A stretch of DNA of 64,000 nt from an uncultured delta proteobacterium (GCA_963827685.1 CAWHBU010000005.1:32001-96000), one strand, 5' to 3'. Shown: positions 1-64,000, counted from the stretch's first letter. A program made the numbers and translations. The notes: generated from the letters alone by a model not told the origin.

Positions 1-2
1 AG

Positions 3-230
3 GATTCCGCTCCCCATTTCCTTCCGATGAAGATGAGTGGTGAGACACTCCGGGAGGGCTGGAAAAAGGCCTGGAAAGAGTTCTATTCTTTCCCTTCTAT
101 TGGGAGACGATTCCACTGGGAATATTCACCGACCTTGATCAACCGAATCGGCTATTTCCCTTTTCAACTGATGCAGCACCGGTTCACAAAGAAAAAGATT
201 CTTGAGGGCAGGCGAAGATATCGTGGATGA
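3..230 (+). CDS. C-terminal end of a probable radical SAM (B12-binding type) protein, truncated by the window edge
   Basis: Frame is open from the window edge; 'PMKMSGETLREGWKKAWKEFYSFPSIGRR' resembles the C-terminal region of B12-binding radical SAM proteins. Confidence 0.5.
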   Translation, partial: DSAPHFLPMKMSGETLREGWKKAWKEFYSFPSIGRRFHWEYSPTLINRIGYFPFQLMQHRFTKKKILEGRRRYRG

Positions 231-344
231 AGTAATGTCAAATGTCAAAGTTCAAAGTTCAAATGAAATCAAAAACCCAAAGTGCAAAACATGGGGTCCA
301 TGATTTGCGCATCATTTGTTTACTTGGGCTTTGGCGAGATCGGT

Positions 345-2567
345 TCATTCTGAAGCGCGATAGCCACATTCTTTCTTAGGACATCGCTTGGTGAGTCCGC
401 CCTTCCCATGCTTCTCAACCAGGAAAGGGAAACCGCACTGGGGACATTTCTCTGGAATGGGTTTATCCCATAATGCATAAGTACAATTGGGGTAATTGGT
501 ACAGCTGTAAAATGTTCTCCCCTTACGGGTCTTTCTTTCAACAATCGCCCCATCACATCCTTCCTGAGGACACCGAACGCCCGTATCCAGAGATCGGGTG
601 AATTTACAGGTAGGGTAATTGGAGCAGGCCAGAAACCTCCCAAACTTTCCATTCTTGATGACCATTGGGCTTCCACATTTTTCACACTTCGCGTCGGTTT
701 CCACTTGACTCTCTCCGTTTCCTTCCACTTCTCTCGTATAGCTACATTTGGGATAACTTGAGCAGGCCAAGAAATAACCTCTCTTCCCCCATCGTTTCAC
801 CATCTTTGAACCACATCGTTCGCAAACGGCATCCGTGGGAATCAGTTCTCGCTTCACATCCCGCATGGAGATCTTGGCCATTTTCAGATCCTTCTCGAAA
901 GGGACGTAGAACTCTTTCAATGTGTCCACCCAATCCTTTTGGCCCTCTTCAATCTTATCTAAATTCTCTTCCATTTGTGCGGTGAATTCGATATCAAAAA
1001 TATCGGGGAAATTGACGACCAGGAGGTCATTCACCAGACACCCCAATTCGGTGGGGAAGAACTTCCCTTTTTCTAAACGAACATACTCCTTTTCTTTGAT
1101 TGTAGCCAAAATGGTTGCATACGTAGAGGGTCTTCCAATTCCCTTCTCTTCCAATTCTTTGATCAGCGTCGCCTCAGAAAATCGGTAAGGGGGTTGGGTA
1201 AAATGCTGTTTGGGTGTGAGAGCTAATAGCTCCAGAACTTCCCCTTCCGAGAGCGATGGAAGTTTCTTTTCTCCATTGCCGTTCTCTTGGTTATCCTCTC
1301 CTTCCATATAGAGGGCCATGAAACCCTGGAAAACAGGAACCGTACCCACGGCTGTAAACATGGCCTCATCCGCTTTGATCTCAACGGTGGTTTGGAGAAA
1401 TTGTGCGGAAGGCATCTGAGAGGCAACGAACCGGTCCCAAATCAATTTATAAAGGGCCCATTGATCTTTATCCAAATAAGCCTTCACCTTATCCGGTTCC
1501 AAATCAATTGAAGTGGGCCGGATCGCCTCATGGGCCTCTTGGGCTCCTCTGCGGCTTTTATAGACATTGGGTTTAGGAGGAAGATAAGAATCCCCAAAGC
1601 GGTCTTTGATCCATCCCCTGACTTGTTGAATGGCCTCCGTAGCCACCCTGACCGAATCGGTCCTCATATAGGTAATCATTCCAACTATCCCGAGCTGACC
1701 GAGGTCTATTCCTTCGTATAACTTCTGGGCAATCCACATGGTCTTTTTGGCAGGGAAGGAAAGCTTTCGATAGGCTTCTTGTTGAAGTCGGCTGGTAATA
1801 AACGGAGGAAAAGGATGCCGTTGTTTTTCTTGCTGGACAATCTTTGAAACAGAATAAGGGACGCTTCCCAGGGCTTTCTGAATGGCCAAGGCTTCCGCCT
1901 CGTTGGCTATTTTTACCTTCCTCCCTTTCCATTTCGTCAATTTCGCATCGAAGGAGACCGGGGAGTCTTTTCCCTTTAGGTTCGCCGTCAGGCTCCAATA
2001 TTCCTCAGAGACGAAATCTTGAATCTCTCTTTCTCTCTCACACACGATTCGAACGGCAACGGATTGAACCCGACCCGCACTCAGACCTCGACGGACCTTC
2101 TCCCAAAGAATGGGGCTGACCTGATAGCCGACCAGCCGATCCAGAATCCGCCTTGCCTGCTGGGCTTCATATTTGGATTGCTGTAACTTCCCAGGGTGAC
2201 GGATGGCATCCAGGACCGCCTTTTGGGTGATTTCATTGAAAAGAACCCGGTAAATATTTTTATTCCCGTTTCCAATCTCCTCCGCAATGTGCCAGGCGAT
2301 CGCTTCCCCTTCGCGATCCGGATCTGGCCCGAGGTAGATATTCTTCACCTCTTTGCTGGCCTTCTTCAATTCCCGAATGATCTTCGCTTTCCCGGAGATG
2401 GTAACATATTCGGGTCGAAAATCTTTTTCAAGATCCACTCCCAGCTCACCCTCTGGAAGGTCTTTAATATGTCCCACGGAGGCCTTGATGACATAATCCC
2501 CCCCTAAAAATTTTTGAATGGTTTTTACCTTCGCGGGGGATTCTACAACAATCAAACCTTTTGACAT
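345..2567 (-). CDS. topA: Type I DNA topoisomerase
   Basis: TOPRIM LIVVESPAK, DPDREGEAI, SAGRVQS, catalytic ITYMRTDS and C-terminal zinc ribbons; start taken at MSKGL. Confidence 0.98.
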   Translation of the reverse strand: MSKGLIVVESPAKVKTIQKFLGGDYVIKASVGHIKDLPEGELGVDLEKDFRPEYVTISGKAKIIRELKKASKEVKNIYLGPDPDREGEAIAWHIAEEIGNGNKNIYRVLFNEITQKAVLDAIRHPGKLQQSKYEAQQARRILDRLVGYQVSPILWEKVRRGLSAGRVQSVAVRIVCEREREIQDFVSEEYWSLTANLKGKDSPVSFDAKLTKWKGRKVKIANEAEALAIQKALGSVPYSVSKIVQQEKQRHPFPPFITSRLQQEAYRKLSFPAKKTMWIAQKLYEGIDLGQLGIVGMITYMRTDSVRVATEAIQQVRGWIKDRFGDSYLPPKPNVYKSRRGAQEAHEAIRPTSIDLEPDKVKAYLDKDQWALYKLIWDRFVASQMPSAQFLQTTVEIKADEAMFTAVGTVPVFQGFMALYMEGEDNQENGNGEKKLPSLSEGEVLELLALTPKQHFTQPPYRFSEATLIKELEEKGIGRPSTYATILATIKEKEYVRLEKGKFFPTELGCLVNDLLVVNFPDIFDIEFTAQMEENLDKIEEGQKDWVDTLKEFYVPFEKDLKMAKISMRDVKRELIPTDAVCERCGSKMVKRWGKRGYFLACSSYPKCSYTREVEGNGESQVETDAKCEKCGSPMVIKNGKFGRFLACSNYPTCKFTRSLDTGVRCPQEGCDGAIVERKTRKGRTFYSCTNYPNCTYALWDKPIPEKCPQCGFPFLVEKHGKGGLTKRCPKKECGYRASE

Positions 2568-2671
2568 TCTCTTCTGCTCCAAAGATTCAAAATAAAGTGT
2601 TAGTGATCTGTGTCAGTGTTAATACAAAAAACTTATTTTAAAACAATTACTGTTACTATTCACTACAACCA

Positions 2672-3772
2672 TCACATTTTCTTAGTGAAACATTTGCCTG
2701 GCCACTGTGAGATCAACCCTTTTAATTCCAAATTCAGAAGGAGACTGGAGACTTTTCCCGGATCCCATTGGCTCTCCCGTATGACGGCATCGATATGCAG
2801 TGGCGTCTCCCCTAAAAGTCCATAGAGAATCTTTTCCTCCTCCGTAAGACCGGGAACCGGACTCTCTGCTTTTTGAACCGTCTCCCCTTCCCTTCTCCAT
2901 TGGGGCAATATTTCTTCAAGAATGTCTTCACTGGACTCCACCAATTTTGCACCTTCTTTGATCAACCGATTCGTGCCACGACTGCCCTCGGCTCCGACAT
3001 TCCCTGGTACGGCAAAGACTTCTCTCCCTTGCTCTAACGCAAAGTTAGCGGTGATAAGCGAGCCACTATCTGCACTTGCCTGGACGATGACCACTCCAAT
3101 GGAAAGACCGCTGATGATCCGATTTCTTCTCGGGAAGTGTCCTCCCTCGGGAGGCGACGCCATCGGAAATTCGGAAAGGATAGCCCCCTGTTCGATGATT
3201 TGATAAAAGAGATTCCGATTTTCAGAAGGATAGATCACATCCACGCCGCAACCGAGCACTGCAATCGTTCTCCCTTCTCCCTGGAGCGCCCCCTTGTGGG
3301 CCACGGAATCGATGCCCCTCGCCATTCCGCTGACAACAGTGATCCCGTGGCGGGCAAGATCCTCGCCTATCTTTTCTGTGATCCACCTCCCATAGGGAGA
3401 GGTTTTTCGACTCCCGACAATGGCAATGGCCAACTCATCCTCTCTTCTCAATTGTCCCCTGAGATAAAGCAGTGCAGGAGGGTCGTAAATATCCTTCAAA
3501 CGCCTCGGATAATCATCGTTCTTTAAAGTAACAATCTTTCCTCCCACCTCTTCCAATAAAGACAACTCCCTTTTCACCACTTTTTCCAGTGGGCCTTTTT
3601 TGATTTCACCCGCCACCTTTTTCCCCAACCCCTCAATTTTCAGTAACTCTTTCAGTGAAGCGCGGAAGACGGCTTCCGGAGTCTTGAATCGGTCTAAGAG
3701 CCGTTTGATGAGAATACTCCCAACGCCAGGGGTGAGGCTTAAGGCCAACCAACAAAAAATATCTTCGGTCAT
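2672..3772 (-). CDS. dprA: DNA-processing protein DprA
   Basis: AIVGSR, VVSGMARGID, FPRRNRIISGLS and C-terminal winged helix; adjacent to topA; likely start MTEDIF at 3772 rather than 3976. Confidence 0.96.
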   Translation of the reverse strand: MTEDIFCWLALSLTPGVGSILIKRLLDRFKTPEAVFRASLKELLKIEGLGKKVAGEIKKGPLEKVVKRELSLLEEVGGKIVTLKNDDYPRRLKDIYDPPALLYLRGQLRREDELAIAIVGSRKTSPYGRWITEKIGEDLARHGITVVSGMARGIDSVAHKGALQGEGRTIAVLGCGVDVIYPSENRNLFYQIIEQGAILSEFPMASPPEGGHFPRRNRIISGLSIGVVIVQASADSGSLITANFALEQGREVFAVPGNVGAEGSRGTNRLIKEGAKLVESSEDILEEILPQWRREGETVQKAESPVPGLTEEEKILYGLLGETPLHIDAVIRESQWDPGKVSSLLLNLELKGLISQWPGKCFTKKM

Positions 3773-4167
3773 AAAGATCCTCAGGTGAGAGCGTACTCTA
3801 TCGACTGAAGCTGGGCCAGGTGATGGAGCCACACGGACAAGTCCGTGATACCTCCGTGATGAAATTCCCGCCTGCGCCAACCTGCCCGCCGAACAAGCCA
3901 GTCTGCGGAAAGCAGGTTCTTTCGCAGGCGGGGTTTTCGGCGGGTTATCCGCCGGTAGGTGACATCCCCGTAGCACTTAGGCTCGCATTCATGCACGGGT
4001 AAACCCATCGCCTTCTATAAACGCGGATAAAAAAGGGCTCGGGAGACAAAAGAAGATCTCCAAAGCCCAGATAAATATCCCGATCACCAAACCCCAAATA
4101 GGTGCCAATGATTTGATGATGGGTGTTTGGAGTTTAGTTGTTACGATAACGATTCAGTGCGTTGATG

Positions 4168-5046
4168 TTATTTTCCTGCTACACCCTCCATTTTTTCTTT
4201 GGAATAAGGTTGGACAAAATCCCCTACCATAATGGCATCGAAGGATTCAATGACCTTTGCTGTAAAGAAACTGCCATATTGGTCAATGAGTTGAATATTT
4301 CCTATGATGTTAAACTTTCTTCCAATCCTCTTTTCAGTAATGGGATGTCTTATCTCCTCCGCAGCACGAAAGACCGTATATTTGTTTCCGATCAGAATAG
4401 GTTCTGAGGTTTTGAAGGTTATATAAAGGATATCGCCTGCCGCCATGAGGTTTTTACCTTCCTTACTCTCCAAAACGATCCCGATTCCGCGATACTCGAT
4501 ATCGCTCATAAACCCTGCGGATCGAATTTCACGAAAGTAAACACGTTTTTCCTCAACCGGGACGGGCTTCTCTTCCTCCAGAATAGGTTCTTCCTCCTCC
4601 GGGGTAGGTTTCACCGCCTCTGGGATAGGTTTCACCTCCCCAACTGTCTCTGGTTTCTTCTCTGTTGGAGTTGGCTCTACCTTTTTGGCCTCTGGCTCTT
4701 TCACCGCCTCTTTGGGCTTTTCTTCGACCGCTTTAGGCTTCTCCTCGACCACCTTCTTAGGTTCCTCTTTAGGTTCCTCTTTCTTCGCCGGCTCAATGGC
4801 AGTCAGTCGGACGGGGTTTCCTGGATAGATCCAGTGGGGGTCGGTAATATAAGGATTTCTCTCCCACAATTTTGGCCAAAGAAAAGGATCTTTCAAAAAT
4901 CTGGAGGAGATATCCCACAGCGTATCTCCCTTTTTGATGGTATAAACGCCTTCCGTTTCTTTTGTTTCCTGTGTCAAACCTGGAAGAACAAAACAGAAGG
5001 AGAGCATCAAAATCATGGCAAAAAAGAAACCTACTATTCTTTTCAT
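4168..5046 (-). CDS. Secreted LysM peptidoglycan-binding protein
   Basis: Signal peptide, Lys[14 protein letters not shown]...[13 protein letters not shown], Pro/Glu/Lys linker; usual dprA neighbour. Confidence 0.92.
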
Positions 5047-5149
5047 AATTACCTCCTCCTCTTCAAAAACTGTATTGTGAGCTTTATAAAAACAAAACTT
5101 ATTTAAAAATTAGCCCCTTATCATTATTTTGTCAAGAAGATTATATAAA

Positions 5150-5164
5150 GCAATATCCATACCA
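5150..5164 (-). promoter_or_regulatory. Candidate sigma54 -24/-12 promoter for the LysM gene
   Basis: Minus strand TGGTAT-GGATA-TTGC about 105 bp upstream of the start. Confidence 0.5.
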
Positions 5165-5435
5165 AACCTCACTCTATCCTTTTTAATTAGCTAAAAATAT
5201 TGGAATTTCTTGGAAATGAGAAAAGGAATCTACTTGTCCTGCCCACGGGGGGTGGATGGTTTTTGTTCAAATCTTTCATATTTTTGAACAAATTTTAACC
5301 TTTTGAAACAGTAGAGGGCCGTAAATGTGATCCCAAATCCGTTCCACCCGGCCCGAAAAGCATTAAGAAACTATTGGGGTAGACAAGAATAGGCAACTCA
5401 ATTGACAGACGAACTCATTCCATGATAATTAAACT

Positions 5436-5613
5436 CAGCCGTTCGACTCCCCAGCCTAATGGCTTGGGCTCGCTCATGGTTGACCCTGCACTTTGATAGA
5501 TTCAGTGTTCAGAGCCCTTCGGCCTCGATCTCAGGGCCGAGAGGCCTGCCGAAGGAAGCAACGCTATTCTACTCGGCCTTCAAAGACAGGGCTTGAGACC
5601 GTCGAACGGGTCA
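5436..5613. repeat. REP/MITE-like nested palindromic intergenic element
   Basis: CCGTTCGAC...GTCGAACGG outer inverted repeat with inner hairpins such as CCTTCGGC...GCCGAAGG. Confidence 0.45.
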
Positions 5614-5641
5614 ATCTGTTTTCTATCTCGATGTCCAGTCT

Positions 5642-6373
5642 ATGAACCTTCTCCCTTCAACGAATGAAACATTAGATACGTTCTTCAATGGAAAACTCCA
5701 AATCATTCAAAAGAAAAGGGGGTACCGATTCTCCGTCGATGCCATCCTCCTCAGTCAATTCGTCAGAATTCAAAAAAATGAAAGAGTGATCGATTTGGGA
5801 ACAGGCTGTGGAATTTTACCCCTGCTATTATCATATACTACAAAAGCTCACTCCTTTGTCGGCGTCGAAATACAAAAGGGATTGGCCGACTGTGCAAAAG
5901 GAAATGTCGTCTTGAATCATCTCGAAGACCGGATATCCATTCTTAAGCAGGATTTTAGAGAGTTGAGAGGGACCTTCCCAACGGGTTCTTTCGATGTCGC
6001 CCTCTCTAACCCACCCTATCGAAAATATCGGACTGGCAGGATCAACCCCTCGATGGAGAAGGCGATCGCACGCCATGAGATCAAAGGAACGCTTGAAGAC
6101 CTGATCTCTATGACCTCCTACCTGCTCACCCCCAAGGGAAGATTCACCATGATTTTTCCAGCCTCAAGAACCGTCGATCTATTTGTTGCCTTGAGAGACG
6201 AAAGGTTGGAGCCAAAGCGACTGCAGTTCGTTCATCCTCGCACGGGGAATGAAGCAAAATTCATCCTCATCGAATCCATCAAAACCAGCGGTGCGGAATT
6301 GAAGATCATGGACCCCTTGATACTTCATGAATCTCACAAAGGGAGCAGCCTTAGCCCTTCATTAAGAAGATAA
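5642..6373 (+). CDS. tRNA1(Val) (adenine37-N6)-methyltransferase family protein
   Basis: GYRFSVDAILL, DLGTGCG SAM motif, SNPPY, IARHE. Confidence 0.92.
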   Translation: MNLLPSTNETLDTFFNGKLQIIQKKRGYRFSVDAILLSQFVRIQKNERVIDLGTGCGILPLLLSYTTKAHSFVGVEIQKGLADCAKGNVVLNHLEDRISILKQDFRELRGTFPTGSFDVALSNPPYRKYRTGRINPSMEKAIARHEIKGTLEDLISMTSYLLTPKGRFTMIFPASRTVDLFVALRDERLEPKRLQFVHPRTGNEAKFILIESIKTSGAELKIMDPLILHESHKGSSLSPSLRR

Positions 6374-6417
6374 AAAGTTTTGACAATATCCCCTGAATAG
6401 GATAATAATTTTGTCAT

Positions 6418-7437
6418 ATGGATCATGTAAATAGTGCGCCTTGCCTCATAAAAGAAAAGGCATCCCCTCTGGAGACCGTCCTCGAATGCATTGGGGATGA
6501 TCTAGAAAAAGTGGATCGAGAGTTTCGGAAGAACTTGAGATCCAATGTCCCCATGATCTCTGCAATTGGAGAATATCTCTTGCTCAGCGGTGGGAAGCGG
6601 CTCAGAGCTAAACTCCTCTTACTTTCATCCAAATTGTGTGGCTATCGCGGAGATTTTCACATTTCCATGGCCAGCCTTATCGAATTTATCCATACCGCCA
6701 CCTTGCTCCATGACGATGTGGTAGATAGGGCTCAGTTACGACGGGGCATCGACTCCGCCAATGCCAAATGGGGAAATGAGGCGTGTGTTCTCGTCGGAGA
6801 CTTTCTCTTTACGAAATGTTTTTCTCTTTTAGTGCAAAGTGGGAACTGGAAAATCCTCGAAACCGTTTCCAAAGCAACGACCATCATGGCCGAAGGAGAG
6901 TTAGAGGAATTGATCAAAACCAACGACCTCTCTCTGACGGAGGACGACTACCTTTCGATCATCACTCGCAAGACTGCATCTCTTATTTCAGCCGCTACAC
7001 AGATTGGCGCCATTCTTGGACATGTATCAGAAGAAAAAGAAAAGGCATTGTCCGAGTTCGGGATGAATGTTGGTGTCGCCTTCCAACTCATTGATGATCA
7101 TCTCGATTACACTTCCAACGAAGAGGAATTTGGAAAGAAGATCGGGATTGACCTCCACGATGGTAAGATTACCCTCCCCCTGATCTCCATACTTCATCAT
7201 TGCAATCAGGAGGAGAAAGCTTTTATTCGAGAAACGGTCGTCTCCAATCCCATTACCAAAGACACCTTCTTCCGGGTGGTGGAGATCATCAAACGATATC
7301 ACGGGATCCAATACACCTGGGAAAAAGCCCGGGGATATGTCGAAAGGGCAAAGGATCATCTTCACCTCTTCCCAAATTCAAAAGAGAAAGAAGCCCTCTA
7401 TGCCTTGGCCGATTACGTACTGGAAAGGAAGTTGTGA
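6418..7437 (+). CDS. Polyprenyl (octaprenyl-type) diphosphate synthase
   Basis: GGKRLR, FARM LLHDDVVD..RRG, SARM FQLIDD. Confidence 0.95.
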   Translation: MDHVNSAPCLIKEKASPLETVLECIGDDLEKVDREFRKNLRSNVPMISAIGEYLLLSGGKRLRAKLLLLSSKLCGYRGDFHISMASLIEFIHTATLLHDDVVDRAQLRRGIDSANAKWGNEACVLVGDFLFTKCFSLLVQSGNWKILETVSKATTIMAEGELEELIKTNDLSLTEDDYLSIITRKTASLISAATQIGAILGHVSEEKEKALSEFGMNVGVAFQLIDDHLDYTSNEEEFGKKIGIDLHDGKITLPLISILHHCNQEEKAFIRETVVSNPITKDTFFRVVEIIKRYHGIQYTWEKARGYVERAKDHLHLFPNSKEKEALYALADYVLERKL

Positions 7438-7483
7438 AAGATTTTAGATTGCAGATTGCAGATTTTAAGGTTATAAGAAAGTA

Positions 7484-7580
7484 AACCCCGTCAGAAATTC
7501 CAGTGAGGTATTAGACCCCGCCGAAATTATTTAAAATGTAACTTTGCTGCAGAGAAGCGAGGCATTATTTCTAACGGGGT
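7484..7580. repeat. MITE-like element bounded by ACCCCGTYAGAAAT / ATTTCTAACGGGGT
   Basis: Terminal inverted repeats; related copy ACCCTGTTAGAT...ATCTAACAGGGT at 8691-8752 shares the internal ATGTAACT...GCA.GAGAA. Confidence 0.55.
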
Positions 7581-7611
7581 AAAATTAACACAGAAAGCAA
7601 GGGAGTGGAAA

Positions 7612-7944
7612 ATGGCAGATGAGTTGAGTTTGCTTCATATCAACGATAAGAATTTTGCTTCTGAGGTGCTCCATTCCGATCTTCCAGTACTGGTCGATTT
7701 TTGGGCAACCTGGTGCGGCCCATGTCGTAGCATCAGTCCGATCGTTGAGGAGTTAGCGAAAGAGTTTGTGGGCAAGGTGAAAGTGACTAAGCTCAATGTG
7801 GATGAGAATCCTTCCACACCCGGCCAATATGGGGTAAGGGGAATTCCCACACTGATTCTTTTCAAAGACGGAAAGATTCTCGATCAGATTGTCGGTGCAG
7901 TGCCGAAGGCCCGTTTAAAGGCTATGATTGAAAAGGCTTTATGA
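7612..7944 (+). CDS. trxA: Thioredoxin
   Basis: WCGPC active site, GIPTL, 110 aa. Confidence 0.96.
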   Translation: MADELSLLHINDKNFASEVLHSDLPVLVDFWATWCGPCRSISPIVEELAKEFVGKVKVTKLNVDENPSTPGQYGVRGIPTLILFKDGKILDQIVGAVPKARLKAMIEKAL

Positions 7945-7989
7945 ATTCAGTCTTCGCTTGCCAGCTCATAGCTAATATTCATTCTTAAT

Positions 7990-8511
7990 ATGAAACGGTC
8001 ATTCCTTATAGGGCTCGTGATCTTCAGCATCTGCGCCGGAGGGATACTTCTTCTTTCCCATTGTTCCAAGGAAAAAACACAGCCCCCCCTAGGTTTGCCA
8101 CCGGATTTCACCCTCAAGACCTTTGACGGGCAGGAGATCACTCTTTCCCAGCTCAAGGGGAAAGTGGTTCTCCTCGACTTCTGGGCTACTTGGTGCGGAC
8201 CCTGTAAGGAATCCATCCCCCATTTAATTCAACTCTATAAAAATTATCGAAAAAATGGATTCGAGTTGGTCGGAATGAACGTGGATAGAGGCGATGCAGA
8301 GGTTGTCCGCCGCTACATCAAGTCCATGGATATCCCCTACCCCGTCGTGACCGCCCCGGAAGAGGTGGTCAGGAGTTACCGAGTGACGGGTATCCCAGCC
8401 ACTTTTCTCATCGATAAGGAGGGTAAAATTCGAGAAAGATTGGCCGGGTTTAATACTACCATTGCTCAGCAGTTGACCACCAAGGTAGCAGACCTCACCT
8501 CCGAAAAATAG
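7990..8511 (+). CDS. TlpA-family thiol:disulfide oxidoreductase (probable lipoprotein)
   Basis: N-terminal hydrophobic segment ending LSHC, PDFTL, FWATWCGPC, GIPATFLID. Confidence 0.92.
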   Translation: MKRSFLIGLVIFSICAGGILLLSHCSKEKTQPPLGLPPDFTLKTFDGQEITLSQLKGKVVLLDFWATWCGPCKESIPHLIQLYKNYRKNGFELVGMNVDRGDAEVVRRYIKSMDIPYPVVTAPEEVVRSYRVTGIPATFLIDKEGKIRERLAGFNTTIAQQLTTKVADLTSEK

Positions 8512-8584
8512 AACTTCAAAATCCCCTCCCTACAGACGGCATACAAAATTTGAAACGAATTTCTCATGATGGGTTATCACTCGC

Positions 8585-8780
8585 GAACCACAAAACAATA
8601 ACAAATCCCCTCCCCCTTGATGGGGGAGGGCACGCCTGCCTGCCGGTAGACAGGGGCGGGGGTGGACACGATCGATTACCCCCCACCTTCACCCTGTTAG
8701 ATAAGGCTTTTTTATGTAACTCTGCAAGAGAACACTGCGTATCTAACAGGGTGAATCCTCCCCCGCAAGGGGGGAGGAAA
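8585..8780. repeat. Cluster of nested GC-rich palindromic (REP-like) repeats between convergent genes
   Basis: CCCTCCCCCTTGATGGGGGAGGG, CCTGCCTGCCGGTAGACAGG, TCCTCCCCCGCAAGGGGGGAGGA; similar palindromes at 12704-12751, 21325-21364, 47438-47474 and 62512-62557. Confidence 0.6.
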
Positions 8781-8865
8781 TTGATATTGCTTTCTACGTT
8801 ATCCGATATATTTTTTAGGAATTGGGATTTGTTTTGAAGTTTGAAGTTTGAAGTTTGGATTTGGA

Positions 8866-9465
8866 TTATTTCTTCTTCGACTCTTCCATGAAACGGAGGT
8901 ATTCTTCAATCACCTTTTGGGAATCCAACCCAAGAGATTGGGCATAACTTTTTAGAAAACCCTTGAGATAAACTAAGGCTGGAAGTTTTTCAAAGGCCTC
9001 CTCCTCAATCCACTCCAAGATTCTTATGTTAATCTTCATCTCCTTAGAGATAGCCTGAAGTTCAACCCCCATTCCCTCTCGAGCTTGCTTCAGTGTCTTC
9101 CCACGATAAAGCCCCTCTTCTACGTTGAACGAAAGGCCTGTAAAAGAAAGGAGGGGCTCTTTTTCTCTGGAAACCCCTCGGGCTTCAGATGGCTTCTCTG
9201 GTGGTTGTTCCTCAACCATTTGAAAATGGGACTGATTGTAACTTCTCCGCGATGCCTCATCCATCAGAACCCGATAGGCCTCTTCCACAGCCTCATCTAT
9301 CTCTTTCACCTCCTCTTCGGAAAAGAGAGAATAGACAGCTACTGAATCGGCATGAAAGGTCTCTTTGGCATGTTCATACGCCCTCTGGATTTCTTTGGCC
9401 GTAGCAGTTGGGCTGATTTCCAAGATCTCATAATAAGTCTGGTCTTTAATGCCCTTGATGCTCAT
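8866..9465 (-). CDS. DnaJ-like domain plus RodZ-type HTH (HTH_25) protein
   Basis: YYEILEISPTAT..EIQRAY J-like domain with HAD in place of HPD; C-terminal LPALVYLKGFLKSYAQSLGLD. Confidence 0.8.
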   Translation of the reverse strand: MSIKGIKDQTYYEILEISPTATAKEIQRAYEHAKETFHADSVAVYSLFSEEEVKEIDEAVEEAYRVLMDEASRRSYNQSHFQMVEEQPPEKPSEARGVSREKEPLLSFTGLSFNVEEGLYRGKTLKQAREGMGVELQAISKEMKINIRILEWIEEEAFEKLPALVYLKGFLKSYAQSLGLDSQKVIEEYLRFMEESKKK

Positions 9466-9470
9466 GCCCC

Positions 9471-10457
9471 TTAATGTCGAATTCCCATTGGATGGCTATT
9501 GGCTAATTTGGAGGCGATCTCCATGACGCATTGGGCAGCCCTGGACCTGGAGTTCTCCAAAACCAGAGGCCTCCTTCGCCTAATGGAATGACTCACCTCT
9601 TGATCGTAGACGACATAGCCCAAATAGTGGAGGTGGATGCCAAAATATTTCAGGCAGGCGCTTCGAATCGAAAAACCAATCTCAATATCCTTCTTTGACC
9701 GGACTTGGTTCAGAATCAGATTCGGGTGGAAGGCATCCGCTTCCTCGATAATCCTTTGGGCATCCCCCTCGTCAATACGCCTCACCGCTTTGATGAAGTC
9801 AAGAGGGTTTTGAATTCCCATCTCATTCTTTCGATCCATGGCGTCATCGATCAGGGCCTTCACAGACGAAGAAAAAACCGAATGCTTAAGCCTCCGATAG
9901 AAAGCGCTCTTGAGAAATCGATAAGTATTTTCAATGGAAGTGGGCTCAGGGGTAACCACCAGAATCCCTCCATCAGACATCAAGAAGAAATCCAAAACGC
10001 TCAGCGAGTTGCCCGCTCCTAAATCCACCAGAATGGTATCGCTATCCAGACTTTGAATGGAACGAATCAGTTTCTGCTTCTGAACGCTCTTGGCATCGAC
10101 GGCATTCAGGAGGTCCTGTGCGCCGGTCAAGAGTTGAAGGTTGGGAATGGCTGTTGGGATGAGAACCTCGCGAAGATGGGAAACCCTCTTTTTAATGAAG
10201 TCAGAAAGAGAGAGGGCGGGAGGGGAAATCCCAAGAAACGTGTGGAGGTTTGCTCCTCCCAAATCAGCATCGACGAGCATCACCCGGATACCCAGTTTGG
10301 AAAGACAGATACCCATGTTGGCGGCGATAAAACTCTTCCCGCTTCCTCCTTTGCCACCTCCGATGGTCCAGATCACTTTCCGATGGTCAGTCTCTTCCTG
10401 CCCCATTTTATAAAATCGTGACTCGTGTCCGTGAAAAGAATTATTTCCAGACTCCAT
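9471..10457 (-). CDS. MinD/FlhG-like P-loop ATPase
   Basis: GGGKGGSGKS deviant Walker A, VDADLGGANLH, VDLGAG, TPEPTSIEN; start uncertain. Confidence 0.88.
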   Translation of the reverse strand: MESGNNSFHGHESRFYKMGQEETDHRKVIWTIGGGKGGSGKSFIAANMGICLSKLGIRVMLVDADLGGANLHTFLGISPPALSLSDFIKKRVSHLREVLIPTAIPNLQLLTGAQDLLNAVDAKSVQKQKLIRSIQSLDSDTILVDLGAGNSLSVLDFFLMSDGGILVVTPEPTSIENTYRFLKSAFYRRLKHSVFSSSVKALIDDAMDRKNEMGIQNPLDFIKAVRRIDEGDAQRIIEEADAFHPNLILNQVRSKKDIEIGFSIRSACLKYFGIHLHYLGYVVYDQEVSHSIRRRRPLVLENSRSRAAQCVMEIASKLANSHPMGIRH

Positions 10458-11454
10458 CAATCTTTGTATAGCAATGACGGCATGCTCCATTCACCACATC
10501 ATTTTGGGTCACTCGAAATCCTATCCGTTCAATCAACCTCCGGCCACAGCGAGGGCAGAAGGTATCTTCGCCTTCCTCACCGGGAATATTTCCACAATAG
10601 ACATATCGGAGACCTGCTTTGATTCCGATCTCCCTCGCTCGATGAAGCGCCGAGGCAGAGGTTCTCGGAAGATTCAGCATTTTATAGGTGGGATAGAAGG
10701 CTGAGATATGCCAGGGCACCTCTGGCCCCAAGGAGGCGATGAATCGGGCGATCTCCTCAAACTCCTGATCGGAGTCATTCAGGGTAGGGATGACAAGGGT
10801 GGTGATCTCCACCCAGATCCCCATCTGTCTCATCCGTTTCAGGTTCTCCAGAATCGGTTCCAATTTCGCCCCACAGACTTCTTTATAAAATTTCTCCCTG
10901 AAACTCTTCAAATCCACATTGGCTGCATCTAAATAGGGTTGGATCGTCTTGAGGGCTTCCTCCGTCATATAGCCGTTGGTGACAAAGATATTTTTAATTC
11001 CTTCCTGGCTGGCTTGTCGAGCGGTGTCGTAAGCATATTCGAAATAGATCGTCGGTTCGGTATAGGTGTACGAGATGGATCGGCATTGGTATTGTTTAGT
11101 TAACGAAATAATTTTAGAAGGGGAGATCTCCGACCCTTCAATCCGACCATCCCGATCCCTTGGCATCTGAGAGATCTCATGATTTTGACACTGGAGGCAT
11201 CGGAAATTGCATCCCACGGCGGCAATGGAGAAAGAACTCGACCCTGGAAAGAGATGAAAGAGCGGCTTCTTCTCGACGGGGTCCACATTCAGAGAGATCG
11301 CACGGCCGTAGACGAGGGTGTAAAGCTTCCCGTCCCGGTTCTCTCGGACTCCACAGAGTCCCCTTTTCGAAAGCGTGATGATGCACCGATGGTTGCAAAG
11401 GTAACATTGCACCTTCCCATCCTCTAAGGGATTGTAAAACATCGCTTCCTTCAT
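10441..11454 (-). CDS. amrS: AmmeMemoRadiSam system radical SAM enzyme
   Basis: CxxC/C N-terminus, DPVEKKPLFH, GCNFRCLQCQN, YTYTEP. Confidence 0.92.
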   Translation of the reverse strand: MKEAMFYNPLEDGKVQCYLCNHRCIITLSKRGLCGVRENRDGKLYTLVYGRAISLNVDPVEKKPLFHLFPGSSSFSIAAVGCNFRCLQCQNHEISQMPRDRDGRIEGSEISPSKIISLTKQYQCRSISYTYTEPTIYFEYAYDTARQASQEGIKNIFVTNGYMTEEALKTIQPYLDAANVDLKSFREKFYKEVCGAKLEPILENLKRMRQMGIWVEITTLVIPTLNDSDQEFEEIARFIASLGPEVPWHISAFYPTYKMLNLPRTSASALHRAREIGIKAGLRYVYCGNIPGEEGEDTFCPRCGRRLIERIGFRVTQNDVVNGACRHCYTKIDGVWK

Positions 11455-11508
11455 GACATCTTTCCTATTTCCGGACAGCACCTATCCAGATTAAAATATA
11501 GGCAGACT

Positions 11509-12688
11509 CTAAAGATCGAAATGAGGAAGTTGTTTAAGAACATATTCTCGTATGTCCTGTGGTTTGGGGAGGTCCCAAAGGATTTTTCTGTTTTGGACAA
11601 ACGGGATGAGGAGTCTCTTTAAACCGACCACCACATGAGCATCGATCCGCATCCGGAGCGGATCGTCCTCCGTTCTTTTTCAAAGGAACCATCTTGTCTT
11701 GAAAACATTTCGAGCACCGGAGAACGCTTTTCGACCCCGACATCTTTCCCCTCTTGGCCAGAGGTTTTCCATCCACCTCGATGATGTCCATCGCAAAATC
11801 GATCACCCGCGCGTTGGTGATCGACGTCCCCACCCCATAGGCATCCACCACAGGATTGAGATCGAGGATTCGTTTCTCATCCATTCCGCCGCTGACATAG
11901 ATCTGAACGTGTCCGAATCCCCTTAGGTTTAATTCCCAGCGAATCTCCTCGATGATCTTCTGAAAGTCTCCCCGCCTCGAGCTGGGGGTGTCAAGCCTAA
12001 TCCCGAAAAGCTTCTTTCCGAGCGCTTCTGCTACTCTGATGGCTTCTATTTTTTCATCATTGAAAGTGTCGATGAGGGAAACCCGTTTCACTTTCGGGTG
12101 GATGACTTCATCAAAAGCCCGGGTGGCCTCCACCGTATCCCCCATGATCAGGATTAAGGCATGGGGCATGGTCCCAGCTGGTTCCTCGCCAATGAACTCA
12201 GCATTCTTCACGACCGATACGCCATCACAGCCTCCGATAAAGGCATTTCGCTCCACCATGGGGGCCACCACAGGATGAATCCGCCTTGCGCCAAAACTGA
12301 TCACCCTTCGGTCACCGGCTGCCTTTTTGCACCGAGCAGCCTTTGTGGCGACACCTGAGGCCTGGCACATCAGCCCTAGAAGGGAAGTTTCATAGAGGCC
12401 GAAGTCCGTGTATCTTCCTTCAATCTCCATGACAGGCTCAAAAGCCCGAAAGATCGTCCCTTCTTTCATTGCTCTGACACTGACTTTCAGGTCTTTCAGA
12501 AGCTCAGCCGCTTCTTCGATTCCAGCGAAAACTCCCCACCCATAATCCTCCGGGAACCGTTTGGCAATGAATTCAGCTTTCACCCATTTATCAATCTTTT
12601 TGGCCTTGAGGACCTGCATCGTCCTCACAAAATAAACATCCGTTAACTTCCCTTCCTTTATTTCCTTTGGGTCTGCGGTATGAAACAT
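11509..12688 (-). CDS. pncB: Nicotinate phosphoribosyltransferase (archaeal type) with an apparent frameshift near the C-terminus
   Basis: TDVYF, SFGARR, GTMPHAL, RLDTPSSRRG, VSGG; natural-looking C-terminus LLIPFVQNRKILWDLPKPQDIREYVLKQL lies in another frame ending at 11509. Confidence 0.88.
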
Positions 12689-12888
12689 CCGTTTCTCTCC
12701 AGCCTCTCACCCTCCCCCTCTCCCCACCGGGGAGAGGGGGAGGGTGAGAGGAAATTTCAAAAATATTTGATTAGAATTTCTCTTTATATAACAAAAATTT
12801 ACCACCCCTGTCTATAAAAATATTTGCAGAAAAATCTCTATAAGATCAAAAAGAGCATCAGATGAGGAATCAAAAATCCTACCGCTTT

Positions 12889-13794
12889 TCACAATTGCTC
12901 CAAAAGATATCCTTTCTCTTTGAGGATCTCGACGATCCCTTGGCTGCCCACAAGATGGCCTGCCCCCACAATAACAAAATAGGTCTCCTTGGCCTTCAAG
13001 AAATCTTCTATTTTCGAGACCATCTTTCTGTTTCTTTCGTATATAAGTCTTTCATAGATTGGAGCTAATCTTTTATCCTCTGCAAGACTTCTTGTGAGGG
13101 TTGACTCCACGCCCTGCGTATCTCCCGATGTCCATGCCTCTACCAATTTATCCAATTCATGCTTAAGCACATCGATATCCTTTAACGTATACAGCAAGAG
13201 TAGCTCCTGATCCTTCTCGGAAAGTTGAGAAAAGAGACGGAGCTGGTAATCAAAACTCTCAAGCTCCAATATCCTTTTTTTCTCCTTGGCCTTAGAAAGA
13301 AAATATTTGTCTATACCATAGTTTGGGTCAAACCCCAATTTGAGAGTTTCTAAGGACGCTAATGAGAGTGCCAGAAACCAGGGTTTCTGTTTTTTGACGA
13401 CCTCGAGAGGAAAACCTAAGCTCTCCAATTCTTTCTTCAACAGTTCAAAGGTCTCTGCTAAAACATGTTTTTCCAATAGGTCATCTCCCTGATAGAAAGC
13501 ACTTCCAATCAATTCTTGAATATCCCCCTTCTTGATATCATTAATATTCGCCTCCACCACCAGAATATCAGATTGCCCAAAAGCCCTTTCGATCTTTTCA
13601 TCAAGAGGATACATCTCCTTCTTTAAGTAATGTATCGAACCTAATATATAGACCGCATTCGTTTTCGATTGAACCCTCCACAAGAAGCTCTTCTTAGATT
13701 GAGAAAGAGCATCCTGAACAGAAATGACAAGAGATATAAAAATAAGGCTAAGACATATTGGCAATAATCTCGAAGTGTTATTCTTCATTTTCAT
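12889..13794 (-). CDS. TraB/GumN family protein
   Basis: Signal peptide, FLWRV...YILGSIH, GID, LES, ERN, VGAGHL. Confidence 0.92.
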   Translation of the reverse strand: MKMKNNTSRLLPICLSLIFISLVISVQDALSQSKKSFLWRVQSKTNAVYILGSIHYLKKEMYPLDEKIERAFGQSDILVVEANINDIKKGDIQELIGSAFYQGDDLLEKHVLAETFELLKKELESLGFPLEVVKKQKPWFLALSLASLETLKLGFDPNYGIDKYFLSKAKEKKRILELESFDYQLRLFSQLSEKDQELLLLYTLKDIDVLKHELDKLVEAWTSGDTQGVESTLTRSLAEDKRLAPIYERLIYERNRKMVSKIEDFLKAKETYFVIVGAGHLVGSQGIVEILKEKGYLLEQL

Positions 13795-13921
13795 CTTCCT
13801 TTCGATTGTGTATAGGGTTCCTGTGGGCATAGATTTTTCACATAGCCTATGGCGGCTGGACCAAATTTCTTACATCGATACCTTTTCTTCTTCAATTTCC
13901 GAGGTCTTACTTTTCTAGAAC

Positions 13922-14095
13922 TAAACCGTCTATACCCGTTTCACTCCGGGCCCAAGCCACCTTTCATTCACGAAGCGACAGCCGAAACCACTTCGACACC
14001 CAGCCCCAGAAGCCCATGATCCGATTTGACTTCACAAGGGTCTAATACTGAGGGATCGCCACCATCAAAAGCGAGTAGATCCTTCTTGAGCGCCT
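13922..14095 (-). ncRNA. Candidate structured non-coding RNA, family unidentified
   Basis: Consecutive hairpins with several G-U pairs that form only on the minus strand; no credible ORF. Confidence 0.35.
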
Positions 14096-14169
14096 TCAAA
14101 ATGATGACTGTTTTTCAATCTAACTGGTCAATTTTATTCCATTTATACATTGTCACGATAAAGAATTCT

Positions 14170-14185
14170 TGGCACTTTAATTGCA
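14170..14185 (+). promoter_or_regulatory. Candidate sigma54 promoter
   Basis: TGGCAC-TTTAA-TTGCA about 110 bp upstream of the 14296 ORF. Confidence 0.6.
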
Positions 14186-14295
14186 CAATTCTTCCATTAT
14201 TTCTAATTTTCCATTTATCCTAAGATTCATAAAAACAAAATAATGGCTTTTTTTCAATAGGTTCCAATAATTTTTTTTGAAGAACCCTAAAAAAA

Positions 14296-14943
14296 ATGAT
14301 TATTAAAAAAATTTCAATTTTGTCAACTTTTGTCATATTTGTAATGGTCATCCAGGTAGGAGCCAATGATGTTAAATCAGTAAAATACGCCGCTAATCGA
14401 GAAATGATAATAAAAATGGATGAAAATAAAGGTGTCATACAGAAAAGGATGGACCCTGCAAAGGAACCCGTTAAGTCATTAAAAAAACTCAAGGCCAGAC
14501 TTCAATCTACTATTTCACATGATTACAGGGCAAGACTGGACAGTACCAAGCTTGATGTAAACTTCTTAAAGCCTCCGGAAGAAGAAAAGCGAATCCGATT
14601 GATAGATTCCCTGCATAAATTGATTTGTTCCTATGAGTTTTTTCAAGACGCCTGGAAAGATAGATTCTTAAGCTCTCGGGAAATCAACAAAATCAAATCT
14701 TCAAATTCAGATTTTGGTCAATCCATTTCAATGCGGTATCTAAATGGGGATACATACTTTGGAGAGGGGAAGATATTACCCACATTTAAACTTCTCCAAT
14801 CTAAGAGGGACGAAACTTTCAAAGAAATATTTATGGGGGTCCGTCTTTCTTTTGACCCAAAAAGTACACATAGACACATCTTTGTAGAGATGAACATATC
14901 CCCTTCTTCTGAGAAGGGACCGGGGGTTATTATTCCATTTTGA
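14296..14943 (+). CDS. Hypothetical exported protein
   Basis: 215-aa ORF with signal-like N-terminus, followed in operon style by the 14964 ORF. Confidence 0.65.
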   Translation: MIIKKISILSTFVIFVMVIQVGANDVKSVKYAANREMIIKMDENKGVIQKRMDPAKEPVKSLKKLKARLQSTISHDYRARLDSTKLDVNFLKPPEEEKRIRLIDSLHKLICSYEFFQDAWKDRFLSSREINKIKSSNSDFGQSISMRYLNGDTYFGEGKILPTFKLLQSKRDETFKEIFMGVRLSFDPKSTHRHIFVEMNISPSSEKGPGVIIPF

Positions 14944-14963
14944 AAAACGTCGCGGGGTAAAAG

Positions 14964-15377
14964 ATGGATAAGGAATATTTTAATATCCTTATTATGGGGC
15001 ATACGACCTTCGGGATCAGACATCTGAGAATAAAAAAAGAACGTCTTAAAATTGTTGTTTATCTTCTCGCCTTTCTCATCCTCTCTATAACATTCTTCTT
15101 TTGTGATTACATCCAGGTCAGGAAAAAAACCTATCTCTTGAATCAATTGCGTCAGGAAGCGCAGATTCAGAACTCCCACATCCAACTATTTTCTGCAAAG
15201 ATCGGGGAACTGGAGAAAAAACTCACCAAATTGAAGGGTTTTGACAAGAGGATCCGCACCATCGCCAACCTGGAAGGAGGCGAGAAGACAACCTCCTTTA
15301 TAGCCATGGGCGGATCTCCGTCTTCTGCGATTCAAAGGAAGCTGGAGAATGAGGAGAATGAGAAAGAGGAGAAATGA
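14964..15377 (+). CDS. Membrane-anchored coiled-coil protein resembling the N-terminal half of M23 peptidases, catalytic domain absent
   Basis: TM segment, coiled coil, RIRTIANLE...MGG then stop; no HxxxD/HxH motifs. Confidence 0.55.
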   Translation: MDKEYFNILIMGHTTFGIRHLRIKKERLKIVVYLLAFLILSITFFFCDYIQVRKKTYLLNQLRQEAQIQNSHIQLFSAKIGELEKKLTKLKGFDKRIRTIANLEGGEKTTSFIAMGGSPSSAIQRKLENEENEKEEK

Positions 15378-15449
15378 AAAAGTGAAGTCACGAAGCCGCC
15401 AACACCAAGTTATGCGAAGTCGCGGGCGTTCTTTTTGTTGTGATATTTC

Positions 15450-15920
15450 TTATAGATCAACTTTTCTATCCAGATACTCAGAATAATCTCTGACCACGGG
15501 TGAGTATCCCTTTTCCATTAATTTCGAAGAGATCAAAAAATCTGCTGTCGATCTATTACAGGCAGTGGGAATGTTATAGAGCACTGATATTCTTAAAAGG
15601 GCCTTTACGTCTACATCATGCGGATGAGGTTGCATCGGATCCCAAAAGAATATGAGAACATCGATATTCCCGTCCGCAATCATCGCACCGAGTTGCTGAT
15701 CTCCACCAAACGGTCCGGATTTTAGTTTAATGATATTATGTTTTAGGGGATGTTCTTGATCTATTTTTTCCGCTAAAGCCTCTTCCACTAACCTCCCCGT
15801 TGTTCCTGTGCATATCAATTGATGGTTTAACAGCAGCTCCCAGTTCCAATTCACCCATTCCACCAAGTCCTTTTTCAAGTTGTCGTGTGCGACCAGTGCA
15901 ATACGTTTTGCGATTTCCAT
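15450..15920 (-). CDS. mgsA: Methylglyoxal synthase
   Basis: IALVAHD..K, TGTTG, SGPFGGDQQ, FFWDP, PHDVDVKALLR. Confidence 0.97.
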   Translation of the reverse strand: MEIAKRIALVAHDNLKKDLVEWVNWNWELLLNHQLICTGTTGRLVEEALAEKIDQEHPLKHNIIKLKSGPFGGDQQLGAMIADGNIDVLIFFWDPMQPHPHDVDVKALLRISVLYNIPTACNRSTADFLISSKLMEKGYSPVVRDYSEYLDRKVDL

Positions 15921-16130
15921 GCTACCTCCGTTTTTGAGTGAAAGATACCGCTTTCCACCTCAGTAGATGCTCAAAGTCCGCTTCATAATTAGCCGATTGG
16001 CACGAGTTATTCAATGCCCACCATTTCGCCCCAATCGTTCATTTCAGAACGGTTGCGATGAATTTGGGGTTAGCCTTGCATTGGTGCACACAGATAAAAA
16101 TCAGGTGAAAAGAAGCTGAGCGTAGCGAAC

Positions 16131-16727
16131 CTAATCTGCCGGCCAAGGCTTACGTTCCCGATAAAGGTTAAGTCGCTGTTGGAGCTCTGACGTTCCTGCC
16201 AGTTTGGAAGACTCCCAAGCCTTCTCCTGCCATTTCACTGCGTTGTCAAAGTCACCCACTCTCGCATAAGCGGCCGCAAGAGTGTCCAAGTATTCTGCGT
16301 TTCTCCAATCCGACAGCTCACACGCTTTGAGTGCAAGTTCCACAGCCCTCCTCCCGTTACGAAAACCAGGTGTCTTAGCCGTTGCCAATAGCCATGCAAG
16401 GTTATTGTAAGCCTCCGCATCCAGGGGGTTTATCGCAATGGCTTTATTGAAGTCTGAGATCGCCTGATTATACTGCCCCCTGAGCCTGTAGACAATTCCT
16501 CGATTGTTGTAAGCCCTATTATACCTTGGGTTTATCTCAATGGCTTGATTGAAATCTGAGATCGCCTGATCGTATTGCCCTTTTTCCCCAAAGGCAATCC
16601 CCCGATTGTTATAGAACTTAGCATCCCTCGACTCATCCTGTTTTGGCTGAGTCGAGGCACAGGAGAATAAGAAGAAAAAAACGATTGGCAGGATGATCCA
16701 GATTGACTTCATCACACCATTTTTCAT
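16131..16727 (-). CDS. TPR-repeat lipoprotein
   Basis: Lipobox LFSC, tandem YNNRG...QAISDFN TPRs, AYNNLAWLLAT. Confidence 0.88.
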   Translation of the reverse strand: MKNGVMKSIWIILPIVFFFLFSCASTQPKQDESRDAKFYNNRGIAFGEKGQYDQAISDFNQAIEINPRYNRAYNNRGIVYRLRGQYNQAISDFNKAIAINPLDAEAYNNLAWLLATAKTPGFRNGRRAVELALKACELSDWRNAEYLDTLAAAYARVGDFDNAVKWQEKAWESSKLAGTSELQQRLNLYRERKPWPAD

Positions 16728-16925
16728 CGTTCCACTCAGAAAAGGCGATCCAACGAGGGGTTCGCTTCTTGAGACAGCGGCTATGGGTAAACTCCTTATC
16801 AAGAAATGTCACCTATGCCAATCAAACAACTCTATTTCTTTAACACATAAAGTGAACCAGTTCAAAGTCAATCACTACGGAGGAATCGACATTTGAAATC
16901 CCCAATATGAACCCATCCGCAATTT

Positions 16926-16997
16926 CTATTCCCCTCCATCCTGAAGCATCTTCACTGCCTTATTACAAATCAACATGTGAGCAATATTGGCCGGCAT
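16926..16997 (-). pseudogene. 5' fragment resembling a zinc-dependent phospholipase C N-terminus (copy 1)
   Basis: MPANIAHMLICNKAVKMLQDGGE*; near-duplicate at 22300-22371. Confidence 0.4.
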
Positions 16998-17363
16998 TAC
17001 TGGTTTCCTCTCTCTTTAAATCTAAGAAAAAATACGGTCTCATTTTATTGGAAGCATATAGTGGACGGACCTCCGTCTTCTGTGATTCAGGGGAAATTAA
17101 AAGAAGAGCCTAAAGGAAGTGAATGATTAAGAAGGGTAATATGAACCACTCCCCAAATTACCGGATAAAAGATTTTGTCCTTCAATCAGTTTATCAAATT
17201 TCTCATTGAAGTCTTCAAGAATTATCTTAAACTGGTTCCCTTTCATCTTTCCCCGCTCAGATAATTTAATTAAAATAAACAGGACTTGAAATAACAGACA
17301 TTGGCAGGTTAACTGTTTCACCTTGGTCTTTCCCCAGAAAGGATAGGGGATGTTCCGATCAAC

Positions 17364-18452
17364 TTATCCATTGAGAATGACCTCCCTGATCGCATCACCA
17401 ACCTCATGGGTTTTATTTGTTCCCCCCCTATCAGGGGTCTTAACCTTCCCCAAGGCTAAGGTTTTCATGACAGCCCTTTGTATATCTAAAGCGGCCTGCT
17501 CTTCTCCCAGATGATCCAGCATCATCCGAATGGATTCAATCGATGCAATTGGATTGACAACTGCCTTTCCGACATACTTAGGGGCCGACCCATGAATTGG
17601 TTCGAACATAGATGGGTAAATTTTTTCTGGATTGATGTTCCCACCGGCTGCAAATCCCATCCCCCCCTGGAGCATGGATCCGAGATCCGTGATGATGTCT
17701 CCGAAGAGATTAGAGGCCACTATCACATCGAAGTATCCGGGATTCTTTACAAACCACATGGTCAAAGCATCTACCATTGCCATATCGGTCTTTATATCCG
17801 GGTATTCTTTTGCCACTTTTTGATACACTGAGTCCCAAAAAACCATAGAATAATTGAGTGCATTGGATTTGGTACAGTTGGTTACCATCCCAACAGGGGT
17901 TTTTTCGCCAAACTTTTTCCGCTTTCGGGCAAGCTCAAAAGCGTAGCGAATCGCTCTTCCACACCCTTTTTGAGTAAAAATACTTGTCTGAATAGCAAAT
18001 GCATCGGGACTTCCCGGTTTGAAAAAACCCCCTGCAGCGGAATATTCTCCTTCGGTATTTTCTCGGATGACCACCATATCGATAGTTTCAGATGTTGCAG
18101 TTTTCACCGGCGATTCAACTCCAGAATAAAGTTTAATTGGTCGTAAATTGATGTATTGATCAAACCCCTTGCGAATTGTGAGAAGTAGGGTCAGGGAGAT
18201 GTGGTCAGGAACTTTATTGGCATCCCCAATACATCCTAAAAAAATGGCATCAAATTCTTGCAGTATCTCCAGAGCATTGTGGGGCATCATTATTCCATTA
18301 CTTAAATAATAATCACACCCCCAGTTAAAATTTTCTGTCTCGACATTGAAATTGTGTTTATCCGCAACGGCCCTTAGAATCTTGGTAGCTTCTAACGCTA
18401 CCTCATTTCCAACCCCATCTCCTGGTATGAATGCAATTCGATAAGAAGACAC
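17364..18452 (-). CDS. Tartrate/isopropylmalate-family decarboxylating dehydrogenase
   Basis: IPGDGVG.EV, NLRP, RENTEGEY, SNLFGDI..D, FEPIHGSAP; next to a DASS transporter. Confidence 0.92.
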   Translation of the reverse strand: MSSYRIAFIPGDGVGNEVALEATKILRAVADKHNFNVETENFNWGCDYYLSNGIMMPHNALEILQEFDAIFLGCIGDANKVPDHISLTLLLTIRKGFDQYINLRPIKLYSGVESPVKTATSETIDMVVIRENTEGEYSAAGGFFKPGSPDAFAIQTSIFTQKGCGRAIRYAFELARKRKKFGEKTPVGMVTNCTKSNALNYSMVFWDSVYQKVAKEYPDIKTDMAMVDALTMWFVKNPGYFDVIVASNLFGDIITDLGSMLQGGMGFAAGGNINPEKIYPSMFEPIHGSAPKYVGKAVVNPIASIESIRMMLDHLGEEQAALDIQRAVMKTLALGKVKTPDRGGTNKTHEVGDAIREVILNG

Positions 18453-18541
18453 GTGATCTCCTTTATATGTATTACTCGTACCCCTCCCTGTTCTTCACCG
18501 TCATTTTGCTATGAAAAGAGAAGATTACTGAGAGAAAGGGT

Positions 18542-19963
18542 TCATGTTGTGACCCATCTCAAATATGGGTAACCGATGACAAGGAAAACAATAAGAAATA
18601 TCAGTCCGAAGATCAGTCCCAGGATCCAGAAATCCTTACGTTCTATATACCCACTTCCATAATAGATGGGGGACGGCCCTGTTGCATAGGGTGTTATGAT
18701 ACCCATAAGCCCTAGCGTATAACAAAACATTAAGGCGAGGAGTTTTATGGGCATTTCAGGCACGGCTATGGCGGCTGCTAAGAATACCGGGAGCAAAGCC
18801 GTTGTATGCGCCGTCAGACTGGCAAACATATAATGGACAAGGAAGAAGATAGCGACAAGAAACCCTACCATCATTACAATAGGCATACCCCTCAGAACTC
18901 CTGTGGTGATTGCAGCAAACCAATCGAGGAATTTCACCAATCTCAGACCATCGGCCAGGGTGACGAGTGTGGCAAACCAGACCAGCACGTTCCATGCTTG
19001 TTTATAACTCAAGACATCATCCCACTTGATAATACCCGTAAGGATCATAAGGCAAAGCACCATGAGGGCTACTGTCGTAGCATCAAACCATCTGGAGCCA
19101 AAAATCCACAGGCTGAGGGCGCAGATACCGAGGAGGGCCATGATCAATTCTTTTCGTGTTATTTTACCTGCTTTAGACAATTCCTGGTTAGCCCAAACCA
19201 CTACATCCTCGCTGACTTTCACAACAGGTGGGTAGATCTTATAGACAAGAAAAGGTACAACCAGAAAAAGTACTAACCCAACCGGTAAAAAACCGACAAA
19301 CCATTCGCTCCAGGTGATGCTTACCTTTGCAGTTTTATTAACCAGCTCCAAGGCCAGGAGGTTAGGCGCCAGGCCGGTTAAGAACATGGAACTCGTAACA
19401 CAAGTGGATGCAAGCGCTGTCCACATAATGTAGGAACCAATTTTGCGCGCTGTCTCCCCGGGGAGAGACCCATAAAGGGGTGGGATATTTTTGATAATGG
19501 GAAAGATCGTACCTCCACTGCGGGCTGTGTTGGAGGGGGTGAAAGGGGCCAGAATCAAGTCCGCGATAGCTACTGCATAACCAAGACCCAATGTCTTCTT
19601 CCCCAGTAATTTCACCAGATTCAGAGCAATACGACGCCCCAAACCTGTCTTTTCATAACCCATGGCAAACATATATGCGATAAAGATCAGCCATACCGTC
19701 CCGTTGCTAAATCCAGAAAGCACCCACCTTAACGAATCGGCCGGTTTAGGAGTTACAATAAGTAAGCTTCCCGCCAGGGTAACACCTATAACCCCCACTG
19801 CTCCTGCTGCTATTGGTTCCAGAATCAAGGCTACAATTACGGCAGTGAACAAGGCAAAATAATACCAGGCCTTCGGCTGCAAACCTTGGGGAACAGGAAT
19901 TAAACAAATCGCTATCGCTATAAGCACTGGTACAATTGCTCTCCAATACGACAACTTTTTCAT
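18542..19963 (-). CDS. DASS family di/tricarboxylate antiporter (CitT/TtdT-like)
   Basis: GYEKTGLGRRIAL, TPSNTARSGG, FASLTAHTTA, TPYATGP; RBS GGAGG. Confidence 0.93.
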   Translation of the reverse strand: MKKLSYWRAIVPVLIAIAICLIPVPQGLQPKAWYYFALFTAVIVALILEPIAAGAVGVIGVTLAGSLLIVTPKPADSLRWVLSGFSNGTVWLIFIAYMFAMGYEKTGLGRRIALNLVKLLGKKTLGLGYAVAIADLILAPFTPSNTARSGGTIFPIIKNIPPLYGSLPGETARKIGSYIMWTALASTCVTSSMFLTGLAPNLLALELVNKTAKVSITWSEWFVGFLPVGLVLFLVVPFLVYKIYPPVVKVSEDVVVWANQELSKAGKITRKELIMALLGICALSLWIFGSRWFDATTVALMVLCLMILTGIIKWDDVLSYKQAWNVLVWFATLVTLADGLRLVKFLDWFAAITTGVLRGMPIVMMVGFLVAIFFLVHYMFASLTAHTTALLPVFLAAAIAVPEMPIKLLALMFCYTLGLMGIITPYATGPSPIYYGSGYIERKDFWILGLIFGLIFLIVFLVIGYPYLRWVTT

Positions 19964-20400
19964 TTTGATTCCTCCCTGTATGATTTTATTTTTTTCATGG
20001 TCCACCTCCCTTTGTGTGAGCCCCGAGGATCAGGGCACTATTATTGAGTTAGAACCCTCCCTTCTCGATTAGAAGAGATGAACTTTTAAAGCCTCCGAAA
20101 GGGCATAATACTCTCCGATAGGTTGAGATCAGGTAGGGAACGCTGATTTGGAATCCTATGGTTTTATAAGAATCTACTAATTTTGAATAGAAACGTCAAC
20201 AAGAATTCTTGATTTCCCATTTGATGTTATCTCAAGAGAAGAATTGATGGTAGGAGGAAAAAATCAACACCAAACTTGATATTGCCTGGAAGGTCGAATT
20301 TGGATTTTCACAACTAATTTCTTCAGATCCTTTTGAAATCCCTCGATCCTCTATCGGGAACCCGCCTCAATTTCTCAAAGGACTCTTCCGTTGCCGAAAG

Positions 20401-21288
20401 CTATATCAGCACCTCTTCCATCCAGCCGAGTTTGATCAGCTGAATGCGGCTCAAGTCACTGACCCCGAGGTGATATTTTTTATCTGCCACCATGATATGG
20501 ATGGGGGGGACATCCAGAGCCCGGTCTTCGCCGAAAAAGGCGATCCGCTTTACCTGGAGGAGATGGGCACCTATTGCGTCTACAGCAACGGGATCGGTTC
20601 CCACAATCAGCCCCTTATAGGGCCACACGTATCTCTTGTCGAAGAAACTGGCTCCCCTTCCATAAAATTGGGGCGTGAGGACACTGAGGATATTCAGGCG
20701 CGTCTTTCCCTTTACGATCGGATAAGTCCAAATTTTGCCCAGGGGCGAGCACCCCTCATCATGGTAGGCTGAAGGGTTGGGGACAAACTGGATGTAATTC
20801 TTCAGGCAGGTACCGACCCCGGACCAGTGATGCGTCCTCAACGGTCGCACATTGACAAGCGCAGTAGCGTTAAGGAAGATCGGATTATTCAGCACTCCCC
20901 GGTCATCGATGTCGATATTTTTCTCCGCCACTCCCACATCTAGCAGCCGGCGCTTAATAGCCGCTTCCAATTCTTTGGGGGTCCGCAGCTTCTGCCATTC
21001 GTTGCTTTTAATCCCCACCACATCTGAACTCTTGAAAAGTTTCTTCCATGCCTCCATGGGCTTATCAGTTCCCAGGAGACTCTTAACGGCTTCATCCAGC
21101 ATCGATTGCAAGATCTCCTCCTGCACTTTGTCTTGGGGTCCTAATACCCCCGCATTCCGGATGAGGACCACTTTCGCCGTTGTTTCTGCCCGAGCTTCTC
21201 CCAGGATCCCTGACCCCAAGGTAGCAGCCATCGCAGTTCCGGCCGTCACTCGAAGAAAATCCCTACGGGTGAAGATTTTTTCTTCCAT
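20401..21288 (-). CDS. Tat-exported DUF362 domain protein
   Basis: TRRDFL Tat signal, VVGIK, LKNY, DPVAVD. Confidence 0.82.
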   Translation of the reverse strand: MEEKIFTRRDFLRVTAGTAMAATLGSGILGEARAETTAKVVLIRNAGVLGPQDKVQEEILQSMLDEAVKSLLGTDKPMEAWKKLFKSSDVVGIKSNEWQKLRTPKELEAAIKRRLLDVGVAEKNIDIDDRGVLNNPIFLNATALVNVRPLRTHHWSGVGTCLKNYIQFVPNPSAYHDEGCSPLGKIWTYPIVKGKTRLNILSVLTPQFYGRGASFFDKRYVWPYKGLIVGTDPVAVDAIGAHLLQVKRIAFFGEDRALDVPPIHIMVADKKYHLGVSDLSRIQLIKLGWMEEVLI

Positions 21289-21372
21289 CTAACTCAAACT
21301 CCTTTCTCTGTCGAATAGAAATACTCCTCCCCTCCTCAGAGGAGCGGAGGACTGGGTGAGAGGCACCTCCCT

Positions 21373-22290
21373 TCAACGTCCTTCAGGCAATTTTTCTTCA
21401 GTAGCCTTAAGAAGGGCCTCGGCATCAGCCTCTGTTGGAGCTCCAAAAACAATGAGAATAAATTCATTCCGCTGTCGGGCAAAAGTCCACTTCCGGTCTT
21501 CCGTTCTTGCGCGATCCATCCCTCTCACATCGGGAAGGTAAACCTTCATGAAGCTCCGGTAGGCATCTGCAGCCTCTTTCGAGTCGGGATATCGAATGAG
21601 AAGAAGTTGGGTCTTTTGTTTACCTTGAAGGTATTGAGCGAGCACGGCTTCCGTCTTCCGGCTCAGGTTTAAAATATTCTGGTGGGCTATGAAGAACCGT
21701 TGGTTCAGGAGAACATGACTCTTAAGATAGCGAAGGCTCTTATCGACCAGCCCAAGGTCTTTCCCCGGAATAAAGCCGACCAATTTCGGCTCCAGACCCA
21801 CAGCCGGGATTGAATTTGCCGCAGCCCTGCCCATCTTGAGGATTCCTGATTCAACCTCCGCTCCCTCCCCTTCTGCATAGAGGCTGACAAAATATTTACC
21901 TTTCCAGAACCGAAGCAACCCTCCCCCAAACTCCGACCCCTGACCGATTCCTACGGCTTCATCCTGATGTTCAAAAGAAAAAACCCCATAAGCATCCTCT
22001 GAAGAAGCCATTTCATAGAGTTCGAGGAGTATGGGAGGTTGATTCGATTTCTCAAACCGGCGAACCGTGAGATTCTGAAAACCATACGCCAGATAAAGCT
22101 CCGCGGCCCCATCGATGTAACTGAATAGGGTTTTAGAATTGTATTTCATCTCCTTCCCGTCCCACTTCCAGTCCCCGGCTTCTGAAGGCAGGAAAATCTC
22201 TCGACTCATTTTCCCCTTCTCTTCTCCCTTGGCCATTTCGGCTACCGTGAATATTAAAACTATGATAACAAAAAAAGTCCAAATCCGCAT
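21373..22290 (-). CDS. Exported DUF6599-like protein
   Basis: LFSYIDGAAELYLAYGF, ELYEM.SSEDAYGVFS, FWKGKYFV. Confidence 0.72.
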   Translation of the reverse strand: MRIWTFFVIIVLIFTVAEMAKGEEKGKMSREIFLPSEAGDWKWDGKEMKYNSKTLFSYIDGAAELYLAYGFQNLTVRRFEKSNQPPILLELYEMASSEDAYGVFSFEHQDEAVGIGQGSEFGGGLLRFWKGKYFVSLYAEGEGAEVESGILKMGRAAANSIPAVGLEPKLVGFIPGKDLGLVDKSLRYLKSHVLLNQRFFIAHQNILNLSRKTEAVLAQYLQGKQKTQLLLIRYPDSKEAADAYRSFMKVYLPDVRGMDRARTEDRKWTFARQRNEFILIVFGAPTEADAEALLKATEEKLPEGR

Positions 22291-22299
22291 GTCAGATTA

Positions 22300-22371
22300 T
22301 TATTCCCCTCCACCCTGAAGCACCTTCACTGCCTTATTACAAATATGCATGTGAGCAACATTCGCCGGCAT
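22300..22371 (-). pseudogene. 5' fragment resembling a zinc-dependent phospholipase C N-terminus (copy 2)
   Basis: MPANVAHMHICNKAVKVLQGGGE*. Confidence 0.4.
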
Positions 22372-22414
22372 TATTGGTTCTTTCTAAATTTTAGAATACG
22401 AAAGCCTCCAGAAT

Positions 22415-22549
22415 TCACACCCGATAGTCGCAATCTTTTCTCATCAGGTCTTCTGTCGCAGATTTCACCTCCTTAGAAACAAGCGAAGGTCCTTTTTGAA
22501 AAGCAACAATCTTTGCCTTTTCAATACATCTCTCAAACTCGCTACTCAT
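22415..22549 (-). pseudogene. Truncated HEPN-type toxin gene
   Basis: ATGA overlap with the MNT stop; MSSEFERCIEKAKIVAFQKGPSLVSKEVKSATEDL then an early stop at 44 aa. Confidence 0.6.
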
Positions 22550-23103
22550 CGTTTCTTCTCGTGCAGGACTGTCCCTTGATCGACCTCTTTTAAGATTAGC
22601 TCCTTCTTATTTCTCATCGAAAGATACTCTTCCACGCTTACGACGATCGATTTAATCTCTCTTTTTACCTTCTCCGTCTCCTTTCTTATTTCTCTTAATA
22701 TTTTTTCTTTATCTTTGCCTATAACAAAAAGATCAATATCGCTCTCCACCGTATCTTCGCCAGTCGCACAACTACCGTAGAGAACTATTTTGTTAGATAC
22801 TTCTCTTATTCTTAGAAGAAGTGGAATTAAATCCAGAATATTTTCAAATTTCTTAAACTCCCGCACGATGGGTTGATCCGGTACGATTCGATACAGAAAA
22901 AGCTGTCCCTTCTTCTCCCTTGTGACCACTCCCATACGAAGGAGGAATTTAAGGGTTTGATTTGTGGCTCCAACGCTTACCTCAATCGATCTGGCTATTT
23001 CTCTCTCGTAATGAGGTATATGAGGCACTCTGCAGAGGTACGAGAAGATCTTTAGGGGAACGCCTTTTAAAAGCTTCTCTTTGAAGTCCGTCTGGCTTTT
23101 CAT
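22546..23103 (-). CDS. wHTH plus minimal nucleotidyltransferase (MNT) antitoxin
   Basis: YEREIAR HTH; LYGSCATGEDTVESDIDL GS..DxD motif. Confidence 0.88.
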   Translation of the reverse strand: MKSQTDFKEKLLKGVPLKIFSYLCRVPHIPHYEREIARSIEVSVGATNQTLKFLLRMGVVTREKKGQLFLYRIVPDQPIVREFKKFENILDLIPLLLRIREVSNKIVLYGSCATGEDTVESDIDLFVIGKDKEKILREIRKETEKVKREIKSIVVSVEEYLSMRNKKELILKEVDQGTVLHEKKR

Positions 23104-23436
23104 TTAAATATGGCAACTGTTCATTTAAATGGGATTAGTGTTCATTATAATGAATTATTACCACCCGGTCAAGCTCCGCTTTTCTCTATGCTTTTCTCCA
23201 ATGTGAACCCACCCCCAATTAGAGTTTGACTGAATAATGGAAGCACCCAATAAAATTGTGCTTCAAAAATTCAGTCAACGACTACTCAACGACTCTGAGA
23301 CCCAATAAATCAATTACTCAATGACCTAATAACTTGGTTCGAGGTTTAATCTGTTCGCTTCGCTCTATGCCCTTAGCGCCATGCTTCAGGGCAGGGCCAA
23401 CTTTTTTATGGATGCCACCCCTTGGATATGGTTTAT

Positions 23437-24153
23437 TTACCCTTTCACTGAATGCTTATGAGTTTTGACCTCCCGGGCCCCCATGGCCATGACGTTATAG
23501 ATTGACGGTAGGGTTGAAATGTAGCGGTCACATGCGTCTATTTTTTGTCCCAATAGTCTTTCCCACTCGATAATCTCGTTTGCCATCAAGCATATAACAT
23601 CAGAATAGTCGACGGTCTGAAAAAGCTTTCTCCACTGATTGTTGTCAACTGGTAGCGCCACTTCGGGAAAAACCGAGAATAGAAGCTTACTAGCCCCTAC
23701 CAACCCCAAAGATGTTTCACTCATGCATAGGGGTAGCAGTTGTTTGAACATGTACCACAATTTTCCCGCAACCTGTTTTCTTTCGACCTCCGAAACTTCA
23801 ACAAGAACTCGCTCTCGAGTGGCAATTGGCCGGCTGATTAAAAACTTTTTCAGGTCAAGGACAGATTCCCCGATGGCCTTCCATGATTCGCTTAATATTT
23901 CTCGATCATTGTCAAAACCTTTTCTATTGAACACCCTCACCCCTTTAAAAGGCCCTGTACGCGTCATTTTGAAATTAGACATAAGTTTTGCAGCATTCTT
24001 AAGAAATATGCCCTTATCTATCCGGTCTTGAGTGGCGCCGATAATTTCTTGTACGGTCAAGCTGTAACTCCGGCCGAATTTTTCCAGGCATTTTTCTATG
24101 TAAGCCTTAGGATGGGGGTTGCCTGAATTATCAAATAGGACTTTCATATTCAT
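23437..24153 (-). CDS. Hypothetical protein
   Basis: 238-aa ORF with RBS; GLVGASKLL..FPEVALPVD segment reminiscent of HhH-like proteins. Confidence 0.7.
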   Translation of the reverse strand: MNMKVLFDNSGNPHPKAYIEKCLEKFGRSYSLTVQEIIGATQDRIDKGIFLKNAAKLMSNFKMTRTGPFKGVRVFNRKGFDNDREILSESWKAIGESVLDLKKFLISRPIATRERVLVEVSEVERKQVAGKLWYMFKQLLPLCMSETSLGLVGASKLLFSVFPEVALPVDNNQWRKLFQTVDYSDVICLMANEIIEWERLLGQKIDACDRYISTLPSIYNVMAMGAREVKTHKHSVKG

Positions 24154-24195
24154 GAATTCCCTTTCAGGTTTGCACCTGATCGAAACGCGAAGAAA

Positions 24196-24993
24196 TCACT
24201 TGATCCCCAGAATCCACCCCTCGACCTCTGCCACCGTGCGCTCAGCAAGCGTCAGAGACGGCTTGAAAAACTCTGCAAGGCTGCCGTCAAGGTCAGCGTG
24301 GCGCATCCAGGCAGCGACCGAGTAGGCGTCGTGCTGATCGCCACTGCGCCCTTCTCGCTCGAAGTTGTGTCTCCACAGGGAGGGATAGACCTCCGCTATC
24401 ACCGACCGCCCGGCCAGGATATCCCAGCCGTCAAATGGCCAAAAATAGATCTGATCGTGTAACTGCTGTCGAAGATAGCGTAACCACGGCAGTCCAGCAT
24501 GGGTGGACTTTGCCACTGCCCCTTGCACATCGAAATGAAAAACTGACTTGGCCGATCTGGCTCGTACTTCAGTCAACCGCCTCCAGCGAGGGTTGCCAGT
24601 ACGGTTTGCCCCATTGCCGCATATGCCCTCACGCACGAATTCGACATAGGTATTGTCCCCGTCAGTCGGCCAGTGCCGCTGAAAGTCATCTAGAAAGGCC
24701 GGCCAATCAGGTGGCAAGCCATGAGCCTGAAAATACTGTATTGGAAATGAAAAACCATGGTCGAGGCCGACCAGCGTTACCTTTCCTTCGGAAAGCCTTT
24801 CTACCAGCCATTCAGCGATGCCGCGCCGCGTCCAATATTTGCGAGGACTTGCCGGCGGTTCAACCTCCATGGGCAAGGTTTCTCGATCCGCCATATAGAC
24901 CTGCAGACCCTTCAGACTTGATGTCGGAGTCTTTGCACCGGAATAGTCGATTCCAATGTACTGTTTAAAGGCCGGATTACGTACGCTATTCAT
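24196..24993 (-). CDS. DUF429-like predicted RNase H-fold protein
   Basis: YIGIDYSGA, VGLDHGFSFP, IAEVYPSL, DQHDA. Confidence 0.72.
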   Translation of the reverse strand: MNSVRNPAFKQYIGIDYSGAKTPTSSLKGLQVYMADRETLPMEVEPPASPRKYWTRRGIAEWLVERLSEGKVTLVGLDHGFSFPIQYFQAHGLPPDWPAFLDDFQRHWPTDGDNTYVEFVREGICGNGANRTGNPRWRRLTEVRARSAKSVFHFDVQGAVAKSTHAGLPWLRYLRQQLHDQIYFWPFDGWDILAGRSVIAEVYPSLWRHNFEREGRSGDQHDAYSVAAWMRHADLDGSLAEFFKPSLTLAERTVAEVEGWILGIK

Positions 24994-25371
24994 GTCTGCG
25001 GACTCCTCCTCGAAAAAAACATCTCAGCCCCACTCTCTTCTTGCATATATCGAATTATCGTTGCCCGATATCATATGGTTGACTGAATTTTTCAGTCAGG
25101 CAGGAATTAATTCGTGAGGTGGAATCAGAAAATGCCGCCCACATGACTTGACTGAAAAATTCAGCCAGGCGTTACGAACTTCCTTTGAGCTTTCAGACTT
25201 GAGCTGATCGCGATGCGTGCGTTTGCGAACGGCCAACTTTTTTATGGATGACACCAGGGATCAGTATTTAATAACCTAACTTGTTGAATGCTGAGACCGG
25301 ACCCTGAGCCGCTAATGGAAGTAATCCCAGGCTTTCCGTGGTAGCTCCGATTTCAGTGAAACTTTCATCTA

Positions 25372-25920
25372 TTAAAACCTGTTTCTGTGTAACCAACTGA
25401 ATTCGGATCGCTTCGGAGGAAGAGAGGGTTTCTCCCCTGGTTCCCCGATCTTCAGAATGGCAGCTAACTCATAATCTTCTGGAATACCAAGGATTTTTTT
25501 AACCTCCTTTTCCTGCTCCCCCCAAAAGACCACGATCCCACTTCCCAAACCATCGGCAACCGCAACCAAAGACATATTTTCGATGCAAAGCCAGGCACTT
25601 GCCGCCGCCCCTTTCTGATGGCAGACTGCAACAGCACTCGCATTCTCGAATGATTTCCTCTGACCGACCGCCCTCTCTTGAACTTTATCCTGTCCTTCTC
25701 CAGCACGAGGAGGCATCGTTAAGCTAAGCTGATACTTTCGTTCCGCAATTTGATCGATAGTCTTTTGATCATCAATAATAATGAACTCCCAGGGCTGAGA
25801 ATTTCCGGCTGAGGGTGCCTGGGTGCCCGCCAGAATAATTTTCTTGAGCTGTTCTTCCGAAGCCTTCTTCTTAAAAATGCGAATTGTTCTCCTCTTTGCG
25901 ATTACTTCATGCATTTCCAT
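25372..25920 (-). CDS. Nitroreductase family protein
   Basis: RRTIR.F, APSAGNSQPWEF, ENMSL.A...GLGS. Confidence 0.93.
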   Translation of the reverse strand: MEMHEVIAKRRTIRIFKKKASEEQLKKIILAGTQAPSAGNSQPWEFIIIDDQKTIDQIAERKYQLSLTMPPRAGEGQDKVQERAVGQRKSFENASAVAVCHQKGAAASAWLCIENMSLVAVADGLGSGIVVFWGEQEKEVKKILGIPEDYELAAILKIGEPGEKPSLPPKRSEFSWLHRNRF

Positions 25921-26553
25921 ATGTCGTCTCCTTTCGTAAATGTTATGTATCTCTAAGCTCTATCCCGTAAGAGGCGCCAACGAAGTGAAGAATGTTGAAC
26001 GGAGTCCTTTCCTTCCCCATATATATTAAAAGTCTACATAATCAGAATGGTGGCGTCAATATCACCATTGGCTTCAGCAAGGAAGAGATCGGACACGGCT
26101 TGGAATGGATGGAAGATCTGTTCGGAGAAAGACAGGGGTTGTCACGTGAATCTCTGACTTTTTTGTAATCATCAGGTTGGCGGCATATCGTCATCTCGCT
26201 CACCCCGAGTTCTTGGCCAAGTCGACTTGAAATAAGCCTTTGCTCCGGGTTCGGCCAGGAGAAAGCGGAATCTGGGGGTAATACCATGTCTCCTGCTTCT
26301 CAACCATCGATTCCTCGATGCCCCAACAAGTGGTTTATTGTTGACGCTGTGCTCCATGCTCTTTTTAGTTTTAAATTCCGCAATCAGCAATCCGAAATCC
26401 CTGCCTCCGCCGGAGCGGCTTCGCGCAGGCAGGCGCATTCTGCAATCGAATGGGCCAACTTTTTTATGGATGACACCGAAGTTTTTGAATAATTAGTTTG
26501 TATCTATCTGTTATTAAAAAAATATGAGAACCGTCCCCAAATAATTTATCAGT

Positions 26554-27020
26554 TTATTTTTTTGAAGTCCTTTGACTTAGGTTTTTCACAAGTTCCTTGC
26601 CTAGCGCGAGGCACTTTTTCTTCGCTTCGTTGCTAATGGGACGTTCACTTCCTACCGTCTCCCCCACCTGCTGGAAGAAGCGCTGAGCAAGGGATTCGAA
26701 AGGCTGCCTCACCTTCCCGCCACCACCACAGGAAAAGAAAAGGACAGCCGGTTTTCCTTTGACAGGCTTGCCCGATTGATCCCACAGGTAAATATCATCG
26801 AAAAAGGTCTTAACCGTGCCCGCGACGTATGAGAAATAGTCAGGGGTCCCGATCGCAACCCCATCGGCGGACAAAAATTCTTCCAGCGTGACCCGCCGCT
26901 CGTTTGTGTTAATGAGGTTAACTTCAGTCCCCGCTTCCCGACCCCCTCCGCAAGTGCTTCTGCAAGCATCTTTGTATTCCCATACTGCTGGCTGTGATAA
27001 ACAACAATAATTTTCCCCAT
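26554..27020 (-). pseudogene. Flavodoxin/WrbA-like FMN protein, frameshifted near 26940
   Basis: MGKIIVVYHSQQYGNTKMLAEALAEG in one frame continues as REAGTEV...IGTPDYFSYVAG in another. Confidence 0.82.
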
Positions 27021-27083
27021 AGTCTTCCTCCTTAACAATAGACAATCCAAACTATTTTATGGATGACAGGTAGACGTCTTAAA

Positions 27084-27252
27084 TTATTCATTGATTGGCA
27101 GGGTATGGATTCGGAGACGAGTCTGCTCAAACACTACGACACTCCCCTGCTCCAGTGCCTCCTGGATCATCGGGAGATTTGACAACAAGAGAGCAATTTG
27201 TTTTTCTGGTCGGCGATCTGATCCCCTTCTGAAAAGAATCAAGGAACTTCAT
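27084..27252 (-). pseudogene. DUF5615 PIN-like toxin with an internal deletion
   Basis: MKFL start overlapping the DUF433 stop, joined out of frame to [51 protein letters not shown]. Confidence 0.72.
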
Positions 27253-27479
27253 GATCCAGTCACCAGTGGGAGTTCCCGCTCTCGCACCGCCTCGGCAGCA
27301 TACCGGAGGCCTTCTTGGAGATCTTCAGCCTCGAGATCTGGATATGCTCTGAGAATCTGTTCCTTTGTCATACCATCTACTATCATCCCCACCACTGTGG
27401 CCACTGGAATGCGTAATCCCCGGATACAGGGTACGCCTCCCATCTGATTGGGATTGATTGTTATTCGTTTGAATTTCAT
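27249..27479 (-). CDS. DUF433 antitoxin
   Basis: RITINPNQMGGVPCIRGLRIPV...YPDL. Confidence 0.93.
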   Translation of the reverse strand: MKFKRITINPNQMGGVPCIRGLRIPVATVVGMIVDGMTKEQILRAYPDLEAEDLQEGLRYAAEAVRERELPLVTGS

Positions 27480-27915
27480 CTAATGAACCTCCCTGAATTT
27501 CAACTAAGTCTAAAAAAGTCGCCTTACTATAAAACTCTTTTAAATCATTATACATGAAATCTTTTATCTTCAAAAGAGAATAAATACAAACCGATGCCAT
27601 GCTCTTTGCCCTTTGCGCTATGCGCGCCGCTGTTATTAGCTTTAGATTCCGCATTCCGCAATCGCCATTCCGCATTTGAATGGGCCAACTTTTTTATGGA
27701 TGACATCATAATTCACAATTCAAGACCTGATACCAAAACTGACACCAAAACTTTGCGCTTATTACGCACCTCGCGTTGCGCATTTTGCGTTATCTTATCT
27801 CTTTGACAATTCTTCGTCAAAGGGAGTTATTCAAAATGGGCGGCCCAAAATATTGAAGGTGGTGTTGATATGGATGCTAAATTTTAAAAATGAGACGCGC
27901 CCCATTTTCAATCAC

Positions 27916-28182
27916 CTATTCATAATGAGTCCACATCCTGATGACCTTGACGGTCTTTATTTCTTGCAAGACTTGGTACACGAGACGGTGTTGAATAGTG
28001 ATGCGACGGGAATAGGCTCCAGAAAGGTCTCCGATCAGCTTTTCAAAGGGTGGAGGGGTTTGAAACGGATTTTCAGAGAGAATGTCAAGTAGTTTTTCGG
28101 CTTTCTGCCTCAGGCCTGCCGCCGCAATTTTCTTTGCGTCCTTCTGAGCTTGCCTGGTGTAGACAATCCTCCACTTTACCAT
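27916..28182 (-). CDS. yoeB: Txe/YoeB family toxin
   Basis: NPF..PP.FEKLIGDLSGAYSRRITIQHRLVY...MWTHYE. Confidence 0.92.
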   Translation of the reverse strand: MVKWRIVYTRQAQKDAKKIAAAGLRQKAEKLLDILSENPFQTPPPFEKLIGDLSGAYSRRITIQHRLVYQVLQEIKTVKVIRMWTHYE

Positions 28183-28418
28183 CCAGGTTTCCCGCTGCAC
28201 TTTCTAACAGCCGTCTTGAGCCCCTTCCGAATGGATTCTCTCATGCCAGGAATAGATAAGAGATAGAGGGTTTCTTGGATGGATCGCCAGTCGCCCTCGG
28301 AAATCAAGATAGCGTTTGACCTCTTTCCCGTAATCTGAATCGGTTCGTGGGATTCTGAAGCCTCGTCGAGCAATTTATAAAGATTTGCCCGAGCTTCTGT
28401 CGCCTTAATCGTTGTCAT
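28176..28418 (-). CDS. yefM: Phd/YefM antitoxin
   Basis: ATEARANLYKL...EPIQITGKRSNAILIS...IQETLYLL; palindrome GTAC-N8-GTAC upstream at 28441-28456. Confidence 0.9.
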   Translation of the reverse strand: MTTIKATEARANLYKLLDEASESHEPIQITGKRSNAILISEGDWRSIQETLYLLSIPGMRESIRKGLKTAVRKCSGKPGW

Positions 28419-28633
28419 ACGAATCACCTCAGTTTATAACGTACATTAAAACGTACGCAATGTCAAGAGATATTCGCTTGGCTCTGAAACCAGACACCAA
28501 GTTCGGAGTGACCTAATAACCCAATAATTAGTTTAATTCCGCACTCCGCAATCCAAAATCCCTGCCTACCGGCAGGCAGGCGCATTTGGATACACCAACT
28601 TTTTTGTGGAGGCCACCATAATTCACATTTCAA

Positions 28634-30254
28634 CGGCCTGTTGCTCAAAAGCCCAATTCAAAAATATCTGACAGTTTAAGTTTCGATGAATGATAGCCGG
28701 GGGTAAATAGAACCAAATAGCACCATTTGGCCAATTTTAAAGCTCATCAGCTCCTTAAAATCTGAAAAAGACCTTATCTCCCTTGTCACAGCCCCTTTGA
28801 TCTGCTCCATCATTACCGATGGACTTCTCTTTAGGTAAGATCCATACCTCAGCAAAACCTCAATGTTCTGGACAGCAGAGATCAGGTATTCCTGTATCTG
28901 CACCCGCCAAAGCCCTCTCCATCGTGCCCGGTCATATCCATACCGCGTCCCTCTGGCATAGGAACGCTCCATCAAGTGTTGCCTCATTTTGATATCCCGC
29001 TTCGCTTTGGCCGATCGACTCGCCTCTCGCATCCTGTCTAGATCTTCCTGCCTCAGATGTCGCTTAATTGTCCGACCCGACTTGTTCTTGGTACACTGCT
29101 CTCTTAAGTCACATACCGCACAAATCTTCTTGGGCGCAGCGTAATCTCTACTTTGCCGACTCATATGTAATGACCTAGGCTTCAACCGATGCCCAGCTGG
29201 ACAACGATAGGTGTCACTCTCCCGATCATACTCAAACCGCTCTTCCCCAAAGATATTCTGCTTTTCTGTACGCTTCAATGAAATTTCCCTCAAATCCGGC
29301 ATGTGGGCCTCTACTCCTCTATCATGACAGGCCAAAAAGTTCTCGATCGTCCCGTATTTGCTGTCGGCCACCACCGTATCCGCCTTGACCCCTGTATTTA
29401 AATGGTGGCTCTCTATCAGAGGAATCATCTCATGCGCTTCATTGACATCTCCTGTTGTCGTCTCGATCGCCGTGATCACTTCACTCCGCTCATCCACGGC
29501 CCGATGTACCTGATAGGAGAGTTTGGGCTTGCCACGATTCACTATCGATGCATCCGGATCGGTCGTTGAAATGTATCGGCTGTTCTCTTTAACGTATCTC
29601 CTGGAGGAATCCGTGCTCTCGCTCTTTTCCTCTAATCGTGCTTCCAGCTTCTTGTAGCCCTCCTGGAGTTGAACCTTCAACGATCGCGTGTCGATCACGG
29701 AGTTGTTCGATGCATCCGCATCCACCAAGCTCGAATCCACAAAGATCTTTCTGCCGTCCACTAACCCCGCCTCCACACATTGCCACACCATTCGCTCAAA
29801 AAATCCCCTAAACGCCTCTACTCCCCACCGCGCCCGGGCTTTACTCAATACACTGTGATCCGGCACCTCGCTGTCTATGTCGTACCCTAAAAACCATAGC
29901 CAGTCTAAACGCATGGGGATCGTTTCCATTAACTCTCGTTCCGATCGAACATTGTAAAGAACTAACAGCAACATCATCTTCAGGATCACAGGAGGGGGAA
30001 TGGACACATTCCCATTGCCTCCATAGGTATCTCTGACTTCGGCATAGATGAAGTTAAAGTCAATCTGCTCCTGGATCTTTCTCAGAAGGTGTGTCCGGGG
30101 AACTCTTTGGTCCAGGTTCATATGATGATAGAAGATCTTCGGCTGAATTCCTGTCTGTTGACCCATCATGGCAAAATCTCCATTCCTGATTTGTCTTGCC
30201 ATGCTTATAGCTCGAATGTATAATCGTTGCAAGCATCATTTGGGCAACAGCCCG
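28634..30254 (-). mobile_element. IS1182-family insertion sequence, 1621 bp
   Basis: IRs CGGCCTGTTGCTCAAA / TTTGGGCAACAGCCCG; 4-bp duplication TCAA at 28630-28633 and 30255-30258. Confidence 0.9.
28676..30169 (-). CDS. IS1182-family DDE transposase
   Basis: SERELM..WFLG..PDHS.LS..R, TTDPDA, ADSKYG, YRCPAG zinc region. Confidence 0.92.
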   Translation of the reverse strand: MMGQQTGIQPKIFYHHMNLDQRVPRTHLLRKIQEQIDFNFIYAEVRDTYGGNGNVSIPPPVILKMMLLLVLYNVRSERELMETIPMRLDWLWFLGYDIDSEVPDHSVLSKARARWGVEAFRGFFERMVWQCVEAGLVDGRKIFVDSSLVDADASNNSVIDTRSLKVQLQEGYKKLEARLEEKSESTDSSRRYVKENSRYISTTDPDASIVNRGKPKLSYQVHRAVDERSEVITAIETTTGDVNEAHEMIPLIESHHLNTGVKADTVVADSKYGTIENFLACHDRGVEAHMPDLREISLKRTEKQNIFGEERFEYDRESDTYRCPAGHRLKPRSLHMSRQSRDYAAPKKICAVCDLREQCTKNKSGRTIKRHLRQEDLDRMREASRSAKAKRDIKMRQHLMERSYARGTRYGYDRARWRGLWRVQIQEYLISAVQNIEVLLRYGSYLKRSPSVMMEQIKGAVTREIRSFSDFKELMSFKIGQMVLFGSIYPRLSFIET

Positions 30255-30475
30255 TCAAGACCTGACACCGGAGCCTATTACTTTCTTGAGCCACTATGCC
30301 ACCAGACGCTGCCAACTTTTTTATGGATGACCTAAATCCCTTTTAAGATTCTTATAATTTTATGGACGCCCCCCTTTGATTATCAAGCAAAGTGTATAAT
30401 GTAGCTTTGACCCCAAAGTCTTTTTCAAAGTCTCTTTCCGTGTGAAGAATCTGGTCCGCTCTCATGGTTTTCAGG

Positions 30476-33177
30476 CTACTTGGCTCTTTCGGGGGGTTGG
30501 CCCAAAAGCGCTTTTAACTTCTCCATAGCCTTTCCGAAGTCTTCCCATCTTCCCTGTCGAATAGCCTGCTCAGCTTCTTTGAGATCCTCTCTTGCCCGGT
30601 TCAGCTGTTCGCTCTGAACGGGGGCAGAGACTTTCCCGGCCTCAGGTTGAGCGGTGCCGAAAACGGCCTGAAGGGCTTGATCAAGAGTTGGCTCCATAAC
30701 CACTTTGTTCCCGGATACAATAATAATCCGTTTGAGCTGCGGGATGTTTGTGCCCTCCGCCGTCAGGTACACAGGCTCGACGTAAAGGAAGGAGCTATCG
30801 ATGGGGATAATAATCAAGTTGCCACGGATGACCCGGGAGCCTTTCTGGTCCCAAAGGGACAACTGCCCGGAGATCAGCGTGTTCTGATCGATCATCGCCT
30901 CGATCTGCATGGGGCCCAGAATCAGCCGCTCCTTTGGGAGTTGATAAAGGAGCATTTTCCCATATTCAGGAAAATCGCAATTGGCAGCCATCCAGGCGAT
31001 CATGTTGTCTCTGTTCTGAGGCGTAAAGGGACTCATCAGAAGATACATAAGCTCTTTCTGGCCGGGAAGCCGCATCAGGATATAATAGGGGATCATCGGG
31101 ATGGTATTGCCGGCATATTTCTCCTGTGCAAAACTCCAGAGATCTTCTCGGTTGTAGAAGACCTGAGGATCCGTCATGTGATAGGTCCTGTACATGTCGG
31201 CTTGAATCGTGAAAAAGTCCTCAGGGTATCTCAGATGCCTTTTTAAATCCTGCGATAACTCCCCCAATTCCCTGAAGACCCCCGGAAACGCCTTGCGGTA
31301 AACGCCGAGGACCGGGTCATCGACGTCCATTACATAAAATCGAACAGAGCCTTCATAGATATCCACAATCACCTTCACGGAGTTTCGGATATAATTCAAG
31401 CCAATCCCCAAGGATCTTGATTGGGGTTTTGAGTAGGGGAAATGGTCGGAAGTTGTGTAGGCATCCTGAATCCAGTAAAGCTTCCCTTCGCTCAGGACGA
31501 GGTAAGGATCTTTGTCCAGTAGTAAAAAAGGGGCGATTCTCCTAACTCGGTCCTGGACACTTCTCCAAATCTGGATACGACTCTCAGGGCCGAGATAAGA
31601 GGTGAGCAGTATATTGACGTCTGAGAAATTCCATGCAAAAAGAACTCTTTTCCAGTAGCTGTCCAGAGGAATGCCTCCCTTCCCCTGATAGCTGGTATAG
31701 ATATTTTCACTCCCCTTCGGATAGTCAAATTCTTTCATCTTGGTCCCGACGATCCGATAACCCGGGGTCTTTTCGCCGAAGTAGATGGCAGGCTGCTCAA
31801 CATTCAGGCCGTACTTGGAGACGGGCGGGATATTTTCGATAATATACTGCGGGAATCCTCCTTCGGCAATCTTCGAGACGAAGTTCATGACGAGACCATA
31901 GCCGTGGGTATATTGAAGACGCTCATTGACCCACGTCCTGGCCTGTTCGGGAAGCTCGGGCGCCAACTCCCGAGCTGGAGACTCCACCTGATGATAGCCG
32001 TCCTCCGTATGGTAACGGTCAACGTCAACCTCATTGAATCGATAATAGAGACGCATCTCCTGAGTTTGCCGATAGGTCTGCAGTAGTGGCCGCCAATCCC
32101 AGAGGCGGATATTCTGAATGGTCTCCTGGTGGTCAGAGACCTGCCCGGGGGTGAGCTCCGATAACCCGGGGTACGTTTTCACTTCTATTTTATCGAGTTG
32201 AAAGGCCTTGCGCGTAAAATCGATATTATACTTGAGATAAGGGGTCTCCAATTTCAGCTCGCTGGGCTCCACCTCGAATTTTTGCACGAGACCGGGGAGC
32301 AGGATGATAACCACAAAATAGAGGAAAAAATAGCTTCCAATGCCAATGAGGATCGCCCTGAACCGCCGTTTCAAAAAGTTTAAAAGAACCCAAATACCTA
32401 AGGCAATCGACGCAAAAAGCATGATCCAGAGACTGATCCTCGTGACGTTATAAGCCGTATATCCCACTCCGTAGACTACGCCAAGGGTGGAGTAGAGGAG
32501 CTCAAAACGATCCAGGTAATAACCCCACACCCAGTTTCCAATGAAGAGAAGAAATAGGATAGCCACATGCCCCAGGGGTGTCCAATTTCTCCTTTGAGGA
32601 GAATTTACCCCGAACCGAAGCATGCCAAAGGACATGTATCCGATAGAGATGAGCAAAAATGTTGTGAAGGTCAGACCTGTCAAGCCGTTCTGGATCATCT
32701 CATAAAAAGGAAGTCTGAACATATAGAATCCGACATCCGCACCAAAGATGGGATCGGAGAATCCGAAGGTCCCCCCCAGCGGAAGCGCAGATAAGTATCC
32801 CATTCAGAATAGTAGATAAGACCAAAAATGAGTGCTGGAACACATGAGATGATGGCGGTAATGAATTTTCCGGTTTTTGCTGTGATCTCCCCGGCATTCT
32901 CAATTACCAGCACATCTTGTCTCCCAACGCTCTTCAGCCCGGCCCTCACGAGCAGACGGAGATTGCCCCAGAAATAGAGGAATACTAAGATAAAAGCCAG
33001 ACCGAACCATCCCAGCTTAATGAACAGCAACTGCCAGAAGATGGTTTCATACCCTAATTCCCCCATCCAGAGCCATTCCACCAGCCTGCCTGTAATGAGC
33101 GATAGAAAAATCAGAACGAAAATCACCACGGCGAGAACGTACCAAAAAATCCTTCTTCCTATCGCGAGCCTTTTCAT
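30476..33177 (-). pseudogene. UPF0182 family membrane protein split by a frameshift in a G7 run
   Basis: N-terminal WLWMGELGY in one ORF; DPIFGADVGFY, NIRLWD, YTHGYG, NYIRNSVK in the other; G8 at 32771-32777 would join the frames. Confidence 0.88.
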
Positions 33178-33266
33178 TACTATCTACCTCCTCTCCATCT
33201 TTATCTGGGGTTCCTCTCACCCATCCTTATAGAACCCTCCAGCCAGCGAGCCGGGGCGATGGATGG

Positions 33267-33365
33267 ATGCTCTATGCGCTACCTGTCCTCCGTAGCAGAA
33301 CGAACTGCGTAGGAGGATGCTCTTTGCGATCTTTTGTTTGCAGGGCCAACTTTTTTAGGGATGAC
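33267..33365 (+). repeat. About 99-bp direct repeat (second copy 38057-38155) containing a hairpin and the boundary motif
   Basis: Two mismatches by eye; hairpin TCCTCCGTAGCAG...CTGCGTAGGAGGA. Confidence 0.88.
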
Positions 33366-33622
33366 AGTCTTCTTAAGGCTAATCTCTTTCTTAGGAGTTG
33401 ACTGAATTTTTCAGTCAGAGACTTTGGACCCCTTGACTACAAAATTGACTCAGTTGTTACGTAATGACTCTCGACTTTACCACTTGCCTGATCACTCAAT
33501 CGCTTATTGACTCAACGCCCGCATTACCGCCCCACTTTTTTATGGATGACACCGGTTTGCAATAGGTCTATTTCTTAAACAACTTAACTACGTCCCTGGG
33601 TGCGTCCTTAGATCATTTCAGC

Positions 33623-34879
33623 TTACTTGTTTTGTTCCTTCAACCTCTTCTCGTAATTAAGGCGTACTTCTTTGAGTTCAGCGGGTGTCCTGCAAATTTC
33701 TTCAGCTTGAATGGACTGCATATTCTTTAAAATAGCGAACCCATACTTTTCGCTGTAGGCTGTCTCCCCCCAGACCACATCCTCAACTACCTGATGGTCC
33801 TCTTTTCTTACGATCTTCCAACCTTCTGGGGTTTCCCACGCAAGCGGCTCCTTTTCCACTGCAGCAATCACTCTTTCCGTGTCCGTTGTGCCGGCACGCT
33901 CTATGGCGGCCTTCAGGAAATAGACACCTGCATAGGTTTCTTCAGCCATATAGTCAGGATATTCTTTAAACCTCTCCTGGTAAATCTTGACGAACCTACG
34001 GTTCATAGGAGAGTCCGGGGTAAGGAAAAAGTAACGGGCTGAAACGAACAAACCCTCGGGCATGCTCTTTCCCAGAGGAATGAGCGTCTCAAGGGCTGCC
34101 CCATCCGGAAAAACAAACTTGATTTTGTCAAATAGGCCCAGAGGTAACGCTTGCTTAATGAAAGTGACTGCGTCCATACCCCACAAAGGTGACCAGATGG
34201 CTTCTGGTTTGGCTTCTATAATCTTTTGGATGAAAGGAGTATAGTCAGGCTCGGTTAACTTGGGCCATAACTCACCGACAATCTCGATATCTGGCCGCAG
34301 CTCCTTCAATTTATCCTTGAATGAATTCCAGGATTCGTAACCATAACTGTAGCCTGGTCCAATGCACATCCAACGCTTGAATGGTTTACTCGCCATGAAA
34401 TAGGCACCGGCCCGAGAGTGCATCATGGCATTGCTCAAAGTGCTGAACATGTACCGGTTGAACTTGGCATCTGTCAGCGAATTTGTCGCCGACTGTGTTA
34501 GGACCAGAATCTTCTTTTGCTGTTCGACAAGATCCGCCATGGCCAGAGCCACACCGCTGGAAGTGGGTCCAATAATGAAATCCACTTTGTCCTGAGTGAT
34601 AAATTTCTTAGTGATCTGCACGCCCTTATCCACTTTTAACTCGTCATCTTCAAAAATGGCTTCAACCTTTCTCCCTAAAATGCCGCCCTGCCCATTAATT
34701 TCGTCAAGAGCTAACTGGATTGCCTGTGTTCCGTGCTTACCGTATCCTCCCATCTTCCCGGACATGATGAAAACCACACCGAGCTTGATCGGCTTTTTTT
34801 CAGCCGCCCAGCCTGTTCCGAATACCAAAACAAAACTAATAAAAAGAACGCCTATTCCTATGATCCATCTCCCTCTCAT
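33623..34879 (-). CDS. Orphan ABC substrate-binding protein, branched-chain amino acid (Peripla_BP_6) type
   Basis: Signal peptide, PIKLG...EIN..GGILGR, GPTSSG; no permease next to it. Confidence 0.9.
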   Translation of the reverse strand: MRGRWIIGIGVLFISFVLVFGTGWAAEKKPIKLGVVFIMSGKMGGYGKHGTQAIQLALDEINGQGGILGRKVEAIFEDDELKVDKGVQITKKFITQDKVDFIIGPTSSGVALAMADLVEQQKKILVLTQSATNSLTDAKFNRYMFSTLSNAMMHSRAGAYFMASKPFKRWMCIGPGYSYGYESWNSFKDKLKELRPDIEIVGELWPKLTEPDYTPFIQKIIEAKPEAIWSPLWGMDAVTFIKQALPLGLFDKIKFVFPDGAALETLIPLGKSMPEGLFVSARYFFLTPDSPMNRRFVKIYQERFKEYPDYMAEETYAGVYFLKAAIERAGTTDTERVIAAVEKEPLAWETPEGWKIVRKEDHQVVEDVVWGETAYSEKYGFAILKNMQSIQAEEICRTPAELKEVRLNYEKRLKEQNK

Positions 34880-34959
34880 AGTTTCCTCCTTTTTTATTTG
34901 GGAATGCCACTTTTTTATGGATGACACCGCATGCTCTGCATCTCGAAAGGGTATCGATG

Positions 34960-35217
34960 TTATCTCCGGTATACTTCACGACAATGTCGCACTCGCATGA
35001 TCCTCACGGCCCTTGTCTTCTCATCAATCTCGTAAAGGACACGGTAGTCTCCAACTCTAATTCGCCAATCATTCTTTGAACCGGCAAGCTTGCGGCATCC
35101 CGAAGGTCTTGGATTTTCTGCTAAGGCTCTAATCTGGGGAATGATCCGGTGGAAGGTGGTTATGGGTAGACGCTTGAGGTCATTTTCAGCAGCTCTCTCA
35201 AGATACACCTCATACAC
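34960..35217 (-). CDS. RelE/ParE family toxin
   Basis: LAENPRPSGCRKL...WRIRVGDYRVLYEID. Confidence 0.92.
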   Translation of the reverse strand: MYEVYLERAAENDLKRLPITTFHRIIPQIRALAENPRPSGCRKLAGSKNDWRIRVGDYRVLYEIDEKTRAVRIMRVRHCREVYRR

Positions 35218-35419
35218 TTGGATGATACTCCTTCAAAAAGTCCTCGAGCCTTCTAAACTTAAGAGGTCTCTTCCTCATTTCTTTGAGCAAATTCAAATCC
35301 TCAAGGTCCTCCAGACGCTCTAACATTTGTCGATACTCATCGATATCAAGAATGACCGCAAAGGGTTTACCCTCTTTCAGGACAATCTCAGGAGTTTTCC
35401 TCTTCATCTTACCTTTCAT
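35210..35419 (-). CDS. Phd/YefM-like antitoxin
   Basis: GKPFAVILDIDEYRQMLERLEDLEDL; overlaps the RelE start. Confidence 0.85.
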   Translation of the reverse strand: MKGKMKRKTPEIVLKEGKPFAVILDIDEYRQMLERLEDLEDLNLLKEMRKRPLKFRRLEDFLKEYHPSV

Positions 35420-35764
35420 GTCTTAACCTCCCATTTGTTAAGCGCCATATTATAATACATCTATTTTTGTTAAATTGTAAAGCCTATTCCACACTTCAAG
35501 AACGAAACAAACATTTGCTCCTTTACTTTGAGCTTTCAGGTTTCAGCTTTACGCCATGCGCGCTGCTGTTATTAGCCTTGAATTCCGCATTCCGCAATCC
35601 GCATATGAAGTATCCTTCTCCCAATCACCGTGTCCCCGTTTCCCCTCATCTGCTCTTGCGTCTCCCCATCTCCTCGTTTCTCTGTCTTCCTATCTTCCTA
35701 TTTTTCTTTTGGGCAGGCCAAACTTTTTTATGGATGCTACCTGTGAATCGTGCAGACCTGAACC

Positions 35765-36763
35765 CTAGGAGTGGGTTTCAATTTCCATGAGGTCCTTTCC
35801 AACGATAATTTTTCCGCCGAAGTTTTGCCTGGGACCCTCCGCCCACATCTCTTCGGTGACAGAAGGATCATCGGATGGGACAAAATGCGTGAGAACAAGG
35901 GTTTTTACTCCGGCTTCCTTCGCCACCTTGCCCACATCGATATGTGTTGTATGGGAGGCGACGATATGTTCGAGAAGTCTATCCGCATTGGGAACGCGGG
36001 CAAGAAGTCGGGCAAGGGAGGGCTTATGAAGGACCTCGTGGACGAGGATATCGGCACCTTTAGCAAGCTTGATCAGATTGTCAGAGGGGGTCGTGTCGCC
36101 GGAGAAGACGATCGATGTTTTGGCGGTGTCAAACCGGTATGCAAAGGAGGGTACAACCGGAGGGTGGTTTACGAGGGCTGCCGTGACTTTCACATTTTCA
36201 TCCTGCATGACCGGTCCATTTTCCGAGAACTCATGAACGTGTACCATGGGGGCCAGAGGAGGTCTCCCTTCGTCAGGGATCCTGATATTGATGTCATAGG
36301 CATTGAGCTCAAAGAAGGCGTTCGTCATCTTCTCAAGCGGAGGGGGTCCATAGGCATCGATCCTTCCTTTAAACCCGGACGCCCATGCATTGTAAACAAG
36401 ATTTCCGTATTCGAGGTTATGGTCAGAATGGTGATGGGTGATGAAAATGTGTTTTAGGGCCGCAAGGGAGATACCCGCAAAGACGAGCTGTCTGCTGACA
36501 CCCCCTCCACAATCAACGACGTAGGGAATGTTATTCACAATGACGACCCATGCTGACTGGTTTCGCACTTTATTGGGGCGGGGTCCACCTCCCGTCCCTA
36601 ATAGGATCAATCTTACATCTGATTTCTTCGTGGGACTGAGATCCTTGGTCTGGGCAAACAGATCCTTTGCCAGCAGGGTGCCGGCAAAAGCAGCCATCGA
36701 GCCGGTTAGGAATTGCCTCCTGGACAAACCTTTGGTTTTGTCGCCTTTTTGTCGATCCGACAT
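35765..36763 (-). CDS. Tat-exported MBL-fold metallohydrolase (RNase Z/arylsulfatase-like)
   Basis: SRRQFL, LLGTGGGP, THHHSDH, FSGDT, LVHE, HT. Confidence 0.9.
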   Translation of the reverse strand: MSDRQKGDKTKGLSRRQFLTGSMAAFAGTLLAKDLFAQTKDLSPTKKSDVRLILLGTGGGPRPNKVRNQSAWVVIVNNIPYVVDCGGGVSRQLVFAGISLAALKHIFITHHHSDHNLEYGNLVYNAWASGFKGRIDAYGPPPLEKMTNAFFELNAYDINIRIPDEGRPPLAPMVHVHEFSENGPVMQDENVKVTAALVNHPPVVPSFAYRFDTAKTSIVFSGDTTPSDNLIKLAKGADILVHEVLHKPSLARLLARVPNADRLLEHIVASHTTHIDVGKVAKEAGVKTLVLTHFVPSDDPSVTEEMWAEGPRQNFGGKIIVGKDLMEIETHS

Positions 36764-36956
36764 CTGCGAGCCCCTCCTTTCCTGATTATTATTTCCACAC
36801 AACAATCGATCTTGACGCCATGCGCCTTGCCCTTGGCAATATGCTCCAGGGCAGGCCCAACTCTTTTATGGATAACACCCGGATTCGATTTTATGAGTAA
36901 TTCAACTTAGTCAACAACGGCCCCTTTGTCCTTCTACAATGCGCTGCTCATCTGGT

Positions 36957-37265
36957 TTAACGCATCCTCTTAAAAACGGAGTAAGCCTCCATAAAGGTCG
37001 GAAATCCGGCGGTCTGTATTAACAGAAGAAGTGCATGCTTAATCTCATCATCGGTCAGCCCAGATTCCTTTCCTTTCAGGATATGAGTCTCCAGAGATAA
37101 AGGATGACCGCTTGCCCCGGAAACGGCAATCTTGATCAGCCAGCGGATTTTCTCGGGCAGAGGGCCAGATTGCTCATGAATCGTTTTCCCCAGTGCTTCA
37201 TGGCCTTTGTAGACGGCCGGAAACTCTTTCTTGAATTCTTTAAATGGCTCGTGAATTTCTTTCAT
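36957..37265 (-). CDS. Carboxymuconolactone decarboxylase family protein
   Basis: GPLPEKIRWLIKIA...H...G.T.DEI.HA..L..TAGFP. Confidence 0.85.
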   Translation of the reverse strand: MKEIHEPFKEFKKEFPAVYKGHEALGKTIHEQSGPLPEKIRWLIKIAVSGASGHPLSLETHILKGKESGLTDDEIKHALLLLIQTAGFPTFMEAYSVFKRMR

Positions 37266-37483
37266 CTCGGCTCTCCTTTCCTCCCTGAAACGATCAGCGA
37301 TTTTAACCTTCAAATTGGCGTTCTAAGTTTGGAATCAACCCCTTTTTTCTAGAAATGATTTGTTCGATCAAGCAGTTCACTTGGTCCGACCCGAGATCCC
37401 CGTAAACGCGCTTGCCTTTTTTGGAAATGATTAATTTGATCAACCCGTTAACTTGGTCCGAGCATAGGCCCAACCCTCGTTGA

Positions 37484-37972
37484 TTATTCTGTTACGCCTT
37501 TACCTTCTGTCCGTGTTGCTGTCCATTCCCCTGACAAACCTGACGGCCACGCTGGATTTGAGAAGGTAATGGTATATGTTCCAATCCCCCCTCCGTCCCT
37601 CAATTCACCCTTGACATTCAGGGTAAACGGAGAATCCTGATACCCCGAGGGGGCGGAAGAATTCGTCGCTGTGCCCGTAGCGGTGAACGAGAGAGAAGAG
37701 CCCGAGATGATCACCCTTCCTCCAGTGAAAGGACATGTCGTGGAGTCTAGATACGTCCACTCTCCGGTAACGGTCACCGTCCCATCTGATTTCTTAGTCA
37801 AAGTCCAAACCCCTTTGCCACCACCACGATCAACAATCGATTTCCAGCGCTCTGTGGTCATGGCCGGGCGGTCATCATTACTGCTGGCCCCGCTCGGCCC
37901 ATACCCAATAACAAATAGGCTGGAGATGAGCGTTACGGCAATAACGGTACATACCAATGGATATCGTCTCAT
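37484..37972 (-). CDS. Hypothetical exported beta-rich protein
   Basis: Signal-like N-terminus; Gly/Thr-rich repeated G.W strands. Confidence 0.7.
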   Translation of the reverse strand: MRRYPLVCTVIAVTLISSLFVIGYGPSGASSNDDRPAMTTERWKSIVDRGGGKGVWTLTKKSDGTVTVTGEWTYLDSTTCPFTGGRVIISGSSLSFTATGTATNSSAPSGYQDSPFTLNVKGELRDGGGIGTYTITFSNPAWPSGLSGEWTATRTEGKGVTE

Positions 37973-38203
37973 GATCTATGCCCCCTTCGATACTCTTTAA
38001 TTCAAGACCCGGCCCCCTCTGCCACTTTTTAAGTTTTTACCTCTGATCTTTACACCATGCTCTATGCGCTACCTGTCCTCCGTAGCAGAACGAACTGCGT
38101 AGGAGGATGCTCTTTGCGATCTTTTGTTTGCAGGGCCAACTTTTTTGTGGATGACCCCTCTCTTGTTTTATGAAATGTGTGATTGCAAGACCTGGCCCCC
38201 CGT

Positions 38204-38271
38204 CCCGGCTATCATTCATCGCAACTTAAATTATCAGATATTTTTGAATTGGGCTTTTGAGCAACAGCCCG
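38204..38271 (+). mobile_element. Remnant 3' end of the same IS1182-type element, opposite orientation
   Basis: Near reverse complement of about 28634-28700, ending GCAACAGCCCG directly before TCAAGACCTGACACC. Confidence 0.85.
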
Positions 38272-38324
38272 TCAAGACCTGACACCGGTGATGACTACGT
38301 CCCTGTGTCTCTTGTGTCTCTACG

Positions 38325-38893
38325 TCAAATGAACCACGGTGTTTTTTCAAGAACGGGGTTCAGGGTAAACGGCTCCGACTGTCTGAGAAACGCAGCTGTC
38401 AGATAAGCGATGTCCCCAGCGTATTTCAAGGTAATCGGTTCCCCGCAGAATGAATCAGTGGATGCCCAATTCAATTTCGTCAGATTCAAGACTTGTACTG
38501 CCAGGACTCGAAGATCGGGCTCTGCTCTCGGCAGCCCTTCTGGCCGATGAACCCATGCCGATACTTCTAAAGGCTTCGGGGTTCCCAAGGATCGACGGAA
38601 GGGGTTATAGCCGGTCGTTGACAAATATATCCTATTACCTGCAGCTTCTACATAACTTCCACGCCGCAGGCTGCCATCGGTTTCCGGTCGATTGTCATAC
38701 AACCGGACATTGTGATGCGAGTTGATCCATACGAAAGTAAAAGTTCCTTGAGGCCTCACTTTCCGAGCCGCCTCAAGGATTGAGTTCCGATCTACCTTCG
38801 CCAGCTTTGCAGAATAGTGAAAGATGATCCGAGGCGTCGGTGGTAGTCTGTTTCGAAGTTTTGTGAGTGTTTCCTCGACTAGCCGAGGGGGTG
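38325..38893 (-). pseudogene. C-terminal PIWI-domain fragment of a prokaryotic Argonaute
   Basis: RGSYV, LSTTG, GTPKPL, QVLNLTKLNWAS, EPITLKYA..IA, PWFI*; 5' part replaced by HEPN sequence. Confidence 0.82.
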
Positions 38894-38970
38894 AGCAAGT
38901 CAGAAATCTCTTGGCGACTCGTTTGGTGCTCAATGAGCCAGCGGCTTTTTAGCCAGTCTTGCAAGCTCAC
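38894..38970 (-). pseudogene. Truncated HEPN-type partner, about 26 codons
   Basis: MSLQDWLKSRWLIEHQTSRQEISDLL, then the junction to the Argonaute fragment. Confidence 0.65.
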
Positions 38971-39556
38971 GTTTGTCTCCGATGAGGAACAACATGGGTC
39001 CTCTTAAGACAGTGTTGAGGAAATGGTGCCCTGCCGCCACTTTTGATCGGAACTCCGCAGGAGGATAAACGGTTGGATTGATCTCCCGGCCAAGTGTCTT
39101 TTGAGCCTCGCTAAGCGATGACACAATCTCAGCAAATGTTACCTTGCCCACGACCAGGACATCCACATCGCTATCCCGGTGTTCTTCACTGCGCGCCATG
39201 GATCCATAGATGAAAGCCACATTGATGCGGCCACCCAAAGGCGCCAAGGCAGCTTGCAGCGTTGCCCCCACTCCAACCGTCTTGACGACCAGGTTTTTCA
39301 GCTCTGCAAATACAGGGCAACGGGGATTCGCCTGGTAATAGACCTGCCGCCCACGAACGATGCGCTGGATAATCCCAGCGTCTGAAAGCTGCTTCAACTC
39401 CCTCTGCACTGCACCCAGCCCGACTCCGGCGGCGCGAACGATTTGCCGCAGATAAAAAGCATCGTCGATATGGCTGTAGAGTAAAGAAAGGACTGCCCGG
39501 CGGGTCTTACCAAACAGGGTCCTGGATAGGTTATCGCTGTCAGGCAACGTACTCAT
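38930..39556 (-). CDS. ArsR-type wHTH plus MNT antitoxin (copy A)
   Basis: LFGKTRRAVL, YLRQI, FIYGSMAR....SDVDV, LGREINP. Confidence 0.88.
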   Translation of the reverse strand: MSTLPDSDNLSRTLFGKTRRAVLSLLYSHIDDAFYLRQIVRAAGVGLGAVQRELKQLSDAGIIQRIVRGRQVYYQANPRCPVFAELKNLVVKTVGVGATLQAALAPLGGRINVAFIYGSMARSEEHRDSDVDVLVVGKVTFAEIVSSLSEAQKTLGREINPTVYPPAEFRSKVAAGHHFLNTVLRGPMLFLIGDKRELARLAKKPLAH

Positions 39557-39825
39557 TGTGGGTACGATTGTACCTCTTTTAGGTACGATTTTCAAGACAC
39601 TCCTTTTCGTTCACCCCTGCAAGACATTCACTGTCAGGTCTTGAAATTTGAATTAACCTCATCCCCCCCTCACCTTTCAATTGCTACCAACTTCTCGCAT
39701 AGCGCAGAGCGCATGGGGCATAGCGTAAATGAACTGCTGTGAATCGTGAACCGCGAGGCGTGACTCGTGATTCGTGAAATGCGTGAGAGTTAAAACAAAA
39801 AAGCCCTTTACCTTTTGAGAGCCGG

Positions 39826-40644
39826 TTAAAGCCCTGTTAGTTCCGCTGAATCAGTATACGGAATAATTGCTCCATTGGGCTGTTTCTTCCAAATTTTTTC
39901 TTTATGGGCCGCATCATATGCCATACGTTCTTCAGGAAATTTCATGGCAATCCGAGTGATAATTCTTTTTTCCTCCCGGCTAAGGGGTTTAGCGTCTGAC
40001 TCATCAGCTTCTATGATGTCCTGAATGAGATCCTTGTAGTTATTAAGTTGAGGCCCGTAGGGGAGGGCGGCATAGGTGGACCCTGTCAAGCTTTCCCCTG
40101 TTTCCCGGTGAGCCACCATATCTGCATACCAAAGATATTTTGCTGCAAAGAGCATCTTGTCATTCTTCTTCAGGATATGTTTACCCAGAACGGACTCAAA
40201 TTCTTTCAACACCAATTTTATCCTAGGGATTGAAAATGTCCGATTTCCGGTACAGCTATCTCCGACACTCTGACCTCCAAGAGCAATCCTGAGCGCATGG
40301 TCCATGGATTTGCTCTGGATGGTTCCTCCCTCCCACCTCTTGATGCTGGCAATTCCGACATTCATACGCTTTGCAAGAGCCTCCTGAGTCAATCCTAATC
40401 TCTTCCTCTTCCCAACGATTTCATCCCCTGTTATCAGGTTAACTGCTTTGCGGTAAGCATCAGCCATCGTCTTCTGAATGCGTGCTGCCTGGGTGACCGT
40501 TGCTGCCTCCACACCGCATACTGTACATCGATATTGTTCTGTCAGGACGATTATTTTAACACCACGGAAAGTCATTCGTTTTTTTGTTTTCCTCAGCACC
40601 GTTTTTCCATGCCCGCTCGGGCAATCCATTCTTACCTCTTTCAT
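39826..40644 (-). CDS. MqsA-like antitoxin: Zn finger, HTH and DUF4065 (Panacea/SocA-like) domain
   Basis: CPSGH...CTVC, LTQEALA..VGIASIKRWEGG, KYLWYAD...SLTGSTYAALPYGP. Confidence 0.82.
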   Translation of the reverse strand: MKEVRMDCPSGHGKTVLRKTKKRMTFRGVKIIVLTEQYRCTVCGVEAATVTQAARIQKTMADAYRKAVNLITGDEIVGKRKRLGLTQEALAKRMNVGIASIKRWEGGTIQSKSMDHALRIALGGQSVGDSCTGNRTFSIPRIKLVLKEFESVLGKHILKKNDKMLFAAKYLWYADMVAHRETGESLTGSTYAALPYGPQLNNYKDLIQDIIEADESDAKPLSREEKRIITRIAMKFPEERMAYDAAHKEKIWKKQPNGAIIPYTDSAELTGL

Positions 40645-40645
40645 T

Positions 40646-41020
40646 TTATTCCCTCTCATCTTCTTTTCGGTCTTCGTGAAGTGACACAAGCCACATCCTC
40701 TTCACTTTAATTGTAAACTTGAGATAGACCCTGCAACCCAATGTTTTACTTAACCACCGAAACGCCAAGAGCTCGTAACCTTCTATGTCATGCTCATAAG
40801 ATCGTTGCGGTGGATATTGCCCCGCATAATGGTTGGGGGTAATTTCTTCTAATAAATCGATCAGGATAAACGAAATATTTTGAAGATTGACGCCTAATTC
40901 AATTGCATCAGCGGCAATGATAACCGGATTCAAGATAGAAAATTGATTCTCTGATACCGCTTCCTTTGCCTGTTTTATCTTACGGTTGATTTCTTTGTGA
41001 GAAGGTCGGTCCATAAACAT
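40646..41020 (-). CDS. Probable MqsR/RelE-fold toxin
   Basis: Upstream of the MqsA-like gene; C-terminal VYLKF......LVSLH; operator palindrome GGTATCAATTGATACC at 41024-41039. Confidence 0.7.
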   Translation of the reverse strand: MFMDRPSHKEINRKIKQAKEAVSENQFSILNPVIIAADAIELGVNLQNISFILIDLLEEITPNHYAGQYPPQRSYEHDIEGYELLAFRWLSKTLGCRVYLKFTIKVKRMWLVSLHEDRKEDERE

Positions 41021-41352
41021 TATGGTATCAATTGATACCTTTTGTCAATAGAAAAATTGAGCATCCTAATCTACTGGGCATCTGGGGAACATTGTTAATT
41101 TCTTAAACTTATTTTGCTTTTCAGAAATCTCATCCACCCCCAGCTTTCTTATCGTGAAGCGTGAGGCGTAAGTCGTAAGGTGTAAAAACAAAAAAGCCCA
41201 TCCCTAATCATAGAACCTAAAACAAAAACGTGAATTGTGACTCGTGATTCGTGATTCGTCACTGCAAATAAGAATAAAACGCAAGGCGTCAGTTGTAAGG
41301 GAAAACCAGAAAAACATCCGATTAGGTCTTAAATGTGAATCCTTACTCTTTA

Positions 41353-41925
41353 TCAAATTTTCCTCTTCATTTTTGTGATATAAGGAACTTTAGCTTCCTC
41401 AACTAGGAATCCAATCGGGCGCTTCTTGGATTCCGGTGGTTTCATCAGTTCCCTAATGGCGTCAAAAACCACCCTGAACTGAGCATCGTATTTCTTTTCC
41501 AATGCGTCAAGTTTACGAGCCAAATCGGCATGGGATGCAAGTATCCTTCGAAGACGAACGAAAGCCCGCATGATCTCGATGTTAACCTGAACGGCTCTCT
41601 CACTATTTAATACACTCGAAAGCATTGCTACACCTTGCTCTGTAAACGCATAGGGTAGGTAACGCCGCCCTCCTCGCCCCTCCTTTGAGGTCGCAAATTG
41701 CGACCTCAAAAGGTGAGTCTCTGACTCTGTCAATTGAAACATGAAATCTTCCGGAAACCTGGAAAGATTACGCCTTACCTGTTCATTCAGTCTTTTAGTT
41801 GTTACCCCATAGAGTTCCGCAATATCGGAATCCAGCATAACTTTATGACCACGAATTAGAAGTATCAACCGTTCAATGTGCTCAATAGGAATCAAGGATC
41901 TGTCTTTTGACATTTTATCATTCAT
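41353..41925 (-). CDS. ORF6N domain DNA-binding protein
   Basis: [41 protein letters not shown]. Confidence 0.93.
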
Positions 41926-42009
41926 TAACTCTCCTGACCTTTCAATTGTTCAGATGTTCTCCCATAACCGTGAGTCGGGATTCGTGACTCGTGAAATTCG
42001 TGAGAGTTA

Positions 42010-42085
42010 AAACAAGAAAGCCCATTCGTTTTGAGAACAGGCTTAAGTTCGATCACACAATTTTTCAATTTTTGAATCCCCCACC
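42010..42085 (-). terminator. About 75-bp repeat containing a minus-strand intrinsic terminator (other copies about 45261-45337 and 49338-49413)
   Basis: Minus strand AAGCCTGTTC-loop-GAATGGGCTT followed by a U-rich tail; three similar copies. Confidence 0.75.
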
Positions 42086-42221
42086 GGCCCCACTATATCA
42101 GAAACGCAATCGGATGACAATCAAAAATGCTGATTGCGGAACTCGGATTGCGGAATATCAATTCAGTAAACTCTCATTCTTTTCCAACTAATTCTGTTAC
42201 TGATCCGATTCCCGGAAAGGC

Positions 42222-42800
42222 TCAGCGTCGCCTCTCCCTTTTAGATCCTTTTGATGTTCCGTACGGGACATGCGGTTCCTCAACAAGGAATCCAATTGGG
42301 CGCTTCTTCGGCTCTGGGGTCGCCATCAGTTGCCTGATAGCAACAACCAGGGATCGTATCGATTCATCATGATTTTGGAGCTTTCTCTCCAGCTCAGCCA
42401 GCTTGTGAGCTAACTCCTTATGCGTTGCCAGCATCTCGCGAAGTTTGACAAATGCTCGTACTACAAATACACTAACTTGTATAGCACGTTTTGTATTTAG
42501 AACACTGGCAACCATGATCGCCCCGTGTTCGGTAAATGCATTAGGTAAGACCGGCGAGAATTTGAGTTTCGCGAGGTGGTCGCAAATTGCGACCACCTCA
42601 GCCTTTTCCTTTTTCGTAAGCTGGAACATAAAATCTTCGGGGAATCGGCCGCGATTGCGTTTAACTTGCTCATTCAGCCGCTTCGTGGTTGTTCCATAAA
42701 GACCTGCCAGATCGGCGTCCAGCATGACCCTTTGTCCCCGGATTAACAAGATCCGCTCCTCAATCTGCCCAATTGGGAGGATGGCTTTCTGACCTGTCAC
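42222..42800 (-). CDS. ORF6N domain DNA-binding protein (paralog)
   Basis: [35 protein letters not shown]. Confidence 0.93.
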   Translation of the reverse strand: MTGQKAILPIGQIEERILLIRGQRVMLDADLAGLYGTTTKRLNEQVKRNRGRFPEDFMFQLTKKEKAEVVAICDHLAKLKFSPVLPNAFTEHGAIMVASVLNTKRAIQVSVFVVRAFVKLREMLATHKELAHKLAELERKLQNHDESIRSLVVAIRQLMATPEPKKRPIGFLVEEPHVPYGTSKGSKRERRR

Positions 42801-42878
42801 TCTCTTAACTCCATTTCTAGTTACGCGATAAGGTCACAATTTGTGACCTTAAACAAGAGAATAAGCTTCAGCCAGCCG

Positions 42879-43466
42879 TTATCCTCCCATTGTTTCAAGC
42901 TCATCCTGGGATCCTATGATAAATATTTTGGGCGATTCCATGACGCTGGAAACAAAGTGCTCTTTTGTCCGGATACGCTTTCGAAACTCATCCTCATGCA
43001 AAACGTGCGGATTCACCTCACGCCCTATTTTTTCTTCAATGCCGGACAATAATCGAGAAAGGTCTCGCAATCCGAGTTGGCCAATGACCATTAAATCCGC
43101 ATCGCTGCCGGCTTTTTCCTCCCCGCGGGCGATGGACCCGAATACAAAGGCCGCACGAATCCTCTTATCTTTGAGCGCAGACTTCAGTACGTCAGACAGG
43201 CCCGAGGTCTTCAGCACCAGATTACGAATGTCAGGGTAGAGAGGGTTTTCGGTTTTGGCACGATAATAGACGCGATTGCTGTCCTTGCGGCTGTGAACGA
43301 GATCCAGACGGACCAGTTTACGCAGTTCCTGCCTAAGGGTGCTATCATTCAGACCGGAACGGCGTTCGATCTCCCGCACATGCAGCTCCTCACCCGTTCC
43401 GCTAAAAAGGAGCCGGAATATCTCCGCACGCGCTCGCGATGAAAGAAGTTCAGCCAATCGATTCAT
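42879..43466 (-). CDS. wHTH plus MNT antitoxin; HEPN partner cut after about 13 codons (start 42904)
   Basis: FVFGSIARGEE..GSDADL, IGREVNP; downstream MSLKQWEDNGWLK then unrelated sequence. Confidence 0.88.
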   Translation of the reverse strand: MNRLAELLSSRARAEIFRLLFSGTGEELHVREIERRSGLNDSTLRQELRKLVRLDLVHSRKDSNRVYYRAKTENPLYPDIRNLVLKTSGLSDVLKSALKDKRIRAAFVFGSIARGEEKAGSDADLMVIGQLGLRDLSRLLSGIEEKIGREVNPHVLHEDEFRKRIRTKEHFVSSVMESPKIFIIGSQDELETMGG

Positions 43467-43520
43467 ATTGCGTGTTTATACCACGCAATTGCGTGGTTTG
43501 TCCACTCATTTTTTCTGTGA

Positions 43521-45061
43521 TGTGTTAGCAAAGTAGAAATGTCCCCATTAACTGCTTAAGTTAAAATGTCCCCATGGAACAGGAGAAGATACTCATGGGG
43601 CAGAGGGAGTTAAAGAGGTGGCATCTGATGGAGATCGTAAAGGTAGGGAAGATCACCTTGAGGGAGGCTGGAGAGAGGATAGGTGTGTCCTACCGTCAGG
43701 CGAAGCGGATTGGGCAAGCGATCCGGGAGAGAGGGATCAAAGCCTTGGTGCATGGTAACAGGGGACGACCTTCGAACCACCGGCTCAAGGAGTCCTTACG
43801 AGAAAGGGTATTAAAGCTGTCGGAAGAGGTTTACTGGGACTTTAACGATACCCATTTTACGGAGAAACTTCGGGAGTGCGAAGGGATCGATTTGAATCGA
43901 GAGACGGTGAGGAAGTTACGGCGGGAGGCGGGGATGGCACCCAAGCGCAGGCGTCGGGGACCTAAGCATCGAAAGCGACGGGAGCGAATGGCTCAAGAAG
44001 GATGGATGGTCCTCTGGGATGGGAGTCCCCACCCCTGGTTTGGCCGAGACCTTCCACCTTGCTGTCTGATGGCTGCCATCGATGATGCGACCGGGAAACT
44101 GCTGGCCGCCCGTTTCTTTCCCTTTGAAGGTTCCGCAGGCTATTTCTGGCTTCTTAAAGAGATGATTAAAAAATATGGAATCCCAATGATGATCTATCAG
44201 GATCGCCACGGGTCGTTGCATCGGAATGACCCTCACTGGAGCTTGGAAGAGCAACTCGCTGGCCGACAGGAACCGACTCAAGTCGGATTAGCTCTCGAAG
44301 CCTTGGGGATTGAGCCGATCTCGGCTCTTTCTCCTCAGGCCAAAGGAAGGATAGAAAAACTCTTTGCCACCCTGCAGGATCGTCTGGGAGCAGAACTCCG
44401 TTTAAAAGAAATTGTAACGATGGAAGAGGCCAATCGCTTTTTACAATCAACCTTTTTAAAAGACTTTAACCGTCGCTTTGCCGTCAGACCCAGAGAATCC
44501 CAAAAAGCCTGGAGAGAAGTCCCAAACCATCTGGACCTGGATCGAATCATCAGCTTTCGCTATACGGCTACGGTCGGCAACGATAATACGGCTCGGCTGG
44601 GAGGATTGGTTCTCGATATTCCCCCTGGCCCTCAAAGAAGATCCTATGCGAAGCTCAAGGTGGAAGCTCGGCAGCTTCTCAACGGATCTTGGAGAATCTA
44701 CGCTCAAGATCAGTTGATTGCGAAACATCCTCCTACTTCCCTCCGGGAACCGGTGAGAGCTCTTCCCCGAAAGAAACACCATGCAAAAGGAGTTAAAGAT
44801 TACCACTGGGTCTATCTCGCTTCAGCACCCTCCAGGGAAGGTGACCCTTACCCCCTGCTCATCGAACATCGTTGATTGTAGCGCAACCTGGCGATTCACA
44901 TTTCGCTTGTTGCCCATTAATAGGGATCTCTTATGAGAGCTCACTTAAAAAAAAGAAACTCAAATTGAAGTTCATCCACTCACTCAAGGGTCAAGATCAA
45001 AACCCTTGGAGGGGACATTTTCACGTTGCAGTTAAGGGGACATATTGACTTCGCTTAAACA
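43521..45061 (+). mobile_element. IS1202-family (ISNCY) insertion sequence, 1541 bp
   Basis: TGT...ACA ends with internally repeated AAATGTCCCC boxes; 16-bp duplication CTCATTTTTTCTGTGA at 43505-43520 and 45062-45077. Confidence 0.88.
43574..44875 (+). CDS. IS1202/ISNCY DDE transposase
   Basis: HGNRGR, WDGSPHPWF, IDDATG, YQDRH, SPQAKGRIEK.F.TLQDRL. Confidence 0.92.
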   Translation: MEQEKILMGQRELKRWHLMEIVKVGKITLREAGERIGVSYRQAKRIGQAIRERGIKALVHGNRGRPSNHRLKESLRERVLKLSEEVYWDFNDTHFTEKLRECEGIDLNRETVRKLRREAGMAPKRRRRGPKHRKRRERMAQEGWMVLWDGSPHPWFGRDLPPCCLMAAIDDATGKLLAARFFPFEGSAGYFWLLKEMIKKYGIPMMIYQDRHGSLHRNDPHWSLEEQLAGRQEPTQVGLALEALGIEPISALSPQAKGRIEKLFATLQDRLGAELRLKEIVTMEEANRFLQSTFLKDFNRRFAVRPRESQKAWREVPNHLDLDRIISFRYTATVGNDNTARLGGLVLDIPPGPQRRSYAKLKVEARQLLNGSWRIYAQDQLIAKHPPTSLREPVRALPRKKHHAKGVKDYHWVYLASAPSREGDPYPLLIEHR

Positions 45062-45553
45062 CTCATTTTTTCTGTGATTTCGGTGCACCTCCACCCCTCT
45101 TTTCTGGGAGCTTTCGGGCTATATTATCCCGCCCTCACCTTTCAATTGTTCAGATGCATTCCAAATGCGGATTGCGGATTGCTGAATGCGGATTGTAAAC
45201 ACATTTGAAACCCATTCTATTTTCCCTAACCCACCGCGGAGCAACAGGCGTAAGGGACAAAAAACAAAAAAACCCATTCTTTTTGAGAACAGGCTTGAGT
45301 TCGATCACGCAATTTTTCAATATTTGAATCCCCCACCCTGTCAATTGCAGATTGTAGATTGCGAATTGCGGATTGAAGATATGGAACTCATTTACCTAAA
45401 TAATATTACTTAAAGAATTTGCCTCACTATATCAAAAAAGAAACCCAATGGCAATTGTAGAGCATTCTTTCTGCCGATTTATCCCTATTTTTCATTTATC
45501 ATTCAAGTCAAATTTCAATTCTAACTGAGGGTTTTGGGATTTTTTTGATCAGT

Positions 45554-46120
45554 TTATCCACTTTTTAAGATTCCTTTCAGAATGACAACTCTCCCTTTCA
45601 GAATTAAATTTAAAAAGCCCCCTTCCTTCTCCCTTTCCTTTTCGAATTCCTCGCGGGTATAAATGGTAAAATTGATCTCCCTCCCCAATTTGAATTCGAG
45701 GTTCCGGATACCCCGAGTAAATTTATTCCGAGGGAACTTCCCCACTGCAATCAGATCAATATCCGATGTCTTTTTCCCCCTCTCTCTCGCATAAGATCCA
45801 TAAACGAAGGCAAGCGATATTCCTTTAAACCTTCCCACGATCGCCTTGAGGCTGCCTTCCACACCCTCGGTTTTGAAAATGATCTTTTTCAGTTCTCGAA
45901 ACAGCGGATACTTTTTATTAAGAGAATAGAGTTTGACCCTACCCCTCGTCACCGAAGTATAAAGCCCTTCTTCCTCCAGAACCCTCAATTCTCTTGAAAG
46001 GTTGCCCGGGTCTTCTTCAATCAGACCAGAAAGCTCTCTGACATAGTAATCTTCACCAGGGTGGGTAAAAGAATAGGTTAACAATTTTTTTCTTAATTTC
46101 GTATTGAGCAACACCGACAT
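45554..46120 (-). CDS. wHTH plus MNT antitoxin; partner apparently cut after a few codons
   Basis: YVRELS, GNLSREL, FVYGSYAR....SDIDL, LGREIN; overlapping GTG start gives MDKLIKK then an early stop. Confidence 0.86.
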   Translation of the reverse strand: MSVLLNTKLRKKLLTYSFTHPGEDYYVRELSGLIEEDPGNLSRELRVLEEEGLYTSVTRGRVKLYSLNKKYPLFRELKKIIFKTEGVEGSLKAIVGRFKGISLAFVYGSYARERGKKTSDIDLIAVGKFPRNKFTRGIRNLEFKLGREINFTIYTREEFEKEREKEGGFLNLILKGRVVILKGILKSG

Positions 46121-46394
46121 GTTTTAGGCCTTCTTTTGTTGTTATTTTTACATCATTTGTTGTAAATGATACAACAAAGACTATCCTGATTCAAGGACTT
46201 TCGGCAGGGATCTATTGTGAAGCTCTCCGGCCACAGGCCGGGGCTTCCCGGGCACGTAGTGGCGAGCGGGAAGCGAGCAAAGGAAATATCGTTTTAATTG
46301 TGCCCTTTGACCCCGCCTATCCCGCTTTGGCGGGACGGGGCACTTGGCGGCCAATTTTGAGGACGCTGTCCGCAATTTCTCGGCACGTTGTACG

Positions 46395-46515
46395 GATGAG
46401 GCGTTCGGCATTGGGCCAGGTCACGATCCGCCATGCTTAGCAAGTCAGAAATCTCTTGGCGACTCGTTTGGTGCTCAATGAGCCAGCGGCTTTTTAGCCA
46501 GTCTTGCAAGCTCAC
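46395..46515 (-). pseudogene. Truncated HEPN-type partner, about 40 codons
   Basis: MSLQDWLKSRWLIEHQTSRQEISDLLSMADRDLAQCRTPH, then unrelated repeat-containing sequence. Confidence 0.62.
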
Positions 46516-47101
46516 GTTTGTCTCCGATGAGGAACAACATGGGTCCTCTTAAGACAGTGTTGAGGAAATGGTGCCCTGCCGCCACTTTTGATCGGAACTC
46601 CGCAGGAGGATAAACGGTTGGATTGATCTCCCGGCCAAGTGTCTTTTGAGCCTCGCTAAGCGATGACACAATCTCAGCAAATGTTACCTTGCCCACGACC
46701 AGGACATCCACATCGCTATCCCGGTGTTCTTCACTGCGCGCCATGGATCCATAGATGAAAGCCACATTGATGCGGCCACCCAAAGGCGCCAAGGCAGCTT
46801 GCAGCGTTGCCCCCACTCCAACCGTCTTGACGACCAGGTTTTTCAGCTCTGCAAATACAGGGCAACGGGGATTCGCCTGGTAATAGACCTGCCGCCCACG
46901 AACGATGCGCTGGATAATCCCAGCGTCTGAAAGCTGCTTCAACTCCCTCTGCACTGCACCCAGCCCGACTCCGGCGGCGCGAACGATTTGCCGCAGATAA
47001 AAAGCATCGTCGATATGGCTGTAGAGTAAAGAAAGGACTGCCCGGCGGGTCTTACTAAACAGGGTCCTGGATAGGTTATCGCTGTCAGGCAACGTACTCA
47101 T
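46475..47101 (-). CDS. ArsR-type wHTH plus MNT antitoxin (copy B)
   Basis: Protein identical to copy A except LFGK to LFSK. Confidence 0.88.
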   Translation of the reverse strand: MSTLPDSDNLSRTLFSKTRRAVLSLLYSHIDDAFYLRQIVRAAGVGLGAVQRELKQLSDAGIIQRIVRGRQVYYQANPRCPVFAELKNLVVKTVGVGATLQAALAPLGGRINVAFIYGSMARSEEHRDSDVDVLVVGKVTFAEIVSSLSEAQKTLGREINPTVYPPAEFRSKVAAGHHFLNTVLRGPMLFLIGDKRELARLAKKPLAH

Positions 47102-47546
47102 TGTGGGTACGATTTTCAAGACACTCCTTTTCGTTCACCCCTGCAAGACATTCCGTTTCAGGTCTAGAACTCTGAATTAACCTCATCCATCCTCACCTTT
47201 CACATACCAACATAACGCATAGAGCATAGCGCAAAGCGCATAGCGTAAATTCTTTATCGTGAAGCGCGAGGCGTAAGTCGTAAGACGCAAGCATTCCAAT
47301 CGTGTCTGTGTCTCTTGTCGCGTGTTCGCTTTAAATAGATAACTCTGTCGAACCAAAAATATTATTACCCTCTTTTTTACCCCCTTCAAATCCCCCTTCG
47401 TCTTCCCTTTGTTAAAGTGGGGTATCAAACCTAATTCACCCCCACCTTTATCCTCCCCCGTCAGGGGGGAGGAAGTGAATTGAGGTGCCCCGTTGATGGA
47501 GAAGGGGCAGAAGGTAATAGCATCATTAATCTATTTCGTGATCCTA

Positions 47547-48605
47547 TTAATCGCTCCATGATCCTATTCGCTCCCATTCGGCGTCTCGCCCTTTTCCGAG
47601 ACACCGAATTTTCTTTTGCCTCTTCAAATCCATTAGAGCCCTCTTCAAGGTTGGATAGCTAATGCCAGGACAGGCCCTTTGAAGTTCCCCGAAACGAAAG
47701 CGAGTGGGCATATGTTTGATCGTCTGCTGTACCATTTCTCTTTTTGCCCCTCTGGCCGTGCTGATTGTTCCAACCCGTTCTTCAAATTCCTTATAAGCAG
47801 CTATGATTGTTCCTAAGAAGTATTCCCACCAAGGTCTGAGGTCGTGTTTGGCTTCGTACCATTCATGAGAGCTTTTCAAAAGTACTTCATAATGAGTCTC
47901 TTTGCTTTCCTCGATGATCCTCTCCAGACTTATGTAGCGACCGACCTCGTAGCCGGCCTGATAGAGCAGAAGAAGGGTCAATAGGCGACCAATTCTCCCG
48001 TTTCCATCCCAGAAGGGATGTATGCATTCAAAATCAAAAATAAATGAAGCGATCAGAAGGAGAGGCTCTGCCTGCCCATCATCCACTGCTTGATGGTAGA
48101 AAGTACAAACTTTCTTCATGAATTCGGGTGTCGCCAGAGCAGAAACAGGACGAAACCGAACGACCTGCCTTCCATCGGAGAGAACCTCCAAGATCGCATT
48201 ATCCTTCTCTTTCCAACGGCCGCCCTTCTCAGAGGTGTGAGCATACATCTTGCGATGAAACTCGAGAATGAGTTCAGGGGCCAACTTCATGCGTTTTGAA
48301 TTAGCATGGATCTCAGCCAAGACGTCTCTATAGCCTGCTATCTCTCCCTCTGAGCGGTTTTTCGGTGTCGTTTTCTTTGCAACAATAGCTTCAAGTCGGT
48401 CGGCTGCTGCAGTTACTCCTTCAATTCGGTTCGACAACTCTACACTCTGGACCATTGCCACTCGCCTTAATGTCTCAAGTAATTCAGGTGACTGTTCATG
48501 ATAAAGGCTCTGGCATCCCCGATACTCACCCAGAGCGCGTACCGTCATCAAAAGCTTTTGAGAAATAGGTTGTTCAAGCAGGTATCCATATTCAAAAGAA
48601 TGCAT
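47547..48605 (-). CDS. Fic family protein
   Basis: S.RIEG inhibitory helix, HPFWDGNGRIGR catalytic motif, C-terminal wHTH. Confidence 0.95.
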   Translation of the reverse strand: MHSFEYGYLLEQPISQKLLMTVRALGEYRGCQSLYHEQSPELLETLRRVAMVQSVELSNRIEGVTAAADRLEAIVAKKTTPKNRSEGEIAGYRDVLAEIHANSKRMKLAPELILEFHRKMYAHTSEKGGRWKEKDNAILEVLSDGRQVVRFRPVSALATPEFMKKVCTFYHQAVDDGQAEPLLLIASFIFDFECIHPFWDGNGRIGRLLTLLLLYQAGYEVGRYISLERIIEESKETHYEVLLKSSHEWYEAKHDLRPWWEYFLGTIIAAYKEFEERVGTISTARGAKREMVQQTIKHMPTRFRFGELQRACPGISYPTLKRALMDLKRQKKIRCLGKGRDAEWERIGSWSD

Positions 48606-48713
48606 TTACCCTCCTCAATGTCTACCGGTTTAATGCTGAGATTTCCAATAGCGAAAAGTCATCATTTCCTGAAGTCCTAATAAAGAGTGAGCCGTGATGA
48701 AATCCTAAACTGA

Positions 48714-48989
48714 TTAGCTGGCTTTTTTAACTACTTTGAGTTCCTTTCGTACTACTTCTCTCACAATATCCTGAATTGGACGCCTATCCTGTTTGATGTA
48801 GTTGCGCAAGGCCTGGTTTATGGCAGTCTGGTATCCTCGGCCCTCACGCTCAGCTTCCTCCCTAAACCACTCCAGTATATCCGAATCGATGAAGATCGTG
48901 ATCCTGGTTTTGCCCTTTTGCGGGATAACCGGTCCTCGCTTGCCTTTGCTGAAGTCATATTCCCCCAGCATCTCATTCTTTTTGCTCAT
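48714..48989 (-). CDS. BrnA family antitoxin
   Basis: EYDFSKGKRG, KTRITI.ID.DILEWF...GYQT.IN.AL. Confidence 0.92.
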   Translation of the reverse strand: MSKKNEMLGEYDFSKGKRGPVIPQKGKTRITIFIDSDILEWFREEAEREGRGYQTAINQALRNYIKQDRRPIQDIVREVVRKELKVVKKAS

Positions 48990-49245
48990 AAATCCTCCGC
49001 TCCTTTGGAGTTGCCTTCCGGGCTGAAATCAATCTGATTTCTTCCTCACCTGAATAAGCGTAAACAACTACCAGCACCCTTCCCAAAATGTCTGCCCCGA
49101 TGGTTACAAAACGTTGTTCACCGTGCCGGGTATCTTCTATGGTTACCGCCATGGGATCGTCAAGCACAGTGGCGGCATGGGAAAACTCGATGCCATGATT
49201 CCGAATGTTCCTTGCGGCCTTTCTAGTATCCCAAACAACTTTCAT
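48973..49245 (-). CDS. BrnT family toxin
   Basis: WD.RKA..N..NHGI.F, E.RFVTIG, IRLISARKAT..E...Y. Confidence 0.94.
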   Translation of the reverse strand: MKVVWDTRKAARNIRNHGIEFSHAATVLDDPMAVTIEDTRHGEQRFVTIGADILGRVLVVVYAYSGEEEIRLISARKATPKERRIYEQKE

Positions 49246-49809
49246 ACAATTATATGTATTTTATATGTATTTGTCAATCAAAATCTTTTTTTAAACCTTG
49301 AAGATCCAACTTGGTACCTCAAGATACTTTCTTGATATAAAACAAAAGCCCATTCCTTTTGAGAACAGGCTTAAGTTCGATCACACCATTTTTCAATACT
49401 TGAATCCCCCACCTAACCAAACAATTTAAATATAAGAGCAGAAGGCAGTCAGCAGAAGGCAGAACTAATAACCCTTCCCCACCACCCTATTTCAAAGCGA
49501 AGAGTAAAAAACTGAAGTTAAGGTTGCTCTACTTTATCGGAAAAACAACGTGCTGGCAGCTTTCACTATTTATCAGACCCAAATGGGCGGGAAGTCAACG
49601 ATTAATTTCGGATTGCGGAATGTAAAAATCTGATTAAAAATAAGAACATGGGGAGAAGTGGAGAGGGGAGAGGGCGAGACAAGGAGACACGGGGATTCTT
49701 CAATTTCGGATTGCGGATTGTGCCTGCCTGCCGGTAGGCAGGGAATTCGGAGTTTTAGAAAGCTGAAAGGCCTCAAACAATTTCTCGACAAGTCGTTACA
49801 GGGAGAGTC

Positions 49810-49893
49810 TTAGCCTTTCCGGGCGAAGTCGATGAACCCCTGCTCCACATCAGCGCGGATCAACTGAACCCGAACCCGATCACCAACATCGAG
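49810..49893 (-). pseudogene. 3' fragment resembling the C-terminus of an RNB-domain ribonuclease
   Basis: LDVGDRVRVQLIRADVEQGFIDFARKG*. Confidence 0.5.
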
Positions 49894-50010
49894 GACGACG
49901 TCTAAGGACGATCTGCATCACAGCCACTCGATGTTTGCCGATTACTTGCGACACAGTCCTAATGCTGCGTGGTCAATAAATTGTTTCTAATTTTTATTTT
50001 TTCTGCAGTT

Positions 50011-50044
50011 AAAAAAAGTCCTTGCCCTAATTCAGGGCAAGGAC
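50011..50044 (-). terminator. Intrinsic terminator
   Basis: GTCCTTGCCCT-loop-AGGGCAAGGAC followed by T7 on the minus strand, downstream of 50083. Confidence 0.85.
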
Positions 50045-50082
50045 AGAATGGTTTTCTCGGCTATTGTTTAAAATGAAAAAAA

Positions 50083-51027
50083 TTACTTCTGCTTTTCGGA
50101 ATGAGTAGCTTTAGACCCTGTACCACCTGTTTTCACAGCGCCATGCCCTCCGCCTCCTGAGGTTTTAGCTGTTCCTACTTTTGTTCCTGTCCCTGCTTTT
50201 GTTCCTGTTACTGTCTTTGTTCCTGTCCCTACTTTTGTTCCTGTTACTGTTTTTGTTCCTGTTCCTACTTTTGTTCCTGTTACTGTCTTTGTTCCTGTTC
50301 CTACTTTTGTTCCTGTTACTGTTTTTGTTCCTGTTCCTACTTTTGTTCCTGTTACTGTTTTTGTTCCTGTTCCTACTTTTGTTCCTGTTACTGTCTTTGT
50401 TCCTGTCCCTACAGTCTTTTCACTAGACCCCACTTTACTTCTTGTATCCACCTTAAGCCCCTCTTTACTTCTTGTATCCTTCCCACCCTTGTCAGTGGAC
50501 TCTTTGCCGTGATGAAGATCTCCACCATGGTGGATATCGGTATGATGAGCTTCTGTGGACTTATGAAACTCTCTTCCACCCCAATGATGCTCGGCATGTT
50601 CTCTATACCAAGGCTGTCTGTTCCAGTAGTGATTATTACCCCAATACCTCCAATGGCCATGGAAGTCACCGTAGTGTATCCGATGATATCCTGGCGGCAC
50701 TCCGAGAATATAATCAGGTGGTATAACCGCGACGGCCGGGGGGATAAGAGGTGTCTCAACATAAGCCCAGGATCCGTTGTAGATGGAAGACCTGAACCAG
50801 TGATCTTCATGGAAGCGATACCAGAGGCCTCCGAAAAAATAGAGACCTGCAGTGTTCGGCACCAAATAGACATCGCTTGCTTCACTAGGAACTACCACGA
50901 CATCGGGCGGTGCTGGAAATTCCAGAGGCGGGGGAACGCCAATGCTGATGTTCACCTCGGCCCTACCAACAATCGCCATGCCAACGACAAAAAACAGACA
51001 AACCATAACTAATACGATCTGCTTCAT
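50083..51027 (-). CDS. Exported protein with a Pro/aromatic domain, His-rich linker and Thr/Gly/Lys repeat tail
   Basis: Signal peptide, VNISIGVPPP; six VGTGTKTVTGTK units. Confidence 0.8.
   Translation of the reverse strand: MKQIVLVMVCLFFVVGMAIVGRAEVNISIGVPPPLEFPAPPDVVVVPSEASDVYLVPNTAGLYFFGGLWYRFHEDHWFRSSIYNGSWAYVETPLIPPAVAVIPPDYILGVPPGYHRIHYGDFHGHWRYWGNNHYWNRQPWYREHAEHHWGGREFHKSTEAHHTDIHHGGDLHHGKESTDKGGKDTRSKEGLKVDTRSKVGSSEKTVGTGTKTVTGTKVGTGTKTVTGTKVGTGTKTVTGTKVGTGTKTVTGTKVGTGTKTVTGTKVGTGTKTVTGTKAGTGTKVGTAKTSGGGGHGAVKTGGTGSKATHSEKQK
50169..50413. repeat. Coding tandem repeat with a 36-bp unit (18-bp subunits), about 6.5 copies
   Basis: TTTGTTCCTGTTACTGTYTTTGTTCCTGTYCCTACT repeated. Confidence 0.93.
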
Positions 51028-51749
51028 AAAATGATCCCTCCTTTGATCTCGTCCCTAAATAGAAGCCTTTCTTGTTAATAAGTAGCTTTACTTGCAGTTG
51101 GTTTATAAAAAAGCATAACCTCACCAAGGTAACCTGCTACAAAAAACTCTCAAACGGCCACTGCCGACACTCAATGACTTCCTTAGCTCCAGCTTTTATG
51201 GTTTCGATCTGGGAATGGATTGGGTGCATTTTAGATGCCAGAATAAGGAGCAATTGCAACTAATTGCTTTTTCAGGGGTTTCTCAAACATTCATTACTCT
51301 TGTTGGAACAAGAGGTGGTATTTTGTCACATAAGTGACAAATTTTCGACCATTACTGGTTACTAATTTGTATTTGAAGTCTTGTATCCTTTGATGAAACT
51401 TAAAGGTGAAAAATTACAGGAGGAAAGAGTAATTTAATGGGGATACATCCCTTTTTTTCAACTTGAATATGGCAAAATGCTTTCAAGACAAAAACACGTA
51501 AGTTCTTTTACCGTCCCCCAGCGGTCACATACCTTTGGTAATGGGCATCTTTCGCACAAGACAGTAATCTGATCTTTTGCCATAGCGGGAGGCATTGCCT
51601 AACTTTTATATTTACAAGCTTACTTCAGCTCAGATTAATTAAAGTCTGCGAAGTCCGTATTGGGAAGTCAACGACTATTTTCAATAATGCATAGCGCATG
51701 GCGCATAGAGCATAGCGTAATTAAAAAACAAAAGACTATTTTTGGTGGG

Positions 51750-52691
51750 TTAGATAGACAATCTCAATTTACTGCGGAGGATGCCGATGAGCCCGCCTCT
51801 AAAGCCGAGGACAGCGGCCATGAATAGAACCCCCATAATGAAAGTCCAGCTTTCAGTAAAGTTGCTAATAATGTCTCTTAACAGAATAATTCCAACGGCG
51901 CCCAATACAGGACCGAAAAGAGTGCCCATCCCTCCGGTAATCGTCATGACCACAACATCTCCCGAGGTGGTCCAATGGAGAGAACTTAAGGGGACGAAAT
52001 TGAGCAAAAGGGCATAAAAGCCACCCGCCAGACCGGAGAAAAAGGCTGATAAGATAAAGGCCATCAGCTTGAATTTGTCGACATCATAACCGATGCTCAT
52101 GGCTCGGTTGCGATTTTCCCGCTGGGCCTGCAATGTTCTTCCGAAAGGTGAATTAACTATTCTCACGAGTATGACGGCACAAATGATGACCGAAAATAAA
52201 AGAAAATAATAAAAAATGATCTGTGATTGCAAATTGATAGGACCCAGCCAAGGCCTCGGGACGCGCTGCAGCCCGTCATCCCCTCCTGTCAACCCTGTCC
52301 ATTTAAAGGCGATAAAATAGAACATTTGGGCAAAAGCTAAGGTCACCATGGTGAAGTAAATACCCCGGCGTCGAATACTCAAGAACCCTATAATGAATCC
52401 AGCGAGACTGCTTGCGATCACCCCGCCCAAGAGAGCCAATGGAACAGAGGGGTACAAATTTTTCAATATGAGTCCTGTACTATACGCCCCCAAGCCGAAA
52501 AATGCGGCATGGCCGAATGAAAGCATGCCCGCATAGCCCAGCATCAGGTCGAAGGCCATGGCAAAGAGAGCAAAGATAAGGATCTCACTGGCGAGGGCAA
52601 TGTATGGAGCGATATGCGGGAAGACGATGGCCAACAGGAGCGTGACTGATATAAGAATAATCTTCTGTTTTGACCATGCACCTTTATTCAT
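51750..52691 (-). CDS. Branched-chain amino acid ABC permease (LivM-like)
   Basis: GYAGMLSFGHAAFFG, YFTMVTLAFAQ, TGGDDG. Confidence 0.92.
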   Translation of the reverse strand: MNKGAWSKQKIILISVTLLLAIVFPHIAPYIALASEILIFALFAMAFDLMLGYAGMLSFGHAAFFGLGAYSTGLILKNLYPSVPLALLGGVIASSLAGFIIGFLSIRRRGIYFTMVTLAFAQMFYFIAFKWTGLTGGDDGLQRVPRPWLGPINLQSQIIFYYFLLFSVIICAVILVRIVNSPFGRTLQAQRENRNRAMSIGYDVDKFKLMAFILSAFFSGLAGGFYALLLNFVPLSSLHWTTSGDVVVMTITGGMGTLFGPVLGAVGIILLRDIISNFTESWTFIMGVLFMAAVLGFRGGLIGILRSKLRLSI

Positions 52692-53562
52692 GAAAGGCCT
52701 CACGACCGAAGAGGCCACGGGGTCTGATCAGCAAGAAAGCGGCCATGAAAATATAGATAAGCGTATGGGCCATGGGGGGCCAGACCATCACTCCGAATGC
52801 GATAATCTCCCCAACAATGAGACCTCCGACAATGGAGCCTGCGATACTGCCCATACCTCCCACCACCACCACAACAAAACAATCAACCAAGAAGTCTACA
52901 CCCATCAGGTGACTGACATTCTGAAGAGGAGCGGCCAGGACGCCAGCTAACCCGGCCAGCCCGATACCCATTCCAAAGACCAATGTAAAAATCTTGGAGA
53001 TATTGATTCCCAGCGAATCGACCATGATGCTGTTGTCCGTCCCGGCTCTGATGATGGCTCCAAGCTTGGTCTTCGAGAGAAATAGCCACACCCCTGACGA
53101 GCACAGCGACGTAATGATGATCAGGAAAATGCGATACTTGGGGTAGTACATGAAGCCCAGGTTGATGGCCCCATCCAGTGATGAGGGAGTGCTGAAGGGA
53201 ACCCCTGCACTGCCATAAATCATCCGGATAAAATCCTGGAGGACCAACATCAGACCGAAGGTGAACAACATAATATAGAGAGGGGGCAGATTGTAAAGGC
53301 GTCGCAGGAGGAAGGCTTCGCAGGCGGCACCGAAGAGTGCCATGGCGATAGGACCGATGAGAAGAGCCAACCAAAAGTTAGGGAAAACGTAAGCCATGAT
53401 CGTATAGGCCACGAAGGCGCCGAACATATAAAACGCCCCGTGAGCGAAGTTGATGATACCGAGCATACCAAAGATGATCGTCAAGCCAAGGGAGAGAAGG
53501 ACATAGATGGACCCCATGATGAGTCCATTAAAAAGTTGCATGCCTATAAACTGTATATTCAT
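52684..53562 (-). CDS. Branched-chain amino acid ABC permease (LivH-like)
   Basis: GLTIIFG..INFAHG, VVVGGMGS, RPRGLFG. Confidence 0.92.
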   Translation of the reverse strand: MNIQFIGMQLFNGLIMGSIYVLLSLGLTIIFGMLGIINFAHGAFYMFGAFVAYTIMAYVFPNFWLALLIGPIAMALFGAACEAFLLRRLYNLPPLYIMLFTFGLMLVLQDFIRMIYGSAGVPFSTPSSLDGAINLGFMYYPKYRIFLIIITSLCSSGVWLFLSKTKLGAIIRAGTDNSIMVDSLGINISKIFTLVFGMGIGLAGLAGVLAAPLQNVSHLMGVDFLVDCFVVVVVGGMGSIAGSIVGGLIVGEIIAFGVMVWPPMAHTLIYIFMAAFLLIRPRGLFGREAFHE

Positions 53563-53595
53563 TTAGCCTCGTCCCTTTAGAAGCCTGGGAGTATC

Positions 53596-53637
53596 CATGG
53601 AAGTGTACCCCAAGTTTTCTCGGGATACACTTCCATG
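53596..53637 (-). terminator. Hairpin after the binding-protein gene (attenuator or mRNA stabiliser)
   Basis: CATGGAAGTGTA...TACACTTCCATG inverted repeat. Confidence 0.55.
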
Positions 53638-53649
53638 TCTGGTTTCAAG

Positions 53650-54870
53650 TTAGAAGTCACCCATCTTGCAGCCTGTTTCCTTCACATCCTGGTAGGCCTG
53701 TTCCGCTGGGACCACACCGACAATTTGAAAGTAATCCCAAGGTTCTTTGATCTCGCTTGGCCTCTTGGCCCGCAAGATGTATGCCTTGCCGACCCTCTTA
53801 TGGTCCTCCGGCCGGATATATCCAGGGTTTGCAAAGAAATCATTGAATTTATACCCCTCTAAAGCCTTGATGACAGCTTGAGGATCCTTACTTCCGGCTC
53901 TCCTGACAGCCAGCAAATACTGGGTCACACAGCTGTAATTGCCGGCATTGAACCAGTTCGGTGGTCGTCCAAACTTTTTCATCCATTTAGCAACAAATTC
54001 CTTAACACCAGGTTGGTCAACCTTCCAGTCCCAGGAGGCCGTCACGTAATTATCGGCAAAAACCTCCGGACCTGCAGCCTTGATATCTTCAGGAAATAAC
54101 AAGGCGTGAACAATCTTGGCTTGTTTCTTCAACCCAAATTCGACGGCCTGTTTGGCAGAGTTGACCGTGTCTTTACCAGCGTTCAAAAGGGCCACCACCT
54201 CTGGTTTTGCATTCATGGCCTTTATGATAAAGGGACTGAAGTCAGAAGCCCCCAGAGGTACCATCTCGTTTCCGAGCAATGTTCCGCCCCGTTTCTGCAA
54301 AGCGGCGCTGAAGTGTTTAAGCAAGTCATGGCCCCAGGCATAGTCAGCCGTGATCGTGTACCATTTCTTGCCCAGGTTGTCAGCCGCCCATATGCCGGCC
54401 GATGTGGCCAGGACATAGTCGTTGTAGGCCCAGTGAAAGGTGTAACGGTTGCACAGGTCACCGGTATACCTTGTGGTACCCGAGGTAATAGCGATAAAGA
54501 TTTTCTTGTAACGCAAGGCCTGGTTGGTTACGGCCAATCCGGAGGCACTGTTAGGACAATCAAAGATCACATCCACCTTCTCTTTTTCGTACAACTCTAT
54601 CGCCTTCTGATTGGCCAGATCAGCCTTACACTGATGGTCTCGATAAACATACTCAATGTTCATCCCGAGAACTTTACCGCCGAAATCCTCAATAGCCATT
54701 TTGGCAGCGTTGATGTTCCCCCAACCTGCTAACTCGGCATACGGACCCGACATATCCGTAAGCGTGGCGATTTTGAGCGTTTCAGCCGAAAAGGCCGGAG
54801 ACACGATAAACCCTGAGATGAGAACAACAACCATGAACCGAATGAATTTCTTACTCTTATCCATTGTCAT
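53650..54870 (-). CDS. ABC substrate-binding protein, branched-chain amino acid type
   Basis: Signal peptide, LTDMSGPYA, AIEDFGGKVLG, ADYAWG. Confidence 0.92.
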   Translation of the reverse strand: MTMDKSKKFIRFMVVVLISGFIVSPAFSAETLKIATLTDMSGPYAELAGWGNINAAKMAIEDFGGKVLGMNIEYVYRDHQCKADLANQKAIELYEKEKVDVIFDCPNSASGLAVTNQALRYKKIFIAITSGTTRYTGDLCNRYTFHWAYNDYVLATSAGIWAADNLGKKWYTITADYAWGHDLLKHFSAALQKRGGTLLGNEMVPLGASDFSPFIIKAMNAKPEVVALLNAGKDTVNSAKQAVEFGLKKQAKIVHALLFPEDIKAAGPEVFADNYVTASWDWKVDQPGVKEFVAKWMKKFGRPPNWFNAGNYSCVTQYLLAVRRAGSKDPQAVIKALEGYKFNDFFANPGYIRPEDHKRVGKAYILRAKRPSEIKEPWDYFQIVGVVPAEQAYQDVKETGCKMGDF

Positions 54871-54998
54871 TACCTCCTTTATTCTGAAGATCGGATTGAA
54901 ATGGATTCGGGAATTGATATTACCACCTCCTTTTTTTTAGATTTTCCTTGATCCCATCAAATAATCCCTGAATCCGTAAATCTCCAATTCCTAAATTC

Positions 54999-55694
54999 TT
55001 AAACCCCTAAATATCTTTTCTGCACTTCTGCATCGGCCTTGAACTCCTCGTTGCTTCCTTCATAAACGATTTCCCCATTGTAGAGGATGCAGTGCTTGTC
55101 AGAGACTCCCGTGGCAAACCGGGTGTTCTGCTCTACCAGAAGAATGGTGATACCTGTCTTCCTGATTTCTTTAAGGATGGTGCCGATCTCCCGAACCAGC
55201 AAAGGGGCCAACCCCTCTGTGGGTTCATCGAGAAGCATCAGCTTGAGGTCCATAGTAAGAATTCGCGCGATGGCCAGCATCTGTTGTTCACCACCGGAGA
55301 GTTGCGATCCTTTTTGATCCGCTCGCTCTCTCAGAACAGGAAAGTACTGATAGATTTTCTCAAGGTCCCAAAGACCTCCTCGACTTCCCTTAGAAGGTAA
55401 CGAAAGATTTTCAAGAACAGTCAGGCTGGCAAAGATCATTCTTTCCTCAGGGACGTAGCCCACGCCCAATGAGGCAATCGAATGCGGTTTTCGGCCGCAA
55501 ATATTGATGCCATCGAAGGTGATCGTTCCCTGCTTTGGAGGAACAATTCCCATAATGCTCCGGAGGGTCGTGGTCTTACCTGCTCCGTTGCGACCCAGGA
55601 GGGTAACCAATTCTCCCTTCTTTATTTCAGAAGAGATCCCTTTGAGGATGTGACTTTCCCCATAATAGGTATGGACGTCCTGAAGAGCAAGCAC
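54999..55694 (-). CDS. ABC ATP-binding protein (LivF-like)
   Basis: GRNGAGKTT, LSGGEQQMLA, LDEPTEGLAP. Confidence 0.94.
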   Translation of the reverse strand: MLALQDVHTYYGESHILKGISSEIKKGELVTLLGRNGAGKTTTLRSIMGIVPPKQGTITFDGINICGRKPHSIASLGVGYVPEERMIFASLTVLENLSLPSKGSRGGLWDLEKIYQYFPVLRERADQKGSQLSGGEQQMLAIARILTMDLKLMLLDEPTEGLAPLLVREIGTILKEIRKTGITILLVEQNTRFATGVSDKHCILYNGEIVYEGSNEEFKADAEVQKRYLGV

Positions 55695-56468
55695 TCAAAT
55701 ACCTCCCAAATAGGCCTCCTGCACTTTTTGATTATTCGTGATCTCAGAGGCAGGCCCTTCGGCCAAGACACCTCCCTGATACAGGACTGTAATGATGTCT
55801 GAAATCGAAAGGACAATATCAATATTATGTTCGATGACGAGGACCGGAATATTTTTCGAAATCTCGGAAACGAGACCAATGATCCGATTCGCATCTTCCT
55901 GGCTCAGACCGGAGGTGGGTTCATCCAAGAGAATGATCTTCGGGTCTGTGGCCAGAGAAATGCCAATATCAAGGCATCTCTGTAATCCATACGAAAGATT
56001 CTTTGCCGTCACATCCGCCGCATCGTACAAACCCACATCTCTTAGGACCCTTTCTGTCTTCTCGTCTACACCCTTTAAGCTTTTGAAAGAGATAAGGAAA
56101 TGATAAGAGGCCTTAAGCCGAGACTGAACGGCTAAGCGAACGTTTTCGTAAACCGTCAGCTCAGGGAAGATGCTGGTGATTTGAAAAGAGCGGGCCATTC
56201 CCAACTGAGAAGTCTTGTAAGGCTCAAGGTCTGTGATATCTTCTCCAAGGTAAAATATCTTTCCAGAATCTGGTTTCAGAAATCCGGTCAGCAAGTTGAA
56301 CAGAGTCGTTTTCCCTGCGCCGTTAGGCCCGATAATAGAATGGACCCCGGACTCCACCTTGAGATTCACCCGATCCACTGCCCTTAAGGCACCAAAATTC
56401 TTGCTCAAACCTTCGGTCTGGAGAACTCCATGATTAGAGTTGCTTTTCTCTCTCACGGTTGGTTCCAT
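55695..56468 (-). CDS. ABC ATP-binding protein (LivG-like)
   Basis: GPNGAGKTT, RSFQ, LDEPTSG, VQEAYLG; start uncertain. Confidence 0.93.
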   Translation of the reverse strand: MEPTVREKSNSNHGVLQTEGLSKNFGALRAVDRVNLKVESGVHSIIGPNGAGKTTLFNLLTGFLKPDSGKIFYLGEDITDLEPYKTSQLGMARSFQITSIFPELTVYENVRLAVQSRLKASYHFLISFKSLKGVDEKTERVLRDVGLYDAADVTAKNLSYGLQRCLDIGISLATDPKIILLDEPTSGLSQEDANRIIGLVSEISKNIPVLVIEHNIDIVLSISDIITVLYQGGVLAEGPASEITNNQKVQEAYLGGI

Positions 56469-56798
56469 CTCTCGCTCTGGAGTAAGGAAAGAAATGAAGG
56501 ACAAAGAAGATCACACATTTTTTCGATATTTAATAGATAATTCAGTCGGGGCAACGGAGAAGACTATAGTGGCCTTTTCTTCGGTTGTCAAGCCTTAAAT
56601 CTCCTATTTTTGTCCCTCCTTGGGCTGAACTCGCACCGAATCTCTCTGCTCCAGCCCGGTGGAACGCAGACGCAGGAGAGCGCGAATGGGGAAGGCAAGG
56701 AATAAAATTTACTCCCTACCCTGCCTGATTCTGATCACGGAGAAAGAGAGAAGCTCTTTGGCTTGACCATAAATAGTGAAAGTGATAACATTTTGTGA

Positions 56799-58316
56799 AT
56801 GAATTTTGCAGAAATCCTGAAAAAGTATCGTAAACAGATTGCGGATGAGTGGATTTATCGGCTCCACTCAGAGGTGAGTGAACGCTATCGTGGTCGACCA
56901 GTAGACGAACTCTTTCACACCGTCTCAAGAGCAAATGAAGCAAATTATGCAGTACTCATCCATAATGATTTTTCGAAGATAAATGACCATATCCGGTGGA
57001 TCACCAACTTACGCCTTGAAGGAGGCTTTTCCCTCTCGGAAGTTCAGAGTGCGTATGAACTCTATAGGACCGTTCTCCTCCCTATCCTCCCGAACGAGTT
57101 AGACGAGAATAGCCTTCACGACGCCTTGAAGCGTATGAATTATTGCCTCTTTTATACCATTACAAAATTCAGTAATTATTTCCAGTCATTACATGAGAAA
57201 CATATCAGAGAATATGCTCAAAATCTTGAAGGAGAGGTAGTAAAAAGGACAAAAGAACTTGCCGAATCAGAATCCAAATACCGGGTCCTCGTTGAGGAGA
57301 TAAACGACGGGTATTTTGTCAACCAGAATGGGCGTATCGTTTTTGCAAATCAGGCGTATTGCGACCTCCACGGTTACTCTTCCCAGGAAATGTTAGAAAA
57401 ACCTTATACAGACCTTACCGCCCCTAAATCACTCCCTATGGTACGGAGACTTTATGAGAAGAGAATGGCCGGTGAGGATACAAAGGACCTTTACATTTAC
57501 TTTCGCCGTCACAAGAATGGCAGCACCTTGCCCACAGAGAATAAGGTGAAACGGATATTCTACCAGGGTGAATATGCTGTGGCAGGCATCTGCAGGGACA
57601 TCACGGAGAGGATCGAAACGGAGAAGCGGATCCGAGAGTCCGAGCGTCTTGCCCATATCGGAAAACTGACTACCTCTCTTGCCCATGAGATACGGAATCC
57701 TCTCTCATCAGTAAAGATGAATAGTCAGATCATCTTAAAAAATATGGAGTTTGACGGCAACGATAAGAGGCGCATGGAGATCATCGTCCACGAGATATCG
57801 CGGCTGGAGAAAATTCTCGATGAGATGCTTGACTTTGCAAGGCCGGTAAAGTTGAATCTTGAGCCTGCCTCGATCAATAGCGTGATGGACGCCTGTCTCG
57901 AGATCATGGATGCCAGGATTAGAGAAAAGGATATCGCCGTGAAAAAGCGATATGTCAGAGGCTTACCTCAGATTCTTCTTGATCATGAGAAGATAGAGCA
58001 GGCAATATTCAATGTCTTGCTGAATGCGGTGGAAGTGCTACCAGAAGGAGGACACATAGAGATCGTCACGAAGCAGTTGAGGAGGGACAATAGGACTCTT
58101 CAGGTCGAAATCAGCGACAACGGACCCGGAATCAGCACGGAGGATCTCCCCTATGTTTTCGACCCCTTTTTCAGCAACAAAAAAAAGGGCACGGGCCTCG
58201 GCCTTTCCAATGTGAAGAAAATAATAGAGGCCCACGGAGGCGCAGGGAGCGTGGCGGTCCGAAAACCACACGGGACGCGGGTCAGTCTTACCATTCCTTT
58301 CAGGGAGATGACATGA
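56799..58316 (+). CDS. Cytoplasmic sensor histidine kinase (RsbRD_N-like, PAS, HisKA/HATPase)
   Basis: LAHEIRNPL H-box, N/G1/F/G2 boxes, PAS domain; no TM segment. Confidence 0.93.
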   Translation: MNFAEILKKYRKQIADEWIYRLHSEVSERYRGRPVDELFHTVSRANEANYAVLIHNDFSKINDHIRWITNLRLEGGFSLSEVQSAYELYRTVLLPILPNELDENSLHDALKRMNYCLFYTITKFSNYFQSLHEKHIREYAQNLEGEVVKRTKELAESESKYRVLVEEINDGYFVNQNGRIVFANQAYCDLHGYSSQEMLEKPYTDLTAPKSLPMVRRLYEKRMAGEDTKDLYIYFRRHKNGSTLPTENKVKRIFYQGEYAVAGICRDITERIETEKRIRESERLAHIGKLTTSLAHEIRNPLSSVKMNSQIILKNMEFDGNDKRRMEIIVHEISRLEKILDEMLDFARPVKLNLEPASINSVMDACLEIMDARIREKDIAVKKRYVRGLPQILLDHEKIEQAIFNVLLNAVEVLPEGGHIEIVTKQLRRDNRTLQVEISDNGPGISTEDLPYVFDPFFSNKKKGTGLGLSNVKKIIEAHGGAGSVAVRKPHGTRVSLTIPFREMT

Positions 58317-59686
58317 AACCTAAAAGGATTCTCATCATTGATGATGAACGCCCCCTTCTTGAAACCCTTGAAATGTTCCTCGCTGAGAAGGGTTATGCGG
58401 TAGGGTGTGCGATGTCCGCGAAAGAGGGCTTGAAGCAAAGCACCGCCTTTGATCCCCATGTGATCATCCTTGACATCCGCCTTCCCGACATGAATGGCCT
58501 TGACGTTCTCCAAGAACTGATTCGCAATGGCAGAAAGAATATTATCATCATTACCGCATTCCATGATATGGATATCACCATTAAGGCAGTGAAATTCGGT
58601 GCTTTCGACTATATTCCCAAACCGATAGACGTGGAAGAACTCGACAGGGTGATAGACAGAGCTCTAAAATCTTCAAGCTCGGCCCGAACTGCCGAGACCA
58701 TATGTGTGGATCCTTCTTTATTGTATGTAGAGGGCAAAATCATCGGAAAAGACAGGGGAATGAAAGAGATCTTCAAGGCCATAGGCGTGCTGTCAGAGAA
58801 CCGGGTGACGGTTCTCATCGAGGGAGAGACGGGTACCGGCAAGGAACTGATAGCAAGGGCAATCCACTACAATAGTCCTTACAAGGAGCATCCTTTCCGC
58901 GCTATAAACTGCTCAACCATCGTGGGAACACTCTTGGAAAGCGAACTTTTTGGTCATGAGAAAGGCGCTTTCACCGGTGCATCCAGTTTAAAGAGGGGAA
59001 AGTTTGAACTCGCCGGTCAAGGGACCATTTTCCTTGACGAGATAGGGGAGATCCCTTTTGAACTCCAGTCGAAACTGTTGAGATTTTTGGAGGAAAAAGA
59101 ATTTGAGCGTCTCGGGGGAGAAGAGAAGATTAGATCGAATGCAAGGGTAATCACTGCAACGAATAAGGATCTCTGGAAGATGGTTCGGAATGGTGTCTTC
59201 AGAGAAGATCTCTATTACAGACTCAACGTGGCCACCATCAAGGTCCCACCACTCAGGGAGCGGAAGTCTGATATACCGCTCTTGGTTGAACACATCCTCA
59301 GAAAAATCAACTGTCAGCTTAGCAAAGGTATAAGAAAAGTTGAAGAGGAGGCCCTCAAGAGGATGACGGAGTACGATTGGCCGGGTAATGTCAGGGAGAT
59401 AGAGAACATCCTTACCCACGCAGCCATCCATACCCAAGGGGAAATCATTCTTGAGGAACTTATCATTCCGTTGCTCGGAAATGAATTACCCAACCATCAG
59501 AGTTCAAAAGACGTGCATAATAGGGAACAGAACCTCAAGGACATAGAGAAGGAGTACATTATAGGGGTACTCAACCATACCCACTGGCATCTGGGGAAGG
59601 CATGTGAGGTTCTCGGGATTTCACGGCCCACACTCCGCCATAAACTCAAAGCATACGAAATTTCAAGCGACCCTCATACAAACTAA
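58313..59686 (+). CDS. Sigma54-dependent response regulator (NtrC family)
   Basis: REC domain, GETGTGKE, GAFTGA, WPGNVRE, Fis-type HTH. Confidence 0.96.
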   Translation: MKPKRILIIDDERPLLETLEMFLAEKGYAVGCAMSAKEGLKQSTAFDPHVIILDIRLPDMNGLDVLQELIRNGRKNIIIITAFHDMDITIKAVKFGAFDYIPKPIDVEELDRVIDRALKSSSSARTAETICVDPSLLYVEGKIIGKDRGMKEIFKAIGVLSENRVTVLIEGETGTGKELIARAIHYNSPYKEHPFRAINCSTIVGTLLESELFGHEKGAFTGASSLKRGKFELAGQGTIFLDEIGEIPFELQSKLLRFLEEKEFERLGGEEKIRSNARVITATNKDLWKMVRNGVFREDLYYRLNVATIKVPPLRERKSDIPLLVEHILRKINCQLSKGIRKVEEEALKRMTEYDWPGNVREIENILTHAAIHTQGEIILEELIIPLLGNELPNHQSSKDVHNREQNLKDIEKEYIIGVLNHTHWHLGKACEVLGISRPTLRHKLKAYEISSDPHTN

Positions 59687-59858
59687 TGTTGCAGGTAAGC
59701 TTTCCTCTCTATATTCCAGTCCTAAGGCTAACTGGTTACAAACTGCTATTGAAAATAATTTTCAAAAAGTGAAAGATCGATTCAAATCAACTGGGAGACC
59801 GTATCCCCCAAGTCCCGTAATACCTTGTAATTTCATCAATTATTGCTGACAGGATGGC

Positions 59859-59873
59859 TGGCACAACTCTTGC
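59859..59873 (+). promoter_or_regulatory. Sigma54 -24/-12 promoter for the downstream ABC operon
   Basis: TGGCAC-AACTC-TTGC immediately downstream of the sigma54 activator gene. Confidence 0.7.
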
Positions 59874-60070
59874 GAGGGCTCACACTTGCAACAGGCTCGT
59901 GGCGAACATGAGGCAGGACTGAAAAATGTATTGACAAAAAATCTCTTTTGGACTACAGGTCATAAATGAGAGGGAGCGAGTCACGAACATTTTAAGAGAC
60001 AATCTGTTTCAAGTTCCAATTGGAACGTATGGAAGAGAGACACAAAAATCTTAAATCAAAGGAGGTTATT

Positions 60071-61339
60071 ATGAAGCGAGCAGTCTATTTTCCCATCGTT
60101 CTATTCTTAATCTTCTTTTCTTTCCCTTGCCTATCGAATTCGGCTGAAAAACCTATTGTGATTGGGGCACCTTTATCCACTGCATTTCTTTACGGATGGG
60201 ATGCAGAAAGGGCAATCAAGTTGGCTGTGGAAGAAATTAACGCAAAAGGAGGGGTGACCGTCGGTAAAGAGAAAAGACCCTTTAAGGTGGAGGTGATCGA
60301 TACCCGGGATCTCGAACCTGGAGTGCCGGTCAGTGATGCCCTGTTGGTGGTGGAGAAACTCATCTTGGAAAAAAATGCTGATTTCTTTGTCGGTGGGCCA
60401 GTTCGGTCTGAAGCAGCGTTGGCAGCGATGGACTTACTCTCCAAATATAAGAAGGTATCTATTCTGACCACTGGTGCGCTAACCCCTAAGTATCATCAAC
60501 GGGTTGCAGAGGAATACGATAAATTTAAGTATTGTTTCAGAATCTCCGGCGAAGTGGGCTGGATGGTTACAGGAGAATTTCTCCCCTGCCTTGTGGATAT
60601 CAAAGCAAAATACGGCCTCAATAAACTTTTCATCATGATCCAGGATGTCGCTCATGCCCGAGGGGGAGGTGATCTTGTAGGCAAACTGGCTTCGGAGAAA
60701 GGTTGGGAGATTGTGGGTAAGGAGATCTTTCCAACTGGAACAACAGACTATTCTGTGGGGCTGATGAAGGCTAAAAAAGAGAATGCCCAGGTGATTCTTA
60801 TATGGATGGATATGCCGGAAAGTTCCATCCTCCTTAAGCAGTGGTATGATATGAAAGTACCCGCACTCCCTTTTGGCACAATCATTTCTGCTGCTGAGGA
60901 GCCTGGATTTTGGAAGGCCACAGAAGGAAAAGGAGAATATGCTCTGGCCAGTGTGGTCAATGCAGGTAATGCACCATCTAAAGCCACTCCATGGACGATG
61001 AAGTTCGTTGAAGCCTATACGAAAAGATGGAAGGTAGAACCTGAAGGTTACGGGACTTCATCAAGTTACATGGCAGTCTATGTTTTAAAAGGTGCCATTG
61101 AGCGGGCTGGTTCCCTTAATTCAGATGCAGTGGTTGCAGCTCTTGAAAAAACTGACTTAATGGGAGTCTATGGGAGAATAAGATTCAATCCGAAAAACCA
61201 CCAGGTGATCCCGAGCGTTGATCCGAATGAGGGAGCCGTTGGAACGATCTTCCAGTGGCAGGCTGGGAAGAGGGTCGTAGTGTTCCCGCCCAAAATTGCC
61301 GTGGGCGAGATCAAACTTCCTCCCTGGATGAAGAAGTAA
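60071..61339 (+). CDS. ABC substrate-binding protein, branched-chain amino acid type
   Basis: RBS GGAGG, signal peptide, AVEEINAKGG. Confidence 0.92.
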   Translation: MKRAVYFPIVLFLIFFSFPCLSNSAEKPIVIGAPLSTAFLYGWDAERAIKLAVEEINAKGGVTVGKEKRPFKVEVIDTRDLEPGVPVSDALLVVEKLILEKNADFFVGGPVRSEAALAAMDLLSKYKKVSILTTGALTPKYHQRVAEEYDKFKYCFRISGEVGWMVTGEFLPCLVDIKAKYGLNKLFIMIQDVAHARGGGDLVGKLASEKGWEIVGKEIFPTGTTDYSVGLMKAKKENAQVILIWMDMPESSILLKQWYDMKVPALPFGTIISAAEEPGFWKATEGKGEYALASVVNAGNAPSKATPWTMKFVEAYTKRWKVEPEGYGTSSSYMAVYVLKGAIERAGSLNSDAVVAALEKTDLMGVYGRIRFNPKNHQVIPSVDPNEGAVGTIFQWQAGKRVVVFPPKIAVGEIKLPPWMKK

Positions 61340-61608
61340 AGAAAAAGGATCATTGCAAAATACAAAGTTAGCAATGCAAAGCGATCAATGAGAAGAAGTA
61401 AATTGACAGTTGCTAATTTTAAAATGTTAATTTTGCAATGACGATCTGAAATGGCCCAGGCTGTGCCAGGTTAAGATAAGGGGATGAGGGGGAAACCCCT
61501 CTCCCTTTTTTGCAACAACATTGCAAATTTAAAATTGTAAAATTCGCAATCATCAATCTAAATTGTTAACTTTGCACTGATCACTTTGCAATCTGCATTG
61601 AGTCTGTT

Positions 61609-62475
61609 ATGGATATCCTCATCTACGGAATTATCAATAGCTTTTCACTTGCATTAATGGCCATCGGCTTCACCTTGGTTTACGGGACCAGTCGGCTTCC
61701 CAACTTCGCCCACGGGGCATTGTATGTGGTCACAGGGTTTCTTGTTTGGAGTCTTATACACCTCCTCAAATTAAACTATGTCATTTCCATTATCTTAGCG
61801 CTGGTGATCATGGGGTTGGTTGGAGCAGCCATCTATCGGTTCGTTCTCATTCGTGTGAGAGGGATGGCTACATCTGAGATAATCGCAACCTATGCCCTGG
61901 GACTAGCTGTTCTCGAAGGCTTGCGTTGGGGTGGCTTTAAAGGGATGACCTATACACTTCCTGTTTTCATTGAAGGCAGTGTCAATATTGGAGGGATCCC
62001 TGTTGACCTTCAACGAATCATCGTCGTGGGAATAGGGATAGTAGTCGTTACCTTCATGTGGCTCTTCACCCATTTTAACAAGACCGGCTTGGCATTGAGA
62101 GGAATGGCCCAGGATGAACACGCTGCCATGATGCTGGGAATAGATTCCGACCGAATGGGTGTCATTGCCATGGCCATGGGATCTATTTTGGCTGGCCTCT
62201 CCGCCATTGCTTTACTTCCTTTAGGAAACATCGTTGTGGAGGCGGGTTACAATGTTTTGATCCTTTCGATCGCTGTATGCATTGTGGGAGGATTAGGCAG
62301 CTGGGTAGGTGCCATCCTTGCGGCTTTTATGATTGGGTTCCTTCAAATCATTACTGTTGCCTACATCCAATCCCATTTCCAGATGGTCGTCGCACTCCTG
62401 GCTATTATCGTCACACTTATATTGAGACCTTCTGGACTTTTTGGCAGACAAAAGGAACTGGAGGAAAGAGTATAA
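61609..62475 (+). CDS. Branched-chain amino acid ABC permease (LivH-like)
   Basis: GFTLVYG...NFAHG, GGLGS, RPSGLFG. Confidence 0.92.
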   Translation: MDILIYGIINSFSLALMAIGFTLVYGTSRLPNFAHGALYVVTGFLVWSLIHLLKLNYVISIILALVIMGLVGAAIYRFVLIRVRGMATSEIIATYALGLAVLEGLRWGGFKGMTYTLPVFIEGSVNIGGIPVDLQRIIVVGIGIVVVTFMWLFTHFNKTGLALRGMAQDEHAAMMLGIDSDRMGVIAMAMGSILAGLSAIALLPLGNIVVEAGYNVLILSIAVCIVGGLGSWVGAILAAFMIGFLQIITVAYIQSHFQMVVALLAIIVTLILRPSGLFGRQKELEERV

Positions 62476-62571
62476 AAACGAACTCAATGCAAAATGCAAA
62501 TTTCAAAATTTAAATCCCCCCTCTCCCCCCTTTACTAAAGGGGGGGGTGGGGGGATTATCGGAGATAAAGT

Positions 62572-63585
62572 TTGCAAAATCAAGAAAGACGCAAAGAGAG
62601 AATAGATCGGGGTATCAAAGTCCGGACAGAAGGGATCTACGCCGTCTCTTCATGGCAAGAGGTTACTTACCTCGTTCTTCCGAGACTGATTTTAATTGTA
62701 GGTCTTCTTCTCCTTCCTCTTCTCATGCCATCCCTTTATTGGAATAGAGTCATCTCCATTGTCGGTATATACGTCCTGCTCGCTCTCGGGTTTGATTTCT
62801 TAGCCCATTTTGTAGGATTGGTTTCCCTGGGAGGCGCTTTCTTTATTGGGGTAGGCGGATACACTGCGGCCATCCTCAATAAATCCTTGGGTCTCTCACC
62901 TGTTCTTACCATTCCCATGGCCACCATTGGTGGAGCTATTATTTGCACCCTTCTACTTCTTCCTGCCCTTCCCCTTAGAGGAGTCTATTTTGCTATTGTG
63001 ACCCTTATGTACCCTCTGGCCCTCATGAGAATCATTGAAGCATTGAATATCTTCGGTGGAACAGATGGTATTCTCGGGGTGGCCAGTCTCCCCAGCAGAT
63101 GGATTGAAGAGTATCTTATCATCTTAATCGTGATCTTCGCGCTATTTGGGTTAAGGAGATTGGTGAATGAGGATATTGGGCTGGTGTTCCGCGGAGTAAA
63201 AGATAATGATCAAGCGGTCAGAGCCTCCGGATTAAGCATTACCCTTTACAAAGCCATTGCCGTTTTCATTGCCTCCGGACTCGGTTCACTCGGGGGGGCC
63301 TATCTCTCCCATATTTACATGTGGTCGGGAATATCCCAATTCGCTCTGGATTTCTCTGTCATTCCCATTGCCGCCACAGTGATCGGTGGAGGGGGCACGT
63401 TGGTGGGTCCTTTGCTGGGTTGCTTTATCCTTGTCCCCGTTTCAGAACTACTGCGTGCCTTCGGGACGCTCAGAATCGTCTTCTATGCCGTCATATTAAT
63501 GGCTTTCATCATGTATCGAAGTGAAGGGATCATGGTTTACGCCCAGCGGAAATACCATCAGTTTGAGAGGTGGGTGAAGGTATGA
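62572..63585 (+). CDS. Branched-chain amino acid ABC permease (LivM-like)
   Basis: GLVSLG, LRGVYFAIVTL, GGTDG, IGGGGTLVGP. Confidence 0.9.
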   Translation: MQNQERRKERIDRGIKVRTEGIYAVSSWQEVTYLVLPRLILIVGLLLLPLLMPSLYWNRVISIVGIYVLLALGFDFLAHFVGLVSLGGAFFIGVGGYTAAILNKSLGLSPVLTIPMATIGGAIICTLLLLPALPLRGVYFAIVTLMYPLALMRIIEALNIFGGTDGILGVASLPSRWIEEYLIILIVIFALFGLRRLVNEDIGLVFRGVKDNDQAVRASGLSITLYKAIAVFIASGLGSLGGAYLSHIYMWSGISQFALDFSVIPIAATVIGGGGTLVGPLLGCFILVPVSELLRAFGTLRIVFYAVILMAFIMYRSEGIMVYAQRKYHQFERWVKV

Positions 63586-64000
63586 GTGGAGAGGACATAC
63601 TCCAAGTAAAAGATGTCTGCAAAACCTTCGGTGGTGTTCAGGCATTGCTGAATGTCAGTTTTAGTGTTCAGCAGGGCGAGGTCTTTGGCATCATCGGTCC
63701 TAATGGATCAGGGAAAACGACGCTCATCAATTGCATTACCGGCTTTATCAAGATGGATTCTGGGAAAGTCCTTTATAAAGGTAAAAATATCAGTAACAGG
63801 ACGCCCAATAAGATTGCCAATCTTGGACTCACAAGAACCTTCCAGATCATGAGGCCTTACTACAGCCTTCCCGCATATAAGAACCTTATTATTCCCCTCT
63901 TCTCCCCAAGAGCGAGACGTAAAGGTGGGTGGCGGGGAGGAGGTAAACTTGGAGACAGAGGAACGGTAAGCATCGATATCTTGGAAGAGATTGGCTTCGA
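63582..64000 (+). CDS. ABC ATP-binding protein (LivG-like), truncated by the window edge
   Basis: ATGA overlap with the permease stop; KTFGGVQAL, GPNGSGKTT, TRTFQ. Confidence 0.9.
   Translation, partial: MSGEDILQVKDVCKTFGGVQALLNVSFSVQQGEVFGIIGPNGSGKTTLINCITGFIKMDSGKVLYKGKNISNRTPNKIANLGLTRTFQIMRPYYSLPAYKNLIIPLFSPRARRKGGWRGGGKLGDRGTVSIDILEEIGF

Follow-up and report, generated by a model that had tools for sequence, protein, structure and literature searches.

In the pdif/Xer modules of Acinetobacter plasmids, sites of about 28 bp bound small cargo while the recombinase is encoded elsewhere, and in shufflons the tyrosine recombinase Rci acts on sfx sites that are short and asymmetric, have one conserved arm and lie in large numbers within a few kilobases. 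Dyad symmetry is present in most tyrosine and serine recombinase cores. The array described here shares with integrons, including CALIN and sedentary chromosomal integrons, a head-to-tail arrangement of co-oriented, mostly single-gene and unrelated units with abundant toxin-antitoxin pairs, the placement of a conserved site behind every gene, an order that is almost fully reshuffled among relatives, and the presence of multiple arrays per genome with no adjoining integrase. It differs from them in the site itself, which is a linear, asymmetric 26-mer with neither an inverted partner nor a fold.

The window, by which we mean the whole 64-kb stretch of DNA that was analyzed, contains 13 matches to the 18-nt core CAACTTTTTTATGGATGA at up to three mismatches, all 13 on the plus strand, compared with 0.19 expected from shuffles and a maximum of 2 in 100 shuffles. 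These are the 13 same-direction copies that the original prediction had announced, and they extend from 23394 to 38158 (Table 1). Read on the gene strand, the 26-bp motif is GGTGTCATCCATAAAAAAGTTGGCCC; a search with the full 26-mer at up to three mismatches recovers 8 of the 13 copies against none expected. As had also been predicted, the placement is intergenic and follows stop codons: every copy sits between minus-strand ORFs, 13 to 208 nt past the preceding stop codon, and in 2 of the 13 about 30 nt remain to the next start codon. The rest of the window is free of further copies, and the claim that the motif is confined to this 15-kb stretch therefore holds within the window but not genome-wide, where four further arrays exist.

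Most of the gene content read from the sequence was recovered with Pfam, namely the nitroreductase, the FMN reductase or flavodoxin-like protein, DUF433, YefM/YoeB, the IS element and UPF0182, and further the periplasmic binding protein, the RelE-type pair, the metallo-beta-lactamase-fold hydrolase and the CMD protein, together with the empty unit. Other assignments had to be given up. The ORFs 23437-24153 and 24196-24993, read as including a DUF429 gene, have no Pfam match even at E <=5; in place of the supposed PIN gene there is a truncated, 52-aa remnant of DUF5615 (E 0.078); and at the place of the supposed Argonaute fragment, 38325-38933 belongs to no family, and the product of 38930-39595 is a nucleotidyltransferase with an HTH. 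Among the matches listed, full or near-full copies of the array's IS element number at least 13 in other parts of the genome. Motif copy 7 forms, with about 90 nt upstream of it, a repeat subfamily of about 115 nt, and the empty 159-nt unit is present in the relative G010 too.

Table 1. Features of the motif array in the window, with the plus-strand start of the 18-nt core for each motif copy.
Feature	Position	Strand	Core start	Assigned by
Motif copy 1, last in transcription direction; adjoins flank syntenic with relative G010	23394..23419	-	23398	
Unit 1, two ORFs (238 + 265 aa), no Pfam family	23437..24993	-		
Motif copy 2	25230..25255	-	25234	
Unit 2, nitroreductase	25372..25920	-		Pfam
Motif copy 3	26452..26477	-	26456	
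Unit 3, flavodoxin-like FMN reductase	26554..27045	-		Pfam
Motif copy 4, 2 core mismatches; stop codon 13 nt before, next start about 30 nt on	27045..27070	-	27049	
Unit 4, DUF433 antitoxin-like gene + truncated DUF5615 remnant	27084..27479	-		Pfam
Motif copy 5; joined to copies 7 and 10 in metagenome contigs	27682..27707	-	27686	
Unit 5, YefM antitoxin + YoeB toxin	27916..28427	-		Pfam
Motif copy 6, 3 core mismatches	28592..28617	-	28596	
IS element, DUF772 + DDE_Tnp_1_6 transposase; secondary insertion	28630..30269	-		Pfam
Motif copy 7	30309..30334	-	30313	
Unit 7, UPF0182 membrane protein, two overlapping ORFs	30476..33177	-		Pfam
Motif copy 8	33343..33368	-	33347	
Empty unit between copies 8 and 9, 159 nt of non-coding repeat modules	33369..33527	.		
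Motif copy 9	33528..33553	-	33532	
Unit 9, periplasmic solute-binding protein (Peripla_BP_6)	33623..34927	-		Pfam
Motif copy 10	34903..34928	-	34907	
Unit 10, Phd/RelB-type antitoxin + ParE/RelE-type toxin	34960..35419	-		Pfam
Motif copy 11	35716..35741	-	35720	
Unit 11, metallo-beta-lactamase-fold hydrolase	35765..36805	-		Pfam
Motif copy 12	36854..36879	-	36858	
Unit 12, CMD-family protein + 162-aa ORF without family	36957..37972	-		Pfam
Motif copy 13, first in transcription direction	38133..38158	-	38137	
Solo end fragment of the IS family of 28630..30269; just upstream of array	38204..38290	.		

The motif is specific to arrays. Searched genome-wide at up to two mismatches, it is not scattered but clustered and one-directional, with 36 of 41 copies inside the five arrays, which make up 1.42% of bases. 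The general small repeats of the genome are distributed otherwise: 8 copies of a heptamer pair lie in arrays and 41 outside, and the corresponding figures are 5 and 142 for a GC hairpin repeat and 11 and 60 for the G-box repeat. Motif-bearing genomes number 23 of 36 in the family and 13 of 14 in the genus, counts which are not independent of one another, as the relatives are kin; in other families, 2 of the 24 genomes searched hold a single copy, and a reversed control pattern gave no match in any genome searched. Across 102 copies, information is confined to positions -4 to +21, at about 1 to 2 bits each, and the flanks carry about 0 bits. Orientation is uniform in 43 of 49 multi-copy loci, and the odd-orientation copies that were examined (L038, L040) are three-mismatch matches inside genes.

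The units between motif copies behave as cassettes, in line with the cassette-like array originally claimed: they are co-oriented, and their order and content vary between relatives at the motif. Their median length is 1080 nt (n = 142), and the longest ORF runs with the motif in 113 units, against it in 20 and is absent from 9; many toxin-antitoxin pairs are found among the cargo. Over 128 units, the median distance is 54 nt from the stop codon to the motif and 174 nt from the motif to the next start, the latter with a 10th to 90th percentile range of 27 to 447 nt. Units of the array recur in a different order in G010 and other relatives, and among 139 homologous unit pairs the downstream neighbor is homologous in 2 of 48 cases and the upstream neighbor in 2 of 56. 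At the orthologous locus, G010 has one motif and a 12-kb island, and this genome about 57 kb.

Changes of content were expected at the motif, and the rearrangement breakpoints in relatives and metagenome contigs do fall there; both this and the clustering of the motif are outcomes in favor of the original prediction in the tests that it had named as able to refute it. The flanks on the two sides of the motif assort independently of each other: pairs of motif copies share only the left flank in 177 cases, only the right in 287 and both in 14. Linkage to the left flank is strong through -3 and weak until about +3, and linkage to the right flank is weak from +19 and strong from +21. Among metagenome contigs of other studies, those in X1 and X2 join 27683 to 30311, with 20-21 nt that fit both sides and a shorter side of 38-39 nt, and one in X3 connects 27688 with 34910, where 17 nt fit both sides and the shorter side has 41 nt. 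Within this genome, 25363-26478, comprising the nitroreductase unit and motif copy 3, has a duplicate of 98% identity in the array of contig C4, and the duplication begins at the motif edge. No excised circles were seen in the metagenome contigs, which are assembled contigs and not raw reads.

Given the resemblance to integrons, the arrays might be integrase-less, CALIN-like integrons in which the motif is an aberrant attC- or attI-type site served by the integron integrase IntI of the family. Besides the integron-like cassette content with its many toxin-antitoxin pairs, this reading can draw on the IntI genes of the family, which are full-length in 17 of 61 relatives. This genome has only a C-terminal remnant of IntI, located on another contig (191 bits against a cut-off of 265), and the window itself lacks the gene, in agreement with the original prediction. 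It can also draw on the sequence GTTGGCC within the motif, one letter off the GTTRRRY core, and on one G011 contig on which IntI and a motif array lie 5.6 kb apart. That array, however, lies downstream of intI in convergent orientation and not at attI. The real IntI genes of the family have ordinary attC and attI sites and no motif beside them (no copy at up to two mismatches in 22 IntI loci of relatives), and the presence of the motif does not track that of IntI. An attC site is an imperfect inverted repeat (R''-L'' ... L'-R') that can fold as a single strand, and the earlier statement that the repeat is not attC is borne out by the structure as well: there is no conserved or complementary partner in the flanks, the longest complement being the same as in shuffles over 210 copies, and fold energies are weak (-0.6 to -7.9 kcal/mol for 94 nt). 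Of the core boxes of attC, GTTRRRY at the 3' end and RYYYAAC at the 5' end, the first has its near match in GTTGGCC; no RYYYAAC partner stands at a fixed distance from the motif, and one subfamily has ATTCAAC 45 nt upstream without pairing. An attC-type scan gave no candidates in the window array and none in the C4 array, versus 6 beside the IntI of G026, the positive control. The long 5' leaders, with the median given above, are a further difference from integrons. Altogether, an origin of the arrays as CALIN-like integrons is very unlikely.

Xer recombination offers a second comparison. As in pdif/Xer modules, small cargo including toxin-antitoxin pairs lies between short sites; unlike them, the sites are direct repeats rather than alternating inverted ones, and both the XerD arm and the dyad are missing. 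The original prediction had proposed a lone XerC-type arm, a candidate that gained no support from the real dif of the family once this was located. A dif-type site consists of two 11-bp arms in dyad about a center of 6 bp. The host site is GTGTCTGATAA-GATATA-TTATGTTAACT; dif was found in 20 of 38 family genomes, as a single copy in 19 of the 20 and as two copies in G029. Judged by eye, the motif matches the XerC arm at only 5 of 10 positions and has no XerD arm, and a dif-type Xer site was rejected. Shufflon sfx sites are likewise short, asymmetric and repeated many times, but in shufflons segments are inverted within the 3' end of one gene, whereas here the repeats are direct and separate whole genes from one another, and the arrays have no linked Rci-like gene.

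No gene family is common to the surroundings of the five arrays except IS elements and cargo, and none of 20 recombinase-type proteins of the genome recurs at 96 motif loci, the exceptions being one IntI, four or five RAYTs and one IS110. A home-made tyrosine-recombinase HMM, applied to a set of 80 metagenome loci (333 kb) that contained no positive control, gave no match. Within the genus, XerC and XerD alone are present in nearly all motif-bearing genomes, and among IntI, RAYTs and the tyrosine recombinases checked, no linked or co-occurring recombinase was found.

The other enzyme that had been proposed was a RAYT, and it is conceivable that an HUH/RAYT-type nuclease binds the motif, nicks nearby and moves units as single strands. 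The genome encodes 4 RAYT-like genes besides 21 IS200 copies, two of them being confirmed RAYTs with scores of 94.6 and 83 bits for the NCBIfam model NF047646 (cut-off 80), and the REP-associated tyrosine transposases of the lineage have a C-terminal HTH. Of 96 motif loci in genomes, 4-5 have a RAYT gene within the array or next to it and in the same orientation, as do 2 of 80 metagenome loci; by a rough estimate this is a few-fold above the expectation at about one per Mb. Short intergenic repeats in mosaics, as seen here, also recall REP/BIME systems, and the inverted, REP-like G-box (GGGGTCAGGTCT...) that flanks RAYT genes is the start of modules abutting about a quarter of the motif copies. 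Yet it is this G-box, and not the motif, that flanks the RAYT genes, and the motif, in further contrast to REP/BIME, is non-palindromic without a complementary partner, confined to arrays and of one orientation. The genome's own RAYT genes are not near its motif arrays. The RAYT family is equally common where the motif is missing, being present in 50 of 61 relatives. In the two nearest other families all 13 genomes have it, and the motif occurs there once, as a single one-mismatch copy in G037; no member of the RAYT family was found in G004 or G009, with their 13 and 10 motif copies. A REP/RAYT system was rejected on the lack of a palindrome, the array confinement and the G-box flanks, and mobilization of the units by a RAYT-type nuclease is improbable.

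A motif that runs with the genes could instead be a promoter or operator that provides regulated transcription for each unit. The two window copies close to a start codon would suit such a role, as would one C4 copy in which a ribosome-binding site replaces the 3' half. Against this, the motif is nearer to the preceding stop than to the next start, its conservation is unbroken over 25 bp instead of forming two boxes, and at C4:17688 a single copy after an ordinary operon lies between convergent genes, so that no co-oriented gene follows. With a sigma-70 promoter taken as two hexamers 16-18 nt apart and an intrinsic terminator as a GC hairpin ahead of a T run, promoter-like sites number 21 versus 18.6 in shuffles and terminator-like sites 21 versus 16.7, the latter overlapping only 2 of 13 copies and on the opposite strand; a sigma-70 promoter and an intrinsic terminator were both rejected for want of an excess over shuffles. 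In the copies read, a sigma-54-like spacing is one base off the consensus, and no Rfam family matches the motif. That the motif is a promoter or operator is scarcely credible.

In the main rival explanation, the motif is a conserved element with a function between the genes of accessory islands and forms one of the modules of a BIME-like mosaic. A host or island protein might bind it, or it might serve as a signal for RNA 3' ends or as an insulator, and the shuffling of units would be incidental, via homologous recombination or illegitimate exchange among short spacer repeats. The intergenic spacers are indeed mosaics of further mobile repeats, and unit boundaries are untidy: of 131 homologous unit pairs, 95 lose their homology more than 30 nt before either bounding motif is reached, 13 keep it to within 30 nt of the upstream motif, 27 to the same distance from the downstream one, and 4 at both ends. 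The flank families are partly mobile repeat modules themselves, and if such modules inserted independently at the edges of the motif, they could mimic part of the linkage signal. Neither flank is linked to the variable core positions 6 and 16, and the crossover could therefore not be mapped to a single point. Joints at a 26-bp repeat could arise also through homologous recombination. The lack of a linked recombinase and single copies after ordinary operons, such as that at C4:17688, point the same way. Nevertheless, 26 bp of homology is at the lower limit for RecA exchange, and neighbor conservation is just about 4% in spite of this; strict polarity and single-gene unit size are left without explanation. 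Moreover, the motif is limited to 1.4% of the genome while the general repeats are genome-wide, and this confinement disfavors a general expression signal, as core genes should be served too; the absence of a promoter or terminator excess and of an Rfam family weighs in the same direction. We regard an intergenic element of this kind as possible but rather unlikely.

The explanation we prefer, with about an even chance of being correct, is that the 26-bp motif is the junction signal of a new, family-specific and integron-like cassette system served in trans. It builds on the observed array layout and polarity, the restriction to arrays, the conservation in the family, the near-total reshuffling, the breakpoints at the motif and the absence of attC structure, and has against it that no enzyme was found, that the motif has no dyad, that unit boundaries are not clean and that the crossover could not be mapped to one point. 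A unit would usually consist of one gene or one toxin-antitoxin pair, with the motif shortly after the stop codon, and units would stack head to tail across several chromosomal arrays. They would be excised, inserted, reordered and exchanged between species by crossover within the motif, the recombining site being linear and asymmetric and not a folded hairpin. We infer that a dedicated site-specific recombinase, and not homologous recombination, makes the exchange; as this enzyme is not encoded beside the arrays, it would have to be supplied in trans, either by another part of the chromosome or by an unbinned plasmid. The spacers, mostly 5' leaders, would have been colonized after capture by the ordinary small repeats of the genome.

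In this uncultured Syntrophales-type bacterium and its relatives, several arrays hold small, freely reshuffled units of accessory genes. Such integron-like behavior with neither a folded site nor an integrase means that an undescribed mechanism of gene shuffling may operate in them.

The motif that delimits the units of the window has an 18-nt core, CAACTTTTTTATGGATGA, which at up to three mismatches is matched 13 times in the window, always on the plus strand and between positions 23398 and 38154, against a chance expectation of 0.19 derived from dinucleotide-preserving shuffles. The full 26-mer, as originally read, gives eight matches at up to three mismatches where none is expected, and the 13 copies in one orientation that had been described from the sequence are thus borne out. 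Because the ORFs of the array region lie on the minus strand, the motif reads GGTGTCATCCATAAAAAAGTTGGCCC on the gene strand, where it follows the stop codon at a distance of 13 to 208 nt. In an alignment of 102 distinct copies, taken from the genome under study (G000) and 16 loci of relatives, information is confined to core-frame positions -4 to +21, among which -2, 6, 16 and 19 are variable, and the flanks carry about 0 bits. Stems of at least 7 nt between the motif and 125 nt of flank, scored in 210 copies, occur at a fraction of 0.129 upstream (0.123 when shuffled) and 0.114 downstream (0.126 when shuffled), and the DNA folds of 16 motif copies amount to -0.6 to -7.9 kcal/mol per 94 nt. 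Given these uninformative flanks, the shuffle-level complementarity and the weak folds, the motif is a linear, asymmetric 25-26-mer. A search for motif halves split by an inserted element returned only a few decayed half-copies, and no inverted motif pairs were found around a gene, the matches in odd orientation sitting inside genes. Decay can also be seen in the array at 503-536 kb of contig C4, where the motif behind a duplicated nitroreductase unit is reduced to its last four letters after the usual upstream module, and where the next copy has a ribosome-binding site in place of the 3' half of the motif.

Across G000 (5.23 Mb in 14 contigs), whose contig C5 supplies the window as positions 32001-96000, the motif forms five arrays, each of uniform orientation (see table). 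These arrays make up 1.42% of the genome and contain 36 of the 41 copies found at up to two mismatches, so that the motif is not scattered genome-wide in both orientations, the pattern that the original prediction had named as speaking against a capture site; the other small repeats of G000 lie mostly outside the arrays. The core, at up to one mismatch, is present in 26 of the 61 genomes searched, including 23 of 36 from the same family and 13 of 14 from the same genus, and two of 24 genomes from other families have one copy each; a reversed control pattern has no match in any searched genome. Exact-match loci carry record titles that are mostly those of Thermodesulfobacteriota, Syntrophales, Syntrophaceae or "delta proteobacterium" MAGs, and isolated single matches in unrelated taxa are estimated to be about as numerous as chance would give. 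One record titled as an uncultured Chloroflexia MAG (locus L063) has two co-oriented copies on a contig of another phylum, which could reflect mis-binning or transfer. The exact 18-mer occurs in at least 120 metagenome contigs; it has no match in viral contigs, which were searched with a phage origin in mind. The motif string has no match in the literature searched, and keyword searches lead to integron literature only.

Coordinates of motif arrays and associated features (G000 unless another genome is named; positions without a contig are those of the window)
Feature	Location	Length	Remark
Motif array	C1:261-266 kb		
Motif array	C4:503-536 kb		
Motif array	C4:726-729 kb		
Motif array	C5, in the window		
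Motif array	C7:180-190.5 kb		
RAYT-type Y1 transposase	C4:98189-99037 (L161)	283 aa	C-terminal HTH
RAYT-type Y1 transposase	C6:19598-20590 (L162)	330 aa	C-terminal HTH
Variable island	23239 to C5:111824 (beyond the window end)	~57 kb	
UPF0182	30476-33177	160 + 775 aa	Two overlapping ORFs
IS with G-box-like end	28630-30269		
ORF6N genes	41353-42800		
ORF6N gene	C7:193533-194078		
Decayed motif	C4:506483-507520		
Probable dif	C2:737718-737745		
IntI remnant	C3:782919-783275		Model positions 197-315
IntI remnant	G010:C1:720662-721045		Model positions 188-315
Reordered units	G010:C2:186-206 kb		
Canonical integron	L021 (G026:C24:50200-70100), 8836-18261		

The gene content of the window array is largely as had been listed from the sequence. 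Pfam confirms the nitroreductase, the FMN reductase/flavodoxin-like protein, DUF433, YefM/YoeB, the DDE transposase, the split UPF0182 protein (probably divided by a frameshift), the periplasmic binding protein, the ParE/RelE-type pair, the MBL hydrolase and CMD; it gives no confirmation for the supposed DUF429 gene or the Argonaute fragment, and the gene listed as PIN is present as a 52-aa DUF5615 remnant. The array forms the first 15 kb of a variable island, and the orthologous locus in the relative G010 has one motif at the place of window copy 1, followed by a 12-kb island. The remainder of the island in G000, in which no motif was found, carries a nucleotidyltransferase/HTH gene, a SocA/Panacea-MqsA-like gene, two ORF6N genes and IS copies. 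Such ORF6N (KilA-N-like) genes adjoin motif arrays upstream or lie inside them here, on contig C7 and at loci L036, L038 and L041, in several genomes; as a candidate array partner they were rejected, since at the five loci where they recur in or near arrays they occur as cargo-like units.

The arrays behave as collections of exchangeable cassettes. Combining 49 multi-copy loci with the arrays of G000 yields 142 distinct inter-motif units of 1080 nt median length. In 113 of these the longest ORF points the same way as the motif, in 20 it points the opposite way, and nine have none; the motif is separated by a median of 54 nt from the stop before it and by a median of 174 nt from the start that follows. 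Across genera, small co-oriented units are divided by this polar 26-bp site, which is conserved and restricted to arrays. Relatives also carry the units of the window, placed on different contigs and differently ordered; in G010, for example, the flavodoxin, exported-protein, UPF0182, YefM/YoeB, empty and CMD units follow a different sequence. For 139 homologous, non-identical unit pairs, homology extends to the downstream neighbour in two of the 48 pairs for which both neighbours are known and to the upstream neighbour in two of 56, so that unit order is almost fully randomised between relatives. The DUF433 unit, whose motif lies 13 nt past its stop, has four different next neighbours in four genomes.

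The points of exchange fall within the motif itself. Of the 175 copies belonging to any flank family, 177 pairs share the left flank only, 287 the right flank only and 14 both; left and right flanks assort independently. The identity excess linked to the left flank, +0.35 to +0.56 through position -3, fades by +3 and is nil further on, and that linked to the right flank begins at +19 to +21. Logan contigs from three DNA metagenomes of other studies contain many alternative junctions (23656-24983 is without contig cover in two of them, X2 and X3, and an RNA run, X19, covers little besides UPF0182, gaps from which nothing was concluded). The best-supported one connects copies 5 and 7 and appears in two runs, where 20-21 nt match both sides; another, seen in one run, leads from copy 5 to copy 10, and there 17 nt match both sides. 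The shorter side measures 38-41 nt in all three contigs. The remaining joints, with short sides or with letters interposed between the sides, were given no weight. Rearrangement at the motif, as predicted, is upheld by the loss of nearly all shared neighbours and by these junctions. Furthermore, the nitroreductase unit of the C5 array has a second copy, 98% identical, in the C4 array, and the duplication starts at the motif edge. Between species, several units show higher identity than the conserved flank next to them: UPF0182 is 95-97% identical to its copies in the relatives G004, G005, G009, G010 and G012, and the identity of the flank is 84%, 91%, 95%, 89-90% and 82%, respectively. This comparison hints at transfer, and constraint could also explain it.

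The spacers in which the motif lies are mosaics. Families of 40-60-nt modules occur upstream of it, and a G-rich box, GGG[CT]CA..., is found 30-60 nt upstream in 24.5% of copies versus 3-7% in other windows, with a GGGG peak at -50 to -41; downstream follow heptamer repeats, GC hairpins and further modules. These modules are general repeats of G000, in which GC-hairpin and heptamer (GCGGAAT-type) intergenic repeats are abundant. Unit boundaries are likewise not clean. When homology is required to come within 30 nt of the motif in both members of a pair, it does so at the upstream motif in 13, at the downstream motif in 27, at both in four and at neither in 95 of 131 homologous pairs, and units therefore fuse, split and take up insertions. 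The nitroreductase unit of the C4 array, for instance, no longer has a motif behind it and continues into a second gene. Modules inserting at motif edges could be a partial source of the flank-assortment signal; gene-level neighbours, however, differ at the motif too.

Integrons, which are defined by folded attC sites and the IntI integrase, are the obvious comparison, and no other well-understood system is known to stockpile single genes and reshuffle them. Motif arrays resemble integron arrays in working and evolutionary behaviour and differ in having no folded attC, IntI or attI. A scan for fold-capable ...AAC to GTT... pairs finds six attC-like sites beside the IntI of the relative G026; the 16-kb window array, the 33-kb C4 array and two control regions yield none. 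An earlier, stricter attC scan found one site beside the same IntI and none in the window. An attC hairpin is rejected on the scan results together with the 0-bit flanks, weak folds and shuffle-level complementarity, in agreement with the original reading of the repeat as non-attC. That reading had also found no IntI in the window, correctly: the sole match in G000 is a C-terminal remnant on contig C3 (191 bits against a cut-off of 265). This remnant adjoins a Phd/ParE-type pair, and a similar one (191.7 bits) is present in G010. Full-length IntI above the cut-off is encoded in 17 of the 61 relatives; seven IntI contigs have their start a few hundred bases ahead of intI, and four of them terminate in GTT or GTTAG, the pattern to be expected of assemblies that break at a putative attI. 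The integron of G026 is canonical, with six sites of the GCCTAAC...GTTAGGC type, four of them directly upstream of IntI. No motif copy at up to two mismatches was found in 22 loci around IntI genes, adjacency of arrays to IntI was not found (locus L022, beside an IntI, has no array), and IntI and motif do not regularly co-occur among the 61 relatives. With attC-like sites absent from the arrays, IntI loci free of the motif and co-occurrence irregular, the lineage has ordinary integrons and the motif arrays are something else. That the motif copies are aberrant sites of the IntI encoded in these relatives is very improbable, given the arrays without attC-like sites and the 22 motif-free IntI loci.

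As an intergenic element the motif might be a promoter or operator, but promoters show no excess over shuffles, and we regard this as the faintest of the prospects considered. Terminators likewise show no excess at the motif, and no known RNA families or tRNA-like genes were found there. Two NusG paralogues of G000, considered with a possible ops-like antitermination in mind, adjoin polysaccharide-type genes by a reading of the ORFs.

The original prediction named a tyrosine recombinase or an HUH/RAYT nuclease as the enzyme and proposed listing those that co-occur with the arrays. G000 has 19 tyrosine-recombinase matches, among which are XerC and XerD, a tandem pair present three times and the IntI remnant; it also has 21 IS200-type and four RAYT-type Y1 genes, and seven IS110-type matches, six of them above the family cut-off; serine recombinases and TnpB were searched for in G000 with no match, and an IS91 Y2 search is uninformative, as it returned nothing in G000 or in any of 14 control genomes. 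Among the IS elements of G000, the IS200-type is present in 21 copies (163-aa frame in 18, 144-aa in three), and an IS1182-like element has at least 14 that are full or nearly so. A 433-aa IS-type gene is found eight times in identical form, one copy being split; the 433-aa HTH protein near two arrays was dismissed as such a multi-copy gene. No gene family is common to the flanks of the five arrays except IS elements and cargo. The ORF clusters that recur most often when arrays of many genomes are compared are homologous to the toxin-antitoxin and small-enzyme genes of the window, and the top 30 clusters, named by likeness to annotated ORFs rather than each scanned, include none that is recombinase-like. 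Twenty recombinase-type proteins compared with 96 motif loci match only one IntI, RAYT-like genes at four to five loci and one IS110. In 80 metagenome loci (333 kb) our own HMM, of uncalibrated sensitivity, finds no tyrosine recombinase, and a Y1 HMM finds two RAYT-like genes. Of the tyrosine recombinases in the genus, none adjoins an array, and XerC and XerD are the only near-universal ones.

The tyrosine recombinase had been suggested by a lone XerC-type arm. The probable chromosomal dif of the family, GTGTCTGATAA-GATATA-TTATGTTAACT, occurs at up to three mismatches in 20 of 38 family genomes, of which 19 have one site and G029 has two; the motif has neither its XerD arm nor its dyad, and the Xer reading was abandoned. 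The motif thus fails the tests of a dif-type site, and also those of a REP-type site.

The RAYT-like proteins are true RAYTs according to NCBIfam, with a C-terminal HTH, and offer two points of contact with the motif. The GGGGTCAGGTCT G-boxes that flank both tabulated genes as inverted pairs start the modules abutting a quarter of motif copies, and an IS end in the window starts similarly. In addition, the core TCATCCA(T/C)A resembles the DnaA-box nonamer, and one RAYT has a sub-threshold Bac_DnaA_C match, so that a DnaA-like HTH may be a lead to a candidate binder of the motif; upstream of dnaA there is one perfect DnaA box, no more than chance would give. That RAYTs drive the shuffling is nevertheless improbable: their genes are flanked by the G-box, and they occur in 50 of the 61 relatives, including families nearly free of the motif (one single copy in 13 genomes), a distribution unlike that of the motif. 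No RAYT was found in two motif-rich genomes, and neither co-occurrence nor the predicted HUH/RAYT candidate is supported.

We propose that units would move by recombination between motif copies, excision between two direct copies giving a circle with one motif that would then insert at another copy, catalyzed by an enzyme supplied in trans. From the sequence comparisons, an integron-like cassette system served in trans by a dedicated enzyme has about an even chance of being the right account. A conserved intergenic element shuffled by general recombination would call for no such enzyme, and none accompanies the arrays; we consider this less likely, since the motif stays intact while its surroundings turn over, is tied to mobile arrays rather than general gene expression and, at 26 bp, is too short to serve homologous recombination well. 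More tentatively, and short of even, the motif may be the site of a separate, non-IntI/attC gene-capture system with a linear, asymmetric 26-bp double- or single-stranded site. Its in-trans enzyme would perhaps come from an unbinned plasmid, an extrachromosomal source being plausible because MAGs seldom contain plasmids, or be a RAYT-HTH or other non-integrase nuclease; such a system would build and reshuffle several arrays per chromosome across this Syntrophales-type family, alongside ordinary integrons.

The motif arrays combine the architecture and evolutionary behavior of integrons with neither of their defining parts, and the real integrons of the same family serve as an internal contrast. 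If no enzyme is involved, a short conserved repeat would by itself suffice for integron-like shuffling, which bears on the origin of cassettes; if a distinct enzyme is found, the arrays would represent a categorically new capture system. A dedicated enzyme would provide a second, independent route to gene-cassette capture, could yield a new recombinase whose site is asymmetric and 26 bp long, and would explain the exchange of toxin-antitoxin and small metabolic genes in uncultured syntrophs of peat, wetland and sediment.
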